From Bacillota bacterium (GTDB lineage: Bacteria > Bacillota > SHA-98 > UBA4971), in assembly GCA_035593725.1 (NCBI GenBank), contig DAOSZN010000003.1, positions 16,096 to 80,095 of the forward strand: DNA of 64,000 bases. Reading direction: 5' to 3'. This document shows positions 1 through 64,000 of this stretch, one piece after another. Both the position numbers and the translations under genes were made by a program. The notes beneath the pieces were generated by a model. The model made no database searches. It was given only the letters and a program-made list of their open reading frames with translations, and had not been told where the DNA came from. Positions within the stretch are counted from its first letter, which is position 1. Each line of letters begins with the position of its first letter.

Positions 1-87
1 CTGACAAAGAACGCAGACCTTCGTGGTCATAACCGTTCATATAACAGAATGTGTTTCGCCGGATTTTATGCAGATATTAACCTCTGA

Positions 88-510
88 TTAACCCAATAGA
101 TCAATAGTCTTCTCGACCAAAGCATCAATCTGGCGAGGCAATGGCTCTATCCTGGCACCTGCAATTTCCACCCCGCAACGAGTCATGGGAATCAGTATCT
201 TATGCGCCTTGCATGACGCTATAGCAGTTGCCATTTGGGGAGTCAGCTCACCAAGTATGGAGTTTGCAAGGATTATCCCCAAAGGCCCCAGAATAATGTC
301 TACAGTCTCAACTGTCCGCACAATAGCGTTCTCCCCTGTAGCCCCTTCATCAGCTCCTGCTTTAAGCATCGAGCTTGTCGCCAAGGCATTTGTCCCAAGA
401 GCTATTATCGTCACCTTCGCGGCTTGTTCAGAGCTGAGCTCCTTTCTCAGCCTTTCAATAATGCTCTTCCCGATTCCCCCACCCTGTCCGTCCACAACAG
501 CGATCTTCAA
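88..510 (-). CDS. Small DUF3842-like protein, N-terminus MKIAVVDGQGGGIGKSIIERL
   Basis: 140-aa ORF whose N-terminal glycine-rich motif resembles the DUF3842 family of Clostridia. Assignment is from memory of the family, not a search. Confidence 0.45.
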   Translation of the reverse strand: MKIAVVDGQGGGIGKSIIERLRKELSSEQAAKVTIIALGTNALATSSMLKAGADEGATGENAIVRTVETVDIILGPLGIILANSILGELTPQMATAIASCKAHKILIPMTRCGVEIAGARIEPLPRQIDALVEKTIDLLG

Positions 511-857
511 ATTAGGCCTCCTATGCGGTTCGGAAGTCGCCCCTTCATGAGGTCGTCATTTTTGCCATTTACTTTAGTTCTCGTTTAAATCACAGATCCC
601 TTCTTTAAATGATTAGCGTCTGTTCCGGGAAGGCCTTCTATCAGCCCCTGCATTCGCTCCCACATGTAACCATGCCGCACGAAGCGCCGGGATCTTCGGC
701 AGCAATCTCTGGGACACAGCCCTTCGATTTCAAGCGGTGCCAGCCGCAGAATGCTAATGTGCCAGGTTTCGCCTACTGTGTCGAATCCATTAAAGGTTTT
801 GGTGATTACTTGTGGAATTGCTTGTCGAATATCTTGACATTATGGGTTTTATAGTCT

Positions 858-863
858 AAAGTA
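858..863 (+). promoter_or_regulatory. Putative sigma-70-type promoter for azlCD: -35 TTGACA at 835-840, -10 TAAAGT at 858-863
   Basis: TTGACA-17nt-TAAAGT about 55 nt upstream of the azlC TTG start, in the divergent intergenic region. Confidence 0.35.
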
Positions 864-915
864 TTTTTTTATCAGACAGTAGTTACTACCTTAACTTAAT
901 GTGGGGGCCTCTTGA

Positions 916-1656
916 TTGAAATCAGCTATTGTTTCAAGAAGTGACAACGCTTATTCGCACCAACTTGATGATTTTAGCTACGGGCTGAAACAAGGTATTC
1001 CCATTGCACTAGGTTATATTCCCGTCTCCTTTACTTTCGGTCTTATGGCCGTAAGCGGCGGTATTCCCGGCTGGATCGCTATTCTCATTTCATTGACTAA
1101 CCTGACCTCTGCAGGGCAATTCGCAGGGACAAGCCTTATTATTTCCGGCAAGTCTCTTCTTGAAATTACATTAACTACCTTTGTGATTAATATCAGGTAC
1201 ATATTAATGTCTCTTTCTCTTTCGCAAAGAATTGCTCCTGAAACCTCGTTACTTGAAAGATGTATTATGTCTTTCGGTATTACCGATGAGACATTTGCCG
1301 TCGCCTCACTGGAAAGACGGGACATTTCTTTCGCGTATATGCTGGGTCTTATCTTCTGTCCTTACCTAGGATGGGCATTAGGGACAGCAATGGGCTCTGC
1401 TATCTGTTCCGTTCTTCCTGCCGGAATACAGAATTCCATGGGTATTGCTTTATATGCAATGTTTATTGCTTTAATCGTTCCGAGTTCCAAAAAATCCGGA
1501 GCCAATATGATCATAGCTCTCGTCGCAATTGCTATCAGTTCTCTGTTTACTTGGGCTCCCTTTCTTAAGCAGATTTCAGCCGGATGGAGCATTATTATTG
1601 CAACCATTGCCGCTTGCTTCATTGGGGCAATCCTTTTCCCCAGGGAGGATCTTTAG
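916..1656 (+). CDS. azlC: AzlC-family branched-chain amino acid exporter, large subunit
   Basis: 246-aa polytopic membrane protein with TTG start. The N-terminal GIPIALGYIPVSFTFGL motif is typical of AzlC. It is followed directly by an azlD-like gene. Confidence 0.8.
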   Translation: MKSAIVSRSDNAYSHQLDDFSYGLKQGIPIALGYIPVSFTFGLMAVSGGIPGWIAILISLTNLTSAGQFAGTSLIISGKSLLEITLTTFVINIRYILMSLSLSQRIAPETSLLERCIMSFGITDETFAVASLERRDISFAYMLGLIFCPYLGWALGTAMGSAICSVLPAGIQNSMGIALYAMFIALIVPSSKKSGANMIIALVAIAISSLFTWAPFLKQISAGWSIIIATIAACFIGAILFPREDL

Positions 1657-1657
1657 A

Positions 1658-1963
1658 ATGCAAAAAACAATCATCGCAGTAATACTAATGGCAGCTGTTA
1701 CATATATTCCCCGGGTGTTGCCGATGATCTTTGTCAAAGAACGGTTAAAATCCCGCTTTTTACGTTCTTTTTTGTATTATGTACCGTTTGCTGCCTTAGG
1801 AGCTATGACTTTTCCGGCAATACTATACTCTACAGGAGACATGGCTTCAGCCGTAATCGGAATGGCAGTCGCGCTTATTTTGGCTCTCTTTGAAAGAGGA
1901 TTATTGGAAGTCGCTGTAGGCTCAATTGTGACTGTCTATCTTATACAGCTATTTGTGCACTAA
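1658..1963 (+). CDS. azlD: AzlD-family branched-chain amino acid transport protein, small subunit
   Basis: About 101 aa, hydrophobic. ATG at 1658 lies 9 nt after GGAGG and overlaps the azlC stop. The ORF track's longer 1529 start is out of context. The AzlC/AzlD pair is canonical. Confidence 0.75.
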   Translation: MQKTIIAVILMAAVTYIPRVLPMIFVKERLKSRFLRSFLYYVPFAALGAMTFPAILYSTGDMASAVIGMAVALILALFERGLLEVAVGSIVTVYLIQLFVH

Positions 1964-2050
1964 AAGGCGATGGTAAACCCGGACATTGAGCCTGATTCCG
2001 ACCACCGTTTCCCCCACAAGCGAGTGACAAGCAGGTGGCCTTTCTAACTC

Positions 2051-2079
2051 TTGAACGCTCCTGTAAGTTATGCTAATAT
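2051..2079 (+). promoter_or_regulatory. Putative promoter: TTGAAC-17nt-TAATAT, about 75 nt upstream of tRNA-Arg
   Basis: Near-consensus -35/-10 with 17-nt spacing, read directly from the sequence. Confidence 0.4.
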
Positions 2080-2153
2080 AGCAAATGGGAAGTAGCTTAG
2101 AAATGAGAAGCCATTCTGCACAAAACAGAGTTTTTGTTGACGGTTTTTTTTGT

Positions 2154-2230
2154 GCGCCCGTAGCTCAGTGGATTAGAGCGTCTGACTACGGATCAGAAGG
2201 CCGCAGGTTCGAATCCTGCCGGGCGCGCCA
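2154..2230 (+). tRNA. tRNA-Arg, anticodon ACG
   Basis: Cloverleaf folded by hand. Acceptor GCGCCCG/CGGGCGC, D-arm GCTC-AGTGGATTA-GAGC, anticodon stem TCTGA/TCAGA with loop CTACGGA, T-arm GCAGG-TTCGAAT-CCTGC, and an encoded CCA. Confidence 0.9.
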
Positions 2231-2240
2231 TTTCTTATAT

Positions 2241-2275
2241 GGGGTTTTGCCATGCGGCAAAATCCTAATTTTTTT
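2241..2275 (+). terminator. Intrinsic terminator after tRNA-Arg
   Basis: Hairpin TTTTGCC-ATGC-GGCAAAA followed by TCCTAATTTTTTT. Confidence 0.55.
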
Positions 2276-2467
2276 GGCTTGTCTTCCGTTGATGACCTGT
2301 TAATATAGAGGCTTCGTTTTCCCCTGGCCTGAAATCCGAAAAACGCGGAGTTACTGGGCATGATATCGTGAAGGATGGAGGGCGACATTGCTAAAGCGAG
2401 ACATTTCAGGTATATTCTATGAGCGGACTCGTATGCTAAACTTCATGTAGAAAAGGGATGTTGAAAA

Positions 2468-3643
2468 GTGACAAGATTACCTGAGTACATAGGGGTGTCG
2501 GCGTTTGGAATCAAGATAGGAGTGGTCGTCCCGGGATCCGATATAGTCCGGATGACCTATGACGCGCTGGCCAAGTGTCACGATGACGGCCTTCTGGCAT
2601 CAGGGGATACTGTGTGCATCACAGAGTCAGTAGTGGCAAGGGCACAGGACAATTATGTCACTATCGACGATATCGCTGAAGAAGCGCGCAAGCAATTGAA
2701 AATCGGGCCCTCTGCGAAACTGGGAGTTCTATTCCCAATCTTGAGCCGTAATAGGTTTTGGCTGGTGCTTAAAGGCCTTGCCAAAGCCGTCCCTGAAGGT
2801 GAAGTTATAGTTCAGTTGTCATATCCCACCGACGAAGTTGGTAACCCTATTCTGCGGCAAGATCTCGCAAAGAAGCTGGGAAAAAACGACAGAGATATCA
2901 TAACTTTAGAGGAAGCGGGTACAAATAGGCTCAGGCACCCTATAACTCAAGTTGACTACGTTGATCTTTACACTAATACCATTACCGAGCAAGGGGCAAA
3001 AGCCACCATATATTTCTCCAATGATCCTCTGAGAATTGCTGAAGCCAAGACTGATGCAGTTGTTGTAGCAAATGTCCATAACCGTGAAGAGACAAAGGCT
3101 ATCCTTGCGCCGGTTGTAGATAAGTGCATAACTCTTCAAGACATGTGCAATACACCTCCGGGTGCTTGGTCTGAGTGGGGGCTTCTCGGAAGCAACATGT
3201 CCTCCGGGGACAGGCTGAAACTCGCTCCGCGCAATTCAGATAAAGTGGCTAAAGATGTACAAGCAAAGGTCGCCAAGAACCTGGGAGTAGACATAGAAGT
3301 ATTAATCTTCGGGGACGGGGCTTATCGCGATCCGTCAACCGGAATCTATGAACTGGCTGACCCAAAACCTACCTTCGGCATGACACCGGGTCTCGCAGGC
3401 AGATACCGCGAAGGACTGAAATACAAGTACATCGTTGACGAAATGTGGTACCAAGGCACCGGAATCTCTGACATAGAAAACACGCTGAGAACTAAGGCGA
3501 ATGAACCGATAGACAGGCAAGCGGCCGCCACCGAAGGCACTACTCCCAGAAGAATTGAAGACGTCATTGCAAGCCTGGCTGACCTGGTCAGCGGTTCGGC
3601 AGACGCAGGCACGCCTATAGTGCTTGTAAAAGGAATTGCATGA
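2468..3643 (+). CDS. CofE-like protein of the F420-0:gamma-glutamyl ligase family, long form
   Basis: 391 aa with GTG start. N-terminus GIKIGVVVPGSDI…DGDTVCITESVVARAQD and C-terminus …GTPIVLVKG resemble the CofE/FbiB ligase fold. An inserted middle segment makes it longer than canonical CofE. Confidence 0.45.
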   Translation: MTRLPEYIGVSAFGIKIGVVVPGSDIVRMTYDALAKCHDDGLLASGDTVCITESVVARAQDNYVTIDDIAEEARKQLKIGPSAKLGVLFPILSRNRFWLVLKGLAKAVPEGEVIVQLSYPTDEVGNPILRQDLAKKLGKNDRDIITLEEAGTNRLRHPITQVDYVDLYTNTITEQGAKATIYFSNDPLRIAEAKTDAVVVANVHNREETKAILAPVVDKCITLQDMCNTPPGAWSEWGLLGSNMSSGDRLKLAPRNSDKVAKDVQAKVAKNLGVDIEVLIFGDGAYRDPSTGIYELADPKPTFGMTPGLAGRYREGLKYKYIVDEMWYQGTGISDIENTLRTKANEPIDRQAAATEGTTPRRIEDVIASLADLVSGSADAGTPIVLVKGIA

Positions 3644-3660
3644 CGCGTTCCATAACCCTT

Positions 3661-3696
3661 CTACCAGCCCTCCGGCAAGGGCTGGTTTTTTCTTTC
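3661..3696 (+). terminator. Intrinsic terminator after the CofE-like gene
   Basis: CCAGCCCT-CCGGCA-AGGGCTGG followed by TTTTTTCTTTC. Confidence 0.6.
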
Positions 3697-3830
3697 AAGT
3701 CTGCCCCGAAGCGGTAAGAAAGGATTGAAGGGGCAATGGGGAATCCCCTTGATACCCCATGTGACAGTGTTATGTGGTATAGTTCGCCACAAGGTTGATC
3801 CTCTCTTCGGTATTCCATATGCTTTACATA

Positions 3831-3854
3831 TATACCCTACCATGGTATTGTATA
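3831..3854 (+). promoter_or_regulatory. Putative CsoR operator, inverted repeat ATACC-N7-GGTAT
   Basis: TATACCCTACCATGGTATTGTATA sits about 50 nt upstream of the csoR start. It matches the GC-rich ATACCC…GGGTAT-type dyads bound by CsoR-family repressors. A second partial dyad lies at 3751-3780. Confidence 0.45.
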
Positions 3855-3904
3855 TATCGGATAATCATTGTGCTTTTCCAAGATATAAAGGAGGCCTATG
3901 AAAA

Positions 3905-4174
3905 GTGTACAAGGAGCGTAACAAGGACGATCTGAAGAAGCGTCTCGCCCGAATTGAGGGGCAGATCAGGGGGATCAATCGGATGATCGATGAAGACAGG
4001 TATTGCATTGACATATTGAACCAAATAGCCGCTGCAAGAGCTGCTCTCAGTAAAGTAGGAATGCTTCTCTTAAAATCGCATATGCGAGGATGTGTGACTT
4101 CCGCGATAAAGGAAGAACGCAGTGAACAAGCTATAGACGAACTCATGGATGTCCTCACGAAATTCGTGCGATAA
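3905..4174 (+). CDS. csoR: CsoR-family copper-sensing transcriptional repressor
   Basis: 89 aa. [26 protein letters not shown]…HMRGC carries the conserved metal ligands Cys…His…Cys. GTG at 3905 is 10 nt after AAAGGAGG. The gene lies directly upstream of copA. Confidence 0.85.
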
Positions 4175-4190
4175 CTCAGAGGGTGTAGTT

Positions 4191-6464
4191 ATGCGCCAGA
4201 ACACTGATAAACACGGAAGAGAGGAGAAAATCAATGAGCTGGGTTACGGTGTGGCATTGGACAAGTTAGAGCTTGTCGTCAGCGGCATGCATTGCGCATC
4301 ATGTGTCCACCGTGTTGAGAAGGCTCTTGAAAACACTCCAGGCGTTACCGGTGCAACCGTAAACCTTGCAACCGGCCGAGCTACAATCACTTATGCCCCC
4401 CATAGCACGTCAATCTCTCAAATAATGCAGACTATAAAGGATGCAGGATATGAAGCAGAAGAAGTAGAGCGGGCCGAAAACCGAAGAAGTGAAAGAGCCA
4501 AGATGGAGAGTAGACGCAAGAAAGAGACGACAAGTCACTTTGCAAGCTTCCTCATCTCTGCCATATTTTCGCTTCCCCTTATATCGCTGATGCTCTCTCA
4601 CTTGTTCGGGATAAATCTCCCAGCCTGGTTGAAGAGCCCGTACTTCCAGTTTGTCATAGCTACGCCTGTCCAGTTCTGCGCAGGAATGCAATTTTACCGA
4701 GGGGCGATCTCTGCGTTACGCGCTGGAACGGCCACTATGGACACACTTATAACCATCGGCACCACTGCAGCCTACGCATTCAGCGTATATCACACCTTCG
4801 TCTCCCCGGGTGATGTATATTACGAGTCATCTGCTGTCATCATCACCCTGGTCCTCTTAGGTCGCTATTTGGAAGCCAGGGCGAAAGGCAAAACAGGGGA
4901 AGCCATCAGAAAACTGATGCAACTTGCCCCTCAAAAGACCCACGTCATTCGAGAGGGAACTGAAATCCAAGTGGACACTGAAGAAGTCGTCCAAGGGGAC
5001 ATTGTCGTAGTAAGACCCGGAGAGCGCATACCTGTCGACGGCATAGTAATCGAAGGCATGTCCATAGTGGATGAATCCATGTTGACAGGTGAGAGCATAC
5101 CGGTGGAAAAAGCGCAAGGCGCTCAAGTTATTGCAGGCACCATCAATAAACACGGCGCTTTCAAGCTCCGGGCGACAAAGGTCGGGCAAGACACGGTTCT
5201 TGCTCAGATAGTTGAGATGGTTCGGGAAGCGCAAGGGTCAAAAGCCCCGATACAGCGTTTAGCTGACCAAGTAGCCGGCTATTTCGTCCCTGCTGTACTC
5301 ATGATAGCACTGGTCACTCTCATTATATGGCTTCTTGTTACAGGAGATCCCGGACAGGCAGTTCTTGCCTTTACCTCAGTCCTCGTAATCGCTTGTCCCT
5401 GCTCTCTCGGCCTTGCCACTCCTACAGCTATCATGGTAGGAACCGGAAGAGGCGCTGAGTCAGGCATTCTGATAAAAGGGGCGGAGCACTTGGAAAGAGC
5501 TCATAAAATAGATACCGTTGTCCTGGACAAAACCGGAACAATCACGAAAGGCGAACCTGCGGTTGTCAGTGTAGTGCTAGTCAATACATCAGACGATAAA
5601 GAAGAGGCAATCCGCGAAATGATAAAGCTTGCAGCCTCAGCCGAGCTTCGTTCAGAACACCCGCTGGGAACAGCCATTATCAAACATGCCGAAACCCTCG
5701 GGTTGAAACTGACTGAACCCTCAGGTTTTCAAGCGATTCCCGGAAAAGGAGTGAAAGCCGAGGTGGAAGGCAAAGAAGTGCTGGTAGGCACTTACCGCCT
5801 AATGACTGATCAAGGAATAGACGAAGGGACAGTTGAAAGCAACCTGAGAATCCTTGAATCTCAAGGAAGAACTGCTATGATTGTTGCAGTGGACAGAAGA
5901 ATAGCAGGCATTATCGGTGTCGCAGACACTCTGAAGGAGACGTCGGGGAACGCCGTTATTGCACTGAAAGAACTTGGAATCGATGTTGTGATGCTAACCG
6001 GCGATAATCAGCGTACAGCCAATTTCATCGCAAACCTGGCAGGAATTGAAAAGGTTTTGGCAGAAGTTCTCCCGGAAGATAAAGCAAAGGAAATAGAGAG
6101 GCTCCGCAGCGAAGGAAGGGTAGTCGCCATGGTGGGAGACGGAATCAACGACGCCCCTGCCCTTGCTGCAGCAGACGTAGGCATCGCTATGGGCACAGGA
6201 ACTGACATCGCTATAGAAGCCTCTGATATCACCTTGGTTCGAGACGATCTCAGCCTTATTGCAGCTGCAATAAGGCTCAGCCGTCGCACTATGGCTATTA
6301 TCCGCCAAAATCTGTTTTGGGCGTTCATCTACAATATCATCGGAATACCTATAGCAGCCTTGGGCTTCTTATCCCCGGTTATTGCAGGCGCAGCCATGTC
6401 CTTTTCGTCAGTGTCCGTGGTTACGAATTCACTGAGACTACGCAATTTTAATCCAATGAGATAA
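4191..6464 (+). CDS. copA: Copper-translocating P1B-type ATPase
   Basis: N-terminal HMA domain [15 protein letters not shown], transmembrane CPC motif [11 protein letters not shown], phosphorylation site DKTGTIT, and [11 protein letters not shown] at 4191 with an AGAGGG RBS. The ORF-track start at 4149 overlaps csoR. Confidence 0.9.
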
Positions 6465-6499
6465 GCTGAGACAGAATAAGCGCAGGCGGAGGCATTATT

Positions 6500-7633
6500 G
6501 TGGTTTACTTGGCATGCAGTTACATACCGTATGAAATACCGCTGGCAGCAGGAATGTCTGCCGCAAGAGGCATATTTGAAGGACCCCTCTCAGCAATGGA
6601 GGGATATCTTCCGCGGGATTTCTGTCCTTACGCCAGAGCATTTATACGACAATACGGGGATAATGACGTGGTCGCCGTTGCTGAATCTTGCGATGCAATG
6701 CGCAGGGTCTACGACGTGTTGAAATATTGGAATCTTGCCAGATGTGCCTATTTTGTGGATGTCCCGCGCACCTATGACCCGGAGGCGGTTTCGTTTTATG
6801 CTGAAGAACTGAGAGGCTTTGCTTCCAAGCTTCTGGACTCGGTGCCCTTGCCCTGTGACTCATTCCCAGAAAGACTTGAGTTAGCCATAAAAGGCATGAA
6901 CAGGATTCGCAGGGAACTGTCAGGTGTCTTTGATTTGGTATCAGAAAGGCAGCTTTTAGCTACTAAAGCAACTCAACTTGCCATCAGTATCAATCAGCTC
7001 CTGGCTTGCTTTCCGTCTTTGCCGGATCCCTCTGACTCCGGGTTCAGCCCCAAGCACAGTTCAGCCTCTGGCATGTTTGATAATCTCATCGAGGAAATTA
7101 AAGAGCTGATAAATCAGGCGCTGTCTGAGCCTGCTCACCTCCGCCAAAGAAGAAGCGGAATTCCTGTTGGAGTCAGCGGAACCTGTTTGTTGGATTTATC
7201 ACTCATAGAGTGTATTGAAAATGCCGGTCTCGACGTGGTCTTTATTGATTCATGTCTGCCTTCAAGGACATACGCTTTTTATGTCGATAATGAGACCACC
7301 TCTGACCCCTTTTACGCGCTTGCTGAAGCCTACCTCCGTAAAATGCCCTGTCCACGAATGTTTCGGGGGAAAGAGCGGATTAGGCGCCTCCACGAACTTG
7401 CATCAGATTACGATGCTCAAGGGCTCATTTATTTTGCTCCCAAGTTTTGCGACCAAGCATACTACGATTTCATAGAGATAAAACACGGTCTTAAGTCACT
7501 GGGCAGTCTTCCTGTTCTTTTCCTTGAAGGTCAATACGGAGTGGGTAGGGCAGGACAGACTCTGACAAGAATAGCAGCGTTTCGGGAAATGCTTGAAGGC
7601 ACACAAATCCTGAAAGCAGGTAAGCAACAATGA
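6500..7633 (+). CDS. 2-hydroxyacyl-CoA dehydratase / benzoyl-CoA reductase family subunit (HgdB/BcrB/BadE-like)
   Basis: 377 aa. The N-terminus MVYLACSYIPYEIPLAAGM is typical of this family. GTG start is 8 nt after GGAGG. Its stop overlaps the start of the next subunit. Confidence 0.65.
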   Translation: MVYLACSYIPYEIPLAAGMSAARGIFEGPLSAMEGYLPRDFCPYARAFIRQYGDNDVVAVAESCDAMRRVYDVLKYWNLARCAYFVDVPRTYDPEAVSFYAEELRGFASKLLDSVPLPCDSFPERLELAIKGMNRIRRELSGVFDLVSERQLLATKATQLAISINQLLACFPSLPDPSDSGFSPKHSSASGMFDNLIEEIKELINQALSEPAHLRQRRSGIPVGVSGTCLLDLSLIECIENAGLDVVFIDSCLPSRTYAFYVDNETTSDPFYALAEAYLRKMPCPRMFRGKERIRRLHELASDYDAQGLIYFAPKFCDQAYYDFIEIKHGLKSLGSLPVLFLEGQYGVGRAGQTLTRIAAFREMLEGTQILKAGKQQ

Positions 7634-8943
7634 CGCCGGGAGGAATCAAGACAAGAAAATCACATGGGGAAATAGCCGGAGAGACCCGACGCATCAGGAT
7701 TATCCAGGCCCTTTCACGAAAAAACTGGGTCCATAACGTGGCTGAACTGGTGATTAATCGTATGGAAAGGCAAGGATGGAAGCCCTATCAGATTGATGCA
7801 ATCCGGTGTTTTGCAGACGACTTCCGTCATGGGTACCTCAAAGAGAAGCCTTGTATCTTCACCAGCGCGTTTGTCCCGAATGAACTCATCTACGGCCTGG
7901 GAGGGGTGCCTTTCCTCCCTGAGGCTGCTTCCGGATTCGCTGCAAGTTTCGGATTTGCCTTAGAAAGTCTCACAGCATGTGAATCCCTTTGGTATTCACC
8001 GGATCTTTGCAGTTTTCACAGGGCCGGGGTAGGAGCTTCAGTTCTTAAGCTTGCTCCAAAGCCTGCTGCTGTAGTCGTATCGTCCCAGCTTTGCGACGGA
8101 GGTAAGCGATCTTTATTTCAGATAAGTCAGTATCACGATTGCCCTTTCTACATACTGGATGTGCCTTATACACATTCTGCTTTGGCACTGGACAGGTTGG
8201 CAAAACAGATAGAGGAAGCTGCCATAGGATTGGAGCGTGACGTGCCGGACTTGTCCAGAGGACATATAGATAAAGCTTTCGCGAACTCAAATGTTGCCCG
8301 CAATTGCTATCTTGATCTATGTAAGCTACGGACAAACACGCCGTCGCCATGGCGCGGTTCAGAAGCGTTGAACTATGTGGTACTGTTTCTCTGGGCTTGG
8401 GGAAGTCCATGGCTTGCCAAGTTTTATCAATCTCTTCGAGACCACGCCGAAGACATAATAAAATCAGGGGATTATCCCGTTCCCAATGAGCAATTCAGGC
8501 TCGCTTGGCTCAACTTAAGGCCGTACTACAGTCCAAAACTGTTTAACTACCTCGAAGATACGCATCAAGTCTCTGTCGCTTTTGAAGAATTCAGCTATAT
8601 GTACTGGGACCCGCTGGATGCCGGTGACCCGTACATGAGTCTGGCCAAGAAGATCATGGCAAATCCCGGATGGGGGCCGATAGAGCGTCGGCTTGACGTA
8701 ATCGACAAAATAGTCCGGGAGTTCTCTATCGACGGCGTAGTGCAGTTCGCCCAATGGGGATGCAGGCAATATAACGGCGCTGCCTCTATACTTTCAGATT
8801 ATCTAAGAAAAAAAGGAGTCCCTTTCCTGAATCTCGACGGGGACGGAGTGGATGTCAGGAACAGCGGCGAGGCGCAGTCTATAACCAGGCTTGGGGCTTT
8901 CCAGGAGCTTCTGGAGTCGCAAAAGATCAAAAACTCGAGGTGA
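7630..8943 (+). CDS. 2-hydroxyacyl-CoA dehydratase family subunit (HgdA/BcrC/BadD-like)
   Basis: 437 aa, translationally coupled by an ATGA overlap. Cys-containing motifs are consistent with the D-component of atypical dehydratases. Confidence 0.6.
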   Translation: MTPGGIKTRKSHGEIAGETRRIRIIQALSRKNWVHNVAELVINRMERQGWKPYQIDAIRCFADDFRHGYLKEKPCIFTSAFVPNELIYGLGGVPFLPEAASGFAASFGFALESLTACESLWYSPDLCSFHRAGVGASVLKLAPKPAAVVVSSQLCDGGKRSLFQISQYHDCPFYILDVPYTHSALALDRLAKQIEEAAIGLERDVPDLSRGHIDKAFANSNVARNCYLDLCKLRTNTPSPWRGSEALNYVVLFLWAWGSPWLAKFYQSLRDHAEDIIKSGDYPVPNEQFRLAWLNLRPYYSPKLFNYLEDTHQVSVAFEEFSYMYWDPLDAGDPYMSLAKKIMANPGWGPIERRLDVIDKIVREFSIDGVVQFAQWGCRQYNGAASILSDYLRKKGVPFLNLDGDGVDVRNSGEAQSITRLGAFQELLESQKIKNSR

Positions 8944-8952
8944 GATAGGAGA

Positions 8953-9765
8953 TTGAGAGCTGACTCATATGTAGTTGGAATTGACGTAGGGTCCTCTGCA
9001 ACCAAGGGAGTCCTCCTTCTGGACGGACAACTCGTGTCAACTTTCATGCTTCCCACAGGAACGGATCTAAATGCCACAGCCGGAGAATGCATAGAGCATC
9101 TGCTTCAAAGCGAAGGATTGACTGAAAAGGACCTTATGTACATAGTGTCAACAGGTTATGGGCGGGCCCAAGTCGAAGCTGCTGACAGAACAATCACGGA
9201 AATCACGTGTCACGGCAGAGGAGCGAAGGCCTTAGCCCCCCGGGCCGGACTTGTGATAGATATCGGAGGCCAAGACTCAAAAGTCATTCGCCTTGATGAA
9301 GACGGGATGGTAGCGGATTTCGTGATGAACGACAAATGCGCTGCAGGAACAGGAAGGTTCCTTGAGGTAATGGCAGACCGATTAGAAACGTCTCTCATGG
9401 ACTTCGGGCGTATGTGGAGAGCAGCGAAGAAACCGGCACAGATATCAAGCACTTGTACAGTATTCGCTGAATCCGAGGTAATCAGTCTTTTGTCCGGAGG
9501 CATGGCGCCTTGTGCAATAATCCGCGGCTTGTGCGATGCAGTAGCCGACCGGCTGCTTGGGATGGTTCACAGAGTGGGACTCGCACCTGATGTCGTTATG
9601 ACCGGCGGGGTCAGCAAGAATGCAGGCGTTAGGCTTTCTCTCGAGAAGAAGCTGGCACTTAAGGTGACAGTGCCTGACCTGTCACAGTTCGCAGGGGCAT
9701 ACGGTGGAGCAATAATCGGATATGAACTGGCGAGGCGGGAGTATGCGCAGGGCGGCTTGCGGTAG
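8953..9765 (+). CDS. CoA-substrate-specific enzyme activase (BadF/BadG/BcrA/BcrD/HgdC ATPase family)
   Basis: 270 aa. VVGIDVGSSATKGVLL is an ASKHA-fold phosphate-1 motif, followed by DIGGQDSKVI…NDKCAAGTGRFLE. TTG start is 7 nt after AGGAG. Confidence 0.8.
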   Translation: MRADSYVVGIDVGSSATKGVLLLDGQLVSTFMLPTGTDLNATAGECIEHLLQSEGLTEKDLMYIVSTGYGRAQVEAADRTITEITCHGRGAKALAPRAGLVIDIGGQDSKVIRLDEDGMVADFVMNDKCAAGTGRFLEVMADRLETSLMDFGRMWRAAKKPAQISSTCTVFAESEVISLLSGGMAPCAIIRGLCDAVADRLLGMVHRVGLAPDVVMTGGVSKNAGVRLSLEKKLALKVTVPDLSQFAGAYGGAIIGYELARREYAQGGLR

Positions 9766-9825
9766 GAAACCGGCAGTAAGCGCTCAAGGAACAAAAGATG
9801 AAGCCGGAAAACCGGGGCATGAAAA

Positions 9826-9858
9826 CGCTCTGCTTCATTTGGACGAAGCAGAGCGTCC
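9826..9858. terminator. Bidirectional hairpin between convergent genes
   Basis: GCTCTGCTTC-ATTTGGAC-GAAGCAGAGC, a perfect 10-bp stem with a weak U tract on each side. Confidence 0.4.
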
Positions 9859-9911
9859 TTCCAATAATACGCCCACACAATATGTGCGTCTTGTCTATAC
9901 CGTCCATAGGC

Positions 9912-11039
9912 CTATTCCGTAAGCATGGCTTCCTTAATAGCTTGTCGCCGAACCTGCCGTCCCTGCCAGGCATGGAGAGCCAGCGCAACAGCGATAATAC
10001 CATAAGCAACAAACACGCGAAAATACTCGCCGATTTGCGGCACTCCGAAGAGCCTCTGTCCTGCCAGGGGTGAGACTACGAAAAGGGTATGGAATAGAAT
10101 AACACCTACTATAGCCTGCCAAATAGTGGCACGCCTGGTTGATGCTCCTCCCACAAGAAGAGCTGCTATGGAAAACATGCCTACCTGTTCATGGCTGTTG
10201 TACGTATTTAGGGTGCCGATGTTCTGCAAGAATATCAGCTGTCCCCAGCCTGCTATAACCGTAGATAGGATCATCGCAATAATCCTGGTCTTATCAACCT
10301 TGATACCCATTACCTCGGCTATATGCATATCCTGGCCCACTGCGCGGAGGTCCTGGCCGATTTTGGTCTTCATCAAAAAGGTGATAAGCACACACATCCC
10401 TGCAGACACCAGCAATGTAACAACAGGGATACGTACCCCTCCTATGACAGGCCTCCAGATCTTGTCGAAGGCCTGAGCCATATTAATGAGGTCAACGGTG
10501 TTTCGGACGCCGATTCCTTGAGGCAACAGCATGGCCGGATCTTTGAGAGGAATTATCGGTCCTACAAGGAAAAGGAAAATCAACTGATAAATCCCGTTGG
10601 CGAAGAAGCCCAATATCATGCTGGTGATCATCTCACGCCCCTTTGCCCGGTTCAGTACGTTCCCTGCAAGCCATCCTGCAATTGCTGCGATAGGCGTAGA
10701 AAGCAAGCAAGCCAACAAGAATCCCCGAACACCAGGGATGCCCCAGTAGGTCACGGCAATTGCAGCAGCCTGTCCTGCCATGGCGCCGATTACTATGCTG
10801 AAATTCAGCCCCATTCCTGCGGTAACCGGGATTAGAAGAGATAACACTAAAAGAGAGTTGCGGGCAAGCCGTGTAACTACCTCATTGAGGAGAAACGTGA
10901 CATTAAGCCCTGCAACCATCGCCATCGTAATAGAGAGCGCAAGGAATAGTATGGGCACGCCATTAGTCAGGATTAAGTGACGCACATCAAAGTTGACGGT
11001 TGGGCGTGATTCAACTGTTTTTCCATGTGTTTGTGTCAT
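9912..11039 (-). CDS. ABC transporter permease, BMP/nucleoside-type, second permease
   Basis: 375-aa polytopic membrane protein, last gene of a four-gene operon on the minus strand. Confidence 0.75.
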   Translation of the reverse strand: MTQTHGKTVESRPTVNFDVRHLILTNGVPILFLALSITMAMVAGLNVTFLLNEVVTRLARNSLLVLSLLIPVTAGMGLNFSIVIGAMAGQAAAIAVTYWGIPGVRGFLLACLLSTPIAAIAGWLAGNVLNRAKGREMITSMILGFFANGIYQLIFLFLVGPIIPLKDPAMLLPQGIGVRNTVDLINMAQAFDKIWRPVIGGVRIPVVTLLVSAGMCVLITFLMKTKIGQDLRAVGQDMHIAEVMGIKVDKTRIIAMILSTVIAGWGQLIFLQNIGTLNTYNSHEQVGMFSIAALLVGGASTRRATIWQAIVGVILFHTLFVVSPLAGQRLFGVPQIGEYFRVFVAYGIIAVALALHAWQGRQVRRQAIKEAMLTE

Positions 11040-11042
11040 TTG

Positions 11043-12083
11043 CTACTGACCTCCCGTCGAACGCGTCAATGCGTAAAGGATCATGCCGTTGGAAATGATT
11101 AACCTGGCTACCTCTGAAATGTCGCCTTGGATCACCCTGCTTGTGACAGGCAAGGCAGTCGTCAATAAGGTCTGGAACAGTACCGTGCCGATGATGACAT
11201 TTGAGATAGTCGCTTTTTGTAAGCTTGCCCCGCCTATCAAGATTGCTGCTACAGCAGGAAATGCCATCATCAAAGGCGCCATGTAAAGCTGGAGAAACCC
11301 ATAACTCTGCGCATACACGATTATGCCTATAGCAGCCAGCACCGTTGACAGGATAACCCCTACCGCCTTCATATGACGTACGTCTATACCTGCAGACCTT
11401 GCGAATACAGGATTCGCTCCTGCAGCCACCATGGCGATACCCAGCTTTGTCTTGTAAAACAAGTAAATAAGCAGACAAAATAACAAGAAGAATCCTAAGA
11501 GCCCTCCTGATATCTTGACCCCGAACAATTTGAATACTGCGAAGTTGTTGAGAACCTTCCCAAAATGGTTCCCCAAGGTCAGGGTAAATCTTAACCCCTT
11601 CCCTCCGATTGCCCATATAAGCTCCGGATTCTTAAACGGCGCCATCAGCCAGAAGATGCACATAACCGCCACTGCGGAGAACCCTACATAAGTTCCCACC
11701 ATCATCTCCTGACCCTTCACGCTTTCCAACAGTAATGCGTAAAGGTATCCTACGACAACCGCTATGGGAACCGCAAATCCAATAGCCGCAAACAAACCGG
11801 GAAAACCTGCAAGCCCTCTTTCCATACTAATGAGCGCACCGACCAAACCGCTTAGCACTCCCAGAGGCAGGCCGAAATTGAGGCCTACTCCGCAACTTAT
11901 AGTCGGAACCATCGCAAGGACAAGTATCCCGTTCATCCCGACTCTGACAAGAGAGTCTGTAATGAGCTGAGGAACTGACATATCGGTAATATATGCTGTA
12001 ATGAATATAACTAAAAGGAATCCGGCGATTATGATCCTGGGAAGTCCTATGTGCACGATAATTTGCTTGAGTTTCTGCGTCAT
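11043..12083 (-). CDS. ABC transporter permease, BMP/nucleoside-type, first permease
   Basis: 346 aa and hydrophobic. It lies between the ATPase gene and the second permease gene. Confidence 0.75.
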   Translation of the reverse strand: MTQKLKQIIVHIGLPRIIIAGFLLVIFITAYITDMSVPQLITDSLVRVGMNGILVLAMVPTISCGVGLNFGLPLGVLSGLVGALISMERGLAGFPGLFAAIGFAVPIAVVVGYLYALLLESVKGQEMMVGTYVGFSAVAVMCIFWLMAPFKNPELIWAIGGKGLRFTLTLGNHFGKVLNNFAVFKLFGVKISGGLLGFFLLFCLLIYLFYKTKLGIAMVAAGANPVFARSAGIDVRHMKAVGVILSTVLAAIGIIVYAQSYGFLQLYMAPLMMAFPAVAAILIGGASLQKATISNVIIGTVLFQTLLTTALPVTSRVIQGDISEVARLIISNGMILYALTRSTGGQ

Positions 12084-12085
12084 GC

Positions 12086-13696
12086 CTAGACCGCCTCCTC
12101 CCTGGCTCTGCCTGCCATCATTAATCCGAACTCGGCGTCAGAAGCATCAGGTGGCAAGATCCCGGCAAGCCTGCCTCGATAAACGATGGCGACTCTGTCG
12201 CATATCTTGCGCAGCTCACCAAGCTCACTGGAAGTCATAATTATAGTCACGTTATGCTCTCTATTGAGGCGCACCAAGAGATCTAAGACAAGTCTCTTAG
12301 CGCCGACGTCAATACCTCGCGTCGGCTCGGAAACAAAAAGAATCTCAGGGTCAAGGGCAAGAGCCTTTGCTACACAAACCTTTTGCTGATTGCCACCGGA
12401 AAGGCTCCGCACAGGTTGAGTCGGACCCAGACATCTGATGTCCAGTTTACGTATCATCTCCTCGGAATAAGTCCTAAGTTCCCTTCTGTCTTCCAGCCTG
12501 AGCCCAGGCAGGAAATGAGGCCGGGGACGCAGAAACTTGTGTTGCGCCTGCATGGCAGTAACCCCGATATTCCTCTCAATAGGCTCATCAAGCAGCAGGC
12601 CGACGCCGCGTCTGTCTTCAGACACAAACGCAAGCCCCTTCAGAAGAACTTGCTCAGGCGAATTGAGCGGGATATTGTCTCCGTTCTTGCTGACCCTGCC
12701 TGAAGCCGGGTAAAGGCCCATTATTCCATTTGCAATACCTAACTTTCCATGGCCGGCAAGCCCTCCGATGCCGAGGATTTCGCCACGTCGGACAGACAAG
12801 GATAGGCCACGGACCATCTCGCCTGGCATATCCACTACGAGGTTCTCAATGGTGAAGGCTAAATCCTCATCACTTGGCTCCTTGTCCCGAGCAGGAAGGT
12901 CTACCTTTTCTACCTTCCTTCCCACCATTAACTCAGCGATTCTCTCAACAACAGCTTCATCCCTATTTAATCTTGCTACAATCTCGCCGTCACGAAGCAC
13001 TGTAATCCTGTCCGCTATAGCCATGACTTCATCTAAGCGGTGTGTGATGAAAAGAATCGCAATACCATCTGCAGCAAGCCTACGCAGCGAACCCAAGAGA
13101 CGATCAGCTTCAGTTTCAGTTAAGACAGCGGTAGGTTCGTCAAAGACCAAGATCTTGACTTCCTTCTTATCAACTTCTCTGGCAATCTCAATAAACTGCA
13201 TATATCCTACGGGGAGGCCTGCAACAGGCAGCCATTCGTCAATAGACAGATCGAGACGATCCAAAGCGTGCCTGGCATCCTTTCGCATAGCGGGAATATC
13301 CAGATAGTCTAAGCTTTGGGACCGAAACAGCCTACTGAGAGCATTCTTACGCGTTGTTTCGCGGTTTAACTTAATGTTTTCCGTAATAGTAAATCCCGGT
13401 ATCAACATGAATTCCTGGTGAACCATACCGATCCCCGCTTGCATAGCTTCAGCAGGAGATAGAAGCTCCACCTTTTCTCCGTCAATGAGTATTTCCCCGG
13501 AAAAGCCGCCTGTGCTATGAATTACAGGCATGCCGAAAAGGATATTCATGAGGGTTGACTTTCCTGCGCCATTCTCACCTACAAGCGCATGAATCTCACC
13601 GGGATAAAGGTCTATGGAGACATCGTTTAGGACGGTGTTGCCAAAGTACTGTTTTGTGATGCCCTTCATTTCCAGGACTTGTTGTGCTCGTTCCAT
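12086..13696 (-). CDS. ABC transporter ATP-binding protein with tandem ATPase domains (CUT2 / nucleoside importer type)
   Basis: 536 aa. Walker A GENGAGKST in the first domain and a second nucleotide-binding domain GLAGHGK…LSGGNQQK, as in RbsA/NupA-like ATPases. Confidence 0.9.
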   Translation of the reverse strand: MERAQQVLEMKGITKQYFGNTVLNDVSIDLYPGEIHALVGENGAGKSTLMNILFGMPVIHSTGGFSGEILIDGEKVELLSPAEAMQAGIGMVHQEFMLIPGFTITENIKLNRETTRKNALSRLFRSQSLDYLDIPAMRKDARHALDRLDLSIDEWLPVAGLPVGYMQFIEIAREVDKKEVKILVFDEPTAVLTETEADRLLGSLRRLAADGIAILFITHRLDEVMAIADRITVLRDGEIVARLNRDEAVVERIAELMVGRKVEKVDLPARDKEPSDEDLAFTIENLVVDMPGEMVRGLSLSVRRGEILGIGGLAGHGKLGIANGIMGLYPASGRVSKNGDNIPLNSPEQVLLKGLAFVSEDRRGVGLLLDEPIERNIGVTAMQAQHKFLRPRPHFLPGLRLEDRRELRTYSEEMIRKLDIRCLGPTQPVRSLSGGNQQKVCVAKALALDPEILFVSEPTRGIDVGAKRLVLDLLVRLNREHNVTIIMTSSELGELRKICDRVAIVYRGRLAGILPPDASDAEFGLMMAGRAREEAV

Positions 13697-13813
13697 GTTT
13701 TTGCTCTTCCCTTCTCAAAGTACAAGCTCCACAAAGGAGATAAGAAGAAGCAAGGCGCCGGGTGAGGATTACCCGGCACCCTGAACCTCACTTTACGCAA
13801 TGCGTCTTCTAAA

Positions 13814-14932
13814 TCAGAATTCGTCTTTCCCGAAAATGACGGAACCACTTGTTATCAGATAGAAATTGCCCTTCTTTGGGTCGAGCTTGGAAATCCCCAT
13901 TGGAACACCGGCCGCTGCTTCCAGCCTGGCCTTGACGGCATCTGTGTCGTCAAGCTTCATCTTGCCTTCGATTGTGTCACGGGCTATCTCTACACAAGCC
14001 TCAACAAGAAGGTAGTTGGTTGGAACCGGCCATGTGGCAAACCGTCCTGCTCCGCCCTTCGCCACAATAGCGGTATTGATAGCCTTTAGAATCCCAGGGA
14101 TATTACCCTTCAATTCCTCTGTGATTTCCAGGCCGAGGGCTGCCGGATAGCCATGTGTAGGGCTCGGACAGCACTGCTCAGGGAAGATCGCACCTGTGTT
14201 CAGCGCTGAAATGATAAGGGGCTCCTGCATACCGCAGTTGGTGCTGAACAAAGCAATATCCTTCCCGTGCTTTTCAACCTGCCTCGGGACATCTTCAAGA
14301 ATAAACTGCTGAGCTCCGGGTATGCCGGATTCGCCCATTGGGTCAGGAGCTGTTACAAAAATGAACTCCATCCCAAGCTTCTCACACTCAGCCTTCATGA
14401 TGTCGCGACGCTTTGCCAGAAGCTCCATGGACATGTGCCTTGGGAAAGAATAGTGAAGGAACTTTTTCGCTCCCAGCTGCTTTGCAAGCCTGACAATTGT
14501 CACACCACGCGCTTCCTGATCAGTCTCGAAGGCAAGGTCTGCAGTGGCATTGACTATAGGAGGATCTTCATGAGGGACACCTAGGAGGAAAATAATATCC
14601 GGGCGCAAATCCCGCACTTGCCTGATAGCTGCGACTGTTCCCGGAACTGCTTGGTTGACTATGATTGCTTTAACATCTTTATCTGCAGCAAGACCGGTGA
14701 TTTGTGCTATGGTAGTCTCCTGCTCCTGCATGAAATTGTCAGGATAGGTGACGTGCTTTATCATGTCACCGTACTTCCCCTTCATCTTCTCAGCAGCGCG
14801 GTACTCATCCTCGCCTTGGGAGACTGTTCCTGTTACAAGTCCAATCTTATAGGCAGGGGCTGCGGTCCCGACAACACCTATTGCTCCAACGAGAAACGTC
14901 AAAACCAATACGCAAATCACAAATTTCTTCAT
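13814..14932 (-). CDS. DUF3798-type substrate-binding lipoprotein of the ABC importer
   Basis: 372 aa with signal peptide MKKFVICVLVLTFLVGAIG. It leads an ATPase–permease–permease operon. Its overall composition resembles the DUF3798/BMP-like binding proteins of Firmicutes. Confidence 0.55.
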   Translation of the reverse strand: MKKFVICVLVLTFLVGAIGVVGTAAPAYKIGLVTGTVSQGEDEYRAAEKMKGKYGDMIKHVTYPDNFMQEQETTIAQITGLAADKDVKAIIVNQAVPGTVAAIRQVRDLRPDIIFLLGVPHEDPPIVNATADLAFETDQEARGVTIVRLAKQLGAKKFLHYSFPRHMSMELLAKRRDIMKAECEKLGMEFIFVTAPDPMGESGIPGAQQFILEDVPRQVEKHGKDIALFSTNCGMQEPLIISALNTGAIFPEQCCPSPTHGYPAALGLEITEELKGNIPGILKAINTAIVAKGGAGRFATWPVPTNYLLVEACVEIARDTIEGKMKLDDTDAVKARLEAAAGVPMGISKLDPKKGNFYLITSGSVIFGKDEF

Positions 14933-15239
14933 TGAATCTACTCTCCTTCTTCATTACTTAAGAACTTCGCCTGCTTAAGAAACCACAAGTTTGGAAAACT
15001 CTTCTCTCCGCTCGACTACACTATCGCATTATCACCTCCAAACCTGCTTTTTGAGCCTCATAATCCAGCTATACTCCTACGAATACGAAATGTTAGGTAT
15101 CGTTATTTATTCGATACCGGTTCTTAATACTCCTGCTACAAAGCATCAGATATTTTTGGAGCATAGAAAATGCTCATACAAAGGCCCCTTGTTTTTCTCT
15201 TTGAAATCCGGATGGTTCTACGGCCTGACACCTCAGAGC

Positions 15240-15824
15240 CTAATAAGCACTCCTTGCGCTTTCTTTATAATCTTTTCGTCTTCTGTCTTGCGACACAAAA
15301 CCCTTGAGGAAACATGACACGCGTTTATATACAAGAAACGTGATAACAGAACTTAGTCCGGCTTTGATAGCATTAAAAGCAAAGAGTACAGGAAGCATGG
15401 CTACCACTTGCTCTCTGGAAAACCCGTAAATTAAAGGGACTATTGTCAGATTTACAAGAGGCATTATCAAAGTCTGCGCAACAGTGCCTGCTATGAGGCC
15501 TGCTATAGCCCCACGGAGAGTATGATGACGTCTGTATATAAAGCTTGCAGCCATTACAAGACTGCCTGTGCTTAGGAAATGCATTAACGCCCCGACTGCT
15601 CCGTCAAGACCTGTGATGAAAGCCATCAAAACGGCCATAATGAAAGTTACCGCAAGTCCCGCGCCCGGCCCAAAAGCAAACCCTGCAATCAATACAGGCA
15701 CGTCAGCTGTCTCAAACCGAAGATGTGGAGCTGATGGGAATATCGGCCAGTTGATAAGGGACAAAATCACTGCAATAGACGCAAGTACACCTAATGTTAC
15801 AAGTGTTCTGGTTTTTCTGTTCAT
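15240..15824 (-). CDS. ribU: ECF-type riboflavin transporter S-component
   Basis: About 194 aa with 5-6 transmembrane helices. ATG at 15824 is 12 nt after AAAGGAGG. It lies directly downstream of an FMN riboswitch. Confidence 0.75.
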   Translation of the reverse strand: MNRKTRTLVTLGVLASIAVILSLINWPIFPSAPHLRFETADVPVLIAGFAFGPGAGLAVTFIMAVLMAFITGLDGAVGALMHFLSTGSLVMAASFIYRRHHTLRGAIAGLIAGTVAQTLIMPLVNLTIVPLIYGFSREQVVAMLPVLFAFNAIKAGLSSVITFLVYKRVSCFLKGFVSQDRRRKDYKESARSAY

Positions 15825-15936
15825 CAATGAAGGCAACCTCCTTTATAGATAGCCTTGGTTGCCCGGGCCCCGGCCTCCTATCGTATCCTGCACGCTACTC
15901 CGACATGCTGCTTACCAATGTATCCTGTCTGAGGAG

Positions 15937-16172
15937 AATAACAAAGCCCTGGGCAATAGACCTCAGGGCTCTAATCTCTACAGTGTTCAAAGTGCGACAA
16001 GCGTTTCGCGTTAGCTTGCGACCTTCTCCCATCCGGACTGTACCGTCGGTGCCGGTTTTGCGCCGGCTCAACCGCATTCGCGGCTCGTGGACTTGCCTTT
16101 CGGCATTACCACCGGTCGGGAATTGGCTGGGAACTCCAGCCTCACCCTGCCCCGAAGATCTACATATTGGCT
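15937..16172 (-). ncRNA. FMN riboswitch (RFN element) with terminator-type expression platform
   Basis: The minus-strand RNA reads CUUCGGGGCAGGGUGA…UUCCCGACCGGUGGUA…GCCGACGGUACAGUCCGGAUGGGAGAAGG, matching the RFN consensus. It is followed by hairpin AGCCCUG-N12-CAGGGCU plus UUUGUUAUU at 15937-15971. Confidence 0.85.
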
Positions 16173-16287
16173 ATTTCTTTTGTCTAAATACTATACTATT
16201 ATTTAGCCTAACGCAAGACCCCTGCGTACCTCTTAGGCAACTAACCTAAACAGAAAGCTGCACATTATCGAAAAACCAATTGACAGG

Positions 16288-17358
16288 CTAATGAATAGAG
16301 ACTGTATCAACAAAGACAGTGCCTTCCGCGACTATCCTGACATCTCCGCTGACTGTGGCGTAAGGAGCGCAAGGTTCTCCCTTTGCATCAGGAGGCCTGA
16401 CAGTGACGGATAAGGTTCCGCCGGGCTGTTTAAAGTCATAACAGCCTGGTTTTCCCAAGGCGGTCGCATAAGCCAGCGCAACAGCGACACTGCCTGATGC
16501 GCAACTTGATTCCCAAACGAACGTATCAGTGGCTGCAACGTGTACCAGAGGAACTATCTCATCCGCTCCCCGGCGAAAGATCATCCCGATACACGCTTCA
16601 TCCGCAAGGCCGAAAGCCTCGCCCAGCCCTATAAGAACATTCTCTTCCATACGGTAGTCTCTTGCATCAACAACTATGTGTGTTATCCCTTCTAATCTGA
16701 CCACTGCTACAACAGGCGGCAGAATCTTCAGAGCAATCTCTCCGAGCCAAGACTCCAGGAGATCGCGAGGGTTAAGGCACGGTAAAACGCGAATGTTCCT
16801 GCCTGACCCGGATGAAGTCCATGAAAGAGTCTCCACAAAATAAAAATCAACCTCAGGCACTCCCGGGAAAGCGCATGATGCCCAAAAAGGCATCTCTTCG
16901 TCATCGAGCTTGGCTTGCACAAGGACAGGCTCTTCCACTCCGTGTATTTGGATAAGCCCCTCAAGTAGGTTATCGTTATCTTTCGGTACACCCCTACGCA
17001 CGTGGGGACATTCCATTCCAAGCGTCACCTTTTCACCTGACTTGCCCAGCGCCAAATGCCTTATTGACGCTAAATAAGCCCCAAGGGACCTTGCTGCGTT
17101 ACCGCAGAATTCACCGCCCATCATTCGCATGGAAGCTGCAATCGGTCCCCCTGCCATAAGTGTGACAAAACCCACCTGCTCTCCGCCGAGAACTGCAGGA
17201 TTCATCAGATTCGAGGCAACTTCTGCATGCATAGATTCAGGGACAGGATCCAGGACAAGTATTGTGGTATTACCTGCCGGGTTAAGTTTTGCAAACCTTA
17301 ACCTCATCTTAACCGCCTTCCCACGCGCATGACCCTGATAATCATGGGTAGTCTCCAT
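16288..17358 (-). CDS. DapF-fold (diaminopimelate-epimerase-like) PLP-independent racemase/epimerase family protein
   Basis: 356 aa. Two half-site Cys motifs, GGEFCGNAARS and ESSCASGS, resemble the catalytic cysteines of DapF/PhzF-fold enzymes. It lies immediately downstream of hutH. Confidence 0.45.
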   Translation of the reverse strand: METTHDYQGHARGKAVKMRLRFAKLNPAGNTTILVLDPVPESMHAEVASNLMNPAVLGGEQVGFVTLMAGGPIAASMRMMGGEFCGNAARSLGAYLASIRHLALGKSGEKVTLGMECPHVRRGVPKDNDNLLEGLIQIHGVEEPVLVQAKLDDEEMPFWASCAFPGVPEVDFYFVETLSWTSSGSGRNIRVLPCLNPRDLLESWLGEIALKILPPVVAVVRLEGITHIVVDARDYRMEENVLIGLGEAFGLADEACIGMIFRRGADEIVPLVHVAATDTFVWESSCASGSVAVALAYATALGKPGCYDFKQPGGTLSVTVRPPDAKGEPCAPYATVSGDVRIVAEGTVFVDTVSIH

Positions 17359-17469
17359 CTATACTATACGCTATACGAAAGGCGACGTCTTTCCATAATA
17401 AGATAGGATACACAAACCCCCTATGACAGACGGAGCCTTCGGAACGAGCCGAAAAGCCCGGCGTATCCC

Positions 17470-18984
17470 TCAGAGCACGGCCTCTTTGACTGCTTGCGCT
17501 ATTTGGCCTTTTATGACCAACTCCGTGATTGCTTCAATGTCAGGGTATAGCCAGCGATCACCGTCAAGGGGAGATATGACTTCCCTGACTATGTCGTAGA
17601 TCCTGCGAGTCTGAGGGGCTAGTTTCTCAGCCCCTTGAAAATCCACTGCCTGACAAGCACACATAAGTTCAATAGCGAGGACATGGGAAACGTTCTCCAC
17701 AACCTTCCCGGCCTTTCGAGCTGCAGTGGTCCCCATACTGACATGGTCTTCCTGGGATGCAGATACCGGAATAGAGTCTATGCTTGCAGGCGTGGCAAGG
17801 ATCTTATTCTCGGACACTAAGGATGCAGCAGTGTAGTGGGGGATCATGAAACCGCTGTTAATACCGCTGTGTCTTGCCAGAAAAGCCGGCAGTTGAGACA
17901 AAGTGGGATTCAGTAGCCGATCAATGCGTCTTTCAGATATGTTCCCAAGCTCGGCAACGGCAATTGCCAAGAAATCCATGGCGAACGCCACAGGCTGACC
18001 ATGGAAATTGCCTGCTGATATCACATTGCCGTCCGGGAAAACCAAGGGATTATCGCTGGCAGAGTTTATCTCTGTACCGATTACCTTTTCCACATACCCT
18101 ATGACATCCCTTGTAGCTCCATGAACTTGAGGTATACACCTGAGTGAATATGCATCCTGCACTCGTAGCTCGCCCGGAGCACTCACAAGCCGGCTACCCT
18201 GCAATAACTTCCCAATAAGCTCTGCGCATTCCATCTGGCCCGGGTGCGGTCTGGCTTGATGAAGACAAAGGCGAAAGGCGTCGGGAATCCCTCTGAGAGC
18301 TTCTATGGACAGACATGCGACAGCGTCAGCTGTTACTGCCATAATCATGGAGTCATACAGTGCAATAGCGCCCAGAGCGGTCATGGCTTGGGTACCATTT
18401 ATGAGGCCCAGCCCTTCTTTAGGTTTAAGCTCAAGGGGAACGATTCCGGCTCGCCGAAGAGCTTCAGCAGCATCCATCAACACACCGCCCATCCTGACCT
18501 TACCCTTACCTAGGAGGGCAAGGGCGAGGTGAGCAAGGGGTGCAAGATCCCCTGAAGCCCCGAGGGACCCCTGCTCCGGAATAATCGGACAAATATCATG
18601 ATTAACCAGAGCAACCAGGGTCTCTATCAGTTCGTACCTAACCCCGGATAAGCCTTTGGCGAGAGAATTGGCGCGGAGAAGAATCATAGCCCTTACAACT
18701 TCATCGGGCAAAGGGGCGCCTGTCCCTGATGCATGACTCATGATAAGGTTTTCCTGCAACTTGCAGAGCTCATCAGGAGAAATCCTGACGCAGGCAAGAT
18801 GGCCGAAGCCGGTGTTAACTCCATAGATTACTCTGTCCTGGGTTAAGACAGACTCTACGATTGCCCGGCTCTTGTCAACCTTATCCTTCACTGCCGTAGC
18901 AATCCCGACATGTTTATGATAGCGCGCAACCCCTACGACATCTTCATAGGTAAGAGTTTCGCCATTTATAAGTACTGTTGTCAC
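17470..18984 (-). CDS. hutH: Histidine ammonia-lyase
   Basis: 504 aa. Carries the MIO-forming ASG triad in GSLGASGDLAPLAHLA, and full-length similarity to HAL/PAL-family lyases. Confidence 0.9.
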   Translation of the reverse strand: MTTVLINGETLTYEDVVGVARYHKHVGIATAVKDKVDKSRAIVESVLTQDRVIYGVNTGFGHLACVRISPDELCKLQENLIMSHASGTGAPLPDEVVRAMILLRANSLAKGLSGVRYELIETLVALVNHDICPIIPEQGSLGASGDLAPLAHLALALLGKGKVRMGGVLMDAAEALRRAGIVPLELKPKEGLGLINGTQAMTALGAIALYDSMIMAVTADAVACLSIEALRGIPDAFRLCLHQARPHPGQMECAELIGKLLQGSRLVSAPGELRVQDAYSLRCIPQVHGATRDVIGYVEKVIGTEINSASDNPLVFPDGNVISAGNFHGQPVAFAMDFLAIAVAELGNISERRIDRLLNPTLSQLPAFLARHSGINSGFMIPHYTAASLVSENKILATPASIDSIPVSASQEDHVSMGTTAARKAGKVVENVSHVLAIELMCACQAVDFQGAEKLAPQTRRIYDIVREVISPLDGDRWLYPDIEAITELVIKGQIAQAVKEAVL

Positions 18985-19249
18985 ATTGGTCTTCCTTTCT
19001 AGGGATTATCCATACTTCCTAAATCTAATCATGAACCCTGGATCTACCCACGATGTTATTCACACAAGCAAAATTCGCTGAAAATTCTTAAATTCCTTCT
19101 GAAACATCCTTTGTTCATTTCTTTTCATATTGTGGAATCATTTGTGGGGTGACAGCCCTGCATTGGATGGGTATTATGGCGAGAGGGTGACAACACCCTC
19201 AATATCATACTTTACCTGGCGGCTTCTGCCGCAGAAGGGGAGATGTTGT

Positions 19250-20272
19250 TTGTATCGTCTGAAGAAATACGCAGTTACCATCGGACTAATCGTTACCATG
19301 GTTACGTCAGTGGCAGCGACCGCTCTGGCAGGAGAAGTAACCGTGCATAAGTCCACAAGCGGACTGCCGGTCCACCCATCGTTTAGGGCTGGACAAAACG
19401 GTCAGGTGTACTACACTGGAAACACTTCATCTGAGTCACCTGTTACCACAGGACCTGTAACCATAGATTGGCAGACTCTATACGAGATTCAGCTACAGGC
19501 AAACCAGGGATATCACCTGTGGAGGCTGGACCCGGTGGAAGTCGCCCGACTTGAAGGACAAGACCTTGGCTTGAATCCTTCAACCGACACATTTACACTG
19601 TTCAGTAAGGTAGAAGTCGGCAAGAACTCAGGAACCGGGGAAGCAAAGGTTCTTGTGCAGCACGGCAGACGGGCATACGTGGTCCGATTAATCCAACCTT
19701 TCGGTTCGGGAGCACGAATGATCTGGACAATCAATAATGTCCGTGAGATAACTAAGCCTGAGGACGCTGCGACAATCGCGAAGAAGGCAAAGACCTCCTT
19801 CACATACCTGGGCCAAAACGGCCCAACAGTGGCAGCTTATGACCTAACCCCCAACTACCCGATTCCCGGTCCGCCTGTTACGCAGAATCCTCCTACCACA
19901 ACCGGCGGACGTATCGTCTACTACGTGCAGCCCGGGGATACCTTATGGGCGATCTCAGCAAGGCAGGGCGTAACCATCTATAGGCTCATTGAGCTAAACC
20001 CTAATATAAATGCGGACGCTCTGTGGGTAGGTCAGGTGATAGTCGTTCAAAACGGTAGCCCGTGGGTTTCAGCTCCTGTCACCGGTGGCGCCACAACTCC
20101 CAGCGGAGTAGGAACCGGCTACGGAAACAGGACTCACATAGTAGAGCCCGGGGACACCTTGTGGCAAATCGCAACCAGATACGGGGTGTCGCTTCAGGCC
20201 TTAATGAACGCTAACAGGCTTACAGACGCCAATACAATCTGGGCAGGCCAAAAGCTGGTCATCCCGCGATAA
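19250..20272 (+). CDS. Secreted LysM-domain protein with two C-terminal LysM repeats
   Basis: TTG at 19250 gives MYRLKKYAVTIGLIVTMVTSVAATALA, a signal peptide, after AAGGGGA. The two LysM motifs are YVQPGDTLWAISARQGV and HIVEPGDTLWQIATRYGV. The ORF track extends to 19130, which is probably upstream of the true start. Confidence 0.7.
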   Translation: MYRLKKYAVTIGLIVTMVTSVAATALAGEVTVHKSTSGLPVHPSFRAGQNGQVYYTGNTSSESPVTTGPVTIDWQTLYEIQLQANQGYHLWRLDPVEVARLEGQDLGLNPSTDTFTLFSKVEVGKNSGTGEAKVLVQHGRRAYVVRLIQPFGSGARMIWTINNVREITKPEDAATIAKKAKTSFTYLGQNGPTVAAYDLTPNYPIPGPPVTQNPPTTTGGRIVYYVQPGDTLWAISARQGVTIYRLIELNPNINADALWVGQVIVVQNGSPWVSAPVTGGATTPSGVGTGYGNRTHIVEPGDTLWQIATRYGVSLQALMNANRLTDANTIWAGQKLVIPR

Positions 20273-20345
20273 TAGAATGTCTTATTTGCAATAAATAAGC
20301 ACGGGATAAGCCTTGATTTCAGCTTAGTTCAGCACAAACACAAAA

Positions 20346-20390
20346 GATGCCCGGCGCTTGTCCGGCAAGCGCCGGGCATCTCGCTTTCTA
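20346..20390 (+). terminator. Intrinsic terminator of the LysM gene
   Basis: Perfect 15-bp stem GATGCCCGGCGCTTG-TCCGG-CAAGCGCCGGGCATC followed by TCGCTTTCT. Confidence 0.7.
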
Positions 20391-20782
20391 TGACTTCAAT
20401 GTCAACTGGGTCTACAATCTCAAGAAGCAGCACGGATTAGTTACTTGTCGGATGAGCCTCTGTTCTTATCTTTTCCCACGCCTTAAGCCCCCTGACCGGG
20501 CTCCCCGTCATGGGCAGGCTTGCTTGAATCCTCCTTAACCTTATCTTTACCGCATTTATTATCCTTACTCTTCTGATCTTTTGCTTGCCCTTTGACAGCC
20601 TGCTTTAGAGCTTCCTTCAACTCCATATTCTGACTTATATATTGCGGCAAGAGAATTTTTGTCCCATGACGTTAAATAATAGGAAAGAGTAATGACAATA
20701 ATACAAGGCTTGTGATTGCCGAATCGGAGACAGAAGCTACCCCACATGCGTGGGGGTGTACCGGTAATCGGCAGTGTCTGGG

Positions 20783-21214
20783 TCACTCGCTGTCCAATGC
20801 CCCCTCGTGCGTGGGGGTGTACCGCTTTTTCGCCTCAAGTTTAGAAATATAGTCGAGAATCGCTAGACGAAGTGCAGCAGGACACAAGACGGAACAATGG
20901 ATTTTCTGATCCGGGAGACCACCCAGAGCACGCACAACATCCTCTTCTCCAATTTGATAAGCTTCTTCAAGAGTTCTGCCTATGGCAAGCTCAGTGGTTA
21001 TGCTACTGGTTCCTATAGCGGCAGGGCATCCATAAACTTTGAACTTGACATCTGCAAGTCTCCTGTCCTTAACCTTAATATAAACCTTTATGCAATCACC
21101 GCACTCAGGATCCCCGATTATTCCGACTCCGTCCGCATCCTCAATTTCACCGATGTTCTTTGGATTAAAGAAATGCTCAAGGACCTTCTCATTGTAGAAC
21201 ATGCTGCAACTCAT
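20783..21214 (-). CDS. IscU/NifU-type Fe-S cluster assembly scaffold protein
   Basis: 143 aa with the three scaffold cysteines in GDPECGDCIKV, KVYGCPAAIGTSS and QKIHCSVLCPAAL. Confidence 0.7.
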   Translation of the reverse strand: MSCSMFYNEKVLEHFFNPKNIGEIEDADGVGIIGDPECGDCIKVYIKVKDRRLADVKFKVYGCPAAIGTSSITTELAIGRTLEEAYQIGEEDVVRALGGLPDQKIHCSVLCPAALRLAILDYISKLEAKKRYTPTHEGALDSE

Positions 21215-21283
21215 CCTTCTTTCCAGACATGACTTGCATGATTATGTAGAACGAAGACATAGACATAAACGACTATTCTGATC

Positions 21284-22132
21284 TCAGAATTCAAGCGAAA
21301 CTCCAACACTCCCTAACATAAATCTCTCTCCAAGTAAACAAGCCATTTCAGCACAAGCGCGAAATCCGGTACAATGAAGCGGGATTACCTTTTTTACACC
21401 GAGTTTAGTAAATGCCTGTATGGTAAGGCGAATCCGGTTCATATCGGCTTTTTCCAAGTGCATACCGCCAATGACGGCATGCACTGCCTCTGTTTCAGTC
21501 AACTCTTGAATGTGTTTTATAGTATTGATTACACCAACATGGCTGCAACCTAAGATAACAATAAGGCCTTTTGAGGTCTTGATACCTATTGATAGGTCGT
21601 CAGGAAGGAAGTCCGTTACCAACTCGTCATCGCGTCTTGCCATAAACTCACTTGGCAAAGCTTCAAAATCGGTAGTTTGCGCTATTTCCCCTGACAGGAC
21701 CATGTTGTCACTTAACCATGTTGGTTTTTCATTGAGATGAAGCATAGCGCCTAAGGCAAGCAATTCCTCATTCGTCAGAGGAGATCCCACCTCCCTAACC
21801 TCACCCTTTTCAGTCTTAGCGTACTTTTTCCCGAAGGCTTCAGGGTGTGCATACAGATTCATGTGCCCTAATCTATTCAATAATAAAGGCAGACCTCCTG
21901 TATGATCATAGTGACCATGGCTCAACACGACGCAGTCTACATCGTTAAGGTTCAGTCCAATCTCTGTTGAGTTATGAACAAGGATTTCCCCGGATTGTCC
22001 CGTATCAAAAAGCAGTCTCTTCCCCTCAGTCTCAACAAGTAAGGATAGTCCATGCTCTCCCCTCAACTTCCGTCTCCTTACCAGATTATCAACTAGAATA
22101 GTCACCTTAACCTCAGCAGCGTGCCCAGCCAC
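21284..22132 (-). CDS. MBL-fold metallo-hydrolase
   Basis: 282 aa with HGHYDHTGG (the HxHxDH motif). Confidence 0.75.
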   Translation of the reverse strand: MAGHAAEVKVTILVDNLVRRRKLRGEHGLSLLVETEGKRLLFDTGQSGEILVHNSTEIGLNLNDVDCVVLSHGHYDHTGGLPLLLNRLGHMNLYAHPEAFGKKYAKTEKGEVREVGSPLTNEELLALGAMLHLNEKPTWLSDNMVLSGEIAQTTDFEALPSEFMARRDDELVTDFLPDDLSIGIKTSKGLIVILGCSHVGVINTIKHIQELTETEAVHAVIGGMHLEKADMNRIRLTIQAFTKLGVKKVIPLHCTGFRACAEMACLLGERFMLGSVGVSLEF

Positions 22133-22502
22133 TTCTACCAGCTCCTTGATTGTCTCGGTCCCGCCTTTTCTCTCCTTACTATACTGGAATTAACTAATCG
22201 GGATTGAAGCAGTATTTTGATCCTTTGAGTCTTATATCTGAATATCAATCATATGTTCATAACTATTGTAATCCTTGTATGAATAGACATCAATACACGA
22301 ACAAGAAAGACATGCTCTTACTGAAGGAAAGAGAAGAGATGCGACTGTCCTGTGTTGTTTCAAGGGTCTGGTAAATAAGCCCGACAGTCGTTTGAAAGCA
22401 TAGGAAAACAAGAGGTCCGACCACATAACAGATAGGCAGACCTCTCTATTGACAGACTCTCTGACTCTCCCGGTAACCGGCAGGCTGTAACCTTTTTACC
22501 GT

Positions 22503-22769
22503 TTACCGCCTGCGATGATAACCGCCTTCACCTGTCCGCTCCGGCCTTGGACGAGCCTCGTTTACAGTAAGACTCCTACCCTCGAAATCCACTCCGTTTA
22601 GGGTAGCAATCGCATCGTCAGCTACGTCTTCAGCAACCTCCACAAAACCAAAACCCTTGTCATGAATAACTCTGACATCTGCCGGGCTGAAGTCTGCGAA
22701 TAGATTGCGGACATCTTCCTCAGTAGCATGGTAGGGCAGATTCCCCACATATAGACTTTTCAACGTCAT
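22503..22769 (-). CDS. RRM/RNP-1 RNA-binding protein
   Basis: 88 aa. RNP2 LYVGNLPY and RNP1 KGFGFVEV, with a C-terminal Gly/Arg tail. Confidence 0.8.
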   Translation of the reverse strand: MTLKSLYVGNLPYHATEEDVRNLFADFSPADVRVIHDKGFGFVEVAEDVADDAIATLNGVDFEGRSLTVNEARPRPERTGEGGYHRRR

Positions 22770-23162
22770 TACTGGTGCCTCTCTTTCGTATCGCTTGATC
22801 TCATTCTACGGTATCTGATTCACTTCCATCGCCTATCGCTCTATGGCAAGGGGACTGAATCTTCTAAGAGTATTCCCAAGACAGTCCAAATCTATCAGCT
22901 GAGTCCAACCGTTGATTCCGGTCGTGTTTGTTGAGTCCTCTATGCGACCATGAAATCAGTTAGAGTCTCACTCTAATGTCATTCGCGCCAACACATGCTC
23001 CCCTGTTAGCAGGCAAGCGAAAGAATCCATTCAACACCTATATTGAGCAGAAACCCCATTGTTGGAATCTGAAGGAATATCAGCATCTATGACGAATGTA
23101 ATCTCTCAGCAAGCCAGGCTTTCTCTTCTGAAACCCTGACTAAGGCCATCGGTCTTCAGAGG

Positions 23163-24404
23163 ATGGTGATAACAGTGGTGTCTTTTCTCCACACCGCAGA
23201 TTGGCAAATAGGCATGAAAGCAAGCCAGGTCCCCACTGTGGCGGAAACTGTCCGCAAGGCCCGCCTTACTGCAGCAGAACAGCTTATGCGAATAGCTTCC
23301 CAACGCGAGGTCGACTTCGTGCTCATAGCCGGCGACCTCTTTGAGAACAACCTTGTTCACAATGAAGCTGCTCACCGGGTGACTGAAGCGCTTTCAGCAT
23401 GTTCTCCGATACCCGTTTATGTGCTCCCCGGCAATCATGACCCTCTGACCGAAGATTCCATTTATAACCGTTCGGCATTCAAGGACTACTTGCCCCCGAA
23501 CGTCCACATCCTACGCACCTTTGAACCTGTGGCGCCGGTGCCCGGGGTGATGCTCCTGCCTGCCCCGGTGATGTCCAAAGAGTCGTTCGACGACCCTACC
23601 ACACAGTTTCGGATACCCCCAGAGATGGGGGAGGATTCCATTATAATCGGAATAGCCCACGGCTCGCTACGTATACCCGGCAAGTTCCAGGAGAATGATT
23701 TCCCCATAGCGCTGGACGCTGCGAAGAGGCTCGGCCTTGATTACCTGGCGCTGGGACATTGGCATTCTTTCTATGTGCATGATGACGAAAGGACTGTATA
23801 TGCAGGAACCCATGAACCGACAGGCTTCGATGAACAACGTAAAGGGACGGTGGCTCACGTCACAATTGAGGCTCGCGGTTCGCTACCGAAGATTGAGAGA
23901 CTGGACACAGGCACTCTCTCTTGGCAGACCCTTAAATGCGATGTCAGCGGAGACCCTGCCCATGTAGTCAGCCACATAAAACACGAGGTGAGCAAGGTGG
24001 AAAACCCGTCCTCGACCTTACTTCGTTTAGAGCTGAAAGGCCATGCCCAGTCTGATGATTTGCAGTGGCTGGAGGATCTTGAAGACTGGCTCAAGATACG
24101 CTTACTGTACATTGAAATAGACAAGACCCAATTTGTCACGCGTCCTATTGGTAAAAGGCTCAGCAAGCTTGCAGCGGGTAACCCATTCTTGCAGTCAATA
24201 ATCTCTGATTTGGTAGATATCGCTTACGCTCTTGGACGACCGATAGAAGATTTACCTGAAGACCTGGCAAACATCTTGGGTTCAGATTCGCAAATCATAG
24301 ATGATAGACTCCAGGATGACCTGGACCGGTGGGGGATTCAATCAGAAGACGTGGAAGAAGCCCTCAGAACGCTGGCCTCCATAGCTGAGGAGGTGCTGTC
24401 ATGA
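23163..24404 (+). CDS. YhaO/SbcD-like metallophosphoesterase (Mre11-family DNA exonuclease)
   Basis: 413 aa. Phosphoesterase motifs FLHTADWQIG, AGDLFE and GNHD. Its stop overlaps the start of the downstream SMC-like ATPase. Confidence 0.7.
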   Translation: MVITVVSFLHTADWQIGMKASQVPTVAETVRKARLTAAEQLMRIASQREVDFVLIAGDLFENNLVHNEAAHRVTEALSACSPIPVYVLPGNHDPLTEDSIYNRSAFKDYLPPNVHILRTFEPVAPVPGVMLLPAPVMSKESFDDPTTQFRIPPEMGEDSIIIGIAHGSLRIPGKFQENDFPIALDAAKRLGLDYLALGHWHSFYVHDDERTVYAGTHEPTGFDEQRKGTVAHVTIEARGSLPKIERLDTGTLSWQTLKCDVSGDPAHVVSHIKHEVSKVENPSSTLLRLELKGHAQSDDLQWLEDLEDWLKIRLLYIEIDKTQFVTRPIGKRLSKLAAGNPFLQSIISDLVDIAYALGRPIEDLPEDLANILGSDSQIIDDRLQDDLDRWGIQSEDVEEALRTLASIAEEVLS

Positions 24405-27124
24405 TTCTCCGCTCACTTACCGTTTCCGGGCTGCGCTGTTTTAGAAATCCCATAGAGCTTAAAGATTTCAGTGAAGGCATAAACATCATCTACGGACCGA
24501 ACGAGTCAGGGAAATCCACACTCGTTACAGGACTCGCTCTGGCATTTTTGAATCGTCATGATATGACCGGTGATGCCATAGAGGCGTTCCGCCCTTGGGG
24601 GACTTCTCTCAGCCCTCTTATTCGTACTGAATTCATGTTCGGAGATAAGCGATATTGCTTAGAAAAAGGCTTTCTCGACAATGCAAGAAGCGTTCTCTCT
24701 GAATGGGACGGCATTCGCTACCAACGCCTTGACGAGGGAAAAGCGGCTGATGATAAGGTACGGCGGATGATGCAAGCGGAATTTTCAGGAAGGGGACTGT
24801 CTAAAAATACACAATGGGGTCTTGCGCATCTTCTTTGGATGCCACAGGGTACAGACCGCTTCAGCAGCCCCTCCCTTGCCGAACCCGGCGTCGAGGATTA
24901 TTTCCGCCAAGCCATGGGCGCTACAATCTTCAGTAAAAAGGATGACAAGCTACTCGGCTTAATCAGCAAGAGATATGCGGATATCTTTACTCCTAAAACA
25001 GGAGACTTTAAAGCAAATTCAGAGGTGAGTCTTGCCAAACAGAAAGTTGCAGCTGCCAAAGATCAATTAGATAGAGCCCTCCGCGACTTGGAAGCAATAC
25101 GGGAGGCAGAAAGTGACCTCCTGTTACACGATTCCCGCCTCGCCGAACTTGAGACTCGGTCCGCCAACCTGAAGCAGGAAAGGCAGAATCTCACAGGCCA
25201 ACTTGAGCGTATCAGGGACCTCAAATCCGAGCGGGATACAATGAAGGCCAGGTTGCAAACTGCCACTCAAGCATGGGAGACCGTGAAAAAGGAGTGGCAG
25301 CAAGTTTCGAATCTTAAGAAAACGATAGCGGATACAAGATTAGAAATAGCCCGGAAGGAAAAGGCTGTCATTCCGCTCAAGGCTGACCTTGATAAGGTGT
25401 CGAAAGAGCTTGACTCCAAGCGCGCCATTGAGAAAGACCTTGAAAAAGGCATCAAAGAAACCAATAAGGATTTTCAGAAAGCCAACGACCTGGAGCAAGC
25501 AAAGAATCGTCTGGAATCCACGAGGAATCTTGCAGCACAGGTCAAGTCAGCCCAGGATTTGACCAAGAAAATATCGGACCTCGAAAAAGAACTAAGCAAG
25601 CAACCTTGTCCCGGTATCACTGATGTGAAATCCGCTGAGGATTCAAAATCCCGCATAGACGCAAGGGAGGCCGAGGCACGTGCGCAGGGGCTCGCTATAG
25701 ATGTCACAGCCTACACAGACTTCGACATGATTGTAAGTACATCCGAAGATGAGAAGACTTACACAATCCGTCCTAGCGAACCCTTATCCCTCGTGTCTGC
25801 TGACAGGATGACCTTAGATATACGCGGACTCGGGCGAATTGAAATCAAGTCAGGCTCTACTGATGTGAAGAGGCTCCTGGAGCAGATTTCAACAGAGAAG
25901 AGAGCGCTCAAAGAGATCTTGGACAGGTACGGGGTGGAGACCCTATCTGACCTTAAGGAACGCTACAATTGGGGAGTCCGCCAAGATTTGCAGCTTAACA
26001 CCTTAAGAGACAATCTTAAAACTACCTTAGGCTCAGGAAACACCCTGAGGCTTCTTGAATCCCAGCTTCAAAAGGAAGAGACAACTCTCCGGGAACAGTG
26101 TTTGAGACTGGGTATCTCGCAAGAAGAATTGGCTGAAGCTGAGACGCCTGATGTTGACCTCCTCAAGAACCGTCTTGATGGCTTAAATAAGCAGCGGGAT
26201 GATTTGGGAAGAGAAATACTTGAGTTAGACAAGCTGGAGCAGAGTCTTTCTAAACAAGTCGCAAAACTGGAGCAAGAAATCAGTAACCTTCGAACCTCAG
26301 CTGAAATATCTTCCGGTGAACTCAAGAGGCGCCTTGAATCCTATGACAACAACGAAGAAAAGCTAAACTCTGCTTTGACTGAGAAGGAAGAGGGTAAGAA
26401 CTGTATAGAAAAGCACTTGGCGGAGCTGGAGCGGCAGATTCCGAAAAACGCAGCTGAAATCGAGCGGAACGCCATTCGGCTTGAGCAAAAGATAAAGGAA
26501 ATCGATGAGGAAACGATACCCGGACTTCGCGATAAGCGGGCTGTCCTCAGAGGTAAACTGGACGAAGCAGGTAACCGTGGATTATACAGCGAGGCAGTCC
26601 AATGTGAAGAGGCTCTTAAGATCGCTGAGAGCAACCAGGCAATTGCCCTACGGAAGGCCCAAGGGATACGGCTTCTCCAATACCTGGGTCGCACTAGGAA
26701 AGATCAGTTGCTTGACTCCCTGACTGAGCCCATCCGGGACGAGGCGACAAGGATATTCCGGATAATTACAGGCTCGCCGGAACGATCTCTTGAACTCTCC
26801 TCTGACCTCTCACTTTCGGGCATAAAGATCGATCAAGAAGACTCCGAAACCATCGGACCTATATGGGACTTTTCCATAGGCACTCAAGAACAACTCATGA
26901 TGTCTGTCAGGTTAGCGCTGGGACATTTTCTCGGACAGGTAGAACGGCAACTCGTGGTGCTGGATGACCCTCTTGTAAACACTGATCCCCACAGGCTCGA
27001 ACGAATCTTGGATCTCCTCGAAGCTGCATCAAAGACACTTCAGATCATAATCCTTACCTGTCATATAGACAGGTACGAAGGCATCTTAGGCAAGAGATTT
27101 AACATTACGGAGGCGACCCTTTAA
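24401..27124 (+). CDS. YhaN/SbcC-like SMC-fold ATPase (Rad50 family)
   Basis: 907 aa. N-terminal Walker A GPNESGKST, a long coiled-coil middle, a C-terminal signature-like SIGTQEQLMMSVRLAL, and Walker B/D-loop VVLDDPLVNTD. Confidence 0.7.
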   Translation: MILRSLTVSGLRCFRNPIELKDFSEGINIIYGPNESGKSTLVTGLALAFLNRHDMTGDAIEAFRPWGTSLSPLIRTEFMFGDKRYCLEKGFLDNARSVLSEWDGIRYQRLDEGKAADDKVRRMMQAEFSGRGLSKNTQWGLAHLLWMPQGTDRFSSPSLAEPGVEDYFRQAMGATIFSKKDDKLLGLISKRYADIFTPKTGDFKANSEVSLAKQKVAAAKDQLDRALRDLEAIREAESDLLLHDSRLAELETRSANLKQERQNLTGQLERIRDLKSERDTMKARLQTATQAWETVKKEWQQVSNLKKTIADTRLEIARKEKAVIPLKADLDKVSKELDSKRAIEKDLEKGIKETNKDFQKANDLEQAKNRLESTRNLAAQVKSAQDLTKKISDLEKELSKQPCPGITDVKSAEDSKSRIDAREAEARAQGLAIDVTAYTDFDMIVSTSEDEKTYTIRPSEPLSLVSADRMTLDIRGLGRIEIKSGSTDVKRLLEQISTEKRALKEILDRYGVETLSDLKERYNWGVRQDLQLNTLRDNLKTTLGSGNTLRLLESQLQKEETTLREQCLRLGISQEELAEAETPDVDLLKNRLDGLNKQRDDLGREILELDKLEQSLSKQVAKLEQEISNLRTSAEISSGELKRRLESYDNNEEKLNSALTEKEEGKNCIEKHLAELERQIPKNAAEIERNAIRLEQKIKEIDEETIPGLRDKRAVLRGKLDEAGNRGLYSEAVQCEEALKIAESNQAIALRKAQGIRLLQYLGRTRKDQLLDSLTEPIRDEATRIFRIITGSPERSLELSSDLSLSGIKIDQEDSETIGPIWDFSIGTQEQLMMSVRLALGHFLGQVERQLVVLDDPLVNTDPHRLERILDLLEAASKTLQIIILTCHIDRYEGILGKRFNITEATL

Positions 27125-27329
27125 CAGGGTCGCCCCTGCGACATCTTCTTTTGAAACCTTCACAAAACATTGACTTTATCCCCACAAATTCTTGACAACC
27201 TCTTCGTTAATATATAACAGTGCGACCAAAACGAGGAAACAAACCGGAGAGCCTTTACCGGCAGACTTAAAACCATATTCAGCTCGTGTCAATAGAAGGT
27301 TTTGCGTATTGAAGGAGGGACCATTAGGG

Positions 27330-28472
27330 ATGTCAACGCAGAGACGTCCGAATCCGCCGTGGTTACGCAAGATAATAGCGACTGCATGTGCGCTGGCGAT
27401 TATAACAATATCTCCTACGACAACAGCGTTTTCTTTCTCTGCATCGGCAAGTGCTACAAAATTAGAACCGCAAGGGATAGAAGTAAGCCTTGAAGAATGT
27501 CGTAGTCTTGCACTGGAACACAGCGCCAGCATGCTTCTGGCCGAAAGCGCAGTAGAAGATGCTAAGCTGTCCTTAGAGCAAACAGAAGCCACAAACCTCA
27601 CAAAACCATCTCCCACATCACTTTACCAAGCCAAGATGAGTCTTGAATCCGCCTCTAAAAACCTGGAAATAACTAAGCAGGACGTGATCTTAAGTACAGA
27701 TCAGCTTTATTACTCGCTTCTCAGAGCGGAACACTTAGTATCCATCTCGGAACAGGCTCTTGCCCTTGCTGAAAGGCAATTTGAGATAGCAGTGGCCAAA
27801 GAAACAGTGGGCATGGCCACAAAGCTTGATATTATGAGAGCGGAAAACCAGACTGCTTCAGCACGCAACAGTCTTCAAAGCGCTATTCTAAGCAGAGACC
27901 TTGCAATGGTCACGCTAAACCAAGCTATCGGGTTTGACTCGGAGACAATTCTTTCTCTGCGCGATGAGTTTTCCTATGAAAAAACTGGGGAACCGGATCT
28001 TAACGCCTCGATAGAGTTGGCTTTAGCGAATCGGGTTGAGATGGCTCAGGCGCGATCAGCAGTGGAGATTGCGGACATGAATGTAAAACTTTTGGATAAC
28101 AACTTTACACCCAGATTGACATATGAACGCGCCAAGCTCGCAGCAGCCGATGCCAGGGTTAAGTTTGCCGAGCAACAGAGTAAAATAGCTCTCGCAGTCC
28201 GCCAAGCTTATGTAGCCCTCAAACAAGCAGAGGCCAAAGTGGAACTTGCCGGATCCAAAGTCAGCGAGGCACGCGAAAACCTACGTATAACCCAACTTCT
28301 CTTCGAAGCGGACATGGCTACAAACGTGGAAGTCCTGTCTGCGCAAAACCAGTATACCCAAAGTCAAATAGACGCAATTCAGGCCATATACGACTATAAC
28401 ATAACAAGATCGCAGTTTAAGCGCGCTATCGGTGATACGGCCGGACTTCCCGGAGGTGTCTCTGAGCCATGA
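27330..28472 (+). CDS. TolC-family outer-membrane efflux protein (OMF) 1
   Basis: ATG at 27330 is 10 nt after GAAGGAGGG and encodes the signal peptide MSTQRRPNPPWLRKIIATACALAIITI. The coiled-coil-rich repeats are typical of OMF proteins. The ORF-track start at 27192 is upstream and unlikely. Confidence 0.7.
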   Translation: MSTQRRPNPPWLRKIIATACALAIITISPTTTAFSFSASASATKLEPQGIEVSLEECRSLALEHSASMLLAESAVEDAKLSLEQTEATNLTKPSPTSLYQAKMSLESASKNLEITKQDVILSTDQLYYSLLRAEHLVSISEQALALAERQFEIAVAKETVGMATKLDIMRAENQTASARNSLQSAILSRDLAMVTLNQAIGFDSETILSLRDEFSYEKTGEPDLNASIELALANRVEMAQARSAVEIADMNVKLLDNNFTPRLTYERAKLAAADARVKFAEQQSKIALAVRQAYVALKQAEAKVELAGSKVSEARENLRITQLLFEADMATNVEVLSAQNQYTQSQIDAIQAIYDYNITRSQFKRAIGDTAGLPGGVSEP

Positions 28473-29962
28473 GAAGACCACGAATTGCAAGCAAATCGCA
28501 CGGTATGCGTAAATCACAAGCTCGGATCTTTATCAAAGCCCTGGCCTTTTCATGTGCGCTTATCCTGGTCCTCCCATGGCAATCAGCCCTTGAGGCTTCC
28601 TCATGCGCCAAGCTCCATGAGTTGACGCTTGCCGACGCTCTTGAACTGGCTGTTTTGCAAAACCCTGAGATTGTCGCAGGAAATCAAGCCTTAGAACTCA
28701 GCGCGTCCAAGCTACGCGAAAGCTACGGAATGACGAAGCCAAAGATTACCCTCCAAGGATCCGGTTATGGGACGTCAACTTCCTTGTCTACCGGGGTTTC
28801 TACATCTAGCTGCGGTTCATCAGTAAAAGTCACAATAAGTCAGTCTCTGCCAGGCGCTTTACCTGAACCGTTCAGCGTCGGATTGTCATCTGTTGAGCTT
28901 GCTGCCATTAATTTATATGAAACCGAACTTGACCTTGCCAAGACCAAGCAAAAAGTCCTGCTTGACACAATCACAGCTTACCTGAACGTCCTCAAATCAG
29001 AGCAGCTGAAAGACTCAAATGACAGCGCCTATGAAAAGGCGGCACGCCTTCTGGATGAGGTAGAGAGCAAGTTAGCCTTAGGTGTGGCAACTCAACTCGA
29101 CCTCCTGAAAGCCCAAAATCAACTGGACCAGGTGACATTCAGCAGACAGAAAACAGATGATGACCTACGAGGCGCAATGCGTTCTTTAGCTCTCATATTG
29201 GGCCTGCCTCCTGAAACTCGGTTCCAACTGTCAGACGCTCTTGATGTGCCGGGATTATCCCAAATAGAAGAAGATGAGTATAGCCTCGAAGGACTCACAG
29301 CTATTGCCCTGGACAATCGTGTTGAAATCAAGCAGGCCGATTTATCGTATCAAAAAGTCAAAGCCTCACTGGAAACAACAAGGAGGTCTCTGAAGCCTTC
29401 TGTAAACCTCTTCGCAAGCTACTCGCGTCCGGAAAACCCTTCCGTTTCCGCTTCCGCCTCACTTAACCTTGCATCAGGCGACGCCGGTTGGAAGGTGTCG
29501 TTAGATAGCGGACAGTCAACTGAATCAGCTCCGGACAAAGGATTTATGCCGAAATCCACATCCACAATGGGTATTGACATATCCTTTGCCCTTTGGGACG
29601 GAGGAACAGCAGATGAGAAACTTAAGCAGGCGGAGATAAACCTCAAAATGCAAGAGGCTGCCATAGAGCGTCAGAGACAGGCAATAGCGGAAGATGTGTA
29701 TGTCGCCTTGACCGGACTAAAACAGACCCTCACAAGACTCCGGCTTGCCGAACAAGCTGTTCTTGAAGCTGAAGAACTCTTTGGTATAACAGAAGCCCGC
29801 TTTGAGGCAGGCGCAGGGGTGGCAGCTGAAGTTCTTGATGCTGCACAATCCCTGGCTGATTCAAGATCCGGGGTAGTTGAGGCCTTATTCGATTATTACC
29901 TGGCACAAGCACGTCTCGCAAAAGCCATGGGCATACTTGGCATTCGGGGGTGGAAGGGATGA
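28469..29962 (+). CDS. TolC-family outer-membrane efflux protein (OMF) 2
   Basis: 497 aa. Signal-like N-terminus, with MRKSQARIFIKALAFSCALILV as a possible internal start at 28505. Two OMF repeats. Overlaps gene 1 by 4 nt. Confidence 0.7.
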   Translation: MRRPRIASKSHGMRKSQARIFIKALAFSCALILVLPWQSALEASSCAKLHELTLADALELAVLQNPEIVAGNQALELSASKLRESYGMTKPKITLQGSGYGTSTSLSTGVSTSSCGSSVKVTISQSLPGALPEPFSVGLSSVELAAINLYETELDLAKTKQKVLLDTITAYLNVLKSEQLKDSNDSAYEKAARLLDEVESKLALGVATQLDLLKAQNQLDQVTFSRQKTDDDLRGAMRSLALILGLPPETRFQLSDALDVPGLSQIEEDEYSLEGLTAIALDNRVEIKQADLSYQKVKASLETTRRSLKPSVNLFASYSRPENPSVSASASLNLASGDAGWKVSLDSGQSTESAPDKGFMPKSTSTMGIDISFALWDGGTADEKLKQAEINLKMQEAAIERQRQAIAEDVYVALTGLKQTLTRLRLAEQAVLEAEELFGITEARFEAGAGVAAEVLDAAQSLADSRSGVVEALFDYYLAQARLAKAMGILGIRGWKG

Positions 29963-31524
29963 GAGGCAAAGGCACAGTAAATGCCGGGAACAAGAAGAGA
30001 CAGTGGTGGATGCTCCTTGTAATCCTTGCTGTGTGCGCGGTAGCAGTGGCAGGATACGGGTTATCAAAGAGTATTTCGGAGCGCCGAAAAACCGCGGCAT
30101 CCGAAGACTTGTATCAGCTTGTTCCGGTGGGACACGGCTCCGTAACTTTAAAGATTACGTCTTCCGGCACAGTAAAACCGGGGTCAGTCTATCAGGTTAC
30201 ACCTAAGCTCAACTCCACAATTAACGATATATTTGTGAAGCCCGGGGACATTGTAAGGAAAGGTCAACTCTTGGCAACTCTTGACAAAACAGACGTTTTG
30301 GAGCGCCTCCAAGAAGCCAAAGATAATCTGGCTATTGCTGAAGCTAAACTTCAAGAAGCGGAAAGCCAAGCCGACCTGGCGCCTGTCCAAGCCAGACTTC
30401 AGGTAGAGCAGGCAAGGGTCAACCTTCTGAATGCTGAGGCTAAGTTGGCCCAGCTTAAGGAGGGCGCCAAACCTCAAGACATAGATCAGGCTAAGACACA
30501 AGTCAGACAAGCACAACTTAGCTGTGAAAACGCGGAAAATGAATACAATCGGTACAAGATACTATTTGAGCAAGGAGCAGTAACCCGTCAACAGCTGGAA
30601 AACGCAGAGAATAAACATCTAACCGCAATTGAGTCTCTCAAAGCTCTGGAGCAGAAGTTGGATCTTCTCCTGGCAGAACCTGATCCGGCAGAGCTTGCTG
30701 CGGCCGAAGCGTCAGTGGCCCAGGCCGGAACAAACCTCCAAGTGGCAGAGGCAAATGAGGCATCCCTCAATACCAGGCAGCAGCTCCTCACAGCGAAAGC
30801 ACAGGTGGCTCAGGCAAGAAATGCGGCTAGTGCAGCGGAACGCAACGTAATTCTTACGAACGTCGTATCACCTGTAGACGGGACGATAACCGAAGTCATA
30901 GCTCAGCCAGGGTTGACAGTAGGGCCGTCTAATACGCTTTTTGTGGTCACGGATCTCAAACACTTGAACGTCATAGCTAACGTTGATGAAACTGATGTCC
31001 ATAGCGTTAAAGCAGGCCAAGCGGCAAATGTGAAGGTAGAATCGATTCCCGGAAGAGTATTCAAAGGAGTCATTGAAAGCGTCGCTGAGCAAGGCAAAGT
31101 CATCAGCAGCGTAGTGTACTTTGAAGTGACGGTGAAAGTCACCGATGACAGCGGAGCCCTGAAAGCCGGCATGACAGCGGATGTAGATATTATCACAGAT
31201 GAGCGGTCCGATGTGCTCATCATTCCCAATTCAGCGCTGGAGAACTTCAGAGGATTCACAGCTGCCCGCGTACTTAACGAAAACGGGGAACCTTTCTTCA
31301 AACGTGTGGAACTTGGTATATCTGACGGGACAATAACAGAGGTTATTTCCGGGCTGGAAGCAGGTGAAATGGTGGCAATTCCCCATCCCGGCACAGGCGT
31401 CGCACGCACGACCTCCGACAGGATTCAGGAAGGGGCGCGAAACCCGATGATGCAGTTTATTCCCGGCGGAGTCATGCCGGGTCCTGTTGAACCTGGCAGA
31501 AGCAGGTTCTCAGGTGAAAGGTAG
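29950..31524 (+). CDS. Efflux periplasmic adaptor subunit (HlyD/MacA family)
   Basis: 524 aa. N-terminal membrane anchor, a long coiled-coil hairpin, and beta-barrel and membrane-proximal domains. Confidence 0.8.
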   Translation: MEGMRGKGTVNAGNKKRQWWMLLVILAVCAVAVAGYGLSKSISERRKTAASEDLYQLVPVGHGSVTLKITSSGTVKPGSVYQVTPKLNSTINDIFVKPGDIVRKGQLLATLDKTDVLERLQEAKDNLAIAEAKLQEAESQADLAPVQARLQVEQARVNLLNAEAKLAQLKEGAKPQDIDQAKTQVRQAQLSCENAENEYNRYKILFEQGAVTRQQLENAENKHLTAIESLKALEQKLDLLLAEPDPAELAAAEASVAQAGTNLQVAEANEASLNTRQQLLTAKAQVAQARNAASAAERNVILTNVVSPVDGTITEVIAQPGLTVGPSNTLFVVTDLKHLNVIANVDETDVHSVKAGQAANVKVESIPGRVFKGVIESVAEQGKVISSVVYFEVTVKVTDDSGALKAGMTADVDIITDERSDVLIIPNSALENFRGFTAARVLNENGEPFFKRVELGISDGTITEVISGLEAGEMVAIPHPGTGVARTTSDRIQEGARNPMMQFIPGGVMPGPVEPGRSRFSGER

Positions 31525-31560
31525 ACTCGAAAAACAGCGTCTGTACGGGGTGACTTAAAC

Positions 31561-32325
31561 ATGATTGAAGTCAACGAATTGACAAAAATTTATAAAATCG
31601 GCGACATTGAGATTCCTGCCCTACGAGGAGTGTCCCTCTATGTTGACAAAGGTGAATTTGTTGCTGTCATGGGCCCTTCAGGCTCAGGCAAGACCACGTT
31701 CATGAACATATTGGGATGCCTCGACCAGCCGACTGAAGGCTCATACCTCCTCGACAGTATCCAAGTGAGCGAAATGAGTGATAAAGAGCTTGCCCGTATA
31801 CGAAATCAACTGATTGGGTTTGTCTTTCAGACTTTTAACCTGCTGCCGAAGATGAGTGCAATTGCCAATGTGGAGCTGCCGTTAATTTACAGGGGTGTGC
31901 CAAAACGGGTCCGAAGGCCTCTTGCTGTAAGCATGTTGGAGTTGGTAGGACTCGGGGACAGACTCCTCCATAAGCCTCTTGAACTCTCAGGTGGCCAACA
32001 ACAACGGGTGGCTATAGCAAGAAGTGTCATCACACACCCTAAGATTATCCTTGCAGACGAGCCTACAGGCAATCTTGACACGAAATCCGGCAGGGAAATA
32101 ATGGCCATATTTCAGGCATTGAATGACAGTGGAATTACTGTGATTATAGTCACCCATAACGCTGATATTGCCCAATACGCTAAGAGAATTGTGAGGTTTC
32201 TGGACGGACGCATTGTAGCGGACGAGACTGTGTCCGTGCGGACAATAGCGGATCGGAACGAATCACTGAACAACCTAATCGCAGGGCTCCAAGACGAGGT
32301 CTCCGGGGAGGTGAAAGCAGGATGA
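31561..32325 (+). CDS. MacB-type ABC transporter ATP-binding protein
   Basis: 254 aa. Walker [10 protein letters not shown], signature [13 protein letters not shown] and Walker [12 protein letters not shown]. Confidence 0.9.
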
Positions 32326-33530
32326 ATCTACTGGAATGCATCAGTGTGGCACTGATAAGCGTTAGAAGCAATAAGATGCGGTCAGGCCTTACTATGCTGG
32401 GTGTAATCATAGGAGTCGCTGCAGTCGTTATAATGGTCGCAATCGGCGAAGGCGCTAATCTCCAGGTTTCGTCGCAGATTCAGAGGCTTGGTTCAAATCT
32501 TCTCGTTATTACGCCAGGCAGGACAAGAGAACCCGGCGCACGCACCATGGGTGCATTCGGAAGTATGGATGTTCTAACCCTGGAGGATGTGGAAGCCATA
32601 CGTGACGAGTGTCCCTCTGTCCTTGCAGTTGCCCCTGAGATTTCAAGAGGAGTTACACTAAGGTACGGGACAGGGAGCATGCAAACCCAGCTTATAGCAA
32701 CAACCCCTGAGTACCTGTCAGTGCGAGCCTTCAATGTCGCCGAAGGAACGTTTTTCACAAACGAAGATGTGCGTTCCGCTGCCAAAGTGGCTGTGGTGGG
32801 CCAGGGTATTGCAGATGGGCTTTCACCCGGGGAAAACCTAATAGGAAAAGAAATCAAAATCGGTGAAACACGTCTTTCGGTTATAGGTGTTATGGAAACG
32901 AAAGGTCAAAGCGGGATGATGAATATAGACGATACCGTTTATATTCCGATAACAACCGCTCAAAAGCGTATCCTCGGCACAAAATATGTCCGGACAATAT
33001 ACGCCCAGGCACGTAATGCAAAATCCATGAGTTCAGCAAATGATGAGATAGTATCAGTCTTAACTACGCGGCTCGGCAAGGCTGAAGCCTTCTCCGTAAG
33101 TAACCAGGCTGATGTCCTAGAGGCAGCTCAAGATGTTACTCGCGTGTTCACCATTCTTCTTGCCGGCATCGCCGGTGTATCGCTTCTCGTCGGCGGGATC
33201 GGGGTTATGAATATAATGCTTGTTTCTGTCACTGAACGAACAAGAGAGATTGGGCTGCGAAAATCTGTGGGTGCACGGATCACCGATATTCTATTGCAAT
33301 TCCTCATCGAATCCATTGTCCTAAGCGTCGTAGGAGGGGCAATAGGCATCATCGTGGGAATTGCCGGTTCGAAGCTCGCAGCCCGGGTTACAGGATGGCC
33401 CAGTGCCATCTCTGCTGTGTCGGTACTTATTCCTTTTGCCTTTGCCGTGGCTGTCGGGCTCTTCTTCGGCATATACCCGGCAAGCAGGGCAGCAAGACTA
33501 AATCCTGTAGAAGCCTTGCGTTACGAATGA
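32322..33530 (+). CDS. MacB/FtsX-type ABC transporter permease
   Basis: 402 aa. N-terminal transmembrane helix, a large periplasmic domain, and a C-terminal FtsX bundle of three helices. Confidence 0.85.
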   Translation: MNLLECISVALISVRSNKMRSGLTMLGVIIGVAAVVIMVAIGEGANLQVSSQIQRLGSNLLVITPGRTREPGARTMGAFGSMDVLTLEDVEAIRDECPSVLAVAPEISRGVTLRYGTGSMQTQLIATTPEYLSVRAFNVAEGTFFTNEDVRSAAKVAVVGQGIADGLSPGENLIGKEIKIGETRLSVIGVMETKGQSGMMNIDDTVYIPITTAQKRILGTKYVRTIYAQARNAKSMSSANDEIVSVLTTRLGKAEAFSVSNQADVLEAAQDVTRVFTILLAGIAGVSLLVGGIGVMNIMLVSVTERTREIGLRKSVGARITDILLQFLIESIVLSVVGGAIGIIVGIAGSKLAARVTGWPSAISAVSVLIPFAFAVAVGLFFGIYPASRAARLNPVEALRYE

Positions 33531-33577
33531 TTTGCCCGGCTTTACCCAAGTGACCGCCTGATTTTCACTCTTATCCA

Positions 33578-33610
33578 GAATAAAATGACCGGGAAACCCC
33601 CGGCCTTTCC
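33578..33610 (+). terminator. Terminator after the efflux operon
   Basis: GACCGGG-AAACC-CCCGGCC hairpin followed by TTTCCGCTTCTT. Confidence 0.4.
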
Positions 33611-33622
33611 GCTTCTTAATAG

Positions 33623-33698
33623 TGGCGCGCCCGGAGGGATTTGAACCCCCGGCTTTCTGATCCGAAGTCAGACGCTCTATCCACTGAGCTACGGGCGC
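33623..33698 (-). tRNA. tRNA-Arg, anticodon TCG
   Basis: Minus-strand cloverleaf GCGCCCG-TA-GCTCAGTGGATAGAGC-G-TCTGA-CTTCGGA-TCAGA…GGGTTCAAATCCC…CGGGCGC-G-CCA. Confidence 0.9.
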
Positions 33699-34096
33699 GC
33701 TTCGTAACTTGATTCTACTTGGGCTTCAGCGTTTTGTCAATGCCGTAGAAGTCCTGTCTTGTTAGCTTGTGGTAATTTCATCCCATAGACAGTCCGAGAG
33801 AAGGTGTTTTATTACTGTTTGAAGAGGTTCTACTGTAAGCGTCACCCTTCACTCTAAACCTTGACTGCTTTGGCTCTGATTCTCACTGTAAGCCTTCTTA
33901 TTAGGTGTGGCCGATTTTCGGCCACAAATTTTTCTTGGCTGTATGGTTTTCTGCCACTTTTGGAGGGGCGACAGGTTCAGTGGTCGAGAATCAGCCAGCA
34001 GGAGGCTTATCAGTGACTGATTTCCAGACACGATTTCGCTTCAGGTGCCGGAATATCGAACATCTGATCGCCGGAAATAGGTTCGTTGGGGGATTG

Positions 34097-34180
34097 CTGA
34101 CAGAAAGTCAGGCACATTTTCCAAAAAGGTGACAGAAAGTCAGGCACATTTTCTAAAAAAGTGACAGAAAATCTTCCACC
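34097..34180 (+). repeat. Tandem repeat of about 32 nt, 2.3 copies, each containing palindrome TGAC-N5-GTCA
   Basis: TGACAGAAAGTCAGGCACATTTTCCAAAAAGG, then TGACAGAAAGTCAGGCACATTTTCTAAAAAAG, then TGACAGAAAATCTTCC…, read directly from the sequence. Confidence 0.8.
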
Positions 34181-34572
34181 TGAGCCTCAAGAAGGCACCA
34201 AAACCCTTCGTCTGCCCAAAAGTGTGGTCGAAAAGCAGACACCCTTGCAGTTGGAGGTGGTTGAAAACCTGCCACTTACCAGCTTTTTGCTGCGAAAATC
34301 AAAAACGATGGCTGAAATTAAGGCATGGCTGCAAAAAATGTGGTCGAGAATCGACCATCTCCTTCTTACTTACAGCGACAGCGGGAGTACGGCTTATCCC
34401 ATCTTCAATAGCGTAATCCTAGGCGGGGGTTATTTTACACTTCCGATAATTTCGCGTGAATGTTTTTGTGGTTCCGATTGAGGCTGTAGACACGGCTTTA
34501 CTGAAGGTGGGGGCTATTTTATTTGACGCTCACGTTCTATTGAATACACTAAGGGCGTAAAAGAAATGAAAA

Positions 34573-34667
34573 TGGCGGAGAGAGGGGGATTCGAACCCCC
34601 GCGCGGTTTGTTGCACCGCCTAAAGGTTTAGCAAACCTTCCCCTTCAGCCAGCTTGGGTATCTCTCC
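34573..34667 (-). tRNA. tRNA-Ser, anticodon GCT
   Basis: Acceptor GGAGAGA/TCTCTCC, anticodon stem AAGGT/ACCTT with loop TTGCTAA, a long variable arm, T-arm GGGGG-TTCGAAT-CCCCC, and CCA. Confidence 0.85.
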
Positions 34668-34825
34668 GCTCAGGTTAACTTATTTATTCTATTTGGAGCA
34701 GTATCCTGCTGCAAGCTCTGCCCCGATACTTGATAATATAGCATATCCAATGCCTAAGGGCAAGATCTTTCCAGACTAACTTTTCTTCTTCAGAATCTCC
34801 CCACGTCATGAAAGTATTGGTATAT

Positions 34826-35742
34826 CTAAGTTTTCTTTTCCTTCTTCTTCGGTTCAGGGCTAACAACCCAAACAGCAAGCGCTGCAGGTATGGAAATAGC
34901 AGCATACAGCGAAAAAGATGCCGGCCAACTAAGAATTCCGCTGCCCGCCCCAAGAACAGGACTTAAAACCCTGCCCAACCCGCTAGACGCTTCAAGCATG
35001 CCTGTCGCTGAACCGGACTGAGGACTGACATAGCAGGATAAACCGTAGAACAAAATAACTAAGAACAGATGGCGGAGGAGGTGGGATTCGAACCCACGAG
35101 GGCCATGAAGACCCTGGCGATTTTCAAGACCGCTCCCTTCATCCGCTCGGGCACTCCTCCGCAGATCACCGGGTCTTAAAGGGGCTAAACAGAGCCGTTC
35201 AAGCTAAGTCCCAAGGAACCCGACAACGTAATTATAGCACCTGCCGATTCCACAGGCAAGTAGCCCGAAAATCCACTGAGCAATTGAGAGTAGCTGGAAG
35301 AAAACATGAAAAGCTGCTCTTGAGGATGAGATAGGGGTAGAGCTTGATGCAGGAGGAATGTTCCTATTGATAGGAACACGCTTGCAGTAATACCCACGCG
35401 TCCCCCGTATGTTTCAACCAAGAGCTGTGGTATGGTTTCACAGTTCGAATTATGTAAGGGTTTGGCCAGGATTAGCCCAAGGACAAGACATGCAATACCG
35501 CCGGCCAAAGTAAACCACCAAGCGGAAAATCCATACTTGAAAGCCAGTTGAGCTGTGCCAATGGTGGCTGCCCCTCCTACCAAAGTGCCGAGGATAGTCG
35601 CGGCTACTAACATAGGGCCGGCTTGTTTGCCACCTACTGAAAAATCACTTACAGACTTAATCTTCCGGCCTGAGCACACCCCTATTACAGAAATAATTGC
35701 AAGAGTCGCTGCCATGAAAACAATGTGTAACGGTGTAATCAT
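34826..35742 (-). pseudogene. Disrupted sodium:solute symporter (SSS family) gene split around a tRNA-Ser gene
   Basis: The 35185-35742 ORF encodes a typical SSS N-terminus (GRKIKSVSDFSVGGKQAGP…GTAQLAFKYGFSAWWFTLAGG) that degenerates after about 140 aa. The 34826-35053 ORF encodes a typical SSS C-terminus. About 220 aa of the middle are missing, and tRNA-Ser(TGA) sits in between. Confidence 0.5.
35070..35160 (-). tRNA. tRNA-Ser, anticodon TGA
   Basis: Acceptor GGAGGAG/CTCCTCC, anticodon stem GCGGT/ATCGC with loop CTTGAAA, a long variable arm, T-arm GTGGG-TTCGAAT-CCCAC, and CCA. Confidence 0.85.
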
Positions 35743-35964
35743 AGTAGTTCATAAGACTCCTTTGTAATGTCGTCTATTACTTTTTGCCATCCAATATCAA
35801 ACTGATTATGTAGCCATTACCATGAGGTTAGGCGTGCGGTCAATCGCCGGAATAGAAGCCTCATCGCCTACAAGGAGGCCTCTATTCTCTGTCAGCGAAA
35901 TTGAGGCCTCCGTTATTCTTCTTTCTTTGGACCTCAGTATCCTGCGAGATCCGGCATTAATCTA

Positions 35965-37284
<1,320 letters not shown>

Positions 37285-37299
37285 TCAGCACAAACATAT

Positions 37300-37600
37300 G
37301 ACAAAGCCCCTCGCCCCCTCAAACCGGGACGAGAGGCTTACCTCCCGCGTTGCCACCCCATTTGGTTTAAGATAGCCTGCGCTGTGCCCAGGCACGATAA
37401 ATCTCAAGACCCACTCTGGCGTACGCTAACGGGTACACCCGGCCAGGCTTACTCAGCATTATGCCTGCCTTTCAACCCGCAGCTCAAAGGGGGATTCAGC
37501 TTGGCTTGGCACCGGTTCTCACCGTACCCGGCTCTCTTTAGCGCTAAGACCATAGCTTACTCATCCTTATCATCGCAAATAGCTTCTCTTTTTAAGTTTG
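37300..37600 (-). ncRNA. T-box leader (tRNA-sensing riboswitch) controlling serS
   Basis: Minus-strand RNA has Stem-I features AGAGA…GAUGAUAAGGAUGAGUA…. A specifier region contains the Ser codons UCU and AGC. The T-box sequence is GGGGUGGCAACGCGGGAG. A terminator GCCUCUCGUCCC-GGUUUGA-GGGGGCGAGGGGC plus UUUGUC follows. Promoter TTGAGT-17-TATAAT is at 37606-37634. Confidence 0.75.
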
Positions 37601-37658
37601 CGCCTATTATATCATCACACAAATCTCAACTCAATACCTAAGGAGATATTTGCCAGCT

Positions 37659-38585
37659 TTAGCCCATAGCCTCACGCGCCAGGAGTCTATCCCAGTTACG
37701 ATCCACATCTTCCTGGATCTCTTTGAGCAGATCCTCGTTTCCAGGCGCAAACAGGTGACGGAATCTCCCCTGTTTCTTCATCCATTCGCTCACCGGCTTC
37801 TTATTTCTGGGCTTATGATTGACTGTTACTACACCGTTTTCTATTTCGTAGAGCGGCCAGAAACAAGTGGAAACCGCAAGGCGCATTAATTCTATGGTTT
37901 CAGCAGGATCAAAGCGCCACCCCAGTCTGCAAGGGGCAAGCACGTTGATAAACGCCGGACCTTCAACTGCCAAGGCCTTCTCCACTTTTCCCGTGAAGTC
38001 CTTCCAGTTGCTAGGCGAAGCCTGAGCTGCGTATGGAATGTGATGAGCAGCCATTATCTCTGTGAGATCCTTCCGAATCTGCCTCTTACCGCTGGGAACA
38101 GCGGACCCTACAGGACTTGTTGTGGTCGACGCGCCCTTAGGGGTTGCGCTGGAACGCTGTATACCTGTATTCATATATGCCTGGTTATCGTAGCAGATAT
38201 AAACCATGTCATGTCCCCGCTCCATAGCGCCGGACAAAGACTGAAGTCCGATATCGTATGTGCCGCCGTCGCCACCTAAGGCTATGAATTGGATGTCCCT
38301 TTTTATCTTACCCTTTTTCTTCAATGCCCTGTAAGCGGTTTCCACGCCGCTGACAGTAGCCGCTGAGTTCTCAAACGCGTTATGAATGAATGGCACATTC
38401 CACGCGGTGAATGGGTAGATAGTTGTTGTAACCTCAAGACAACCGGTAGCACATCCAACAACAACATCAGTGTTGACCGCCGTTAACGCCTGTCTGATGG
38501 CGATAGGGGCGGCGCAGCCTGCGCATGCGCGATGTCCGCCGCACAGGAGTTCTTCCTTCATTGAAAGTTCCTTTAGACTTGCCAT
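37659..38585 (-). CDS. porB: 2-oxoacid:ferredoxin oxidoreductase beta subunit (TPP-binding; PorB/VorB-like)
   Basis: 308 aa. Cys cluster CGGHRACAGC, a TPP-binding GDG motif, and the last position in a gamma-delta-alpha-beta operon. Confidence 0.8.
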   Translation of the reverse strand: MASLKELSMKEELLCGGHRACAGCAAPIAIRQALTAVNTDVVVGCATGCLEVTTTIYPFTAWNVPFIHNAFENSAATVSGVETAYRALKKKGKIKRDIQFIALGGDGGTYDIGLQSLSGAMERGHDMVYICYDNQAYMNTGIQRSSATPKGASTTTSPVGSAVPSGKRQIRKDLTEIMAAHHIPYAAQASPSNWKDFTGKVEKALAVEGPAFINVLAPCRLGWRFDPAETIELMRLAVSTCFWPLYEIENGVVTVNHKPRNKKPVSEWMKKQGRFRHLFAPGNEDLLKEIQEDVDRNWDRLLAREAMG

Positions 38586-38598
38586 AATATGCCGCCTC

Positions 38599-39789
38599 CT
38601 ATTCCCTGACTCCGAGGTATGTGACAGGCTGTGTTATTTCACCTGTCTTAGCAATTTCCATTAGGTCATCATATACCCCGGCTATCTGTTCCATATTAAT
38701 GTCCCGACCTCCGAGGCCGTAAATGTAGTTTACCATCTTCACCCTTGGGCCGGGTGAATCATACATCGCAGCACGAAGATCAATATACAGCGGACCTCCC
38801 ATCAGAGACAAGCTGTCAGCTCGATCAAGCACAGCCACGGCTTTCTTGCCTGACAGAGCCTCAGCAATTTCCTTGTGGGGGAACGGCCTAAAGAGCCGAA
38901 TCTTAAGAAGCCCGACCTTAAGACCTTTTTCTCTCAACTCATCAACCACTGTCTTGGCAGTCCCCGCTGCAGAGTTGATAACCACAATGGCAACTTCAGC
39001 ATCATCAAGTCTGTATGCGTCGAATAAGTTGTATTCTCTGCCTGAAATCTCCTTAAACTCCTTGGCTACCTGAAGCACAACGTCTTTCACCTTAGTATGG
39101 GCATCCGCCAATTGGCGTCGATGCTCAAAATACCAGTCGGAAAAGTCCAAGGCGCCGACGGTTATGGGATTTTCCACATCCAAGAGATAGTGCTCAGGCT
39201 CATACTCACCTACAAACTTCTTGACCACATCATCATTGAGAAGCTTCGCGTTACCCATCCCATGGCTGACAATAAAGCCATCCATCGTCACCATAGTAGG
39301 AAGAAGCACATCTGGGTGTTCGGCGATACGAACTGCTTGAATAAGGTTATCATAAGCTTCTTGAGCATCTTCCGAATATATCTGTATCCATCCTGAATCC
39401 CGCGCCCCCATTGTGTCGCTATGGTCACAATGGATATTAATCGGAGCGGAAAGTGCTCTGTTCACAACCGGAGCCACTATAGGCAATCTGAGCCCGGAAG
39501 CGATATACAAGACCTCCCACATAAGCGCAAGCCCCTGAGAGGATGTGGCAGTCATCGCCCTGGCACCTGCGGCTGATGCGCCGACTGTCGCGCTCATCGC
39601 AGAATGCTCGCTCTCTACTGTGACGAATTCCGTATCGACTTTGCCGTCTGATACAAAATCAGCAAAGAACTGAACGATTTCTGTTTGAGGGGTAATTGGG
39701 TAGGCTGCCACAACATCAGGATTAATCTGGCGCATAGCCTCTGCTACCGCTTCATTACCGGTAATCGCAACTCTCTTACTCACCTGCAC
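38599..39789 (-). CDS. porA: 2-oxoacid:ferredoxin oxidoreductase alpha subunit
   Basis: 396 aa, full-length PorA/VorA-like. Confidence 0.8.
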   Translation of the reverse strand: MQVSKRVAITGNEAVAEAMRQINPDVVAAYPITPQTEIVQFFADFVSDGKVDTEFVTVESEHSAMSATVGASAAGARAMTATSSQGLALMWEVLYIASGLRLPIVAPVVNRALSAPINIHCDHSDTMGARDSGWIQIYSEDAQEAYDNLIQAVRIAEHPDVLLPTMVTMDGFIVSHGMGNAKLLNDDVVKKFVGEYEPEHYLLDVENPITVGALDFSDWYFEHRRQLADAHTKVKDVVLQVAKEFKEISGREYNLFDAYRLDDAEVAIVVINSAAGTAKTVVDELREKGLKVGLLKIRLFRPFPHKEIAEALSGKKAVAVLDRADSLSLMGGPLYIDLRAAMYDSPGPRVKMVNYIYGLGGRDINMEQIAGVYDDLMEIAKTGEITQPVTYLGVRE

Positions 39790-40090
39790 CAGCCTCCCCG
39801 TTCTCTCCTGTATCCAGCACCATCTCTATACATTTTCTGGGACACTCATGAGCACATATCCCGCATCCCTTACAGTGTTTGTAATCAATGCCGGACATTT
39901 CACCGTCTTTTATAAGTATTGAAGCATCCGGACAGTAAATCCAGCAAATCATGCAATTACTGCATTTCTCCTTATCCCAGACAGGCTTATGTGTTCTCCA
40001 GTCTCCGGTCTCATACTTCTTAGCACTGCCGGCTTCAAGGATTAGCCCGCCTATGGGAACATCCTTCCATCCTTTCTCTACGGCACTCAT
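39776..40090 (-). CDS. porD: 2-oxoacid:ferredoxin oxidoreductase delta subunit (2x[4Fe-4S] ferredoxin)
   Basis: 104 aa with two CxxCxxCxxxCP motifs, CSNCMICWIYCP and CKGCGICAHECP. Confidence 0.85.
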   Translation of the reverse strand: MSAVEKGWKDVPIGGLILEAGSAKKYETGDWRTHKPVWDKEKCSNCMICWIYCPDASILIKDGEMSGIDYKHCKGCGICAHECPRKCIEMVLDTGENGEAGAGE

Positions 40091-40662
40091 TCCTCCCCTT
40101 GCACCTCCTGGTAAGCCCTTTCAATAGCTTGAATGTTCTTCTCAACTATATCAGGGCGGAACTTGGCCTCAAGCCTGTCTCTGGTATTTGCCACAAATTC
40201 ATCGATTGTCAAGAGGCCGCTTGTCCTGATTAAAGCCCCCATCATCGGGGTATTAGGAATAGGTCTTCCTATAGTCTCCATTGATATCTCTGTCGCATCA
40301 AGTGTATATACCTTGCCACCTGTCAATCCCAGTTGTTTTCTCATCTCGCCGGGTGATAGGTTCGTGTTGATAATATACAATCCGTCCTCAGGCACTCCTG
40401 CAGTTACGTCCGCTTTTCCGATCAATGTCGAGTCAAGCACCACAACAATAGCAGGATTTGCCACCTGACAATGCAGTCTGATAGGCTCATCACTAATCCG
40501 GTTGAACGCAAGCACCGGCGCACCCATTCGCTCAGGACCGTACTCAGGAAACGCCTGAATATACTTGCCCGAAGCCGACACTGCTTCTCCCAGCAGGATG
40601 GCTGCAGTTTTCGCGCCTTGGCCGCCTCTTCCGTGCCAGCGAATTTCTAGAAGTTCTGCCAT
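40087..40662 (-). CDS. porG: 2-oxoacid:ferredoxin oxidoreductase gamma subunit
   Basis: 191 aa with WHGRGGQG at the N-terminus, typical of PorG. Confidence 0.8.
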   Translation of the reverse strand: MAELLEIRWHGRGGQGAKTAAILLGEAVSASGKYIQAFPEYGPERMGAPVLAFNRISDEPIRLHCQVANPAIVVVLDSTLIGKADVTAGVPEDGLYIINTNLSPGEMRKQLGLTGGKVYTLDATEISMETIGRPIPNTPMMGALIRTSGLLTIDEFVANTRDRLEAKFRPDIVEKNIQAIERAYQEVQGEE

Positions 40663-40970
40663 AGCCTGTCCCCCTCACATGTGCATAAGTATTGTTGCTA
40701 TCCAACCTCCAGCATGTTCATATTCGTCTGAAGGCATATTTTGAATACACACATAAATTATTTTAGCATATCCGGTGTACTTATGCACCTCTAAGTTGGA
40801 AATCGCATTAATAGGCATTTTTTGGATTTACTTTGCATTTAGTGTATGTTATCATATTGCTTGGGTTTAGCCGTGGATTACCATCGGCATCCAGTTTGCG
40901 CGAGCATCTTCGTCCTTCTTCTACAACTATATGAAACGGCAGGTGAATAGCCACGGGTAATAACATTAAA

Positions 40971-42380
40971 GTGAGCTCGTTATACCTGCTCAAGCCTGAA
41001 AGTATTGATCCTGAAGCAGACATCAATGGAATTATGCCTATTTTCTTAGAACATGGAGTCGCATATGTCGTATCACCTGATAGCACATTCCTAGGCGCGA
41101 TCTATAAATCTTCTCTGCCCTTTACGCCGGACTTCTTGGCTAAAGCAGCTGACCACATGAAGGCGAAAGATCTAATGACTCCAAGAGAAGATATCCCCTG
41201 TGTTTTCCCGGAAACTCACTTAGAAGCAGCGATTTCTGTCTTCCTGGAAACGGAATACCAAGAACTCCCGGTGCTTGAGAATGACCGCTTAGTCGGATCC
41301 TTGCCTCTGCGTTCCATACTGAAAGGAATGACAGAGGCTTTAGTTTCATTAGAAAGTCAAAAGGAACAAGAAAAACGCTCAGGCATCATTCTTCAATCCA
41401 TAAATGAAGGCCTTATTATGATAGATAAGGCCTTAATAATCCGAGAGTATAATCGCGCTGCTGAAGAACTTCTTGGCGCCAAAGCTTCTGAGAGAATAGG
41501 CAGCAAGGCTGTGGCCGTTACAAAGGGCGAATCGCCGGTATTTGAGGTTATGCAGACAGGAAAACCGCGTTTTAACGTAATGAGTCCTTTGGCAGACGGG
41601 CGTATATTCTCTGTAAACTATGTCCCGATGCTGGAAAACGGCAATGTTGTAGGTGTGATTCAAACATTCCGAGACATTACTGAACAAGAGACAATGCGCG
41701 CGGAACTCGTGGCCTCCAGGGATGAACTGGACCGCGCCTTTGCGCTTACTCTTCCAAATTCCAGAGTCGAGCACAAACTGAAGAATACACCGGAATACAG
41801 AGATATCTATAATCTTGACAACGGTCAGATCACAATAACTGAGGTTATTGCAGACGGAGGTTACAAACACGTAGTAAATGCCCTTAAAGTGCTTGCAGAT
41901 CTTAATAACAAGGGTATTATGTCACTCCTTGGAATCAATAAGGATGTGTTAGTCCAAAGCATCATCTTTCATGACCTGGGCAAGTCTCAACCCCAGTTTG
42001 AAATAGGCCAGACTGTAAATCCCCTGGATGAGTTTGAAGAAAGTTATGCCCATGCTCAAAGGAGCGCAGACATAGCAGCTCACTTCTACCAGCGTGAAGC
42101 TGATGTTATCTGGTTAATCAAATACCATCATCATGAAGAGTCTCAGCTTCCCGGTGATTTTCCTAACCACTTGAGACCTATGCTACGCCTCTTAAAACTA
42201 GTGGACGGGCTATCAGCTGCGCTTACGCGGCGCGATGCTACTATCCGGTTGGATGTGGACGGAACGAGAGTTTATATTTATGAGCGCAATGCCCATCCTG
42301 ATTTCAACAGATCAAGAGTTGTCGATCTCTTTACCGGAGAAACAATAGAAATACCTGACTACCCTGCTACTACAGGATAG
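40971..42380 (+). CDS. CBS–PAS–HD-domain signalling protein (putative phosphohydrolase)
   Basis: 469 aa. N-terminal CBS pair, a central PAS fold (…NYVPMLENGNVVGVIQTFRDITEQE), and a C-terminal HD motif IIFHDLGK…YHHHEE. The start is uncertain: GTG at 40971 has a weak RBS. Confidence 0.55.
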   Translation: MSSLYLLKPESIDPEADINGIMPIFLEHGVAYVVSPDSTFLGAIYKSSLPFTPDFLAKAADHMKAKDLMTPREDIPCVFPETHLEAAISVFLETEYQELPVLENDRLVGSLPLRSILKGMTEALVSLESQKEQEKRSGIILQSINEGLIMIDKALIIREYNRAAEELLGAKASERIGSKAVAVTKGESPVFEVMQTGKPRFNVMSPLADGRIFSVNYVPMLENGNVVGVIQTFRDITEQETMRAELVASRDELDRAFALTLPNSRVEHKLKNTPEYRDIYNLDNGQITITEVIADGGYKHVVNALKVLADLNNKGIMSLLGINKDVLVQSIIFHDLGKSQPQFEIGQTVNPLDEFEESYAHAQRSADIAAHFYQREADVIWLIKYHHHEESQLPGDFPNHLRPMLRLLKLVDGLSAALTRRDATIRLDVDGTRVYIYERNAHPDFNRSRVVDLFTGETIEIPDYPATTG

Positions 42381-42411
42381 CCAGGCATTCCCACGCAATC
42401 AGTTATTATCG

Positions 42412-43659
42412 TTACATTAATTCCGGATAAAGCGGGAAACGCTTAGTTAAGTTCTCTACCTTGTATTTAGCGTTCCTAAGCACGGTTTCATCATCAGGGT
42501 TATCTAAGACATCTGCAATAATCCCTGCTATTTCCTGCATTTCGGCATCTTTCATACCTCGTGTTGTCACCGCCGGAGTCCCGATTCGGAGCCCACTGGT
42601 GATAAAAGGCTTCTCAGGATCAAAGGGGATTGTATTCTTGTTCACAGTAATTGAGCAGCTATCAAGGAGCCTTTCAGCTTGGAGCCCGGTCAATCCATGC
42701 TCTCTAACGCTCACCAGCATCAAGTGATTGTCAGTGCCGCCGGAGATGACTCTAAAACCACGATCCATAAGCGCCTTGGCAAAGACTTTCGCATTCCTTA
42801 CTACCTGTGTCTGGTAAGTCTTGAACTCAGGCGAAGCAGCTTCTTTAAGAGCGACAGCCTTGCCGGCTATTACATGCATCAGGGGGCCTCCTTGAGTTCC
42901 CGGGAATACAGCTTGGTCTATTCTCTTTGCGAACGCTTCCTGACACAGGATTAACCCGCCTCGCGGGCCTCGAAGCGTCTTATGTGTTGTCGTGGTAACA
43001 AATTCAGCGTAAGGAACAGGGCTCGGGTGAAGGCCTGTTGCCACAAGCCCTGCAATATGGGCCATATCCACCATCACAAGGGCATCTACCTCGTCAGCAA
43101 TTCGGCGTATTCTCGGAAAATCAATAATCCGAGGATACGCGCTGGCGCCTGCCACAATCATCTTCGGCTTATGTTTCTTCGCAAGATCGAAGAGGGCATC
43201 ATAGTCAATAGTTTCCGTCTCTTTGGTGACTCCGTAAGGAATAAAATTGAAGTACTTTCCTGAGAGGTTTATTGGGTGGCCATGGGTGAGATGTCCGCCA
43301 TGGGAAAGATCCATCCCGAGAACAGTGTCACCAGGTGAAAGCATGGCGAAGTAGACAGCTGTATTGGCCTGTGCTCCTGAGTGAGGCTGCACGTTAGCAT
43401 GATCTGCGCCAAATAAGGCTTTTGCTCTCTCTATTGCAAGACTCTCAATAACATCGACATACTCACATCCACCATAATAGCGCTTACCAGGATAGCCTTC
43501 TGCATACTTATTAGTCGCAGTAGATCCCTGGGCTTCCATAACCGCCCTGCTTGTGAAGTTCTCAGAGGCTATCAACTCAATATTACATCTCTGACGTTCT
43601 GTTTCTGCCTGCAACGCATCAGCAACTTCCGGGTCAATGGCTCTGACAATATTGTACAC
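42412..43659 (-). CDS. glyA: Serine hydroxymethyltransferase
   Basis: 415 aa, full-length SHMT. PLP-lysine region [14 protein letters not shown]. Confidence 0.95.
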
Positions 43660-43716
43660 CGACTATGCCCTCCCCCTTAGAATTTGTGATCCAAGGGCTT
43701 ACCCACGAGTGTACCA

Positions 43717-44601
43717 CTACCAGCCCCTGGTTTGCAGTTTCTCCTCGTCTTTAAGGGTTGCTGCCGCCATTCCTTCCATGGGTTTCCCAAGCCCTTTCGA
43801 CACCTTCAAAAGGATGTCAGGGTTGTCAAAATTAGCGGTAGCTTCAACAATTGCCCTGGCTCTTGCAGGTGGATCATCAGACTTGAATATCCCTGATCCG
43901 ACAAATACTCCTTCAGCGCCCAGCTGCATCATAAGGGCTGCGTCCGCCGGAGTGGCGACCCCGCCGGCTGCGAAATTAACCACAGGAAGCCTACCTTCTT
44001 TAGCCACCCATACAATTAGCTCATATGGAGCCTTCATATCCCTGGCAATTGCCATAAGCTCATCGTCACGCATCCCATGAAGTCTACGAATCTCACTCTG
44101 AACACGTCTCATATGTCGGACAGCTTCAACTACATCCCCTGTCCCTGCCTCACCCTTTGTGCGCATCATAGACGCCCCTTCCGCAATACGGCGAAGCGCT
44201 TCTCCGAGGTTACGGCATCCACAAACAAAAGGGACTTTAAATTGGTGTTTATCTATATGATGCTCTTCATCGGCAGGGGTCAAGACTTCGCTTTCATCTA
44301 TAAAGTCCACTCCGAGGGCTTCCAGTATTTGAGCTTCAACAAAGTGACCGATACGGCACTTAGCCATGACAGGGATCTCCACAGCTTCCATAATGGAGTG
44401 AATTATGTCCGGATTGGACATTCTCGCAATCCCACCATGAGCCCTTATGTCCGCAGGCACTCTCTCCAGCGCCATTACTGCGACGGCTCCTGCGTCTTCA
44501 GCTATTTTCGCCTGTTCAGGAGTGGTGACATCCATAATCACGCCGCCTCTGAACTTCTCTGCGACAGCCATTTTTGCTTCAATCACTGATTTGTTCCCCA
44601 T
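43717..44601 (-). CDS. pdxS: Pyridoxal 5'-phosphate synthase lyase subunit
   Basis: 294 aa, full-length PdxS/SNZ ((βα)8 barrel), with GGVIMDV…[13 protein letters not shown]. No adjacent pdxT. Confidence 0.9.
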
Positions 44602-44758
44602 CTTTGCGGTCCCTCCATTGGAATTTAACTTCCCCTTGTCATTTTACTACAGTGAGAGTGTTAGAACAAGGTTATAATTGTAGTTATATTGTAGTTCCGG
44701 TTCAAATCAGGCTTAGTTTAGACTTAAAATCCTAGATCATACAAACCCTCTTCACCTG

Positions 44759-45916
44759 TTAAAGACTGCTTATCGCTGTGTCTAATCTCCTTAGAGCCTT
44801 CTCTAAGGTGGAACGGGGACAACCGATGTTCATTCTGACAAAGCCTTCTCCCCCGCTCCCAAAGGAATAACCCTGGTTAACCCAAAGCCCGGCCTTCTCC
44901 AGCATAAACCCTTCTAAACTGTCATTATCCATTCCGAGTTCTCTGCAATCCAACCAAGCCAAGTATGTACCCTCCGGTTCCGCTGTCTTAATCTGCGGAA
45001 GCCTGGCATTTATGTACCCTATCAGGAAATCCCGGTTGCCTCTTAGATAGTCCAAGAGCGCATCCAGCCACTCATCTCCATAAGTATATGCAGCTTCAGC
45101 TGCTATGCCTCCGAAAATCGTCGCCCGCTTCGGGAGGATTGTGTTGGCATACTCCCGGCGTATCCTAGCATTGGGTATTACCAGATACGCTGTGTTCAAC
45201 CCTGCCAGATTAAACGTCTTACTGGGAGCAATAGATGTAATGGTATTTTCAGCGAATTCATCACAAATTGAAGCTAAGGGAATATGCTTGTACCCCTTGT
45301 ATATAATGTCACAATGGATTTCGTCTGAAATTACGACGACCTCATTCTCCAGGCAAATATTGCCAAGCCTGGTCAGCTCTTCCTGAGTCCAAACCCTGCC
45401 TACAGGGTTATGAGGATTACAGAGAATCAATGCCTTCGTCCTTGGATCCCTTGCCTTTTCTTCAAGATCAAGAAAATCCATTGTATAACGCTTGTTTTCA
45501 TATTTAAGCTGATTATTCATCACATGACAACCACTGTCCCTGATAGCTCTGAAAAACGGGGCATAAACCGGGGATTGAAGGATAACCTTGTCTCCCGGAC
45601 GGGTAAGGACTTGAAGAATCTCACGTATTCCCGGCATAACACCGGGAGTAAACACTATCCATTCCCGCTCCGTTGTCCAGTTATGTCTACGGCTGACCCA
45701 ATCTATCACTGCTTTATAAAGGCTGTCCGATTCAGCTGTGTAACCATAGACACCGTGTCGAGCCCTTTTTTCTATCGCGTCCCGTACCTCGCGAGGGGAC
45801 TCGAAATCCATATCCGCAACCCACATGGGAATTACATCGTTATCCCGCAAATCCCATTTGACAGAGCCTGTACCGCGCCGTTCAACTCTCTTGTCAAAGT
45901 CAAAGTAAGATTTCAT
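44759..45916 (-). CDS. patB: MalY/PatB-type C-S lyase (class I/II aminotransferase fold; cystathionine beta-lyase-like)
   Basis: N-terminus YFDFDKRVERRGTGSVKWD is diagnostic of PatB/MalY. ATG at 45916 follows TGGAGG, so the ORF-track start at 45931 is upstream of the RBS. Confidence 0.8.
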   Translation of the reverse strand: MKSYFDFDKRVERRGTGSVKWDLRDNDVIPMWVADMDFESPREVRDAIEKRARHGVYGYTAESDSLYKAVIDWVSRRHNWTTEREWIVFTPGVMPGIREILQVLTRPGDKVILQSPVYAPFFRAIRDSGCHVMNNQLKYENKRYTMDFLDLEEKARDPRTKALILCNPHNPVGRVWTQEELTRLGNICLENEVVVISDEIHCDIIYKGYKHIPLASICDEFAENTITSIAPSKTFNLAGLNTAYLVIPNARIRREYANTILPKRATIFGGIAAEAAYTYGDEWLDALLDYLRGNRDFLIGYINARLPQIKTAEPEGTYLAWLDCRELGMDNDSLEGFMLEKAGLWVNQGYSFGSGGEGFVRMNIGCPRSTLEKALRRLDTAISSL

Positions 45917-46177
45917 CAGTGGAACCTCCATAGTATATGTATCTACGCTCTTATGTGAAACACTAATTCTAATCTATACCCTGACAATACGATTAGCAAG
46001 TAGCAAGAGCATGCTGCCTCAGTCTTATTCCAAAGCAATATCGGACACAAATCAAGAGAAAGTCACGGTATGTCTTGAATGTATGTTATCTTTTGGATAA
46101 ACTGAAACTGTAGCAGTGCTTTCTGAGGATACAGAAGTTATACAAATCTTATAATTAATTTTGGGAGGGTTACCGAA

Positions 46178-47035
46178 ATGCCTAGCTCATTATTTAGCAT
46201 TTTGTGGATGATCATAATAGTATCAAGCCTCCTCTCCCCCCTGTTTGACAGAAGAAAAACAGATCTCGCTCGGGTGAAGCTTCTCAATTCTCTGTCGCGC
46301 AAGAGAGGCTCGCGGGTGATTTCAATGATCCATCGGATGGAGGCCGTTAGTTTCCTGGGGATCCCTATCTCCCGTCATATTGATATTGAAGACTCAGAGC
46401 AAGTCCTAAGAGCGATAAGACACACACCGAAAGATGTACCGATTGATATCATACTCCATACACCCGGAGGCTTGGTGCTGGCTGCAGAGCAGATTGCAAG
46501 GGCTATAGCAAGCCATGAAGCAAAAGTTACAGTGTTTGTACCCCACTTCGCAATGTCAGGCGGTACGCTCCTGGCACTTGCAGCAGACGAGATCATTATG
46601 GATGAACATGCAGTTTTAGGTCCCGTAGACCCTCAGCTTGGCAATTATCCTGCAGTATCCATTTTGAAAGCTATTGAGCAGAAGGATAAGAATTCGCTGG
46701 ATGACAGCACACTGATACTTGGCGATATGGCAGCGAAAGCCATGGTTCAAGTATACGAAAGCGTCCATAACTTGCTTCTCTCGAAATTCCCTGAGGATAA
46801 AGCCGAAGAGATTGCAAGAACCTTGACGGAAGGTCGTTGGACTCACGATTATCCGATTACATGCCAAATGCTTCAGGATATGGGACTCGCTGTCTGCAAC
46901 GAGATGCCGGCCGAGGTGTATCGACTTATGGAGCTTTACCCGCAACCTGCTCAGCGCAGGCCTTCTGTCCAATATGTCCCTGTGCCTTTTGAGAGAAAAT
47001 CCCCGACATCTCCGTCTCGCGGAAAAGAGGGATAA
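46178..47035 (+). CDS. SDH-family Clp-fold serine proteinase (membrane-anchored ClpP/SppA-like)
   Basis: 285 aa. N-terminal transmembrane helix, then KRGSRVISMIHRME…ILHTPGG…MSGGT, a ClpP-fold active-site region. Confidence 0.6.
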   Translation: MPSSLFSILWMIIIVSSLLSPLFDRRKTDLARVKLLNSLSRKRGSRVISMIHRMEAVSFLGIPISRHIDIEDSEQVLRAIRHTPKDVPIDIILHTPGGLVLAAEQIARAIASHEAKVTVFVPHFAMSGGTLLALAADEIIMDEHAVLGPVDPQLGNYPAVSILKAIEQKDKNSLDDSTLILGDMAAKAMVQVYESVHNLLLSKFPEDKAEEIARTLTEGRWTHDYPITCQMLQDMGLAVCNEMPAEVYRLMELYPQPAQRRPSVQYVPVPFERKSPTSPSRGKEG

Positions 47036-47101
47036 CACAAAACATACGAGACAGTTTAGGGGACACAAAAAAGCTCCTTTTTGACACAAAGCAAAAATAA
47101 A

Positions 47102-47177
47102 TGGTGGAGACGAGGAGATTCGAACTCCCGACCTCGTGAGTGCGATTCACGCGCTCTCCCAACTGAGCTACGTCCCC
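47102..47177 (-). tRNA. tRNA-Ala, anticodon CGC
   Basis: GGGGACG acceptor with G3·U70 wobble (the Ala identity element), anticodon stem CGTGA/TCACG with loop ATCGCAC, T-arm GGGAG-TTCGAAT-CTCCT, and CCA. Confidence 0.85.
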
Positions 47178-47237
47178 ACCTTAAGATTATCTTGCATTGT
47201 CCATCGCTCAGATACTAGCATATCCCGCTGCTCGAAG

Positions 47238-48749
47238 TCAAGAGCGGCGAATGGGGCGCATCGTTGGGAACAGAATTACATCTCTTATTGAGTCTTGGTT
47301 AGTAATGAGCATCACTAACCTGTCAATACCTATACCCATACCTCCTGTGGGAGGCATACCGTGTTCAAGAGCAAGCAAGAAATCCTCATCCATCATATGG
47401 GCTTCTTCGTCGCCCTTGTCGCGGAGCGCGACTTGCGCCTCAAACCGTTTTCGCTGGTCAATCGGGTCATTTAACTCACTGAAGGCATTAGCCATTTCAC
47501 GACCGCCGATAATCAACTCAAACCTATATGTATACCGAGGATCGTCCTTTCTCCTTCTGGCCAGTGGCGATACCTCTATAGGATAGTCTGTGATAAAGGT
47601 GGGGCGTATCAGTTCCGGTTCAACCAGCTGGTCATAAATCTCGGCCAAGACAGCCCCACGCGAACTGTCCTCTCCTATTTCAACCCCGAGAGAGTCTGCA
47701 GCCTTCTTGGCATCGCTATCGGTTTCAATCTTCGTAAAGTCTACACCTGTATGTTCAAGCACTGCGTCAACCATAGTCAGCCTGGGCCATGGCGGCGTAA
47801 GATCCACCTCTTGGTCCCCACACATTACGATCGGAGTCCCCAGCACCTTAGTTGCCACATAGTGAATGAGATTCTCGGCAAGATTCATCATATCCTGATA
47901 ATCAGCATATGCTTCATAAAGCTCAAGCATGGTAAACTCAGGATTGTGCTTAGTGGATATGCCTTCATTTCTATACACACGGCCAATCTCGTAGACTTTT
48001 TCAAGCCCACCCACTATCAAACGCTTCAGGTGCAGTTCCAAGGCAATTCGCATATAAAGATCAATATCAAGGGCGTTATGGTGCGTAATGAAAGGTCTTG
48101 CACTGGCGCCTCCGGGAATAGTGTGCAAAGAAGAAGTCTCGACTTCAATGAAACCACGTGAATCAAGGAATTCCCTCACTGCCTTGAGTACAGCCGTGCG
48201 TTGCAGGAACACCCGACGCACATCAGGATTGACGATAAGGTCAAGGTAACGGTGCCTATAACGAAGGTCAACATCAACCAGACCATGCCACTTTTCAGGC
48301 AAGGGACGAAGAGCCTTACAGAGAAGGGAAAACTCGCTTATCTCAACGCTTATTTCTCCTCTGCGGGTGCGAAACACCTTTCCTACTACGCCTATGATAT
48401 CCCCAATATCTAAGGATGTAAAAAGTTCATAGTCGTCTTCACCGAGGGAATCAACTTTTGCGTACACCTGTATACGGCCGGAAAGATCCAGAATATCCGC
48501 AAAAGTAGCCTTGCCATGACCGCGCATAGCCATTAATCTGCCTGCTATCCTCACGACACTCCCATCAAGATCCGGGAAATTCTCTGTAATTTCCTTGCTA
48601 AGATGCGTTCGCTCAAATCTGGCTCCAAAAGGATCCACACCCTTGGCCCGGAGGGTTTCAAGTTTTTCCATTCGGACTCGTACGTGTTCGCTGTCAAGCT
48701 GCGAATAAGATAATTCTCCGTCGTTCCCTCCGTTGCTTTCCAGGTTCAT
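47238..48749 (-). CDS. lysS: Lysine--tRNA ligase, class II
   Basis: 503 aa, full-length LysRS with an N-terminal OB anticodon-binding domain and a class II catalytic core. Confidence 0.95.
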
Positions 48750-48753
48750 CTTA

Positions 48754-49233
48754 TCACCTCGAAATCTCTAAAACTTGGAACTTAAGAGTCCCTACAGGCG
48801 CAAAGACATCCACAATGCTGCCTGCAGGCTTGCCCAAAATTGCCTTTCCCACAGGAGACTCATTGGAAATACGGAAATTGGCCGGATCAGCCTCAGCTGA
48901 GCCCACAATTACATATTCAAAGACCTCTCCTCCGGCCAGGTCTTTTAGCCTCACTTTTGATCCTAGGCGGACAGTATCTGTATCAAGTTCGTCTTCATCA
49001 ATGATTTCGGCGTTTCTAAGCATCGCCTCAAGTTGAGCGATACGCCCTTCAACAAATGCCTGCTCGTTCTTGGCGTCCTCATATTCAGAGTTATCCGTGA
49101 TATCGCCGAAAGCTTTAGCATCCTTGATTCTTGCTGCAACCTCGCGCCGCCTGGTAGTCTTAAGGTGCTCCAGTTCCTTTTCAAGCTTCTTGAGCCCTTC
49201 CAGGGTAAGAACTACCTTCTGCGCCATAGCCAT
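48754..49233 (-). CDS. greA: Transcription elongation factor GreA
   Basis: 159 aa with an N-terminal coiled-coil carrying acidic tip residues and a C-terminal FKBP-like domain. Promoter TTGACA-17-CATAAT on the minus strand is at 49354-49382. Confidence 0.9.
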
Positions 49234-49497
49234 ACTGCTGATGCCTCCTTAATCCATGGATCGTCCTTGTACATCTTGGCATCGCGCGACGTAGCCAAGC
49301 TTACTCAGGCTTGCGCTATGTCCACATCGCGCGACGCCTTATCGCATGCCAATATTATGTCTTCTGCCCTCTCTCTTGTCAAGTCGCCACTACGAGTACT
49401 TTTTTCACGTGAGACAGCGATCCTCTGGTTGGAGCGCTCATCCTGTGAAGCAACAGCAATTCAGCAAGAATTTGGCGTGGAATCCACGTGTATTTGA

Positions 49498-50421
49498 TTA
49501 CTGAAATACTTCGACCCTGGGGCGAAATTCAAGTCTCGTCAGAATATCCAAATAGTCAGAGGGCGTGAAATCTTCAGGCCTACGCCCTGTAAGGGCTACC
49601 AGCACCGCATCTATCACGTTAGTGGCAAAAGACCTCCCGTTGAACTCAGGTGTAGACACGACAAGTGTCTTGACTCCTCGCGACCTAAAAGCCTCAACGT
49701 CTTCTGTTGTCACTGTATTTGTTATGATAACTTTCCCCGAAAGGTCATCGGGCATGTGCTTCTTAATGAAATGGCAGTCACCTCCGATAATATCCGCCCA
49801 TTCATATACTGAGGTAAACTTTGGCACAATCTGCTCCTGACTCTTTCCTGTCGGGTATAGCATGCTGATAGGCATATGGCTGATGATAGGCATTAAAAGG
49901 GCAGCAAGCACCCGGAGAGTTGAGAGACTGGACGGAAAAACGGAAATTCCCAAGGCGAACGCGAGGTCGCCGATTCTCAAATTGCATCCGGACTCAACAA
50001 GAGTGGACGCCATGCCGTACCTGTCCAGAGCACAAACAATAAATGCATTCTTGCCATCAAGCGGTATTTTCTCCTCATCACGGATATACTGGACAGCTCT
50101 GCGCTCAATGACTCCCTTTAACATACTCCCGTCAGCGACCGGAGTCTTTTGGGCAGCCTTCGCCATCCTGTCAGCTTCCCGTAGGGTATATCGTTTGTTC
50201 CCTAAGAAGAACCATCTATCCGTACCGCCCAGACCTATGGCGTCAACCTTTCCGTCCAGGCTGCGAATAAGTTCCACTGCCTTCTCAATATCGCCGTTGG
50301 TCCCGCGACGTTCAACTATGATTTCCTCTCCGAGCAACGTTATTTGCGCCTTGTGATCCCGCTTTGTAGAGCCAAGGCTCACACCGACTACATGCTTCAA
50401 ATGACCCCGCCCCCATTCCAA
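49498..50421 (-). CDS. Conserved protein often annotated as quinate 5-dehydrogenase-like (NAD-binding-like fold); function unknown
   Basis: 307 aa, HVVGVSLGSTKRDH…GLGGTD. Assignment is by recollection of a Firmicutes family and carries low certainty. Confidence 0.35.
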   Translation of the reverse strand: MEWGRGHLKHVVGVSLGSTKRDHKAQITLLGEEIIVERRGTNGDIEKAVELIRSLDGKVDAIGLGGTDRWFFLGNKRYTLREADRMAKAAQKTPVADGSMLKGVIERRAVQYIRDEEKIPLDGKNAFIVCALDRYGMASTLVESGCNLRIGDLAFALGISVFPSSLSTLRVLAALLMPIISHMPISMLYPTGKSQEQIVPKFTSVYEWADIIGGDCHFIKKHMPDDLSGKVIITNTVTTEDVEAFRSRGVKTLVVSTPEFNGRSFATNVIDAVLVALTGRRPEDFTPSDYLDILTRLEFRPRVEVFQ

Positions 50422-50436
50422 AAATCCAATTCCATG

Positions 50437-50964
50437 CTATTTGCTAACGACTTCTCCGATGATTTTACGGATCATTTCCGGATCCATGTGCGCGTCCTGC
50501 TTAATAGGTGATGTGCCAATAACAATACTTATCACACGGTTCCCGAGGATTGATTCTACAAGGTTGCACCTCATATCCGAGCCGATGAAGATCACAACAT
50601 CATAGATCTGTAGTTTGCTTATAATTGCCATTATTTCATTGAGCACCTCAAGGCCGGACCTCTCACGGACATATCTCCATCGCTCTTCATCATTCATGAG
50701 AAAAATAAAATCTATGCCTTCTTCACTGGCCACTTCATGAATTTCATCCTTGTTGCCCACAGGAAAGCCAACCAGTGCAACTCTTCCTCCTTTACGGACC
50801 TCGCCGAGACTTTCCAGGCGTGAAATAAAGACCCTGTCTATGCCGACTCTGTCTGCAGTTTCTTGTTGTGATAATCCGTTAGATCTAAGATCCAGAATTC
50901 TCTCGACGGTCTTCAGAAGGCGTCCCTTATCTATTAGCTTCTCTCCTATACGTACAAACTCCAG
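50437..50964 (-). CDS. HTH plus DRTGG-domain regulator; start codon uncertain (possible CUG) or frameshifted
   Basis: The reading frame is open from 50992 with no ATG, GTG or TTG before 50760. The N-terminal part encodes an HTH (LSQQETADRVGIDRVFISRLE). The C-terminal part is a DRTGG-like domain (VVIFIGSDMRCNLVESILG). RBS AGGAGG is followed 9 nt later by CTG. An out-of-frame ATG after the RBS opens an 8-codon mini-ORF. Confidence 0.45.
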   Translation of the reverse strand: MEFVRIGEKLIDKGRLLKTVERILDLRSNGLSQQETADRVGIDRVFISRLESLGEVRKGGRVALVGFPVGNKDEIHEVASEEGIDFIFLMNDEERWRYVRERSGLEVLNEIMAIISKLQIYDVVIFIGSDMRCNLVESILGNRVISIVIGTSPIKQDAHMDPEMIRKIIGEVVSK

Positions 50965-51034
50965 AGCATTCCACCTCCTGCTCTTAGCCTGACTTGATCC
51001 GATAACTGTTTACATATTTGTGCACACACTTATT

Positions 51035-52072
51035 CTAGCAAAGGCCCAAGGAGAATGCAATCTTTAGAGCTTCGGCCATTTCATCTCTGGTTTTCGCTGC
51101 GTTAATGTGGATACGGGCCTCTGCAGCCCCTGGAATGCCCCGGACATACCATGCTGCATGTTTCCTCATCTTCAGCACGGCTCCTTTTTCGCCTGCAAGC
51201 TGAATGAGCATATCAAGATGCCTAAGGGCTAATGTCACTCGTTCCTCATACGTTGGGGGCGGGGGTTTTGTCCCTCGGTTGAGCAACACGACAATATCCC
51301 TAATCAACCATGGATTGCCCAAGGCGGCTCTGCCAATCATAACCCCGTCGCAACCTGTTTCAACAAGCATTCTCTTGGCATCCTGTGGAGATCGGATATC
51401 ACCGTTACCAATAACCGGAATTGATACAGCTTCTTTTACTTTCTTGATTATGTTCCAGTCAGCTGCTCCCGAATAAAACTGATCCCGGGTTCGTCCGTGG
51501 ACTGCAACAAGGGAAGCTCCGGCTGCTTCCACTGCATCTGCAAGTTCAACTGCATTTATCAGTTCTCGGTTCCAACCCATCCTCATCTTGACCGTAACCG
51601 GAACATTGACTGCGGAAGCAACAGATTCAACAATATCCCGGGCAAGGGGTACATTTTGCATTAAGGCTGCACCTTCTCCGTTTCTCACAATCTTCGGAGT
51701 CGGACAACCCATATTAATATCAATGATCTCAGGTGCAGCCAGTTCTTCAACAAGCCTTGCTGCACCTGCCATAGTCTTGGGATCACTCCCGAACAGCTGG
51801 ACGGCAATGGGTCGTTCCAAATCTGAGATCCTGAGCATACCCTTGGTCTTTTCATTTCCGTATATGAGTGCCTTATCAGAAATCATCTCTGTATATACAA
51901 GAGCACAACCCATTTCTTTCACAATAAGCCGGTATGCCTGATCTGTAACCCCTGCCATAGGCGCCAGCGCAACAGGTGTTTGACCTGTAAAATCAACTCC
52001 GCCGATGGAAATGCCGGTGTCACAGTTGCTATCCTTAATTCTGCTTGCGGGAGTCTTCCCATGTTGTAACAT
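51035..52072 (-). CDS. dusB: tRNA-dihydrouridine synthase
   Basis: 345 aa. LAPMAGVTD…GCP…[15 protein letters not shown]-barrel motifs and a C-terminal helical domain. Confidence 0.85.
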
Positions 52073-53199
52073 GAAGATCCTTGGCAGTCTCCTTACTGAT
52101 GTATAAGTTGCAATCCTTAAGCATCATGGAAATAGTCTTAAGAAGTTCATCAAGTCCCTCGCGTGTTTCAGCGGATACCGGAATTGCTCCGGGGTGTTCA
52201 AGCAGAATACGCTCTCTATCCAATTTGCCGGGTATAAGGTCTATCTTGTTAAGCACAGTAATAACAGGCCTGTCGGCAATACCCAAGGTTCTCAGAACTT
52301 CTTCCACTGCTTCTAAGTGATCATCTTTACCGGGATGGCTCGCGTCCACTACGTGAAGCAGTAGGTCAGAGTAAGTCGCCTCCTCAAGAGTGGCTCGAAA
52401 GGCTGCTATGAGGTCGTGTGGGAGTTTCCTTATGAACCCGACAGTATCAGCGAGTAACATAAAATCGCCGGAAGGCAGGTAGCACCTTCTTATGGTCGGG
52501 TCAAGCGTGGCAAAGAGCTTGTCTTCAACGAACACCTCTGAATCTGTCAAGGCGTTGAATAAGGTGGATTTACCTGCGTTCGTGTACCCGACAATCGATA
52601 CAAGAGGGAGCCCTGATTTCTTCCGGTTTGACCTCTGAAGGCCTCGTCTTTTCGCTATCTCCTCGAGTTCCTTTCGAAGAATGGAAATACGCCTCCTGAT
52701 GCGCCTCCTGTCAACCTCAAGCTTCGTCTCTCCCGGCCCTCTGGTGCCTATGCCTCCTCCAAGTCTGGACAGGGCGGTCCCTTTTCCGACAAGCCTCGGA
52801 AGCAGATAACAAAGCTGAGCCAGCTCTACCTGGATTTTACCTTCCTTGCTGGCAGCCCTTGACGCAAATATGTCCAGTATAAGCCAAGTCCTGTCAATAA
52901 CCTTGGTTTTGAGGAGTCTTTCGAGATTGCGCTGTTGAGCCGGGGACAGTTCATCATCGAATATCACAAGATCAGCATGGGTTGTGATGACTAAGACAGC
53001 CAGTTCCTCAGCCTTCCCTTTGCCTATGTAATACACCGGATCAGGCTTTGCTCGCCTCTGAATGAGTTTTACGATAACCTCAGCGCCTGCAGTGGCAGCT
53101 AATTCTGACAGCTCATTAATGGAGTCCTCAGTCTCCCACCATTGTGTGCCGGGTAATTCAAGTCCGACAGCAATTGCCTTTTCAGGGAAAGTTTCCAGA
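52035..53199 (-). CDS. hflX: GTPase HflX; N-terminus extends upstream of the first canonical start, probably initiating at CUG
   Basis: G-domain [15 protein letters not shown] and DTVGF. The HflX N-domain (…[11 protein letters not shown]…LAATAGAEV…[10 protein letters not shown]) continues in-frame upstream of the GTG chosen by the ORF track. No ATG, GTG or TTG is available there. CTG at about 53197-53199 is 10 nt after GGAGG. Confidence 0.8.
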
Positions 53200-53575
53200 G
53201 TACGTTCACCTCCGACTATGCCTCAAAAAGTTCATCGCTTTGTCCAACGCGAAATAAGTTGCATTTCTGCTTCTTTATGATACCTTTGTTTTTCCGCCAT
53301 GTCATGTCTGTCTTCCTGGCAAGGCCGCCTCAGGAGTAAATGACACTGTCTTGTGTCCGACTGTTGTTCAATAATATTTCCATTCATGGTACTATTGTTG
53401 AACAACATTAATGATAGTAAGGGAAGAAAATCAAATGCATCCTGGGTTTGATACGCCCGAATACAGGCGACATTTTGCGAGAATATTGCAAGAAATCGCG
53501 GTCTGTTAGGACGCTATTGATGAGATCAAGAAAAGCCCGGGCCAGGCTACTTGTGACAGGTCCGGGGATATATTC

Positions 53576-54343
53576 TTAGGCCTGGTTCCTCCCGTATATA
53601 ATACGCAAACCCTCAAGTGTCAAGTTAAGATCAATTTCGTCGATCTCCTCGGCTTCCTTGGCAATCAGCGGCGCCAGACCCCCGGTGGCGATGACCTTAG
53701 GATCTGTTCCCATTTCCTCTTTCATTCTGCTTACGATTTCATTGACCTGGCCGACTGCCCCATAGACAAGGCCTGCCTGCATGCTCCTGACTGTATTTCG
53801 TCCGATAACAGTCGGAGGCCTCACCAACTCCACACGCGGGAGTCTCGCAGCATGAGAAAAAAGCGCTTCACTGGAAATCATGATCCCAGGACATATCACG
53901 CCACCGAGGTACTCCCCGTCCTCTGAAACAGCGCAAAAAGTAGTGGCTGTACCGAAGTCTACCACTATTACGGAAGAGTGGTACCTCTCATAAGCTGCGA
54001 CAGCGTTAACTATACGGTCTGCCCCGATTTCCCTGGGGTTTTCATAGCGGAGCACCATTCCAGTCTTAATTCCCGGCTCCACCACAAGAGGATCTGTTTT
54101 GAAATACGTCTTGGCAAGATCTTCAAATATGCTGATGATAGGCGGAACAACGCATGAAATTGCTATCCCGTGAATTTCATCAAACTTGATATCGCCATAG
54201 GAGAACAGAGCAGATAGAATCATTGCGTATTCGTCAGAGGTCTTACGTCTGTCCGTCGCAATACGATAGCAGGTCACAAGTTGGGTTTCATCATAAACAC
54301 CGATCATGATATGGGTATTCCCGATATCAAGTGCAAGAAGCAT
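53576..54343 (-). CDS. coaX: Type III pantothenate kinase
   Basis: 255 aa. MLLALDIGNTHIMIGV ASKHA motif and full-length CoaX. Confidence 0.9.
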   Translation of the reverse strand: MLLALDIGNTHIMIGVYDETQLVTCYRIATDRRKTSDEYAMILSALFSYGDIKFDEIHGIAISCVVPPIISIFEDLAKTYFKTDPLVVEPGIKTGMVLRYENPREIGADRIVNAVAAYERYHSSVIVVDFGTATTFCAVSEDGEYLGGVICPGIMISSEALFSHAARLPRVELVRPPTVIGRNTVRSMQAGLVYGAVGQVNEIVSRMKEEMGTDPKVIATGGLAPLIAKEAEEIDEIDLNLTLEGLRIIYGRNQA

Positions 54344-54415
54344 GAATAGGCCCTCCCTCTTCCCGTCCGCAACAAGACAAAGTGCGCCACTGTCACCAAA
54401 ATCAAACAGAACAGC

Positions 54416-54736
54416 CTACACGAGGATATTACCAAAAGCCTTGATGAGTATGACAATTCCCATTCCCACAAAAAGCAATCCGGCGACAACCTGAAGATAT
54501 TCTGTAGGCATAAATTTCGAAACGACACTCCCACAGAGGGCTCCTATCAGGCTTACACTGGTAAGAGCAAGGGACGCTCCGATGAAAATCGGCATTATCT
54601 TTTGATGCTGCGCCACAAGGGTAAATACTGCAAGTTGTGTCTTATCTCCGATCTCTGCAAGAAAAATTGTCGCGAAAGTAAGTCCAAACAGCTTCCAGTC
54701 CAAATAATCCCAACTCCTTCCACACACGTCACACAT
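54416..54736 (-). CDS. UPF0016/GDT1-family membrane protein, single-domain
   Basis: 106 aa with the signature E-x-G-D-K-T (AEIGDKTQL). Start uncertain. Confidence 0.55.
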   Translation of the reverse strand: MCDVCGRSWDYLDWKLFGLTFATIFLAEIGDKTQLAVFTLVAQHQKIMPIFIGASLALTSVSLIGALCGSVVSKFMPTEYLQVVAGLLFVGMGIVILIKAFGNILV

Positions 54737-54763
54737 GCTTGAAACAGATGATTTGCTATAAGT

Positions 54764-55618
54764 CTACACGATTGTCCGGATGTGTATCCTGTTTATCTGC
54801 TTCAAGTTTTGCTTCCTTGAAGCTTCTATTTTGATATGACTCAGGACGGAACTGCTTTGCTCACCGGATCCGGCTTTGTGCCAATAAAATACCTGGCTTG
54901 TTCTGGAACTCGGGAGGTAATAGCCATTATCCGTTTCAGTAACTCTCTCTTGGACAAAATCTCTGATAATCTCCAGTTCACAAGGGGCAAACTCATGGTA
55001 ACCAGATATAAGCTGAACACCTTCGTCAATTGACTCGAGTGGCTGCCCAAATTCATACGTGTATTCAGCCGACTTAAAAGGAATGCCCAGATTCTCAAGG
55101 ATAGCCTTAGTGTCTTGGGGGCATCTCGTGCGTAAAGGAGGCTCGCGACGCAGCCTTGCGTAGAGAGAATCAATACCGAAATTCTTCCTTTCTCTCCCTA
55201 CGGGGGTAACCAGAATCACCCCGCGCCTTGCCAAGGCATTCATCCTAATAAGTGATTCCCGGGAACCTGTAATGGATCTGCCGGCATAGGACGCAATGAC
55301 AACATCGTGGATCTCGCCCGGCCAATCTTCCCAGGTAGACTCAACGCAGCTTATATTGTGAATGCCTTTTTCAAGAGATGTTCTCCTGAGGTCTGAAAGG
55401 GCAAGATTACATGGTTCCAGAGCGGTAATGCCTCTCACTTTGTCTGCCAACATCCGCGCAAAAGGCCCGACACCTGCAGCGATCTCCAGGACTGTGCTCT
55501 CTCGGTCAAGCATGGTTTCAAGGATGGGCATGAAAACCCAAGGGTATTCACTGATTTCAAGAGCCCTTGTAAACCACCTTATCTTCTCTTCACTCCAGCT
55601 GAAACTCAAACAGAACAC
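54764..55618 (-). CDS. Class I SAM-dependent methyltransferase
   Basis: 284 aa. Motif I VLEIAAGVGPFARMLA. Translationally coupled to the upstream THEP1 gene. Confidence 0.7.
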   Translation of the reverse strand: MFCLSFSWSEEKIRWFTRALEISEYPWVFMPILETMLDRESTVLEIAAGVGPFARMLADKVRGITALEPCNLALSDLRRTSLEKGIHNISCVESTWEDWPGEIHDVVIASYAGRSITGSRESLIRMNALARRGVILVTPVGRERKNFGIDSLYARLRREPPLRTRCPQDTKAILENLGIPFKSAEYTYEFGQPLESIDEGVQLISGYHEFAPCELEIIRDFVQERVTETDNGYYLPSSRTSQVFYWHKAGSGEQSSSVLSHIKIEASRKQNLKQINRIHIRTIV

Positions 55619-55620
55619 AC

Positions 55621-56142
55621 CTACTTCTGTGGCAAAACCCGGCTAAGCCAGGCTTCCACATACCGCTTAATCTCATCTCGATTTTCCTTGGTGACTTTTA
55701 ATACCTCAATATCTTCCCGACTGCGGATTTCATTCAAGAAAGGATTGTCGTCTTCTTTAAGAACGCCTATGACAGGCACCGAACTATCAAGAGCCTCGGC
55801 TACGGCTTGCCTGAACCCATGTGCGGGAATCTCAAAGCGACCGAGTTCGTCCATGACAATAAGAGCCCGAGAACGAATACCGCGCCTGACAGCTTCCGCT
55901 CCGACTGTCTCAAACGCCTCAATATGAATATCCCAGCCACCTTTACGGGCTGTGGATATCTCCGCAGACGAACATGTCTTTAGATCGACAATGCGGAACG
56001 CGCGTAAGCGCCTGCCTTGAAATACCTTGTCTACACGAAACCCACCTAAATCTATAGGATACTTCCGGAGGGCTGAGAATATGATCGTGGATTTGCCGAC
56101 GTGTTTCGGTCCGGTAAGGAATAGATTCTCTTTTAGACTCAT
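55621..56142 (-). CDS. THEP1-type nucleoside-triphosphatase (AAA-like NTPase)
   Basis: 173 aa. P-loop LFLTGPKHVGKST and Walker B IVMDELG. Confidence 0.65.
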   Translation of the reverse strand: MSLKENLFLTGPKHVGKSTIIFSALRKYPIDLGGFRVDKVFQGRRLRAFRIVDLKTCSSAEISTARKGGWDIHIEAFETVGAEAVRRGIRSRALIVMDELGRFEIPAHGFRQAVAEALDSSVPVIGVLKEDDNPFLNEIRSREDIEVLKVTKENRDEIKRYVEAWLSRVLPQK

Positions 56143-56350
56143 GGCAATCTGGCTCCTCCTGATGTAGCCGCATGTTCCGGAACGGTGTTAATCCCCAAAA
56201 CCTTTATCGGATACGTGCCTACCGCGAACGCGAAAACCCCGCCAAACCCTCCTTTATCTTATGCCATGCCCCTATGGTTCCCTCCGGCATTTGGCATCTT
56301 ACAAGAATCACAAATGGTCTATGACCGCCTTTTCGGTTTCATCTAAATCA

Positions 56351-56899
56351 CTATTCTTTGAACTTCATATGAGACAAAGGTTTTAAGGTTCCTCTCCGGA
56401 TTAATATCTCAGAAAGAACAGTCGCGATGGCACCGCCTGCAAGAGCAGTGATAAGTTGAGGAACTTGCATCATCTGAGCTATTTTCGGCGGAACCTGAAC
56501 CACAAACCTAACTGCACCGGCGAGCACGAAGTACTTGATTACTGACGCAGCAACGATGGCAACATACCGGTTATGCCTTTTGACGAGTCCATAGACTATA
56601 ACCAAAACAGCATTCCCCAATGCAATAAAAGGAATCATCGGTCCTAACGGAGGAGGTAGAATGCCGCGCCAAAAAGCAATTAGAGGAGTGACAAGGCCTA
56701 TCGCCACGCCTCCCCAAATTCCCACAAATACGGCTGCAACATATAGCATTGTGTTCACCAGCGGGCCTGTCACATATTGGGGCATCCCCAGCATCTGTAT
56801 TACTAAAGTGAGCGCCATCAGTATAGCAGTCCTGGTAGTAAAAAGAATGCTTCGTCTCGTCTCGGTCCCATGAAAAGAGTTGCTGTTCAAAACACCCAC
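56351..56899 (-). CDS. ECF-transporter S-component-like small membrane protein, substrate unknown
   Basis: 182 aa with 5-6 transmembrane helices. It lies 28 nt downstream of the tex stop. No riboswitch upstream. Confidence 0.45.
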   Translation of the reverse strand: MGVLNSNSFHGTETRRSILFTTRTAILMALTLVIQMLGMPQYVTGPLVNTMLYVAAVFVGIWGGVAIGLVTPLIAFWRGILPPPLGPMIPFIALGNAVLVIVYGLVKRHNRYVAIVAASVIKYFVLAGAVRFVVQVPPKIAQMMQVPQLITALAGGAIATVLSEILIRRGTLKPLSHMKFKE

Positions 56900-56927
56900 C
56901 TTCTTTCTTGTTCCAACTTAATCTTTT

Positions 56928-59129
56928 CTACATCTTCGTTTCTTTTTCCTCCCGGGAATCCGGAGTCCCGGTTCGCATAGAAAGAGATATTCGCCCCCGT
57001 TCAGAATCGACTTTGATTACCTTCACCCTTACCATGTCACCGACTGCGACTACATCGTGGGGGCTCTCGACAAAAGAATCACTCATCTCAGAAATATGAA
57101 TAAGCCCGTCCCGTTCAACCCCGATGTCAACAAACGCCCCAAAATCAACTACATTACGTACAGTTCCGTTGACTACAATACCAGGCGTAAGATCCTTCAT
57201 GGATAGGATATCACTCCGAAACCGAGGTCCCGGCAGCTCTGTCCTGGGGTCTCGTCCGGGACGTCTCAAGGCGTCCACTATATCCTCCAAAGTAGGAACA
57301 CCTGCCTTGAGCTCTTCTGAAAGGGCTTTGATATCAATATCCACAAGCTTACGTCTTAATTGAGTCACCTTCTCCGGAGAGAGGAGATCCTCAGGGGAGG
57401 ATCCAACCTGTGAGAGCAGCGCTTTGGCCACATCGTAAGACTCAGGGTGAATAGGTGTAATAGCCAGAGGATCCTTAACTGATCGTATCCTAAGAAACCC
57501 GGCTGCTTGTTGAAATGTTTTCGGCCCGAGCCTGGGTACTTCGAGCAAGTCGGCTCTGGATTCAAAAGGACCGTTCTCCTCCCGGAACGAGACAATGTTT
57601 TTTGCCACTGTCTTCGAAATCCCTGCCACATACGACAAGAGAGCGGCTGACGCTGTGTTAAGATTCACACCTACATAGTTGACGCATGATTCCACTGTTT
57701 TTTCCAAGGCTTCCCCGAGCCTCGTCTGGTTTATGTCGTGCTGATAGAGACCTACCCCGATAGACTTAGGATCAATCTTGACAAGCTCAGCTAAGGGATC
57801 CTGAAGCCTGCGGGCAATTGAGACTGCACCCCTCATGGATACGTCAAGATCCGGAAACTCCTCCCTTGCCGTGTCAGACGCTGAATAAACTGAAGCGCCT
57901 GCCTCATCTACGATTACATAGCTGAGATCATTGGCTGAATTCTTTATAAAGTCGCTTATAAAGGCCTCGGTCTCACGGGAGGCGGTGCCGTTGCCGATAG
58001 CGATGACATTGACACTGTGCTTCGCAACGAGTCTTCTGACAATCCCTTCCGCTTCCTCCCGCAGCTCTTGTGGGGGATGTGGGTATATTACGGCAGTATC
58101 AAGCAGTTTGCCGGTAGGATCTACTACTGCTATCTTTGATCCGGTTCGAAAACCCGGATCGATACCTAAGACGACCTTCCCGCTTACAGGAGATTGCATC
58201 AGGAGATTCCGTAGGTTCCTCCTAAATACGGTAATTGCATGGTCCTCAGCTTTCTCCGTCAAGACGTTGCGAGTCTCTCGCTCCATTGCAGGACATAGAA
58301 GTCGCGAGTATCCGTCACAAATCGCAAGATCCAGTTGCTCCTTGAATATACCGTTCTCTTCACTCACGAAATCCCCCCGAATAGCTGAAAGAAGGGGCTC
58401 ATCAGGCCTTGACACCTTAACCTTCAGCAGGCCTTTGGACTCTCCCCGGTTTATCGCCAGGATCCTGTGGGGAGGCATATCGGTAATCGGCTCCTGATAG
58501 TCGTAGTAATCTTCATACTCTGATGATTCTTCATCCTGTGTCCCTGTGGTCTCTATCAAACCTCGTTCCCGGAAATGCCGTCTGGCCATAGCTCTGACCT
58601 TAGCATCTTCCATGACAATCTCAGCTACGATATCGCGCGCTCCGGCCAAGGCCTCATCAACTGTGGACACATCCTTATCAGGATCTACGTACCTAGCTGC
58701 TATCTCTTGTACGTTCCCGTTCATGTCTTGATGCTCCAACATCAACACGGCAAGAGGCTCAAGTCCCCTCTCACGGGCTTTCGTAGCCCTGGTTTGCCTC
58801 TTTGGCCGATACGGAAGGTAGAGGTCTTCCACTTCTTGCAGCGTGGATGCAGCCAGGATGGCATCCCGAAGCTCTTCTGTGAGTTTACCCTGCTCATCAA
58901 TGGATCTTATCACTGCCTCTTTTCGCTCTTCCAGATTCAAAAGATATGCCAAGCGCTCTTCAATCGATCTTATGATTACCTCATCTAAAGATCCGGTGAC
59001 TTCCTTTCGATATCTGGCAATAAACGGCACAGTGTTCCCCTCGCTAAGGAGGGCGACTGTGCTGGATACGTTAGCCGGCCTCAGAGAGAGTTCAGTTGAA
59101 ATTCTCTCTATAATACCTTGTTTAACCAT
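56928..59129 (-). CDS. tex: Tex-like RNA-binding transcription accessory protein
   Basis: 733 aa. HhH, YqgF/RNase H-like and C-terminal S1 domains (…GTVRNVVDFGAFVDIG…), full-length. Confidence 0.9.
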   Translation of the reverse strand: MVKQGIIERISTELSLRPANVSSTVALLSEGNTVPFIARYRKEVTGSLDEVIIRSIEERLAYLLNLEERKEAVIRSIDEQGKLTEELRDAILAASTLQEVEDLYLPYRPKRQTRATKARERGLEPLAVLMLEHQDMNGNVQEIAARYVDPDKDVSTVDEALAGARDIVAEIVMEDAKVRAMARRHFRERGLIETTGTQDEESSEYEDYYDYQEPITDMPPHRILAINRGESKGLLKVKVSRPDEPLLSAIRGDFVSEENGIFKEQLDLAICDGYSRLLCPAMERETRNVLTEKAEDHAITVFRRNLRNLLMQSPVSGKVVLGIDPGFRTGSKIAVVDPTGKLLDTAVIYPHPPQELREEAEGIVRRLVAKHSVNVIAIGNGTASRETEAFISDFIKNSANDLSYVIVDEAGASVYSASDTAREEFPDLDVSMRGAVSIARRLQDPLAELVKIDPKSIGVGLYQHDINQTRLGEALEKTVESCVNYVGVNLNTASAALLSYVAGISKTVAKNIVSFREENGPFESRADLLEVPRLGPKTFQQAAGFLRIRSVKDPLAITPIHPESYDVAKALLSQVGSSPEDLLSPEKVTQLRRKLVDIDIKALSEELKAGVPTLEDIVDALRRPGRDPRTELPGPRFRSDILSMKDLTPGIVVNGTVRNVVDFGAFVDIGVERDGLIHISEMSDSFVESPHDVVAVGDMVRVKVIKVDSERGRISLSMRTGTPDSREEKETKM

Positions 59130-59414
59130 TCTCAGTTCACCATCTTTACAAACAGTCTTTACAGCAAAAGCCTACATAGGACTTGACACAACTTGCAGCT
59201 TATTATGATAGTATTAGGATAGTAGTGCTACGAACTAATTTTAACAGATGAACAGATGGTTTAGAAAGGGCCTGCTTGCTTTTTCGCAGATTGCGGCAGC
59301 TGCTCCCATATACTGTTAAAGCTGCCGCTCTTGCTGTTATTGAGCGTTTTTTGTGCTATACTATGGAATAACTTCCTAGTTTTGTACACCTTGGAAGGAG
59401 GTACATATGACCAA

Positions 59415-60110
59415 GTGAAAAACATCTATGCAACTTCAATAGAGGCACTTATAGGTGTTCTTCCTGTAGTACTATTGTTGCTTCTGTTCAATAGATTCGT
59501 CCTACGGGTGCCTTTGGAAAATCCCCGCGAAACCTTTATCGGACTTGCACTCACAGTTGTCGGGATCGTCCTTTTCTCTAATGGACTGAAGATAGGACTG
59601 CTTCCCCTCGGCGAGACTGTAGGCATAAACCTTCCTGGACATGCTCCGGTATGGTTGGTCATTGCCTTCGCTTTCGTCTTAGGGTTTGGCGTCACTTTGG
59701 CTGAACCGTCGTTACAAGCGCTGGGTGAACAAATAGAAGAACTTAGCGCGGGAATTATCCCGAAACGCGCAATGATTCTTACGGTAGCTTTAGGAATCGG
59801 GCTGGGTGTAACTATGGGTGTAATAAAGATTATTTTCCAAATACCTACTTCGAAAATTCTACTTCCGTCGTTGATTGTCATAGCAATACTCATGCAATTC
59901 GCGCCCAAGGCGGCAGTAGGTATAGCGTTTGACGCTGCCGGAGTCACTACGGGGCCTGTTACAGTCCCTACTATAATAGCTATGGGTGTAGGTATTGCCA
60001 CTGCGTTAGGAGGCAGAGACCCTCTCATAGATGGTTTTGGCCTGATAGCACTGTGTCTTGTCGCAGTAACCTTTACAGTGCTGATACTCGGAATGATATT
60101 CAAGATTTAG
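59415..60110 (+). CDS. DUF1538-family membrane protein
   Basis: Polytopic protein. GTG at 59415 is 13 nt after GGAGG; the alternative ORF-track start is 59331. It pairs with a downstream P-II-like gene. Confidence 0.6.
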   Translation: MKNIYATSIEALIGVLPVVLLLLLFNRFVLRVPLENPRETFIGLALTVVGIVLFSNGLKIGLLPLGETVGINLPGHAPVWLVIAFAFVLGFGVTLAEPSLQALGEQIEELSAGIIPKRAMILTVALGIGLGVTMGVIKIIFQIPTSKILLPSLIVIAILMQFAPKAAVGIAFDAAGVTTGPVTVPTIIAMGVGIATALGGRDPLIDGFGLIALCLVAVTFTVLILGMIFKI

Positions 60111-60122
60111 GAGGGTTAGGGC

Positions 60123-60455
60123 ATGGGGTACAACGCCATATTCGTAGTGCTGCCCAGGGGAACCGCAGAACACGTAATGAATGTCGCTAAGGAAGCAGGA
60201 GCACAGGGAGGAACCATACTCTTCGCAAGAGGAACAGGCGCCCATGAGGCGAAAACGTTTTTAGGACTTACTGTGGATATTGCAAAAGAAGTCCTTTTCG
60301 TTCTCACAGACAAAAAGGACACTGAAAGAATACTTAAAGCCATGGTTGAAGCTGGGCATCTCGAGAAACCGGGGACAGGCATTGCATTCGTCATGAGCGT
60401 AGATAAAACAGTAGGCCTGGTCAATAAGGACTGTACCGAACCTGTCAAGAAATAG
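60123..60455 (+). CDS. P-II-like signalling protein (GlnB superfamily) partnered with DUF1538
   Basis: 110 aa with the ferredoxin-like βαββαβ pattern of P-II. Its start is 12 nt after the DUF1538 stop. Confidence 0.65.
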   Translation: MGYNAIFVVLPRGTAEHVMNVAKEAGAQGGTILFARGTGAHEAKTFLGLTVDIAKEVLFVLTDKKDTERILKAMVEAGHLEKPGTGIAFVMSVDKTVGLVNKDCTEPVKK

Positions 60456-60486
60456 ACCAGGCACATATATATTGGCTTACATTGGC

Positions 60487-61203
60487 TTAGGCTGAGGTCT
60501 TGCCTCCTCCTCTGAGCACTAATTCGTTGAGTTCTTGAACAAGCGGCCTTATTCTGGAATCTATCGCTTTTTGCTGCAAGCATTCAGCGGATGGGGCGGA
60601 TCTCTTCCAATACAGCTCGTTCGCAGCATCATCCGGGTTTATCTTCGCCCCTTCCAGCGAAAACCCTAAGAATGCGCCTTTGCTCATGGAGTAACTGTAG
60701 ATTGCAGCTTTGAGTTCAATATCCGTTCCGGCTTCGAGATGACGACCAAGAGGGCCTGCCGCAACAGTAATGTCTCCGCCAAGGGTGAAGCTGCCTTCCT
60801 CAAAACTCTTCATGCCTCGTTCATTTGTAATAACAAGGACAAGAGCGGTAGATTGCACGCCAATCTGAAGGCCGTAGGAAAGTCCGGTTATTTCCACAAA
60901 ACTCGGGCCGTACCATTGCCCGGTGTTAGAATCTCTCTTCAAGACAATGCCTTTACCGTGTTTTGCCCCCAGCATCAGGCCGGCCTTGACTACTGACGGG
61001 AATATTGCGACTCCCTTAGCCTTGGCCAGAAGTTCAGACATGGTGCCACAGTCTTCCTGTGTGGACATTTCCCGTAGCACCTTTTGTGCATCTTCAATAC
61101 GCGCATCCGGAGCACTTGAAGCTTCTACACCAAAAACTAAGCCGGCCAGTAATAAGATCACACTGAAACATGCCAATACGTTGCATGCACCCTTTTTCTT
61201 CAC
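60487..61203 (-). CDS. SYLF (Ysc84/DUF500) lipid-binding domain protein, secreted/lipoprotein
   Basis: GTG at 61203 is 7 nt after AAGGAGGG, giving signal peptide MKKKGACNVLACFSVILLLAGLVFG. The SYLF-like core is …GGDITVAAGPLGR…. Confidence 0.6.
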   Translation of the reverse strand: MKKKGACNVLACFSVILLLAGLVFGVEASSAPDARIEDAQKVLREMSTQEDCGTMSELLAKAKGVAIFPSVVKAGLMLGAKHGKGIVLKRDSNTGQWYGPSFVEITGLSYGLQIGVQSTALVLVITNERGMKSFEEGSFTLGGDITVAAGPLGRHLEAGTDIELKAAIYSYSMSKGAFLGFSLEGAKINPDDAANELYWKRSAPSAECLQQKAIDSRIRPLVQELNELVLRGGGKTSA

Positions 61204-61356
61204 TGGGCAACCCTCCTTGAGATTGATATGCATAAAGGACTATCTGATGAAATTCTATCAGATAATCCGTATATTTGGAACCCAATTCCTCGGCATTCCA
61301 TCCCGGCTTAGTCTTTGTGCTACACGTCAAATAGACCTCTACATATAGCTACGCAC

Positions 61357-61423
61357 GAAGCAGGGACTAACGCACACAAAGCGTACGTGCCTGCATCAGT
61401 CCCTGCTTCGTCTCTATTTTTTT
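61357..61423 (+). terminator. Strong rho-independent terminator oriented for the plus strand
   Basis: CGAAGCAGGGACT-N29-AGTCCCTGCTTCG followed by TCTCTATTTTTTT. The T-run overlaps the OMP stop codon on the opposite strand. Confidence 0.55.
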
Positions 61424-62924
61424 ACCACACGACTTTAACACCGGCAAATGCAGTCTTATCCATCGGCAGACTACCAAACTCAGTATCCTCATCACCGATT
61501 AGGAATGTAGTTCCAACCCAGGTGCTGAACATAGGATTTATCTTATAGGTGTACCTGGGTACAATAAGTCCGCCGCCGTCGCTCATATTGTAGATGTTTA
61601 TAAGCTCAACCTGATGATCATCATGTATCGTAGCCCGGCCAACTAAAGCCAGGTAATGGCCTGCCTTGGCTTTTTCACCTGGCATGCGATAGGTTGAAAG
61701 CAACGAACCGGAGCTGTTATATATGTATTGCCCCATTAAATAGTACTCACTTGCGTCACCGAACATCCTGTCTGCGCCTACTACTGCCTGAAGGTAAGAG
61801 TCGTTGGTTGAAAGAGCGATGTTTCCCTCAACGTCAAGCTCTTCTACCTTATCCGGCCATGTGTAGCTCCCTTCACCCCAGAAGGTGTAAGGACCGTATG
61901 TACCGCTTACTGCAGCGCCGAAGGATGTTGCTTTGCGGTATAGCGCATTGGGACTAACATTCAGATTGACATTTATGTAAGAAAAGTCTTGCGCTATGTC
62001 AACTGATGGGACAGTCTCCACCCAAAGAACAGGTGAATCCTCCCACCCGCGGAACCCGCTGATGTATAGGTCCCACATTCCGAAATTCATGCCTGCCCGA
62101 CCTGCAACTTCCAGACGATCTGTAAAAGAGTCGGGAAGCTCGGGAGAGAATTCAAGCGCAGTCGGGTTCACGTCTGCATTCTTTATAATTATTGCTAATT
62201 GGTCTTCAGTGATAGGTACGCCAGGAGGCAGGTATGGCAACAACTCCTCAGCCAATGCCTCTGCTACTCCCGGGACCTGCAATCCTGCTTTAGTACCATG
62301 GCAGATGCCGTTTACGATTTTCGCTTGATACTCCTCAGGCAACGGCACCCCTTGAAGCCTTGGATTCAGCACCAGTACCATACCGACATCAGCCGACATA
62401 TCCTTCCATGACGGATATGCTGATATATATGCAGCAGGCACAGGGAGCCCGGTAAGATTCGTAAGCCCGCCTTGGTTCAAAGCAGCCATAGACGGCAGCG
62501 GGTTCACATAGCTTGTGGGATTGAATCCGTAAGCCGTCCCCCACGATACTGCCTGCCTGCCAAGACGCAAATCAAACAGGTCCTGATAGATATCGACATA
62601 TGCTTCATCCAGCTCAAGCCATTTAGCGTCAGATGCCTCATGGTTATACCAGCCCTTGACGGATACATAAGCATGCCCGTCAATCCCTGCTCCAGGCCTC
62701 TTCAAGTCTTGATCCAGTGAGAGCTTATAACTTGTAACGCCAAGGGTGAGTTCACCGTCAGTCAAAGACAAGTTTACTGTCTGCTCAAGCTCTCCGGAAA
62801 GGTTAAGCCCTGTAGGGCCCACCTCCATCCCATATGCAGCGCCGGATAACAGTCCCAGTGTTAATACAGCACAAACAAGAATAGTTATCTTACTCTTGGA
62901 TTTAAGCATTCTTCTTGGTCTCAT
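61422..62924 (-). CDS. Putative outer-membrane beta-barrel protein
   Basis: 500 aa. Signal peptide MRPRRMLKSKSKITILVCAVLTLGLLSGAAYG, amphipathic beta-strand-like pattern, and a C-terminal …VKVVW. Confidence 0.45.
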   Translation of the reverse strand: MRPRRMLKSKSKITILVCAVLTLGLLSGAAYGMEVGPTGLNLSGELEQTVNLSLTDGELTLGVTSYKLSLDQDLKRPGAGIDGHAYVSVKGWYNHEASDAKWLELDEAYVDIYQDLFDLRLGRQAVSWGTAYGFNPTSYVNPLPSMAALNQGGLTNLTGLPVPAAYISAYPSWKDMSADVGMVLVLNPRLQGVPLPEEYQAKIVNGICHGTKAGLQVPGVAEALAEELLPYLPPGVPITEDQLAIIIKNADVNPTALEFSPELPDSFTDRLEVAGRAGMNFGMWDLYISGFRGWEDSPVLWVETVPSVDIAQDFSYINVNLNVSPNALYRKATSFGAAVSGTYGPYTFWGEGSYTWPDKVEELDVEGNIALSTNDSYLQAVVGADRMFGDASEYYLMGQYIYNSSGSLLSTYRMPGEKAKAGHYLALVGRATIHDDHQVELINIYNMSDGGGLIVPRYTYKINPMFSTWVGTTFLIGDEDTEFGSLPMDKTAFAGVKVVW

Positions 62925-63020
62925 CTGAACTTATCCTCCCCTCTGCTCATAGAGAGCCTATTTAGACGCTTCTCAAATCAGGTCTTTCACATCAAACAGG
63001 AATAAACACAAAGAAATACC

Positions 63021-63863
63021 TTAACGTCTGCGCAGATACCGCACAGTGAAATAATCGTCAGGCACATCGGCTTCAGATGCCTCTTTAATCTTGATTATCG
63101 TCTTCGTGCCTGCCATAACATCACTCATCACAACTTGAGCAGGCTCCCACTTACCCTTTGCGTTTTTCTTCCAACCTGATGTATCAAGAGATTTTTTGAG
63201 TTTGTCCCCGCGGCCGTAGAACTCTATTTTAAGCGGGATAAACTCATCCTGCCATATCCACATCTTTACGAACGTATATTCGCTCTTTTCTTTAGGGGTA
63301 AGCTGAAGCACATAGCACTTGTGTCCGTCGAACGTATCGTCATCCAGCCTATTGGACTCGTAGTCTTCTTTATATGCAGCAGTTCCTGATATCTCTTCAT
63401 AAGTGAAGTCTGTCCCCATGAACTTTGTCTGCATTTCCTGAGCTGCGATTCTTCTCTCTTTTCCAAGAGCAGGCATGTAAAGCCATATCTCAGAATCCTT
63501 GCCATCCGGCTTCGTTATGCTAAGCAGCTTCGTGCCTGCGACATCCGCAGGCTGCAGATATTCAAGCAATTGCTTCTCTGTGTCATCAGCGTCCTTTTTC
63601 CTATAGATCTGCAAGGTATTGCTTCGCTGCTGACCACGTTTACTTTCAGTTATCAGTTCAATCTTGGCTGAACCGCTCCCTACAAGTAAAGCTGTGCTTT
63701 CAACCTTATCCAGAATCTGTTTGGCAGTAAGCCCTCCGCCATACACACTACAAGACATAATTAACATGGTCATAATGAGCACAGCCGGCAATACCCAAGC
63801 CTCTCTAATACCAGACCTCGTCAAGTATGACAGCCTTTTTGCCTTATTTGCGGGTTTCATCAC
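63021..63863 (-). CDS. LolA-like outer-membrane lipoprotein-sorting/carrier protein family
   Basis: 280 aa with signal peptide and lipobox (…LIMSCSVYGG). Size and composition resemble LolA_like/DUF2092 proteins. Confidence 0.5.
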   Translation of the reverse strand: MMKPANKAKRLSYLTRSGIREAWVLPAVLIMTMLIMSCSVYGGGLTAKQILDKVESTALLVGSGSAKIELITESKRGQQRSNTLQIYRKKDADDTEKQLLEYLQPADVAGTKLLSITKPDGKDSEIWLYMPALGKERRIAAQEMQTKFMGTDFTYEEISGTAAYKEDYESNRLDDDTFDGHKCYVLQLTPKEKSEYTFVKMWIWQDEFIPLKIEFYGRGDKLKKSLDTSGWKKNAKGKWEPAQVVMSDVMAGTKTIIKIKEASEADVPDDYFTVRYLRRR

Positions 63864-64000
63864 TACATCACCATCCTAAAGATTTATTTATTTGTCTCCA
63901 GTGAAGACTTGCTTTGTGAAAGCGTTCTCATACCCCTTATGTATTTAGGGTCTATAAGCCTCAGCACTGCGGGAAGGAAAACAAGCGCTCCTAATCCCGA

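What the first reader, a model, noticed from the sequence alone, without database searches (positions are those of the whole stretch)
6500..9765. Orphan 2-hydroxyacyl-CoA dehydratase / benzoyl-CoA-reductase-like radical enzyme trio with no CoA-transferase, ligase or dehydrogenase partner
Two HgdAB/BcrBC-like structural subunits with an ATGA-overlapped junction plus an HgdC/BcrAD-type ATP-dependent activase form a self-contained operon. It lies between a copper-efflux module and an ABC importer. No CoA-activating enzyme or pathway context suggests a substrate. Members of this family catalyse ketyl-radical dehydrations and reductions, and stand-alone trios such as E. coli yjiL/yjiM remain functionally undefined.
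Basis: partly seen in the sequence, partly recalled or inferred. Interest (0 to 1): 0.5.

Follow-up and report, generated by a model that had tools for sequence, protein, structure and literature searches.

The report
Orphan ATP-driven iron-sulfur radical enzyme trio
Three adjacent genes encode a complete but uncharacterised relative of benzoyl-CoA reductase and 2-hydroxyacyl-CoA dehydratase; its cysteine pattern predicts a rare double-cubane iron-sulfur cluster, its substrate is unknown, and it sits directly behind a copper-export pump.

Summary
Window 6500-9765 (+) carries a beta-like HGD-D gene (377 aa), an alpha-like HGD-D gene (437 aa, ATGA overlap) and an HgdC-type activase (270 aa). All three match their Pfam families far above cutoff. 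No CoA-transferase, acyl-CoA ligase, acyl-CoA dehydrogenase or 2-hydroxyacid dehydrogenase was found among the ORFs scanned across the 64 kb.

The trio belongs to a deep, unassigned clade of the BCR/HAD/DCCP superfamily. It is kept as a beta-alpha-activase cassette in about 60 of 80 genome loci, in Bacillota, Actinomycetota, Spirochaetota and others. No metabolic partner gene recurs next to it across clades.

The new point is the cofactor signature. Beta keeps all six cysteines that hold the [8Fe-9S] double cubane in BzdN and DCCP; they are invariant in 68 homologues. Alpha keeps the three cysteines of the open-site [4Fe-4S] of BzdO/HadB; they are invariant in 84. HadC and MbdN lack part of the six-Cys set. 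This is the BzdNO cluster layout, but the BzdO catalytic Glu65 and His131 are absent and there is only one activase gene.

I read it as an ATP-driven low-potential reductase, less likely a dehydratase, of unknown substrate. It is probably co-transcribed with csoR-copA rather than self-contained. Moderately interesting; a new variant of a known kind.

The parts
3823..3851 (+). Promoter-like site (TTTACA-17-TATTGT) containing the palindrome ATACCCTACCATGGTAT (3832-3848), a probable CsoR operator and the probable start of the transcription unit.
   Evidence: Found by the promoter scan and read in the sequence. The pattern ATACC-N5-9-GGTAT occurs once in the 64 kb, against 0.11 expected. The same box lies upstream of csoR in L007, L012, L013 and L029. 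Operator function is inferred.
3905..4174 (+). csoR, a Cu(I)-sensing repressor of the CsoR/RicR type with the C34-H59-C63 fingerprint.
   Evidence: Pfam Trns_repr_metal at 113 bits. Best NCBIfam hit is RicR at 87.7 bits. The Cys-His-Cys residues were read from the translation. Their meaning as a Cu(I) fingerprint is established knowledge of the CsoR family.
4149..6464 (+). copA, a copper-exporting P1B-type ATPase lying immediately upstream of the trio on the same strand.
   Evidence: Pfam HMA, E1-E2_ATPase and Hydrolase. TIGR01511 at 626 bits against a cutoff of 397. A P1B ATPase sits 35-69 nt upstream of beta in the window clade (L014's 376 nt is a truncated ORF call, real gap about 40 nt) and 61-66 nt upstream in three Fermentithermobacillaceae loci.
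6500..7633 (+). Beta subunit (377 aa), BzdN/DCCP-like, predicted to bind an [8Fe-9S] double cubane through C6, C42, C64, C252, C284 and C317.
   Evidence: HGD-D at 194 bits. The six Cys align one-to-one with BzdN Cys36/73/100/263/293/327 (ligand list from PMC11971306). They are invariant in 68 homologues. The AF2 model has pLDDT 86.9, and its best PDB match is BzdN chain 8s02_B at TM 0.76.
7630..8943 (+). Alpha subunit (437 aa), BzdO/HadB-like catalytic subunit, predicted [4Fe-4S] with an open iron site held by C127, C155 and C378.
   Evidence: HGD-D at 201 bits. The three Cys align with BzdO Cys95/128/380 and with the aligned HadB Cys. They are invariant in 84 homologues. The AF2 model has pLDDT 91.7 and matches BzdO at TM 0.79 and HadB at TM 0.79-0.86. 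ATGA overlap with beta.
8953..9765 (+). Activase (archerase, 270 aa), an HgdC-type ASKHA ATPase with bridging-cluster cysteines C129 and C168. It is the only such gene in the locus.
   Evidence: BcrAD_BadFG at 203 bits and TIGR00241 at 268 bits. It scores 225 bits to MbdQ, 223 to HgdC (1hux), 219 to HadI and 152 to DCCP-R. C129 and C168 align with HgdC Cys127 and Cys166. The identity of the HgdC ligands is established knowledge.
9825..9856 (.). 12-bp GC-rich hairpin between the convergent activase and ABC-permease genes, the likely 3' boundary of the unit.
   Evidence: RNA fold of 9760-9880 gives -37.5 kcal/mol, z = -3.3. A T-run follows the hairpin only on the minus strand, so it is a canonical terminator for the ABC operon. 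Bidirectional use is inferred.

Best explanation
The locus encodes a complete three-component member of the ATP-dependent Fe-S radical enzyme superfamily, which includes class I benzoyl-CoA reductases, 2-hydroxyacyl-CoA dehydratases and double-cubane cluster proteins. It belongs to a deep clade with no characterised member.

Proposed mechanism. Each step is inferred from homology; none is shown here.
1. A homodimer of the single activase holds one [4Fe-4S] cluster between the subunits (C129, C168) and takes an electron from reduced ferredoxin or flavodoxin.
2. ATP hydrolysis drives that electron to a very low potential and into the beta subunit.
3. The six invariant cysteines of beta hold an [8Fe-9S] double cubane that can store two or more electrons, as in BzdN.
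4. Electrons pass to the [4Fe-4S] of alpha. It has only three Cys ligands, so one iron is free to bind water or the substrate carbonyl.
5. The substrate, most likely a thioester or another activated carbonyl compound, is reduced through a ketyl or neutral radical.

Because an electron-storing double cubane is present, I favour a net two-electron reductase with stoichiometric ATP use over a redox-neutral dehydratase.

The substrate is unknown. It is not benzoyl-CoA, because the BzdO proton and hydrogen donors Glu65 and His131 are replaced by Val93 and Gly158.

In this genome the trio is probably transcribed from the CsoR-controlled csoR-copA promoter.
For: **Family and completeness:**

**Six-Cys beta.** The cysteines map exactly onto the BzdN [8Fe-9S] ligands and the aligned DCCP cysteines (ligands from PMC11971306, PMC7317905). 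They are invariant in 68 of 68 beta homologues, one with a gap at the first two positions. Counterparts of BzdN Arg53, Arg267 and Arg290, which surround the distal sub-cluster, are kept as R23, R256 and K281.

**Contrast with other betas.** HadC lacks the fourth Cys; MbdN lacks the fourth and fifth.

**Three-Cys alpha.** Invariant in 84 homologues, one with a gap at C378.

**Folds.**
- Beta matches BzdN best, then DCCP, then HadC.
- Alpha matches BzdO and HadB about equally.
- Profile searches give the same order.

**Activase.** The cluster cysteines are kept.

**Cassette conservation.** The beta-alpha-activase order is kept across phyla, with tight coupling: ATGA overlap and a 9-nt gap here, and overlaps or short gaps in many relatives.

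**Thioester hint.** NRPS and PKS proteins carry an alpha-like HGD-D domain directly after the carrier-protein domain, at 130-175 bits to alpha.

**Transcription unit:**
Against: - No biochemical data exist for any member of this clade, and no paper in the searched library links it to a function.
- Cysteine conservation predicts cluster type but does not prove it.
- The clade is about equally distant from BzdNO, HadBC and DCCP. Profile scores are 135.6, 135.1 and 123.6 bits for alpha, and 144.9, 114.7 and 142.6 for beta. Homology therefore does not decide between reductase and dehydratase.
- A dehydratase could simply have retained the ancestral double cubane.
- Class I BCRs use two different ATPase subunits, while this locus has one gene, as HADs and DCCPs do.
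- No ferredoxin gene lies in the locus.
- Co-transcription with copA is inferred only from spacing and the lack of a terminator. An internal promoter inside copA cannot be excluded; one weak match lies at 5854-5881.
Confidence: 0.55

Rival explanations
1. It is an ordinary 2-hydroxyacyl-CoA dehydratase used in amino-acid fermentation. The CoA-transferase and 2-hydroxyacid dehydrogenase would be encoded elsewhere in the genome, and the activase would only prime the enzyme with one electron.
For: - Pfam names both subunits HGD-D.
- A single HgdC-like activase scores 223 bits to HgdC.
- Alpha is as close to HadB as to BzdO: TM 0.79-0.86 and 135 bits by profile.
- The window carries amino-acid catabolic genes: hutH, a PatB-family C-S lyase (aminotransferase fold) and a 2-oxoacid:ferredoxin oxidoreductase.
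Against: - Beta has the complete six-Cys double-cubane set, which the HadC beta subunit lacks. The BzdNO paper describes HAD betas as having lost the double cubane (PMC11971306).
- HadB and HadC equivalog scores are 51 of 750 and 33 of 700.
- No CoA-transferase or D-2-hydroxyacid dehydrogenase is found in the 64 kb window.
- None appears next to the cassette in the nine distinct neighbourhoods with Pfam labels, and no partner gene cluster recurs across the 80 genome loci.
- Carriers include acetogens (Moorella) and a saccharolytic halophile (Halothermothrix orenii). Neither is known for the 2-hydroxyacid route; this last point is my own knowledge.
Confidence: 0.15
2. It is a small-molecule or stress-related reductase in the manner of DCCP, linked to copper stress. 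CsoR would induce it together with CopA to reduce or detoxify something that accumulates when Cu(I) rises.
For: - A P1B ATPase lies directly upstream on the same strand: 35-69 nt in 8 loci of the window clade and 61-66 nt in 3 Fermentithermobacillaceae loci with about 50% alpha identity. These intergenic regions have no terminator. It lies 4-4.6 kb upstream in 6 loci of a third subclade.
- A conserved CsoR box lies upstream of csoR.
- The best NCBIfam model for both subunits is double_cubane.
- A preprint links homodimeric DCCPs to a metal-efflux and organometallic locus (10.1101/2022.07.06.499078).
Against: - All loci with a neighbouring CopA fall in one monophyletic group with at least 49% alpha identity, so the linkage may be a single inherited synteny.
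- In one subclade, opposite-strand leu genes separate CopA from the trio.
- Most clades (Halanaerobiales, Moorellales, Actinomycetota, Spirochaetota) have no CopA nearby, and no CsoR box precedes the trio there.
- Alpha has the large N-terminal helical region and fold of the CoA-ester-binding catalytic subunits, not the DCCP homodimer design.
Confidence: 0.15
3. It is a class I benzoyl-CoA-type reductase that dearomatises an aromatic or heteroaromatic acyl-CoA.
For: - BzdN and BzdO are the best single-sequence PDB hits, at 70.6 and 70 bits.
- The cluster layout is the same as in BzdNO.
Against: - BzdO Glu65 and His131 are replaced by Val93 and Gly158. Val93 is nearly invariant across the clade (residue roles from PMC11971306).
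- TIGR03190 and TIGR03191 score 58 and 61 bits against cutoffs of 454 and 449.
- There is only one ATPase gene.
- No aromatic acid CoA ligase, dienoyl-CoA hydratase or ferredoxin is in the window, and none appears as a recurring neighbour cluster in relatives.
Confidence: 0.05
4. It acts on a non-CoA ester such as a membrane lipid, like the anaerobic plasmalogen synthase PlsA/PlsR, which also belongs to the BCR/HAD family and needs no CoA partner.
For: - PlsA/PlsR shows that this superfamily can reduce lipid esters (PMC12838417, PMC9702350).
- The trio lies among housekeeping genes in many lineages.
- In Moorella (L091) it is near UbiA, a radical-SAM/SPASM protein, patatin and an acyltransferase.
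Against: - PlsA has the architecture Act1-Act2-Red1, with PlsR as Red2 (PMC12838417). The trio is beta, alpha and one stand-alone activase.
- The long proteins I first took for PlsAR turned out to be NRPS and PKS proteins.
- Lipid genes do not recur next to the trio.
- No PlsA sequence was available for a direct comparison.
Confidence: 0.07

Closest known systems
BzdNO(PQ), the Bzd-type class I benzoyl-CoA reductase (PDB 8s02; PMC11971306)
   Same: - Heterodimer of a shorter subunit with six Cys for an [8Fe-9S] double cubane and a longer catalytic subunit with three Cys for an open-site [4Fe-4S].
- Best single-sequence PDB hits for both subunits.
- Best fold match for beta, and tied best for alpha.
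- Electrons supplied by an ATP-dependent ASKHA ATPase.
   Different: - Only about 22% identity; equivalog scores of about 60 bits against cutoffs of about 450.
- Catalytic Glu65 and His131 are absent.
- One ATPase gene instead of BzdP plus BzdQ.
- No ferredoxin or benzoyl-CoA pathway genes.
- Found in strict anaerobes, next to housekeeping or copper-efflux genes.
HadBC/HadI and HgdAB/HgdC, the 2-hydroxyacyl-CoA dehydratases (PDB 3o3m, 1hux)
   Same: - Gene set of two HGD-D subunits plus one homodimeric activase.
- Alpha fold and its three-Cys site match HadB (TM 0.79-0.86).
- The activase scores 219-223 bits to HadI and HgdC and keeps both cluster cysteines.
   Different: - Beta has the full six-Cys double-cubane motif, whereas HadC lacks the fourth position (and apparently the first, which lies outside the aligned region) and carries a [4Fe-5S] site.
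- No CoA-transferase or 2-hydroxyacid dehydrogenase nearby.
- Equivalog scores of 51 of 750 and 33 of 700.
DCCP/DCCP-R double-cubane cluster protein (PDB 6eno, 7yyl; NCBIfam NF040772), including E. coli YjiM/YjiL
   Same: - Six-Cys [8Fe-9S] motif in beta.
- A single ATPase partner.
- No known physiological substrate.
- NF040772 is the best NCBIfam hit for both subunits.
   Different: - DCCP is a homodimer of one 7-Cys protein, in which the double cubane itself is the active site.
- Here two diverged subunits exist, and alpha has kept only three Cys.
- The seventh DCCP Cys is absent.
- Scores of 124 and 72 bits against a cutoff of 350.
PlsA/PlsR, the anaerobic plasmalogen synthase
   Same: A BCR/HAD-family enzyme that works without any CoA-activating partner. 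It is a precedent for non-CoA substrates.
   Different: It has a fused Act1-Act2-Red1 protein plus Red2.

Membership tests
BCR/HAD/DCCP superfamily (HGD-D subunits plus BcrAD_BadFG ATPase) | Two-domain HGD-D fold subunit or subunits, and an ASKHA ATPase with two cluster-bridging Cys per monomer. | tested here: met
   PF06050 at 194 and 201 bits; PF01869 at 203 bits; TIGR00241 at 268 bits against a cutoff of 125. Only superfamily members appear as significant fold matches. Activase C129 and C168 align with HgdC Cys127 and Cys166.
2-hydroxyacyl-CoA dehydratase (HadBC/HgdAB type) | Beta subunit with a single [4Fe-4S](-SH) site, that is, without the six-Cys double-cubane set. | tested here: not met
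   Window beta has all six Cys. HadC aligned to the family profile has Leu at the fourth position, and its alignment starts after the first position. HAD cluster types are taken from PMC11971306 and PMC7317905.
2-hydroxyacyl-CoA dehydratase (HadBC/HgdAB type) | Sequence reaches a curated equivalog model (HadB NF052455, HadC NF052456). | tested here: not met
   50.8 bits against 750, and 33.1 against 700. All 22 family alphas are also far below cutoff.
2-hydroxyacyl-CoA dehydratase (HadBC/HgdAB type) | Pathway context: a CoA-transferase and an (R)-2-hydroxyacid dehydrogenase in the locus or genome. | tested here: inconclusive
   Absent from the 64 kb window. None appears next to relatives: not in the nine distinct Pfam-labelled neighbourhoods, and not as a recurring cluster across the 80 genome loci. 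The rest of the genome could not be searched.
2-hydroxyacyl-CoA dehydratase (HadBC/HgdAB type) | A single homodimeric activase gene. | tested here: met
   One BcrAD_BadFG gene in the locus, scoring 223 bits to HgdC.
Class I benzoyl-CoA reductase, Bzd type | BzdN-like subunit with six [8Fe-9S] Cys, and BzdO-like subunit with three Cys. | tested here: met
   One-to-one alignment with BzdN Cys36/73/100/263/293/327 and BzdO Cys95/128/380.
Class I benzoyl-CoA reductase, Bzd type | Catalytic Glu65 and His131 of BzdO, which act in hydrogen-atom and proton delivery to the ring. | tested here: not met
   They align with Val93 and Gly158. Val93 is nearly invariant across the clade.
Class I benzoyl-CoA reductase, Bzd type | Two distinct ATPase subunits (BzdP/Q), and equivalog-level similarity (TIGR03190/03191/03192). 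| tested here: not met
   One ATPase gene. Scores of 58, 61 and 196 bits against cutoffs of 454, 449 and 380.
Double-cubane cluster protein (DCCP, NF040772) | Homodimer of one protein with the 7-Cys motif, and a score at or above 350 bits. | tested here: not met
   Two different subunits. Alpha has only three of the Cys. No Cys lies between C6 and C42 where the seventh would sit. Scores of 124 and 72 bits.
Double-cubane cluster protein (DCCP, NF040772) | Actual presence of an [8Fe-9S] cluster. | not testable with these tools
   Predicted only from the six invariant Cys and the conserved basic residues R23, R256 and K281. It needs metal analysis or a structure.
PlsA/PlsR plasmalogen synthase | Act1-Act2-Red1 fusion plus Red2. 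| tested here: not met
   The architecture here is beta, alpha and one stand-alone activase. PlsA architecture is from PMC12838417. Sequence-level comparison was not tested because no PlsA sequence was available.

The most novel reading that the evidence does not exclude
The trio represents a second, non-aromatic class of heterodimeric enzymes that pair an [8Fe-9S] double cubane with an open-site [4Fe-4S] cluster. Until now this pairing is known only from BzdNO. The class would be widespread as a stand-alone cassette in strict anaerobes and would carry out an unknown ATP-driven reduction that needs no dedicated CoA-activation pathway. In one Bacillota lineage it would have been recruited into the CsoR/CopA copper-stress operon.
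Probability: 0.3. Interest if true: 0.7.

Novelty: new variant of a known kind. Interest (0 to 1): 0.45.

Why it matters
The [8Fe-9S] double cubane has so far been solved only in DCCP, whose physiological role is unknown, and in BzdN, where it stores electrons for the Birch-type reduction of benzoyl-CoA.

A conserved and compact three-gene cassette with the same cluster layout but a different active site would show that this layout is a general module for very low-potential reductions. The cassette is present in cultured organisms (Halothermothrix orenii, Moorella and Neomoorella species, Thermanaeromonas). That gives workable material for finding a new substrate class.

The tight link to copA in one lineage is also a concrete, cheap hypothesis to test, by asking whether copper induces the trio.

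If the enzyme proves to be just another acyl-CoA dehydratase, the finding is routine.

Tried and rejected
1. **PlsA/PlsR or Ger lipid ester reductase.** The exhaustive search returned 1500-2000 aa proteins matching alpha at 130-175 bits, and I suspected fused PlsAR. Pfam showed they are NRPS (C-A-T) and PKS modules ending in an HGD-D domain. The idea lost its support.
2. **A recurring thioesterase partner.** The 4HBT gene next to the trio in Ca. Fermentithermobacillus (L009) has no tblastn match in any other locus except L023, the same genome.
3. **A CsoR operator in front of the trio in genomes without CopA.** None was found. The one good palindrome, in L031, lies inside a ComEC-like coding region.
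4. **Literature link between this family and copper, or any work on YjiL/YjiM function.** Nothing relevant was found. One paper merely lists an HGD-like system in a conserved Thermoanaerobacterales neighbourhood (PMC8760340).
5. **Histidine to glutamate to 2-hydroxyglutarate pathway**, suggested by the nearby hutH. Rejected: hutH is convergent, it is conserved only in the window clade, and no gctAB, hgdH or gcd genes are present.
6. **Technical dead ends.**
   - The 22-sequence alpha alignment was too diverse for the locus scan, so a 12-sequence subset was used instead.
   - My simple ORF caller mis-calls some genes: the 4HBT gene in L009 and a truncated CopA in L014. Neighbour clusters are therefore indicative, not exhaustive.

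Full report
**1. What is there**

Window 6500-9765 (+) holds three tightly packed ORFs.
- A 377-aa protein starts at GTG 6500, with a GGAGG 8 nt upstream.
- A 437-aa protein starts at ATG 7630. Its start overlaps the upstream stop as ATGA.
- A 270-aa protein starts at TTG 8953, 9 nt after the stop of the second gene.

The first two match Pfam HGD-D at 194 and 201 bits. The third matches BcrAD_BadFG at 203 bits and TIGR00241, the acyl-CoA dehydratase activase model, at 268 bits.

Upstream on the same strand lie a CofE/F420-ligase-like gene, csoR and a copper P1B ATPase. Downstream and convergent lie an ABC importer with a DUF3798 binding protein, an ECF S-component, a histidine-racemase-like gene and a bona fide hutH.

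Among the window ORFs I scanned (most of those of 140 aa or more), none is a CoA-transferase, AMP-forming ligase, acyl-CoA dehydrogenase or D-2-hydroxyacid dehydrogenase.

**2. Where it sits in the superfamily**

Every curated equivalog model is missed by a wide margin.

| Subunit | Model | Score (bits) | Cutoff (bits) |
|---|---|---|---|
| beta | double_cubane | 124 | 350 |
| beta | BzdN | 58 | 454 |
| beta | HadC | 33 | 700 |
| beta | BcrC | 26 | 421 |
| alpha | double_cubane | 72 | 350 |
| alpha | BzdO | 61 | 449 |
| alpha | HadB | 51 | 750 |

The same holds for 22 diverse alpha homologues.

Against solved structures, single sequences hit BzdN/BzdO at about 70 bits, DCCP at about 42 and HadBC at 29-38. 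Family profiles give near-ties.

| Profile | Closest chains (bits) |
|---|---|
| alpha | BzdO 135.6, HadB 135.1, DCCP 123.6 |
| beta | BzdN 144.9, DCCP 142.6, HadC 114.7, MbdN 52.7 |

The AF2 models are confident, at pLDDT 91.7 and 86.9, and give the same picture. Alpha matches BzdO and HadB about equally (TM about 0.79), then DCCP. Beta matches BzdN best (TM 0.76), then DCCP, HadC and MbdN.

The trio is therefore a deep, separate branch. It is not a member of any characterised subfamily.

**3. Cofactor signature, the main new result**

The 2025 BzdNO structure paper (PMC11971306) lists the [8Fe-9S] ligands of BzdN as Cys36/73/100/263/293/327. It lists the ligands of the catalytic [4Fe-4S]-OH2 of BzdO as Cys95/128/380.

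In the HMMER alignments, window beta C6/C42/C64/C252/C284/C317 fall exactly on the six BzdN ligands and on the aligned DCCP cysteines. Alpha C127/C155/C378 fall on the three BzdO ligands and the aligned HadB cysteines.

From the 80 loci of a species-representative genome scan, plus four metagenome and genome loci fetched earlier, I extracted 68 beta and 84 alpha sequences. All six beta cysteines and all three alpha cysteines are invariant, apart from single gaps, while every other Cys varies.

Basic residues around the distal sub-cluster of BzdN (Arg53, Arg267, Arg290) are kept as R23, R256 and K281.

By contrast, HadC has Leu at the fourth Cys position, and MbdN lacks the fourth and fifth.

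The predicted layout is a double cubane in beta and an open-site cubane in alpha. [quoted passage not shown]

The BzdO residues that deliver hydrogen and protons to the aromatic ring are not conserved. Glu65 aligns with Val93, which is nearly invariant in the clade, and His131 aligns with Gly158. There is also only one ATPase gene, as in HADs and DCCP. That ATPase carries the two cluster cysteines of HgdC, here C129 and C168.

**4. Distribution and context**

An identical alpha protein is on record on at least 23 contigs. The sources shown are ENA, JGI and Logan assemblies and an NCBI record; NCBI names the protein's source a Bacillota bacterium MAG.

The exhaustive representative search finds 165 clusters at E <= 1e-30 and 1324 at E <= 1e-3.

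The beta-alpha-activase order is kept in about 60 of 80 genome loci. These include Bacillota MAGs, Fermentithermobacillaceae, Halanaerobiales (including Halothermothrix orenii), Moorella/Neomoorella and Thermanaeromonas, Desulfotomaculales, Actinomycetota, Spirochaetota and Armatimonadota. Some members are beta-alpha or alpha-activase fusions.

All-against-all clustering of neighbouring ORFs shows no metabolic partner that recurs across clades. Neighbours are housekeeping genes, such as ribosomal proteins, NAD salvage, MscS, LDH/MDH-like genes, leu genes and ABC-2 transporters. They are shared only within subclades.

The orphan status therefore applies to the whole family, not only to this genome.

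**5. The copper neighbour**

The one neighbour that recurs beyond a single subclade is a P1B ATPase lying directly upstream on the same strand.
- In 8 loci of the window clade (70-86% alpha identity) the gap is 35-69 nt. L014 printed 376 nt because my ORF caller truncated CopA; the real gap is about 40 nt.
- In 3 Fermentithermobacillaceae loci (about 50% identity) the gap is 61-66 nt. There a TrmB-like regulator, not CsoR, precedes the ATPase.
- In 6 loci of a third subclade it lies 4-4.6 kb upstream, with leu genes inserted on the opposite strand.

None of the short intergenic regions folds into a terminator.

In the window, a strong terminator follows the upstream gene at 3663-3686. A promoter-like site at 3823-3851 contains the unique palindrome ATACCCTACCATGGTAT, which is conserved upstream of csoR in four relatives. 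CsoR has the Cu(I)-type Cys-His-Cys fingerprint. A 12-bp hairpin follows the activase.

I infer a five-gene unit, csoR-copA-beta-alpha-activase. "Self-contained operon" is thus probably wrong for this genome.

All loci with a neighbouring CopA fall in one monophyletic group, so a single ancestral juxtaposition is enough to explain them. A functional link to copper remains a hypothesis.

**6. Mechanism proposed**

By homology, reduced ferredoxin or flavodoxin passes an electron to the [4Fe-4S] of the activase dimer. ATP hydrolysis drives it into the beta [8Fe-9S], which stores electrons. From there it reaches the site-differentiated [4Fe-4S] of alpha and then the bound carbonyl or thioester substrate, giving a radical and then the product.

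The electron-storing double cubane tips me towards a two-electron reductase (confidence about 0.55) rather than a redox-neutral dehydratase (about 0.15).

A weak hint that relatives of alpha act on phosphopantetheine thioesters comes from NRPS and PKS megasynthases. They end in an alpha-like HGD-D domain directly after the carrier domain. These domains share the three Cys. They differ at R234, L294, E319, W326 and Q380, which were invariant in the 22 trio-family alphas aligned; the comparison itself used four of those alphas. Those residues are candidate specificity determinants.

**7. Verdict**

The locus is real, complete and well conserved. It is an uncharacterised branch of a known enzyme kind with a hybrid set of features: BzdNO-type clusters, an HAD/DCCP-type single activase, no CoA pathway, and linkage to copA in one lineage.

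It is not categorically new, and no function can yet be assigned. I rate it a new variant of a known kind, with interest of about 0.45.

Noticed in passing
Proteins P0231, P0297, P0302 (about 1510-1530 aa) and P0294 (2004 aa); not in the window: NRPS (Condensation, AMP-binding, PP-binding) and PKS (KS, KR, ACP) megasynthases end in an HGD-D domain placed directly after the carrier-protein domain. These domains score 130-175 bits to the window alpha and keep its three cluster cysteines. I know of no described role for a radical dehydratase- or reductase-type domain fused to assembly lines.
   Followed up: partly
window 9912-18984 (- strand): This is a histidine uptake and catabolism block. It holds an ABC importer with a DUF3798 binding protein, an ECF S-component, a CntK/HisR-like histidine-racemase-like protein (92 bits, below cutoff) and a bona fide histidine ammonia-lyase hutH (706 bits against a cutoff of 539). 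It is conserved next to the trio only in the window clade, and it is convergent to the trio.
   Followed up: partly
window 27192-33530 and 61422-63863: Two OEP (TolC-like) proteins, a HlyD adaptor, a MacB-type ABC pump, a LolA_like protein and a DUF1302-like protein occur in a genome that NCBI labels Bacillota. This suggests an outer-membrane-bearing (diderm) Bacillota lineage.
   Followed up: no
window 2468-3643 (+): A CofE/F420-0:gamma-glutamyl ligase-like protein of 391 aa has a large insertion: the Pfam match spans residues 14-389 on a 218-position profile. It is conserved upstream of csoR in the window clade and is separated from csoR by a strong terminator at 3663-3686.
   Followed up: no
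L010 (H. orenii) 5179-6567; L049; L058; L091 11488-12864: A radical-SAM/SPASM protein of about 460 aa lies next to or near the trio in Halanaerobiales, Desulfallas, one Bacillota MAG and Moorella. This is a possible second recurring neighbour. In H. orenii an 88-aa ORF precedes it.
   Followed up: no
L039-L041, L043, L046, L048, L075: In one subclade (about 38-40% alpha identity) no activase is adjacent. Instead an L-LDH/MDH-family dehydrogenase of about 345 aa lies just downstream of the alpha gene: immediately adjacent in L039, L040 and L046, one to three ORFs away in the others.
   Followed up: no
PDB 9g87_B (MbdN) compared with 8s02_B (BzdN): MbdN, the 3-methylbenzoyl-CoA reductase subunit, lacks two of the six double-cubane cysteines that BzdN has. 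The [8Fe-9S] cluster is therefore not universal even among class I BCRs.
   Followed up: partly
L014 6297-6674: The CopA gene of this relative looks truncated or frameshifted in my ORF call. The 376-nt gap still reads as CopA C-terminal sequence, so the real copA-to-beta gap there is about 40 nt.
   Followed up: partly

Follow-up and report, generated by a model that had tools for sequence, protein, structure and literature searches.

A serS-linked tRNA cluster with relics of two transporter genes and a MITE copy bearing IS66-family hallmarks in an uncultured Bacillota lineage

In Bacillus subtilis, pdxS, serS and trnS are located near the replication origin. Mobile elements of the IS66 family carry inverted repeats of 20–30 bp that start with GTAAGCG, are flanked by 8-bp direct repeats and have been described mostly from proteobacterial members (PMC11946415), one example of an IS66-type repeat being GTAAGCGTCCGG... 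(PMC12888890). Here, we analyzed a stretch of 64,000 nt from a Bacillota bacterium (hereafter the window), in which a serS neighborhood of this kind and an element with such ends occur at the same locus. The locus is probably a conserved serS-linked tRNA cluster carrying the debris of three independent events, namely a deletion, the decay of an MFS transporter gene and the insertion of a MITE. The cluster and its putative signals are as follows.

33587-33605, minus strand: terminator-like hairpin and T-run, immediately downstream of tRNA-Arg(TCG)
33623-33698, minus strand: tRNA-Arg(TCG), intact, CCA encoded (ARAGORN and Rfam)
33712-33740, minus strand: promoter-like site TTGACA-17-TAGAAT (11/12) upstream of tRNA-Arg, a consensus match only
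34573-34667, minus strand: tRNA-Ser(GCT), intact, CCA encoded (ARAGORN and Rfam)
34735-34763, minus strand: promoter-like site TTGCCC-17-TATATT with TG, upstream of tRNA-Ser(GCT), a consensus match only
35070-35160, minus strand: tRNA-Ser(TGA), intact, CCA encoded (ARAGORN and Rfam)
35231-35259, minus strand: promoter-like site TTGCCT-17-TATAAT with TG, for tRNA-Ser(TGA), inside the conserved block 35229-35272
35965-37245, minus strand: serS (seryl-tRNA synthetase), on which the conserved cluster is anchored
37322-37582, minus strand: T-box leader upstream of serS (Rfam 103.8 bits, gathering score 93)

The three minus-strand tRNA genes named in a preliminary description of this DNA were all recovered by ARAGORN and by Rfam, with tRNA scores of 74, 54 and 51 bits, and CCA is encoded in each of them. 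The Rfam search, both at the gathering threshold and at E<=1, returned tRNAs, the T-box and noise matches overlapping tRNAs only. The tRNA-Arg(TCG) gene is identical to the tRNA-Arg(ACG) gene of the window at 69 of 77 positions. Each of the three tRNA genes has its own promoter-like site, and these sites may well be working promoters; the block surrounding the last of them (35229-35272, minus strand) shares 91% identity with positions 2057-2100 of the close relative L095, which is ~85% identical to the window at the nucleotide level.

In relatives with 66–72% SerRS identity, tRNA-Ser(tga) follows serS after ~50–120 nt. In several relatives (L015, L016, L019, L021 and L022), tRNA-Ser(gct) comes next, up to ~3 kb further on, and in L016, L019, L021 and L022 it is followed in turn by tRNA-Arg. 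In the window, pdxS is found on the 5' side of serS. Judged from these comparisons, the order serS, tRNA-Ser(TGA), variable genes, tRNA-Ser(GCT) and tRNA-Arg is a conserved Bacillota arrangement, and the position of tRNA-Ser(TGA) beside serS is the ancestral one. The following remains of protein-coding genes lie within this order.

34826-35053, minus strand: 75-aa ORF with an MFS transporter relic, homologous stretch 34868-35002
35273-35352, minus strand: deletion-junction filler of 80 nt without counterpart in L095, belonging to the tail of the 185-aa reading frame
35353-35742, minus strand: sodium:solute symporter relic, codons 1-130 only, within the 185-aa ORF at 35185-35742

The preliminary description had taken the 185-aa and 75-aa ORFs for the N- and C-terminal parts of one sodium:solute symporter gene split around tRNA-Ser(TGA). 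The 185-aa ORF (35185-35742, minus strand) does match the N-terminus of Pfam SSF (PF00474; E 3.6e-10, profile positions 2-91 of 406), but the match is limited to residues 35-127, and a tblastn search of 33400-36000 in any frame with five symporter homologues detected no symporter sequence past codon 130 (position 35353). The N-terminal assignment therefore holds for the first 130 codons only, and the remaining 55 codons of the ORF are not of symporter origin. The 75-aa ORF matches MFS_1 (PF07690; E 2.9e-9, 36.7 bits against a cut-off of 33.4, profile positions 115-183 of 347), a different family, and so is not the C-terminus of a symporter. The two fragments thus belong to SSF and MFS_1, respectively, which is the very outcome that the preliminary description had named as speaking against its split gene. 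Its statement that 33540-35180 contains no credible protein gene agrees with our searches, where the ORFs of this interval had no credible family match, the MFS fragment excepted.

With 58% identity over 45 aa, the MFS relic corresponds to residues 155-199 of an MFS protein of 446 aa from L015. L015 is the closest SerRS relative, its MFS gene is intact and lies between its two tRNA-Ser genes, and among 80 relatives it alone has an MFS gene at that position; its tRNA genes are on the strand opposite to the MFS gene, unlike those of the window. A protein search with the MFS fragment returned the fragment itself as the sole match. Positional orthology of the relic with the L015 gene is plausible. 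The relic, of 45–57 codons, is probably what decay has left of an MFS gene that stood between the tRNA-Ser pair.

In L095, the end of serS is followed by a 220-aa truncated symporter gene, a 309-aa PALP-domain (cysK-like) gene and tRNA-Ser(TGA), inside which the L095 sequence stops. The homology between the window and L095 ends exactly at 35353 and restarts at 35272. Whereas this junction is directly visible in the alignment, its direction is one that we infer: the window appears to have lost a stretch of ~1.3 kb that began at symporter codon 131 and took in the cysK-like gene. Such a deletion between serS and tRNA-Ser(UGA) would have left a 130-codon stub of the symporter, joined in frame to unrelated sequence running over the tRNA promoter. 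The dN/dS of the stub relative to L095 is 0.10, which indicates that purifying selection acted during most of the divergence; either the truncation is recent or the stub is still constrained, and the stub may retain a residual function. The comparison with close relatives that had been proposed earlier showed a conserved tRNA order, a symporter that is truncated in L095 as well and, in L015, an intact gene that is MFS. The remaining features are located in the spacer between tRNA-Arg(TCG) and tRNA-Ser(GCT).

33827-33834, unstranded: 8-bp target-site duplication, left copy GTTCTACT, 7/8 match to 34534-34541
33835-34533, plus strand: 699-nt non-coding MITE with ends GTAAGCGTCA.../...TGACGCTCAC, a dispersed multi-copy repeat with IS66-family-like ends
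33905-34364, plus strand: conserved core of 460 nt, ~12 degenerate units of ~32 nt, each opening with a 19-nt palindrome
33946-34164, unstranded: patch holding all 18 clustered substitutions relative to otherwise identical metagenome contigs
34098-34170, plus strand: 32-nt tandem repeat, 2.3 copies, within the core
34534-34541, unstranded: 8-bp target-site duplication, right copy GTTCTATT, 31 nt short of the 3' end of tRNA-Ser(GCT)

The repeat-rich spacer of 870 nt is mostly one 699-nt element (33835-34533). Its ends read GTAAGCGT.../...ACGCTCAC, and the right end across copies is ...ACGCTYAC. In the window, the left inverted repeat GTAAGCGTCA and the reverse-complemented right end, GTGAGCGTCA, agree at 9 of 10 positions; in another copy, L105, the inverted repeats match at 18 of 23 positions and the target duplication is perfect (GTCAATAG / GTCAATAG, 8/8). 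The consensus of the ends is GTAAGCGTAAAATAGCCCCCACC. Of seven loci with both flanks available, two have a clear target duplication, the other ends being degenerate or rearranged. The palindromes and tandem repeats mentioned in the preliminary description are real: besides the 32-nt tandem repeat, 33907-34358 holds about nine occurrences of the imperfect 19-nt palindrome GTGnnnGAnnnTCnnnCAC, versus six weak matches in the other 63 kb, and the 699-nt element accounts for the tandem repeat and for almost every palindrome. Hairpins at 33907-33925 and 34340-34358 mark the two limits of the core.

By matches of one 25-mer, the spacer was linked to other loci, including two each on the long contigs Ga0208198_1000003 and Ga0208198_1000041. 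The element was found at at least nine distinct loci with 87–98% identity across the core; the core is 93–98% identical to that of the window, without indels, at eight of the nine, and partial, with indels and 87% identity, at the ninth (L110). Copies differ in the arms that connect the 460-nt core to the inverted repeats, so that the element is mosaic and the core could have a history of its own. Other copies sit between housekeeping genes (a Pfam search of the large ORFs beside two copies returned housekeeping families only), and three of the nine lie, in the same orientation, downstream of tRNA genes. Several metagenome contigs break inside or beside the element.

ORFs within the repeat were considered as genes and rejected. 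They had no Pfam or NCBIfam match, substitutions among the copies were distributed over the codon phases as 31/25/28, without bias, stops occur in every frame of the core, and relatives of the internal ORF were found in this organism only, where two of the element ORFs carry locus tags of one MAG (GX872_).

The element is a MITE with IS66-family hallmarks. It matches the MITE criteria listed in PMC11578231, being 699 nt long without a transposase gene and having inverted repeats, a target duplication and multiple copies dispersed in one genome, and it has the GTAAGCG inverted repeats and the 8-bp direct repeats of IS66. An IS200/IS605-type or REP-like element, suggested by the hairpins at the core ends, was dropped for the outer GTAAGCG repeats and the 8-bp duplications. 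In the window and the 110 loci examined, no autonomous IS66-family element (tnpA/tnpB/tnpC) with matching ends was detected; mobilization would presumably be in trans, by a transposase, probably of the IS66 family, encoded elsewhere in the genome. As for the direction and order of the events at the locus, both of which we infer, insertion of the MITE, whose terminal repeats begin GTAAGCG, would have taken place 39 nt downstream of tRNA-Ser(GCU), with an 8-bp duplication of the target, and the empty site before insertion is expected to read ...GAAGAGGTTCTAYTGAATACAC....

Several other explanations were weighed against this history. That a single symporter gene was split by tRNA-Ser(TGA) or by insertion of a mobile element is extremely unlikely: both ORFs are hydrophobic, transporter-like and on the same strand, they flank the tRNA gene and the 185-aa ORF starts as an SSF protein, but the 75-aa ORF is MFS_1 and corresponds to a central part of an MFS protein (155-199 of 446), nothing after codon 130 is matched by the five symporter homologues, the rest of the symporter and the cysK-like gene of L095 are on the serS side of the tRNA, and the tRNA-Ser(TGA) gene next to serS is the ancestral order. 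The broader proposal of a scar left by integration, excision or deletion survives in part, given the ~1.3-kb deletion, the MFS relic and the transposed MITE, but not as integration of a phage, plasmid or ICE at a tRNA gene. A prophage, ICE or genomic island attached at the 3' end of tRNA-Ser(GCT), with the palindrome array as a leftover attachment arm or partition site, would account for the element lying 39 nt from the tRNA 3' end, for the orientation of the three copies downstream of tRNA genes and for the resemblance of the phased 19-nt palindromes, ~32 nt apart, to protein-binding arrays. We nevertheless regard it as very unlikely. No direct repeat derived from the tRNA was found, the flanking 8-bp duplication being non-tRNA sequence; no integrase domain was present among the called genes within ~10 kb of the locus, nor a phage gene within 10 kb; and the BLASTN check of the spacer that had been suggested (run in distant mode) gave no match in phage or plasmid collections. 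Near-identical copies are flanked by housekeeping genes at loci remote from any tRNA, two copies combine inverted terminal repeats with 8-bp duplications, which indicates transposition rather than site-specific integration, and the order serS/tRNA-Ser/tRNA-Ser/tRNA-Arg is itself conserved among relatives.

Two further alternatives concern the interior of the MITE. The 460-nt core could be a functional module, such as a structured non-coding RNA, a bidirectional terminator or a protein-binding array, instead of inert cargo, as 84 columns vary among its full-length copies without an indel along the 460 nt, different arms are attached to the same core, compensatory changes are present in the terminal hairpin (GTGGCCG/CGGCCAC versus GTGATCG/CGATCAC), the hairpins at both core ends look like terminators facing incoming transcription, and the folding z-scores are -3.3 and -2.9. 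However, the spacer (33699-34572) has no Rfam 15 match even at E<=1, folding is favored equally on both strands, as for palindromic DNA, hairpins are disrupted in several copies (for example, unit 12 in L099, L100 and L102), the family is confined to one organism and 90–95% identity is too little variation for covariation, so that we consider this module improbable. It is quite improbable that the core is selected cargo in the form of a portable bidirectional terminator/insulator or protein-binding array, spread by IS66-type ends with a preference for sites just downstream of tRNA genes; this reading would build on the ~12 phased palindromes, on the outward-facing terminator-like hairpins at the two core ends and on the lack of indels in full-length cores. 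As for the patch at 33946-34164, 18 differences fall within 219 nt compared with 0–4 in the remaining ~21 kb. At 13–17 of the 18 sites, other copies in the genome share the allele of the window, whereas the alternative allele has ~10 private variants, which is the pattern expected from tract copying. The patch is probably a gene-conversion tract that comes from another copy of the element. Targeted hypermutation by a diversity-generating system, or an assembly artefact, is an unlikely source, even though the differences are so concentrated, repeats of this kind are prone to mis-assembly, with several contigs ending in or beside this one, and assembly mixing of reads from other copies would yield the same pattern. 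A diversity-generating retroelement was rejected, since the substitution spectrum is mixed and not adenine-specific, only two alleles occur across six contigs and no reverse transcriptase is encoded nearby.

The locus is one of ordinary gene decay of two unrelated transporter genes plus a copy of an element, and the main value of these results is in annotation. The 185-aa and 57/75-aa 'genes' of public metagenome annotations are pseudogene relics of two different transporters, and the 81–118-aa 'hypothetical proteins' annotated here and at further loci result from reading through a non-coding repeat. The element represents a MITE family not described before, of an uncultured Bacillota lineage from anaerobic digesters; it involves no new biological principle but breaks contigs in assemblies and shows copy-to-copy exchange, which matters for strain-level MAG analysis.

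Compared with known systems, the locus resembles the Bacillota serS/tRNA-Ser neighborhood in its succession of T-box, serS, tRNA-Ser(UGA), tRNA-Ser(GCU) and tRNA-Arg with pdxS 5' of serS, and differs from it in that serS and tRNA-Ser(UGA) are separated by 805 nt of symporter relic instead of the ~50–120 nt of relatives and in that the Arg tRNA is TCG, not ACG. As in transporter pseudogenes made by deletion, truncated SSF and MFS frames stand without the rest of the gene and the junction is defined against a relative, while the dN/dS of 0.10 sets the symporter stub apart from ordinary transporter pseudogenes. Like IS66-derived MITEs, the element is small, multi-copy and intergenic, lacks a transposase gene and has GTAAGCG ends and, in two copies, 8-bp duplications. 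Unlike them, it has mosaic arms and no cognate IS66 in the loci examined, its interior is an array of ~12 units of ~32 nt with 19-nt palindromes instead of a deleted transposase gene, and its host is an uncultured Bacillota lineage whereas most IS66 members described so far are proteobacterial.

The three minus-strand tRNA genes of the preliminary description were recovered by both ARAGORN and the Rfam tRNA model, and the stretch around them described there was likewise found to hold no real protein genes. The features of the locus were as follows.

33623–33698, minus strand: tRNA-Arg(TCG), 74 bits with the Rfam tRNA model
33835–34533: 699-nt repeat element, flanked by GTTCTACT and GTTCTATT
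34573–34667, minus strand: tRNA-Ser(GCT), 54 bits
34826–35053, minus strand: 75-aa ORF with an MFS_1 match (E 2.9e-9)
35070–35160, minus strand: tRNA-Ser(TGA), 51 bits
35185–35742, minus strand: 185-aa ORF with a Pfam SSF match at residues 35–127 only
35965–37245, minus strand: serS, upstream of the tRNAs
37322–37582, minus strand: T-box leader (103.8 bits), also upstream of the tRNAs

All three tRNA genes encode the 3' CCA. By consensus match only, a sigma-70-like site lies 5' of each and a terminator-like hairpin lies 3' of tRNA-Arg. In distant Bacillota (66–72% SerRS identity), serS is separated from tRNA-Ser(tga) by about 50–120 nt, tRNA-Ser(gct) comes next, at most about 3 kb on, in L015, L016, L019, L021 and L022, and tRNA-Arg follows in the latter four. 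Given this shared order, the tRNA islet is an inherited cluster and not an insertion into a gene. The MAG GCA_029551185.1 and many metagenome contigs from anaerobic digesters encode proteins identical to SerRS and the 185-aa ORF product, all with an unchanged arrangement; the locus is stable within the species. The cluster-end Arg tRNA (33623–33698) has the anticodon TCG where the relatives have ACG; the window's own tRNA-Arg(ACG) lies 31 kb off at 2154–2230 and is identical to it at 69 of 77 positions.

The 185-aa and 75-aa ORFs had been read as parts of one symporter gene split around tRNA-Ser(TGA). The N-terminal symporter stub is genuine, with the SSF match covering profile positions 2–91 of 406 in agreement with NCBIfam. 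In tblastn searches of 33401–36000 with five symporter homologues, homology was confined to codons 1–130, ending at base 35353, and no further symporter sequence was found in any frame. The 75-aa ORF exceeds the curated cut-off for MFS_1 (profile positions 115–183 of 347), and its NCBIfam matches are MFS efflux proteins. The fragments thus come from different families, an outcome that the preliminary description had itself named as refuting its interpretation, and no symporter sequence lies past codon 130; the split-symporter reading is wrong.

When the 185-aa ORF was used as a protein query, it retrieved a 220-aa symporter protein (P0002) with 96% identity over residues 1–130, which continues past residue 130, unlike the window ORF, as true symporter sequence. 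Its contig, L095, shares about 85% nucleotide identity with the window and carries, in order, the end of serS, the 220-aa truncated symporter, a 309-aa PALP-domain (cysteine-synthase-like, cysK-like) gene at 1086–2015, which is wholly deleted in the window, and tRNA-Ser(TGA). The window/L095 alignment ends exactly at window 35353 and picks up again at 35272–35229, a block holding a promoter-like TTGCCT-17-TATAAT for tRNA-Ser(TGA); L095 744–2056 is thus missing from the window, and the junction carries 80 nt of filler that matches nothing in L095. Judged from this alignment, a deletion of about 1.3 kb would have removed the symporter from codon 131 onward together with the cysK-like gene. The dN/dS for codons 1–130 (window 35353–35742 versus L095 354–743) was 0.10, indicating purifying selection on the stub for most of the divergence, so that either the gene was truncated recently or its remnant has kept some function. 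The symporter of L095 is itself cut short, to 220 aa; either both genes were truncated recently and independently of each other, or constraint on the N-terminal piece persists.

The nearest relative by SerRS (L015, 72% identity) carries an intact 446-aa MFS gene between two tRNA-Ser genes, and the 75-aa relic is 58% identical to residues 155–199 of its product. Two points qualify this comparison: no other relative among the 80 has an MFS gene there, and the L015 tRNAs are opposite in strand to the MFS gene, unlike those of the window. Both L015 tRNA-Ser genes (9355–9444 and 12249–12342) are also opposite to serS, a layout differing from that of the window and the other examined relatives save L029, whose tRNA-Ser(gct) likewise runs the other way; the layout points to a local rearrangement in the L015 lineage.

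Between tRNA-Ser(GCT) and tRNA-Arg lies a spacer of 874 nt. It holds a 32-nt tandem repeat and a 19-nt imperfect palindrome, the latter in about nine copies and nearly absent elsewhere in the window, in keeping with the repeats noticed initially. No Rfam match was found in the spacer. Comparison with phage and plasmid sequences, which had been proposed as a check, found no similarity, and the suggested integration or excision scar of phage or ICE attachment gained no support. A spacer 25-mer matched nine stretches at other loci in metagenome contigs, and two long contigs were each hit in two places. Counting these matches and further copies reached via called ORFs, a 460-nt core (window 33905–34364) was present at 87–98% identity in at least nine distinct loci, eight free of indels and the ninth (L110) partial, at 87% and with indels. 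The 84 variable core columns were spread evenly over codon phases (31/25/28), stop codons occurred in every reading frame, and a gene-caller ORF inside the core had relatives in this organism only, all of which indicates that the core is not evolving like coding sequence.

Apart from one patch, the window differed from six metagenome contigs by 0–4 scattered mismatches over 13–21 kb. The patch comprised 18 substitutions of mixed spectrum and no indels, all inside 33946–34164 (219 nt, within the repeat), with one alternative allele common to all six contigs. The window allele shared 13–17 of the 18 sites with copies of the element elsewhere in the genome and 215 of 219 nt with L098, and the contig allele had about 10 private variants. 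These comparisons would most simply be explained by ectopic gene conversion in the window's strain, with another copy as the donor. Alternatively, reads of other copies may have been mixed during assembly, which would leave a pattern indistinguishable from gene conversion. Several contigs start or end in or beside the repeat (ends of L003 and L010 at window 33847–33873 and of L011 at 34315; starts of L106, L107 and L109), and the final 27 nt of L003 carry four additional mismatches; assemblies of this organism are broken up by the repeat.

The core is a phased palindrome array with terminator-like hairpins at both ends (33906–33926, plus strand; 34341–34357, minus strand); on the strand entering the core, a T-run comes after each hairpin. 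The element could thereby stop transcription arriving from both directions, tRNA-Ser(GCT) read-through among it. Three of the nine copies sit a short way, 14–350 nt, past the 3' end of a tRNA gene, in the same orientation and with the same element end toward the tRNA (tRNA-Thr in L096, tRNA-Leu-CAA in L101/L102, and the window at 34534–34572). This proximity may reflect a preference for such targets, or biased retention at safe havens; a functional role for the core is possible but unlikely.

Two TolC-like OEP proteins lie beside a MacAB-type pump at about 26000–31500 of the window (by correspondence with L001 15722–19715), and ExbB/ExbD/TonB and a secretin were found on contigs with other repeat copies (L105 3434–5531, L103 5663–6868). 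Together, these genes suggest a diderm (outer-membrane-bearing) Bacillota lineage. An FMN riboswitch at 16017–16163 (minus strand, 98.9 bits) is unrelated to the tRNA and element locus.

The full element starts with GTAAGCGT and ends with ACGCTYAC, its consensus terminal inverted repeat being GTAAGCGTAAAATAGCCCCCACC, and a 655-nt copy in L105 has a perfect flanking duplication (GTCAATAG / GTCAATAG). Without the element and one duplication copy the spacer would be about 167 nt, within the relatives' range of 17–264 nt. Other copies are placed between housekeeping genes (ABC transporter and exbB; nucleoside phosphorylase and spoIIM; dnaK; aldehyde dehydrogenase). The 23-nt terminal repeat also occurs solo or paired apart from full elements (L102 1899–1960, flanks in L096 and L099, window 34417–34444), two inverted copies sometimes forming a hairpin of about 50 nt, so the genome also bears minimal derivatives of the same ends. 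The IS66 family is characterized by 20–30 bp inverted repeats starting GTAAGCG and 8-bp direct repeats (PMC11946415; an example repeat is given in PMC12888890). No autonomous IS66 partner was found in the window or the 110 compared loci, so the transposase assignment is drawn from the element ends. The spacer element appears to be a lineage-specific MITE with IS66-like ends. In sum, the initial observation was partly right, in the tRNAs, the repeats, the lack of real genes and the N-terminal stub; the locus combines a conserved tRNA cluster with pseudogene relics of two unrelated transporters, left by deletion, and with one MITE copy, that is, ordinary genome decay plus an additional element of an already known class.

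Follow-up and report, generated by a model that had tools for sequence, protein, structure and literature searches.

The window (the whole 64-kb stretch of DNA that was analysed) contains an ORF-poor spacer of ~870 nt, located at positions 33699-34572 and bordered on both sides by tRNA genes. The genes left of this spacer form a MacB-type efflux operon, and a second tRNA-Ser gene and a T-box-controlled seryl-tRNA synthetase (SerRS) gene lie to the right. SerRS homologues are labelled 'Bacillota bacterium', and the more distant ones 'Limnochordales'. The host belongs to a poorly known group of uncultured Bacillota that is found in digester and fermenter metagenomes and is abundant in anaerobic digesters.

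The spacer holds an array of short dyads. An earlier note on this DNA had described a perfect 7-bp inverted repeat (TGGTCGA-GAA-TCGACCA) with two imperfect copies and, as a separate motif, a 32-nt tandem repeat carrying its own dyad. All of these are present. The palindrome occupies 34341-34357, ~5 nt to the left of the interval first given for it (34346-34362), and the copies placed near 33983 and 34229 were found at 33981-33997 and 34225-34241. Tandem Repeats Finder delimited the 32-nt repeat to 34098-34170 (2.3 copies, 95% matches), and its dyad, TGACAGAAAGTCA, is located at 34098-34110 and 34130-34142. The division into two motifs was not borne out, and the extent of the array had been under-called: they are variants of one 19-bp dyad, with the consensus GTGGTCGA-AAA-TCGACCAC, which occurs 12 times (Table 1). 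A weight matrix derived from 8 unit copies and scanned over the 64-kb window recovered the 12 units, including 4 outside its training set, and gave only two weak matches in the remaining 63.5 kb. The skeleton TGNNNGANANNCNNNCA (8 positions) has 12 matches in the window, where 2.6 are expected; 10 of the 12 are inside 33908-34357, so that a random frequency of the motif is excluded, and a total of 12 was reached by none of 100 shuffles. With up to 3 mismatches allowed, the consensus 19-mer is found twice in the window, against 0.03 expected. The dyad array is far above chance expectation.

Table 1. Features of the tRNA-Arg/tRNA-Ser spacer and of the dyad array (positions in the window)
Feature	Position	Strand	Remarks
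tRNA-Arg(tcg)	33623-33698	-	Left border of the spacer 33699-34572
Full repeat element	33836-34449	+	Edges set by paralogous copies (91-97% identical, flanks unrelated)
Core array	33907-34358	+	12 phased 19-bp dyad units; first and last unit starts 433 bp apart
Unit 1, GTGGCCGATTTTCGGCCAC	33907-33925	.	Perfect palindrome, 8-bp arms
Unit 2, GTGGCAGAAAACCATACAG	33939-33957	-	Weight matrix, skeleton
Unit 3, GTGGTCGAGAATCAGCCAG	33980-33998	+	Imperfect copy first noted near 33983
Unit 4, GTGACTGATTTCCAGACAC	34013-34031	+	Centre T-rich
Unit 5, GTGCCGGAATATCGAACAT	34045-34063	+	Degenerate in every subfamily
Unit 6, CTGACAGAAAGTCAGGCAC	34097-34115	+	First copy of the 32-nt tandem repeat of the earlier note
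Unit 7, GTGACAGAAAGTCAGGCAC	34129-34147	+	Weight matrix, skeleton
Unit 8, GTGACAGAAAATCTTCCAC	34161-34179	+	Family-wide form GTGGTAGAAAACCTTCCAC
Unit 9, GTGGTCGAAAAGCAGACAC	34224-34242	+	Imperfect copy first noted near 34229
Unit 10, GTGGTTGAAAACCTGCCAC	34257-34275	+	Weight matrix, skeleton
Unit 11, ATGGCTGAAATTAAGGCAT	34308-34326	+	Degenerate; the degeneracy itself is conserved across the family
Unit 12, GTGGTCGAGAATCGACCAT	34340-34358	+	Perfect palindrome of the earlier note
tRNA-Ser(gct)	34573-34667	-	Right border of the spacer 33699-34572

The array is part of a larger element, whose left edge in the window, TAAGCGTCAC..., is common to the paralogous loci L051 and L065. The right edge falls at ~34387 in L051 and L065, and at ~34447 in L066, L071 and L046. 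In most copies homology ends sharply just past unit 12, which is the final unit in nearly all of them; the copy at L015 lacks it. Units 1-4 partly alternate in orientation, and unit 1 also scored as terminator-like on the + strand. The tRNA-Arg gene has a strong promoter (TTGACA-17-TAGAAT, 33740-33712 on the minus strand) that lies outside the element; it was rejected as the outward promoter of the element, since the paralogs place the left edge at 33836.

Copies of the array were then found at other loci and in related genomes. Contigs of the same species carry it at 98-100% identity. In a relative whose SerRS is 94% identical, a homologous array (73% identity over 354 nt, with identical unit offsets) occupies another place, flanked by a DUF441 gene and an MFS transporter gene; relatives at 92% and 87% SerRS identity lack the array at this position. 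A two-unit pattern, scanned over 185,579 species with one genome each, matched 20 contigs from only three Bacillota MAGs (10 in AS08sgBPME_304, 9 in UBA4981 and 1 in SBF912LR0HQ0073). All of these matches are complete arrays, with 7-14 units each, and many are located at contig ends; the family explains MAG contig breaks in the clade. Two related uncultured Bacillota MAGs thus hold at least 9-10 array copies each, and because all the genomes are uncultured MAGs these are minimum numbers, and orthology was judged from short flanking stretches. In metagenomes the pattern matched 33 contigs, 27 of which have genuine arrays; L050 and L069 were rejected, being an unrelated 31-nt tandem repeat and hence false positives of the pattern scan. 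The element measures ~450-650 bp across the family. Copies 90-97% identical to positions 33836-34449 of the window were found at five loci with unrelated flanks (the window, L051, L065, L066=L071 and L046), three of which are on separate long contigs of one metagenome, and therefore the window-type subfamily is itself multi-copy.

Outside the arrays, a search of 652 kb of related loci yielded no convincing single unit; therefore, the motif is not a general operator, nor the operator set of a regulon. A literature search by motif sequence returned only unrelated matches, apparently incidental strings. The best-supported interpretation is that these arrays constitute a previously undescribed, lineage-restricted, dispersed family of non-coding repeats.

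The arrangement of the units follows the helical repeat of DNA. In the window, successive unit starts are separated by 32, 41, 33, 32, 52, 32, 32, 63, 33, 51 and 32 bp, and these spacings of 32/33, 41, 51/52 and 63 bp correspond to 3, 4, 5 and 6 turns of B-DNA, so that the units all face the same side of the duplex. The positions are best fitted by a period of 10.56 bp, for which the resultant length (R) is 0.95; none of 5000 random 12-site arrays attained this value. Every array examined (~50) has its best period at 10.5-10.7 bp (R 0.78-0.96). When pooled, the spacings are quantised, with 345 cases at 31-33 bp, 72 at 40-41 bp, 71 at 50-52 bp and 54 at 62-65 bp, and further classes at 84-86 and 93 bp. 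Furthermore, 24 copies from all subfamilies, which are 68-97% identical, form a nearly gap-free alignment of ~470 nt, and nearly all complete copies have their first and last units 433-436 bp apart. A second subfamily, with up to 20 units and a degenerate right arm, keeps the quantised spacing. The phasing of A-tracts, as a measure of intrinsic curvature, was not above background; the A-tract density is the maximum of the window.

From 374 unit instances it could be established that T2, G3, G7, A8, A10, C13, C17 and A18 are nearly invariant and that positions 4-6 and 14-16 vary freely. The information content peaks at positions 2, 3, 7, 8, 10, 13, 17 and 18, and is below 0.5 bit in the flanks. 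In comparisons of divergent copies, the 8 skeleton positions of the 12 units (96 columns) are 90-95% identical, a figure that is partly circular because the skeleton was defined from the same data, and the non-skeleton unit columns and the spacers are 49-72% and 54-68% identical, respectively. As a neutral yardstick we used the alpha-amylase gene next to the arrays of L065 and L054, in which third codon positions are 63% identical; the two arrays are 68% identical, with three gap columns. Judged from these alignments, most of the element drifts at about the synonymous rate, with the skeleton and the spacing being held. Position 10 is the axis of symmetry of the invariant positions, which fall at the two edges of major grooves whose centres are ~10 bp apart, with an A-rich centre between them. 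Symmetric half-sites in major grooves ~10 bp apart are the usual geometry of operators bound by helix-turn-helix dimers.

The element has no coding signal. At least two stops are present in all six frames of every copy, no clear 3-nt periodicity was detected, and tblastx against the loci of relatives returned other arrays only; a decayed coding gene, which the earlier note had left as an alternative, is thereby excluded. With Rfam only tRNAs passed the gathering threshold, and with E values up to 10 nothing beyond chance-level matches was obtained for 33699-34572. Pairing between the arms of the dyads was analyzed on both strands. Watson-Crick pairs occur at the frequency expected from independent columns. 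In an arm-swap null, 69.5 pairs were obtained on the + strand (70.3 observed) and 71.4 on the - strand (72.0 observed), so that on both strands an exchange of arms between copies alters the total by less than one pair out of 96. Just 4-5.5 of 8 possible pairs are retained in units 5, 6, 7 and 11. RNAalifold gave -39 and -44 kcal/mol for the two strands of a 458-nt alignment, with a negligible covariation term (1-2). Hairpin pairing is not under selection, and the arms evolve independently.

These results bear on the idea that the element works as RNA, either as a multi-hairpin non-coding RNA that would serve as a protein sponge or as a minus-strand transcript with a stack of intrinsic terminators and insulators. 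In favour of this idea, T-runs follow several of the palindromic units when these are read on the minus strand. In the window, unit 12 with the T-runs that follow it is terminator-like on that strand, ~215 nt downstream of the tRNA-Ser gene; in other copies several units also score as minus-strand terminators, and at L033 a terminator scan detected 5 minus-strand sites against 0.9 expected. Long copies have an outward-facing, promoter-like sequence, TTG(G/T)CA-N18-TACAAT, at their left end. We nevertheless consider an RNA-level function improbable, given the absence of compensatory covariation on either strand, the poor pairing of four of the units, the weak consensus fold and the lack of any Rfam family; moreover, spacing steps of 10.5 bp are meaningless for RNA. 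The excess of terminators at L033 makes an RNA-level side effect possible, and since hairpin pairing is not selected, the terminator and promoter signals are taken as possible side effects.

Next to the arrays lie housekeeping genes that are unrelated to one another (aminoacyl-tRNA synthetases, dehydrogenases, transporters, amylase, SpoIIM and others), and the orientation of the array relative to them is mixed. All-against-all BLAST of flanking ORFs revealed no protein common to the loci, and four Pfam/NCBIfam scans, covering 33 distinct neighbours, returned only unrelated housekeeping genes. A tRNA gene lies within 500 nt of 5-6 of the ~45 arrays; the preference for tRNA genes is at most mild. 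Next to tRNA-Ala(cgc), UBA4981 has a HerA-like gene and an array; the corresponding interval of the window measures 66 nt. At the locus downstream of the alpha-amylase gene (L065 and L054) the array is kept in two lineages. There, each array is 85-95% identical to the paralogs of its own lineage and 68% identical to its ortholog, which argues for homogenisation or replacement within lineages; copies therefore appear to turn over or to be homogenised.

This behaviour could be that of a selfish, non-autonomous MITE-like element, in which the units would be the sites of a transposase or recombinase encoded elsewhere and no host function would exist. Such an element would be expected to look much as observed in several respects: the arrays are multi-copy, dispersed and intergenic, in either orientation; their presence differs between close relatives (L015 vs. 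L009/L011; L037 vs. positions 47036-47101 of the window); the five window-type loci at 90-97% identity suggest a recent burst or homogenisation; and many copies sit at MAG contig ends. Other observations speak against it. No terminal inverted repeats besides the units were found at the copies examined, and no target-site duplication at the five window-type loci, whose left and right edges differ; across the family the left edge varies by up to ~230 nt. For L015 (filled) and L009/L011/L012 (empty) the sequences are too diverged for insertion edges to be placed. GGGGGCTATTTTA motifs near the array ends were considered as att or duplication sites and rejected; they are more likely the 3′ halves of ordinary terminators. 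At the longer loci no second array is present in the 6-9 kb of available flank, so two arrays do not bracket a larger transposon. No transposase is associated with the family (a single IS200-like fragment is found beside one copy only), and no unit occurs at any IS end in the 652 kb. Finally, old copies (68-80% identity) keep the 12 units, the skeleton and the spacing, whereas dead MITEs decay, and the array downstream of the alpha-amylase gene has been retained in two lineages. Taken together, we regard a purely selfish MITE-like element as unlikely.

The earlier note had likened the region to iterons or multi-site operators of the kind found at plasmid or phage origins, partition sites and regulator arrays. 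The form of that comparison holds: the units are direct repeats that each carry a dyad, they are phased, and contact-like positions are selected. Its context does not hold, and the operator set of a regulon is excluded by the lack of lone units in the 652 kb. A replication origin, iteron array or partition site of an integrated plasmid or phage could be suspected from ~12 dyad-bearing direct repeats in a tRNA-rich locus; F sopC and iteron arrays share this form, and tRNA genes are common integration sites. Such an origin is, however, extremely improbable here, as each genome has at least 9-10 copies beside housekeeping genes, the flanks in the window contain no rep, par or integrase gene, the two-unit pattern had no match in viral contigs, and BLAST of a typical copy against plasmid and phage collections found none. 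In practice, the family should not be annotated as an origin, an iteron or a CRISPR-like array.

We propose that the array is probably a double-stranded-DNA platform for the cooperative binding of a putative dimeric protein. The element would act as double-stranded DNA, its core being a fixed plan of 12 operator-like 19-bp dyads with the skeleton nTGnnnGA-A-nnCnnnCAn. Each unit would bind a dimer of a putative sequence-specific protein with helix-turn-helix geometry, and the dimer would contact the two major-groove half-sites, ~10 bp apart, on either side of the A-rich centre. Twelve in-phase dimers could then assemble cooperatively into a higher-order complex, in which DNA might be wrapped on or bridged by the oligomer, as in Lrp/AsnC clusters and plasmid centromeres, or might form a filament. 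Candidate roles are chromosome organisation, local insulation or silencing, or the propagation of the element itself. Several points count against this platform: no binding-protein gene was found beside any copy, as had already been noted for the array in the window; within subfamilies the spacers, too, show a fair degree of conservation, more than binding sites by themselves would demand; some units with adjoining T-runs look like minus-strand terminators; and the phasing of A-tracts does not exceed background.

It is conceivable, if doubtful, that the arrays serve as fixed docking stations in a chromatin or centromere-like system peculiar to this clade. A putative DNA-binding oligomer would wrap or bridge ~450 bp at some 10-20 chromosomal positions, forming positioned, nucleosome-like particles that would organise or insulate the chromosome, and the copies would be maintained by selection at each locus and made uniform by gene conversion. 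For dispersed repeats in bacteria the usual interpretations are hairpins (REP), transposon relics (MITEs) or CRISPR, and the signature observed here differs from these. The dyads are locked to the helix, and even in copies that have diverged like synonymous sites the symmetric contact positions and the spacing are under selection, whereas pairing is not. This is the signature expected of a large, sequence-positioned protein-DNA assembly that is repeated around the chromosome. If confirmed, the family would offer a defined sequence with which a new nucleoid-organising or DNA-wrapping protein could be sought.

Among described systems, the BIME-2/REP clusters of enterobacteria are dispersed, intergenic and non-coding, consist of regular palindromic units, some of them alternating, and bind gyrase and IHF (PMC2817692, PMC3333891). 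The arrays described here resemble them in being dispersed intergenic clusters of regular palindromes, some of which (units 1-4) alternate. A Y1 transposase fragment is present ~100 nt to the right of the L014 array, within an insertion that begins ~190 nt to the right of that array. These likenesses would suit single-stranded DNA hairpin mosaics mobilised by a REP-associated Y1 transposase, but that origin appears very improbable: hairpin pairing is not selected, units never occur singly, the 12-unit plan with integer-turn spacing is fixed, and copies number in the tens per genome (~10 per MAG) rather than in the hundreds. The L014 fragment is a truncated insertion with no counterpart in the sister contig L015 or at any other locus, and no RAYT gene was seen at the loci examined.

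Binding sites of the Lrp family are clustered imperfect palindromes (inverted repeats of 13-17 bp) with an AT-rich centre, placed on one helical face at integral turns, and they are bound by cooperative dimers that wrap the DNA (PMC2995911). The inner 13 bp of the unit, GTCGA-AAA-TCGAC, share the form of such sites (Ss-LrpB, FL11, E. coli pap and ilvIH), and the units likewise lie on one face at integral turns, with a period of 10.5-10.7 bp. In contrast, the unit measures 19 bp, and its outer TG/CA positions are the most conserved ones. Lrp sites come in sets of 3-6 within the promoter of the gene they regulate, which is frequently that of the regulator itself, whereas the arrays here have 12 sites, are multi-copy and are tied to no gene, and no Lrp-family gene was linked to them. 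The likeness is offered as an analogy of mechanism, not as a claim of membership.

Plasmid centromeres and iterons consist of ~10-12 dyad-bearing direct repeats that nucleate a higher-order protein-DNA complex; F sopC has 12 repeats of 43 bp with internal inverted repeats, and R1 parC and the P1/RK2 iterons are also repeat arrays. Direct repeats that each have a dyad are found here as well, but the element is chromosomal and present at many loci, with tRNA genes, a MacB efflux operon and SerRS as its flanks in the window. Correia, BOX, ERIC and RUP are MITE-like, dispersed non-coding elements of 0.1-0.6 kb, with lineage subfamilies and a presence that varies between strains. The element resembles them in size, dispersal, lineage subfamilies and variable presence; it differs in being a phased array under site-specific purifying selection, for which no defined terminal inverted repeats or duplications were found. 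Compared with CRISPR (repeats of 23-50 nt alternating with unique spacers of about the same length, plus a leader and, as a rule, cas genes), the arrays have 19-nt units and 13-nt spacers with a 32-nt period, their spacers are conserved between copies, and the flanking genes that were called and scanned include no cas genes. To our knowledge, none of the DnaA box, the Spo0A box, or the CtsR, RacA ram, matS and Fis sites fits the conserved skeleton.

Of the systems described so far, BIME-type mosaics, Lrp-type operator clusters and plasmid centromeres come nearest, and the element appears to depart from each of them in defining features. The best-supported conclusion is that these dispersed arrays of helically phased, operator-like dyads represent a new, lineage-restricted family, whether it is the host or the element itself that would benefit from them.

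Two loci of the window were compared with those of relatives. In L015, a contig from a relative, the interval from tRNA-Ser(tga) to tRNA-Ser(gct) holds a complete block of an ABC transporter, a DUF441 gene, a repeat array and an MFS gene; judged from this sequence comparison, the small ORF between the two tRNA-Ser genes of the window appears to be a deletion remnant of that block. In the related MAG UBA4981 (L037:1339-4652), an NfeD-like gene and tRNA-Ala(cgc) enclose a gene for an 813-aa HerA-like ATPase together with a repeat array, whereas in the window the gap between the same two neighbors is only 66 nt (47036-47101). A T-box leader and an FMN riboswitch were also detected in the window; the T-box leader precedes the gene for seryl-tRNA synthetase (35965-37284, minus strand).

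Coordinates of the T-box leader and FMN riboswitch, the ORF between the tRNA-Ser genes and arrays of the second subfamily
Feature	Position	Strand	Remark
T-box leader and FMN riboswitch	window 37322-37582 and 16017-16163	- (both)	above the Rfam gathering score
57-aa ORF	window 34826-34999	-	between two tRNA-Ser genes; weak MFS_1 match
Second-subfamily array	L052:273-1075		
Second-subfamily array	L060:2229-3030		
Second-subfamily array	L034:1-755		
Second-subfamily array	L055:226-860		

The motif GGGGG(C/T)TATT(T/G)TA occurs at window 34425-34437 and 34509-34521, and also within ∼100 nt of the array ends in L020, L024, L031, L046, L065 and L066. It is probably an ordinary terminator, and in several loci it forms part of a ATAGCCCCC...GGGGGCTAT hairpin; however, in L066 and L046 it is found on both sides of the element. 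Directly to the right of the array, one same-species contig carries a 36-nt tandem duplication (L003:11388-11423, corresponding to window ∼34377-34412). In L014, ∼190 nt separate the array from the start of a ∼280-nt insertion on its right (17287-17563), which carries a truncated ORF (80 aa) for an IS200-like Y1 transposase and is not present in the sister contig L015. The two ORFs of ∼500 aa that adjoin arrays in L026 (3467-5017) and L034 (1585-3066) gave no Pfam or NCBIfam match, and were not recovered as mutual homologues in an all-against-all BLAST of flanking ORFs.

A second subfamily of arrays is built from units of the GTGGTCGAAAATAGTACAC type, with up to 20 per array and a higher-order period of ∼138 nt (33+41+64), and its helical phasing is the same as in the other arrays. 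L050:4219-4908 and L069 were rejected as arrays, as their 31-nt tandem repeat (GGTGGAAAAAGTGGCACTAGGAGAGGTTAGT, 22.6 copies) is unrelated and matched the two-unit search pattern by chance.

Within the window array, units 6 and 7 (34097-34147) read ...GGCAC, whereas the sister strains compared (L001, L003 and L046) have ...GGCGC. This difference alters A18, the adenine at position 18 of the 19-bp unit that is invariant elsewhere, which makes units 6 and 7 more derived than any other unit of the window lineage. The LexA (Cheo) box of Bacillota is CGAAC-N4-GTTCG. Unit 5 and its spacer contain CGAACATCTGATCG (window 34057-34070), which is similar to this box, with one mismatch; the LexA-box-like sequence is confined to the window-type subfamily, i.e., copies 90-97% identical to the window element.
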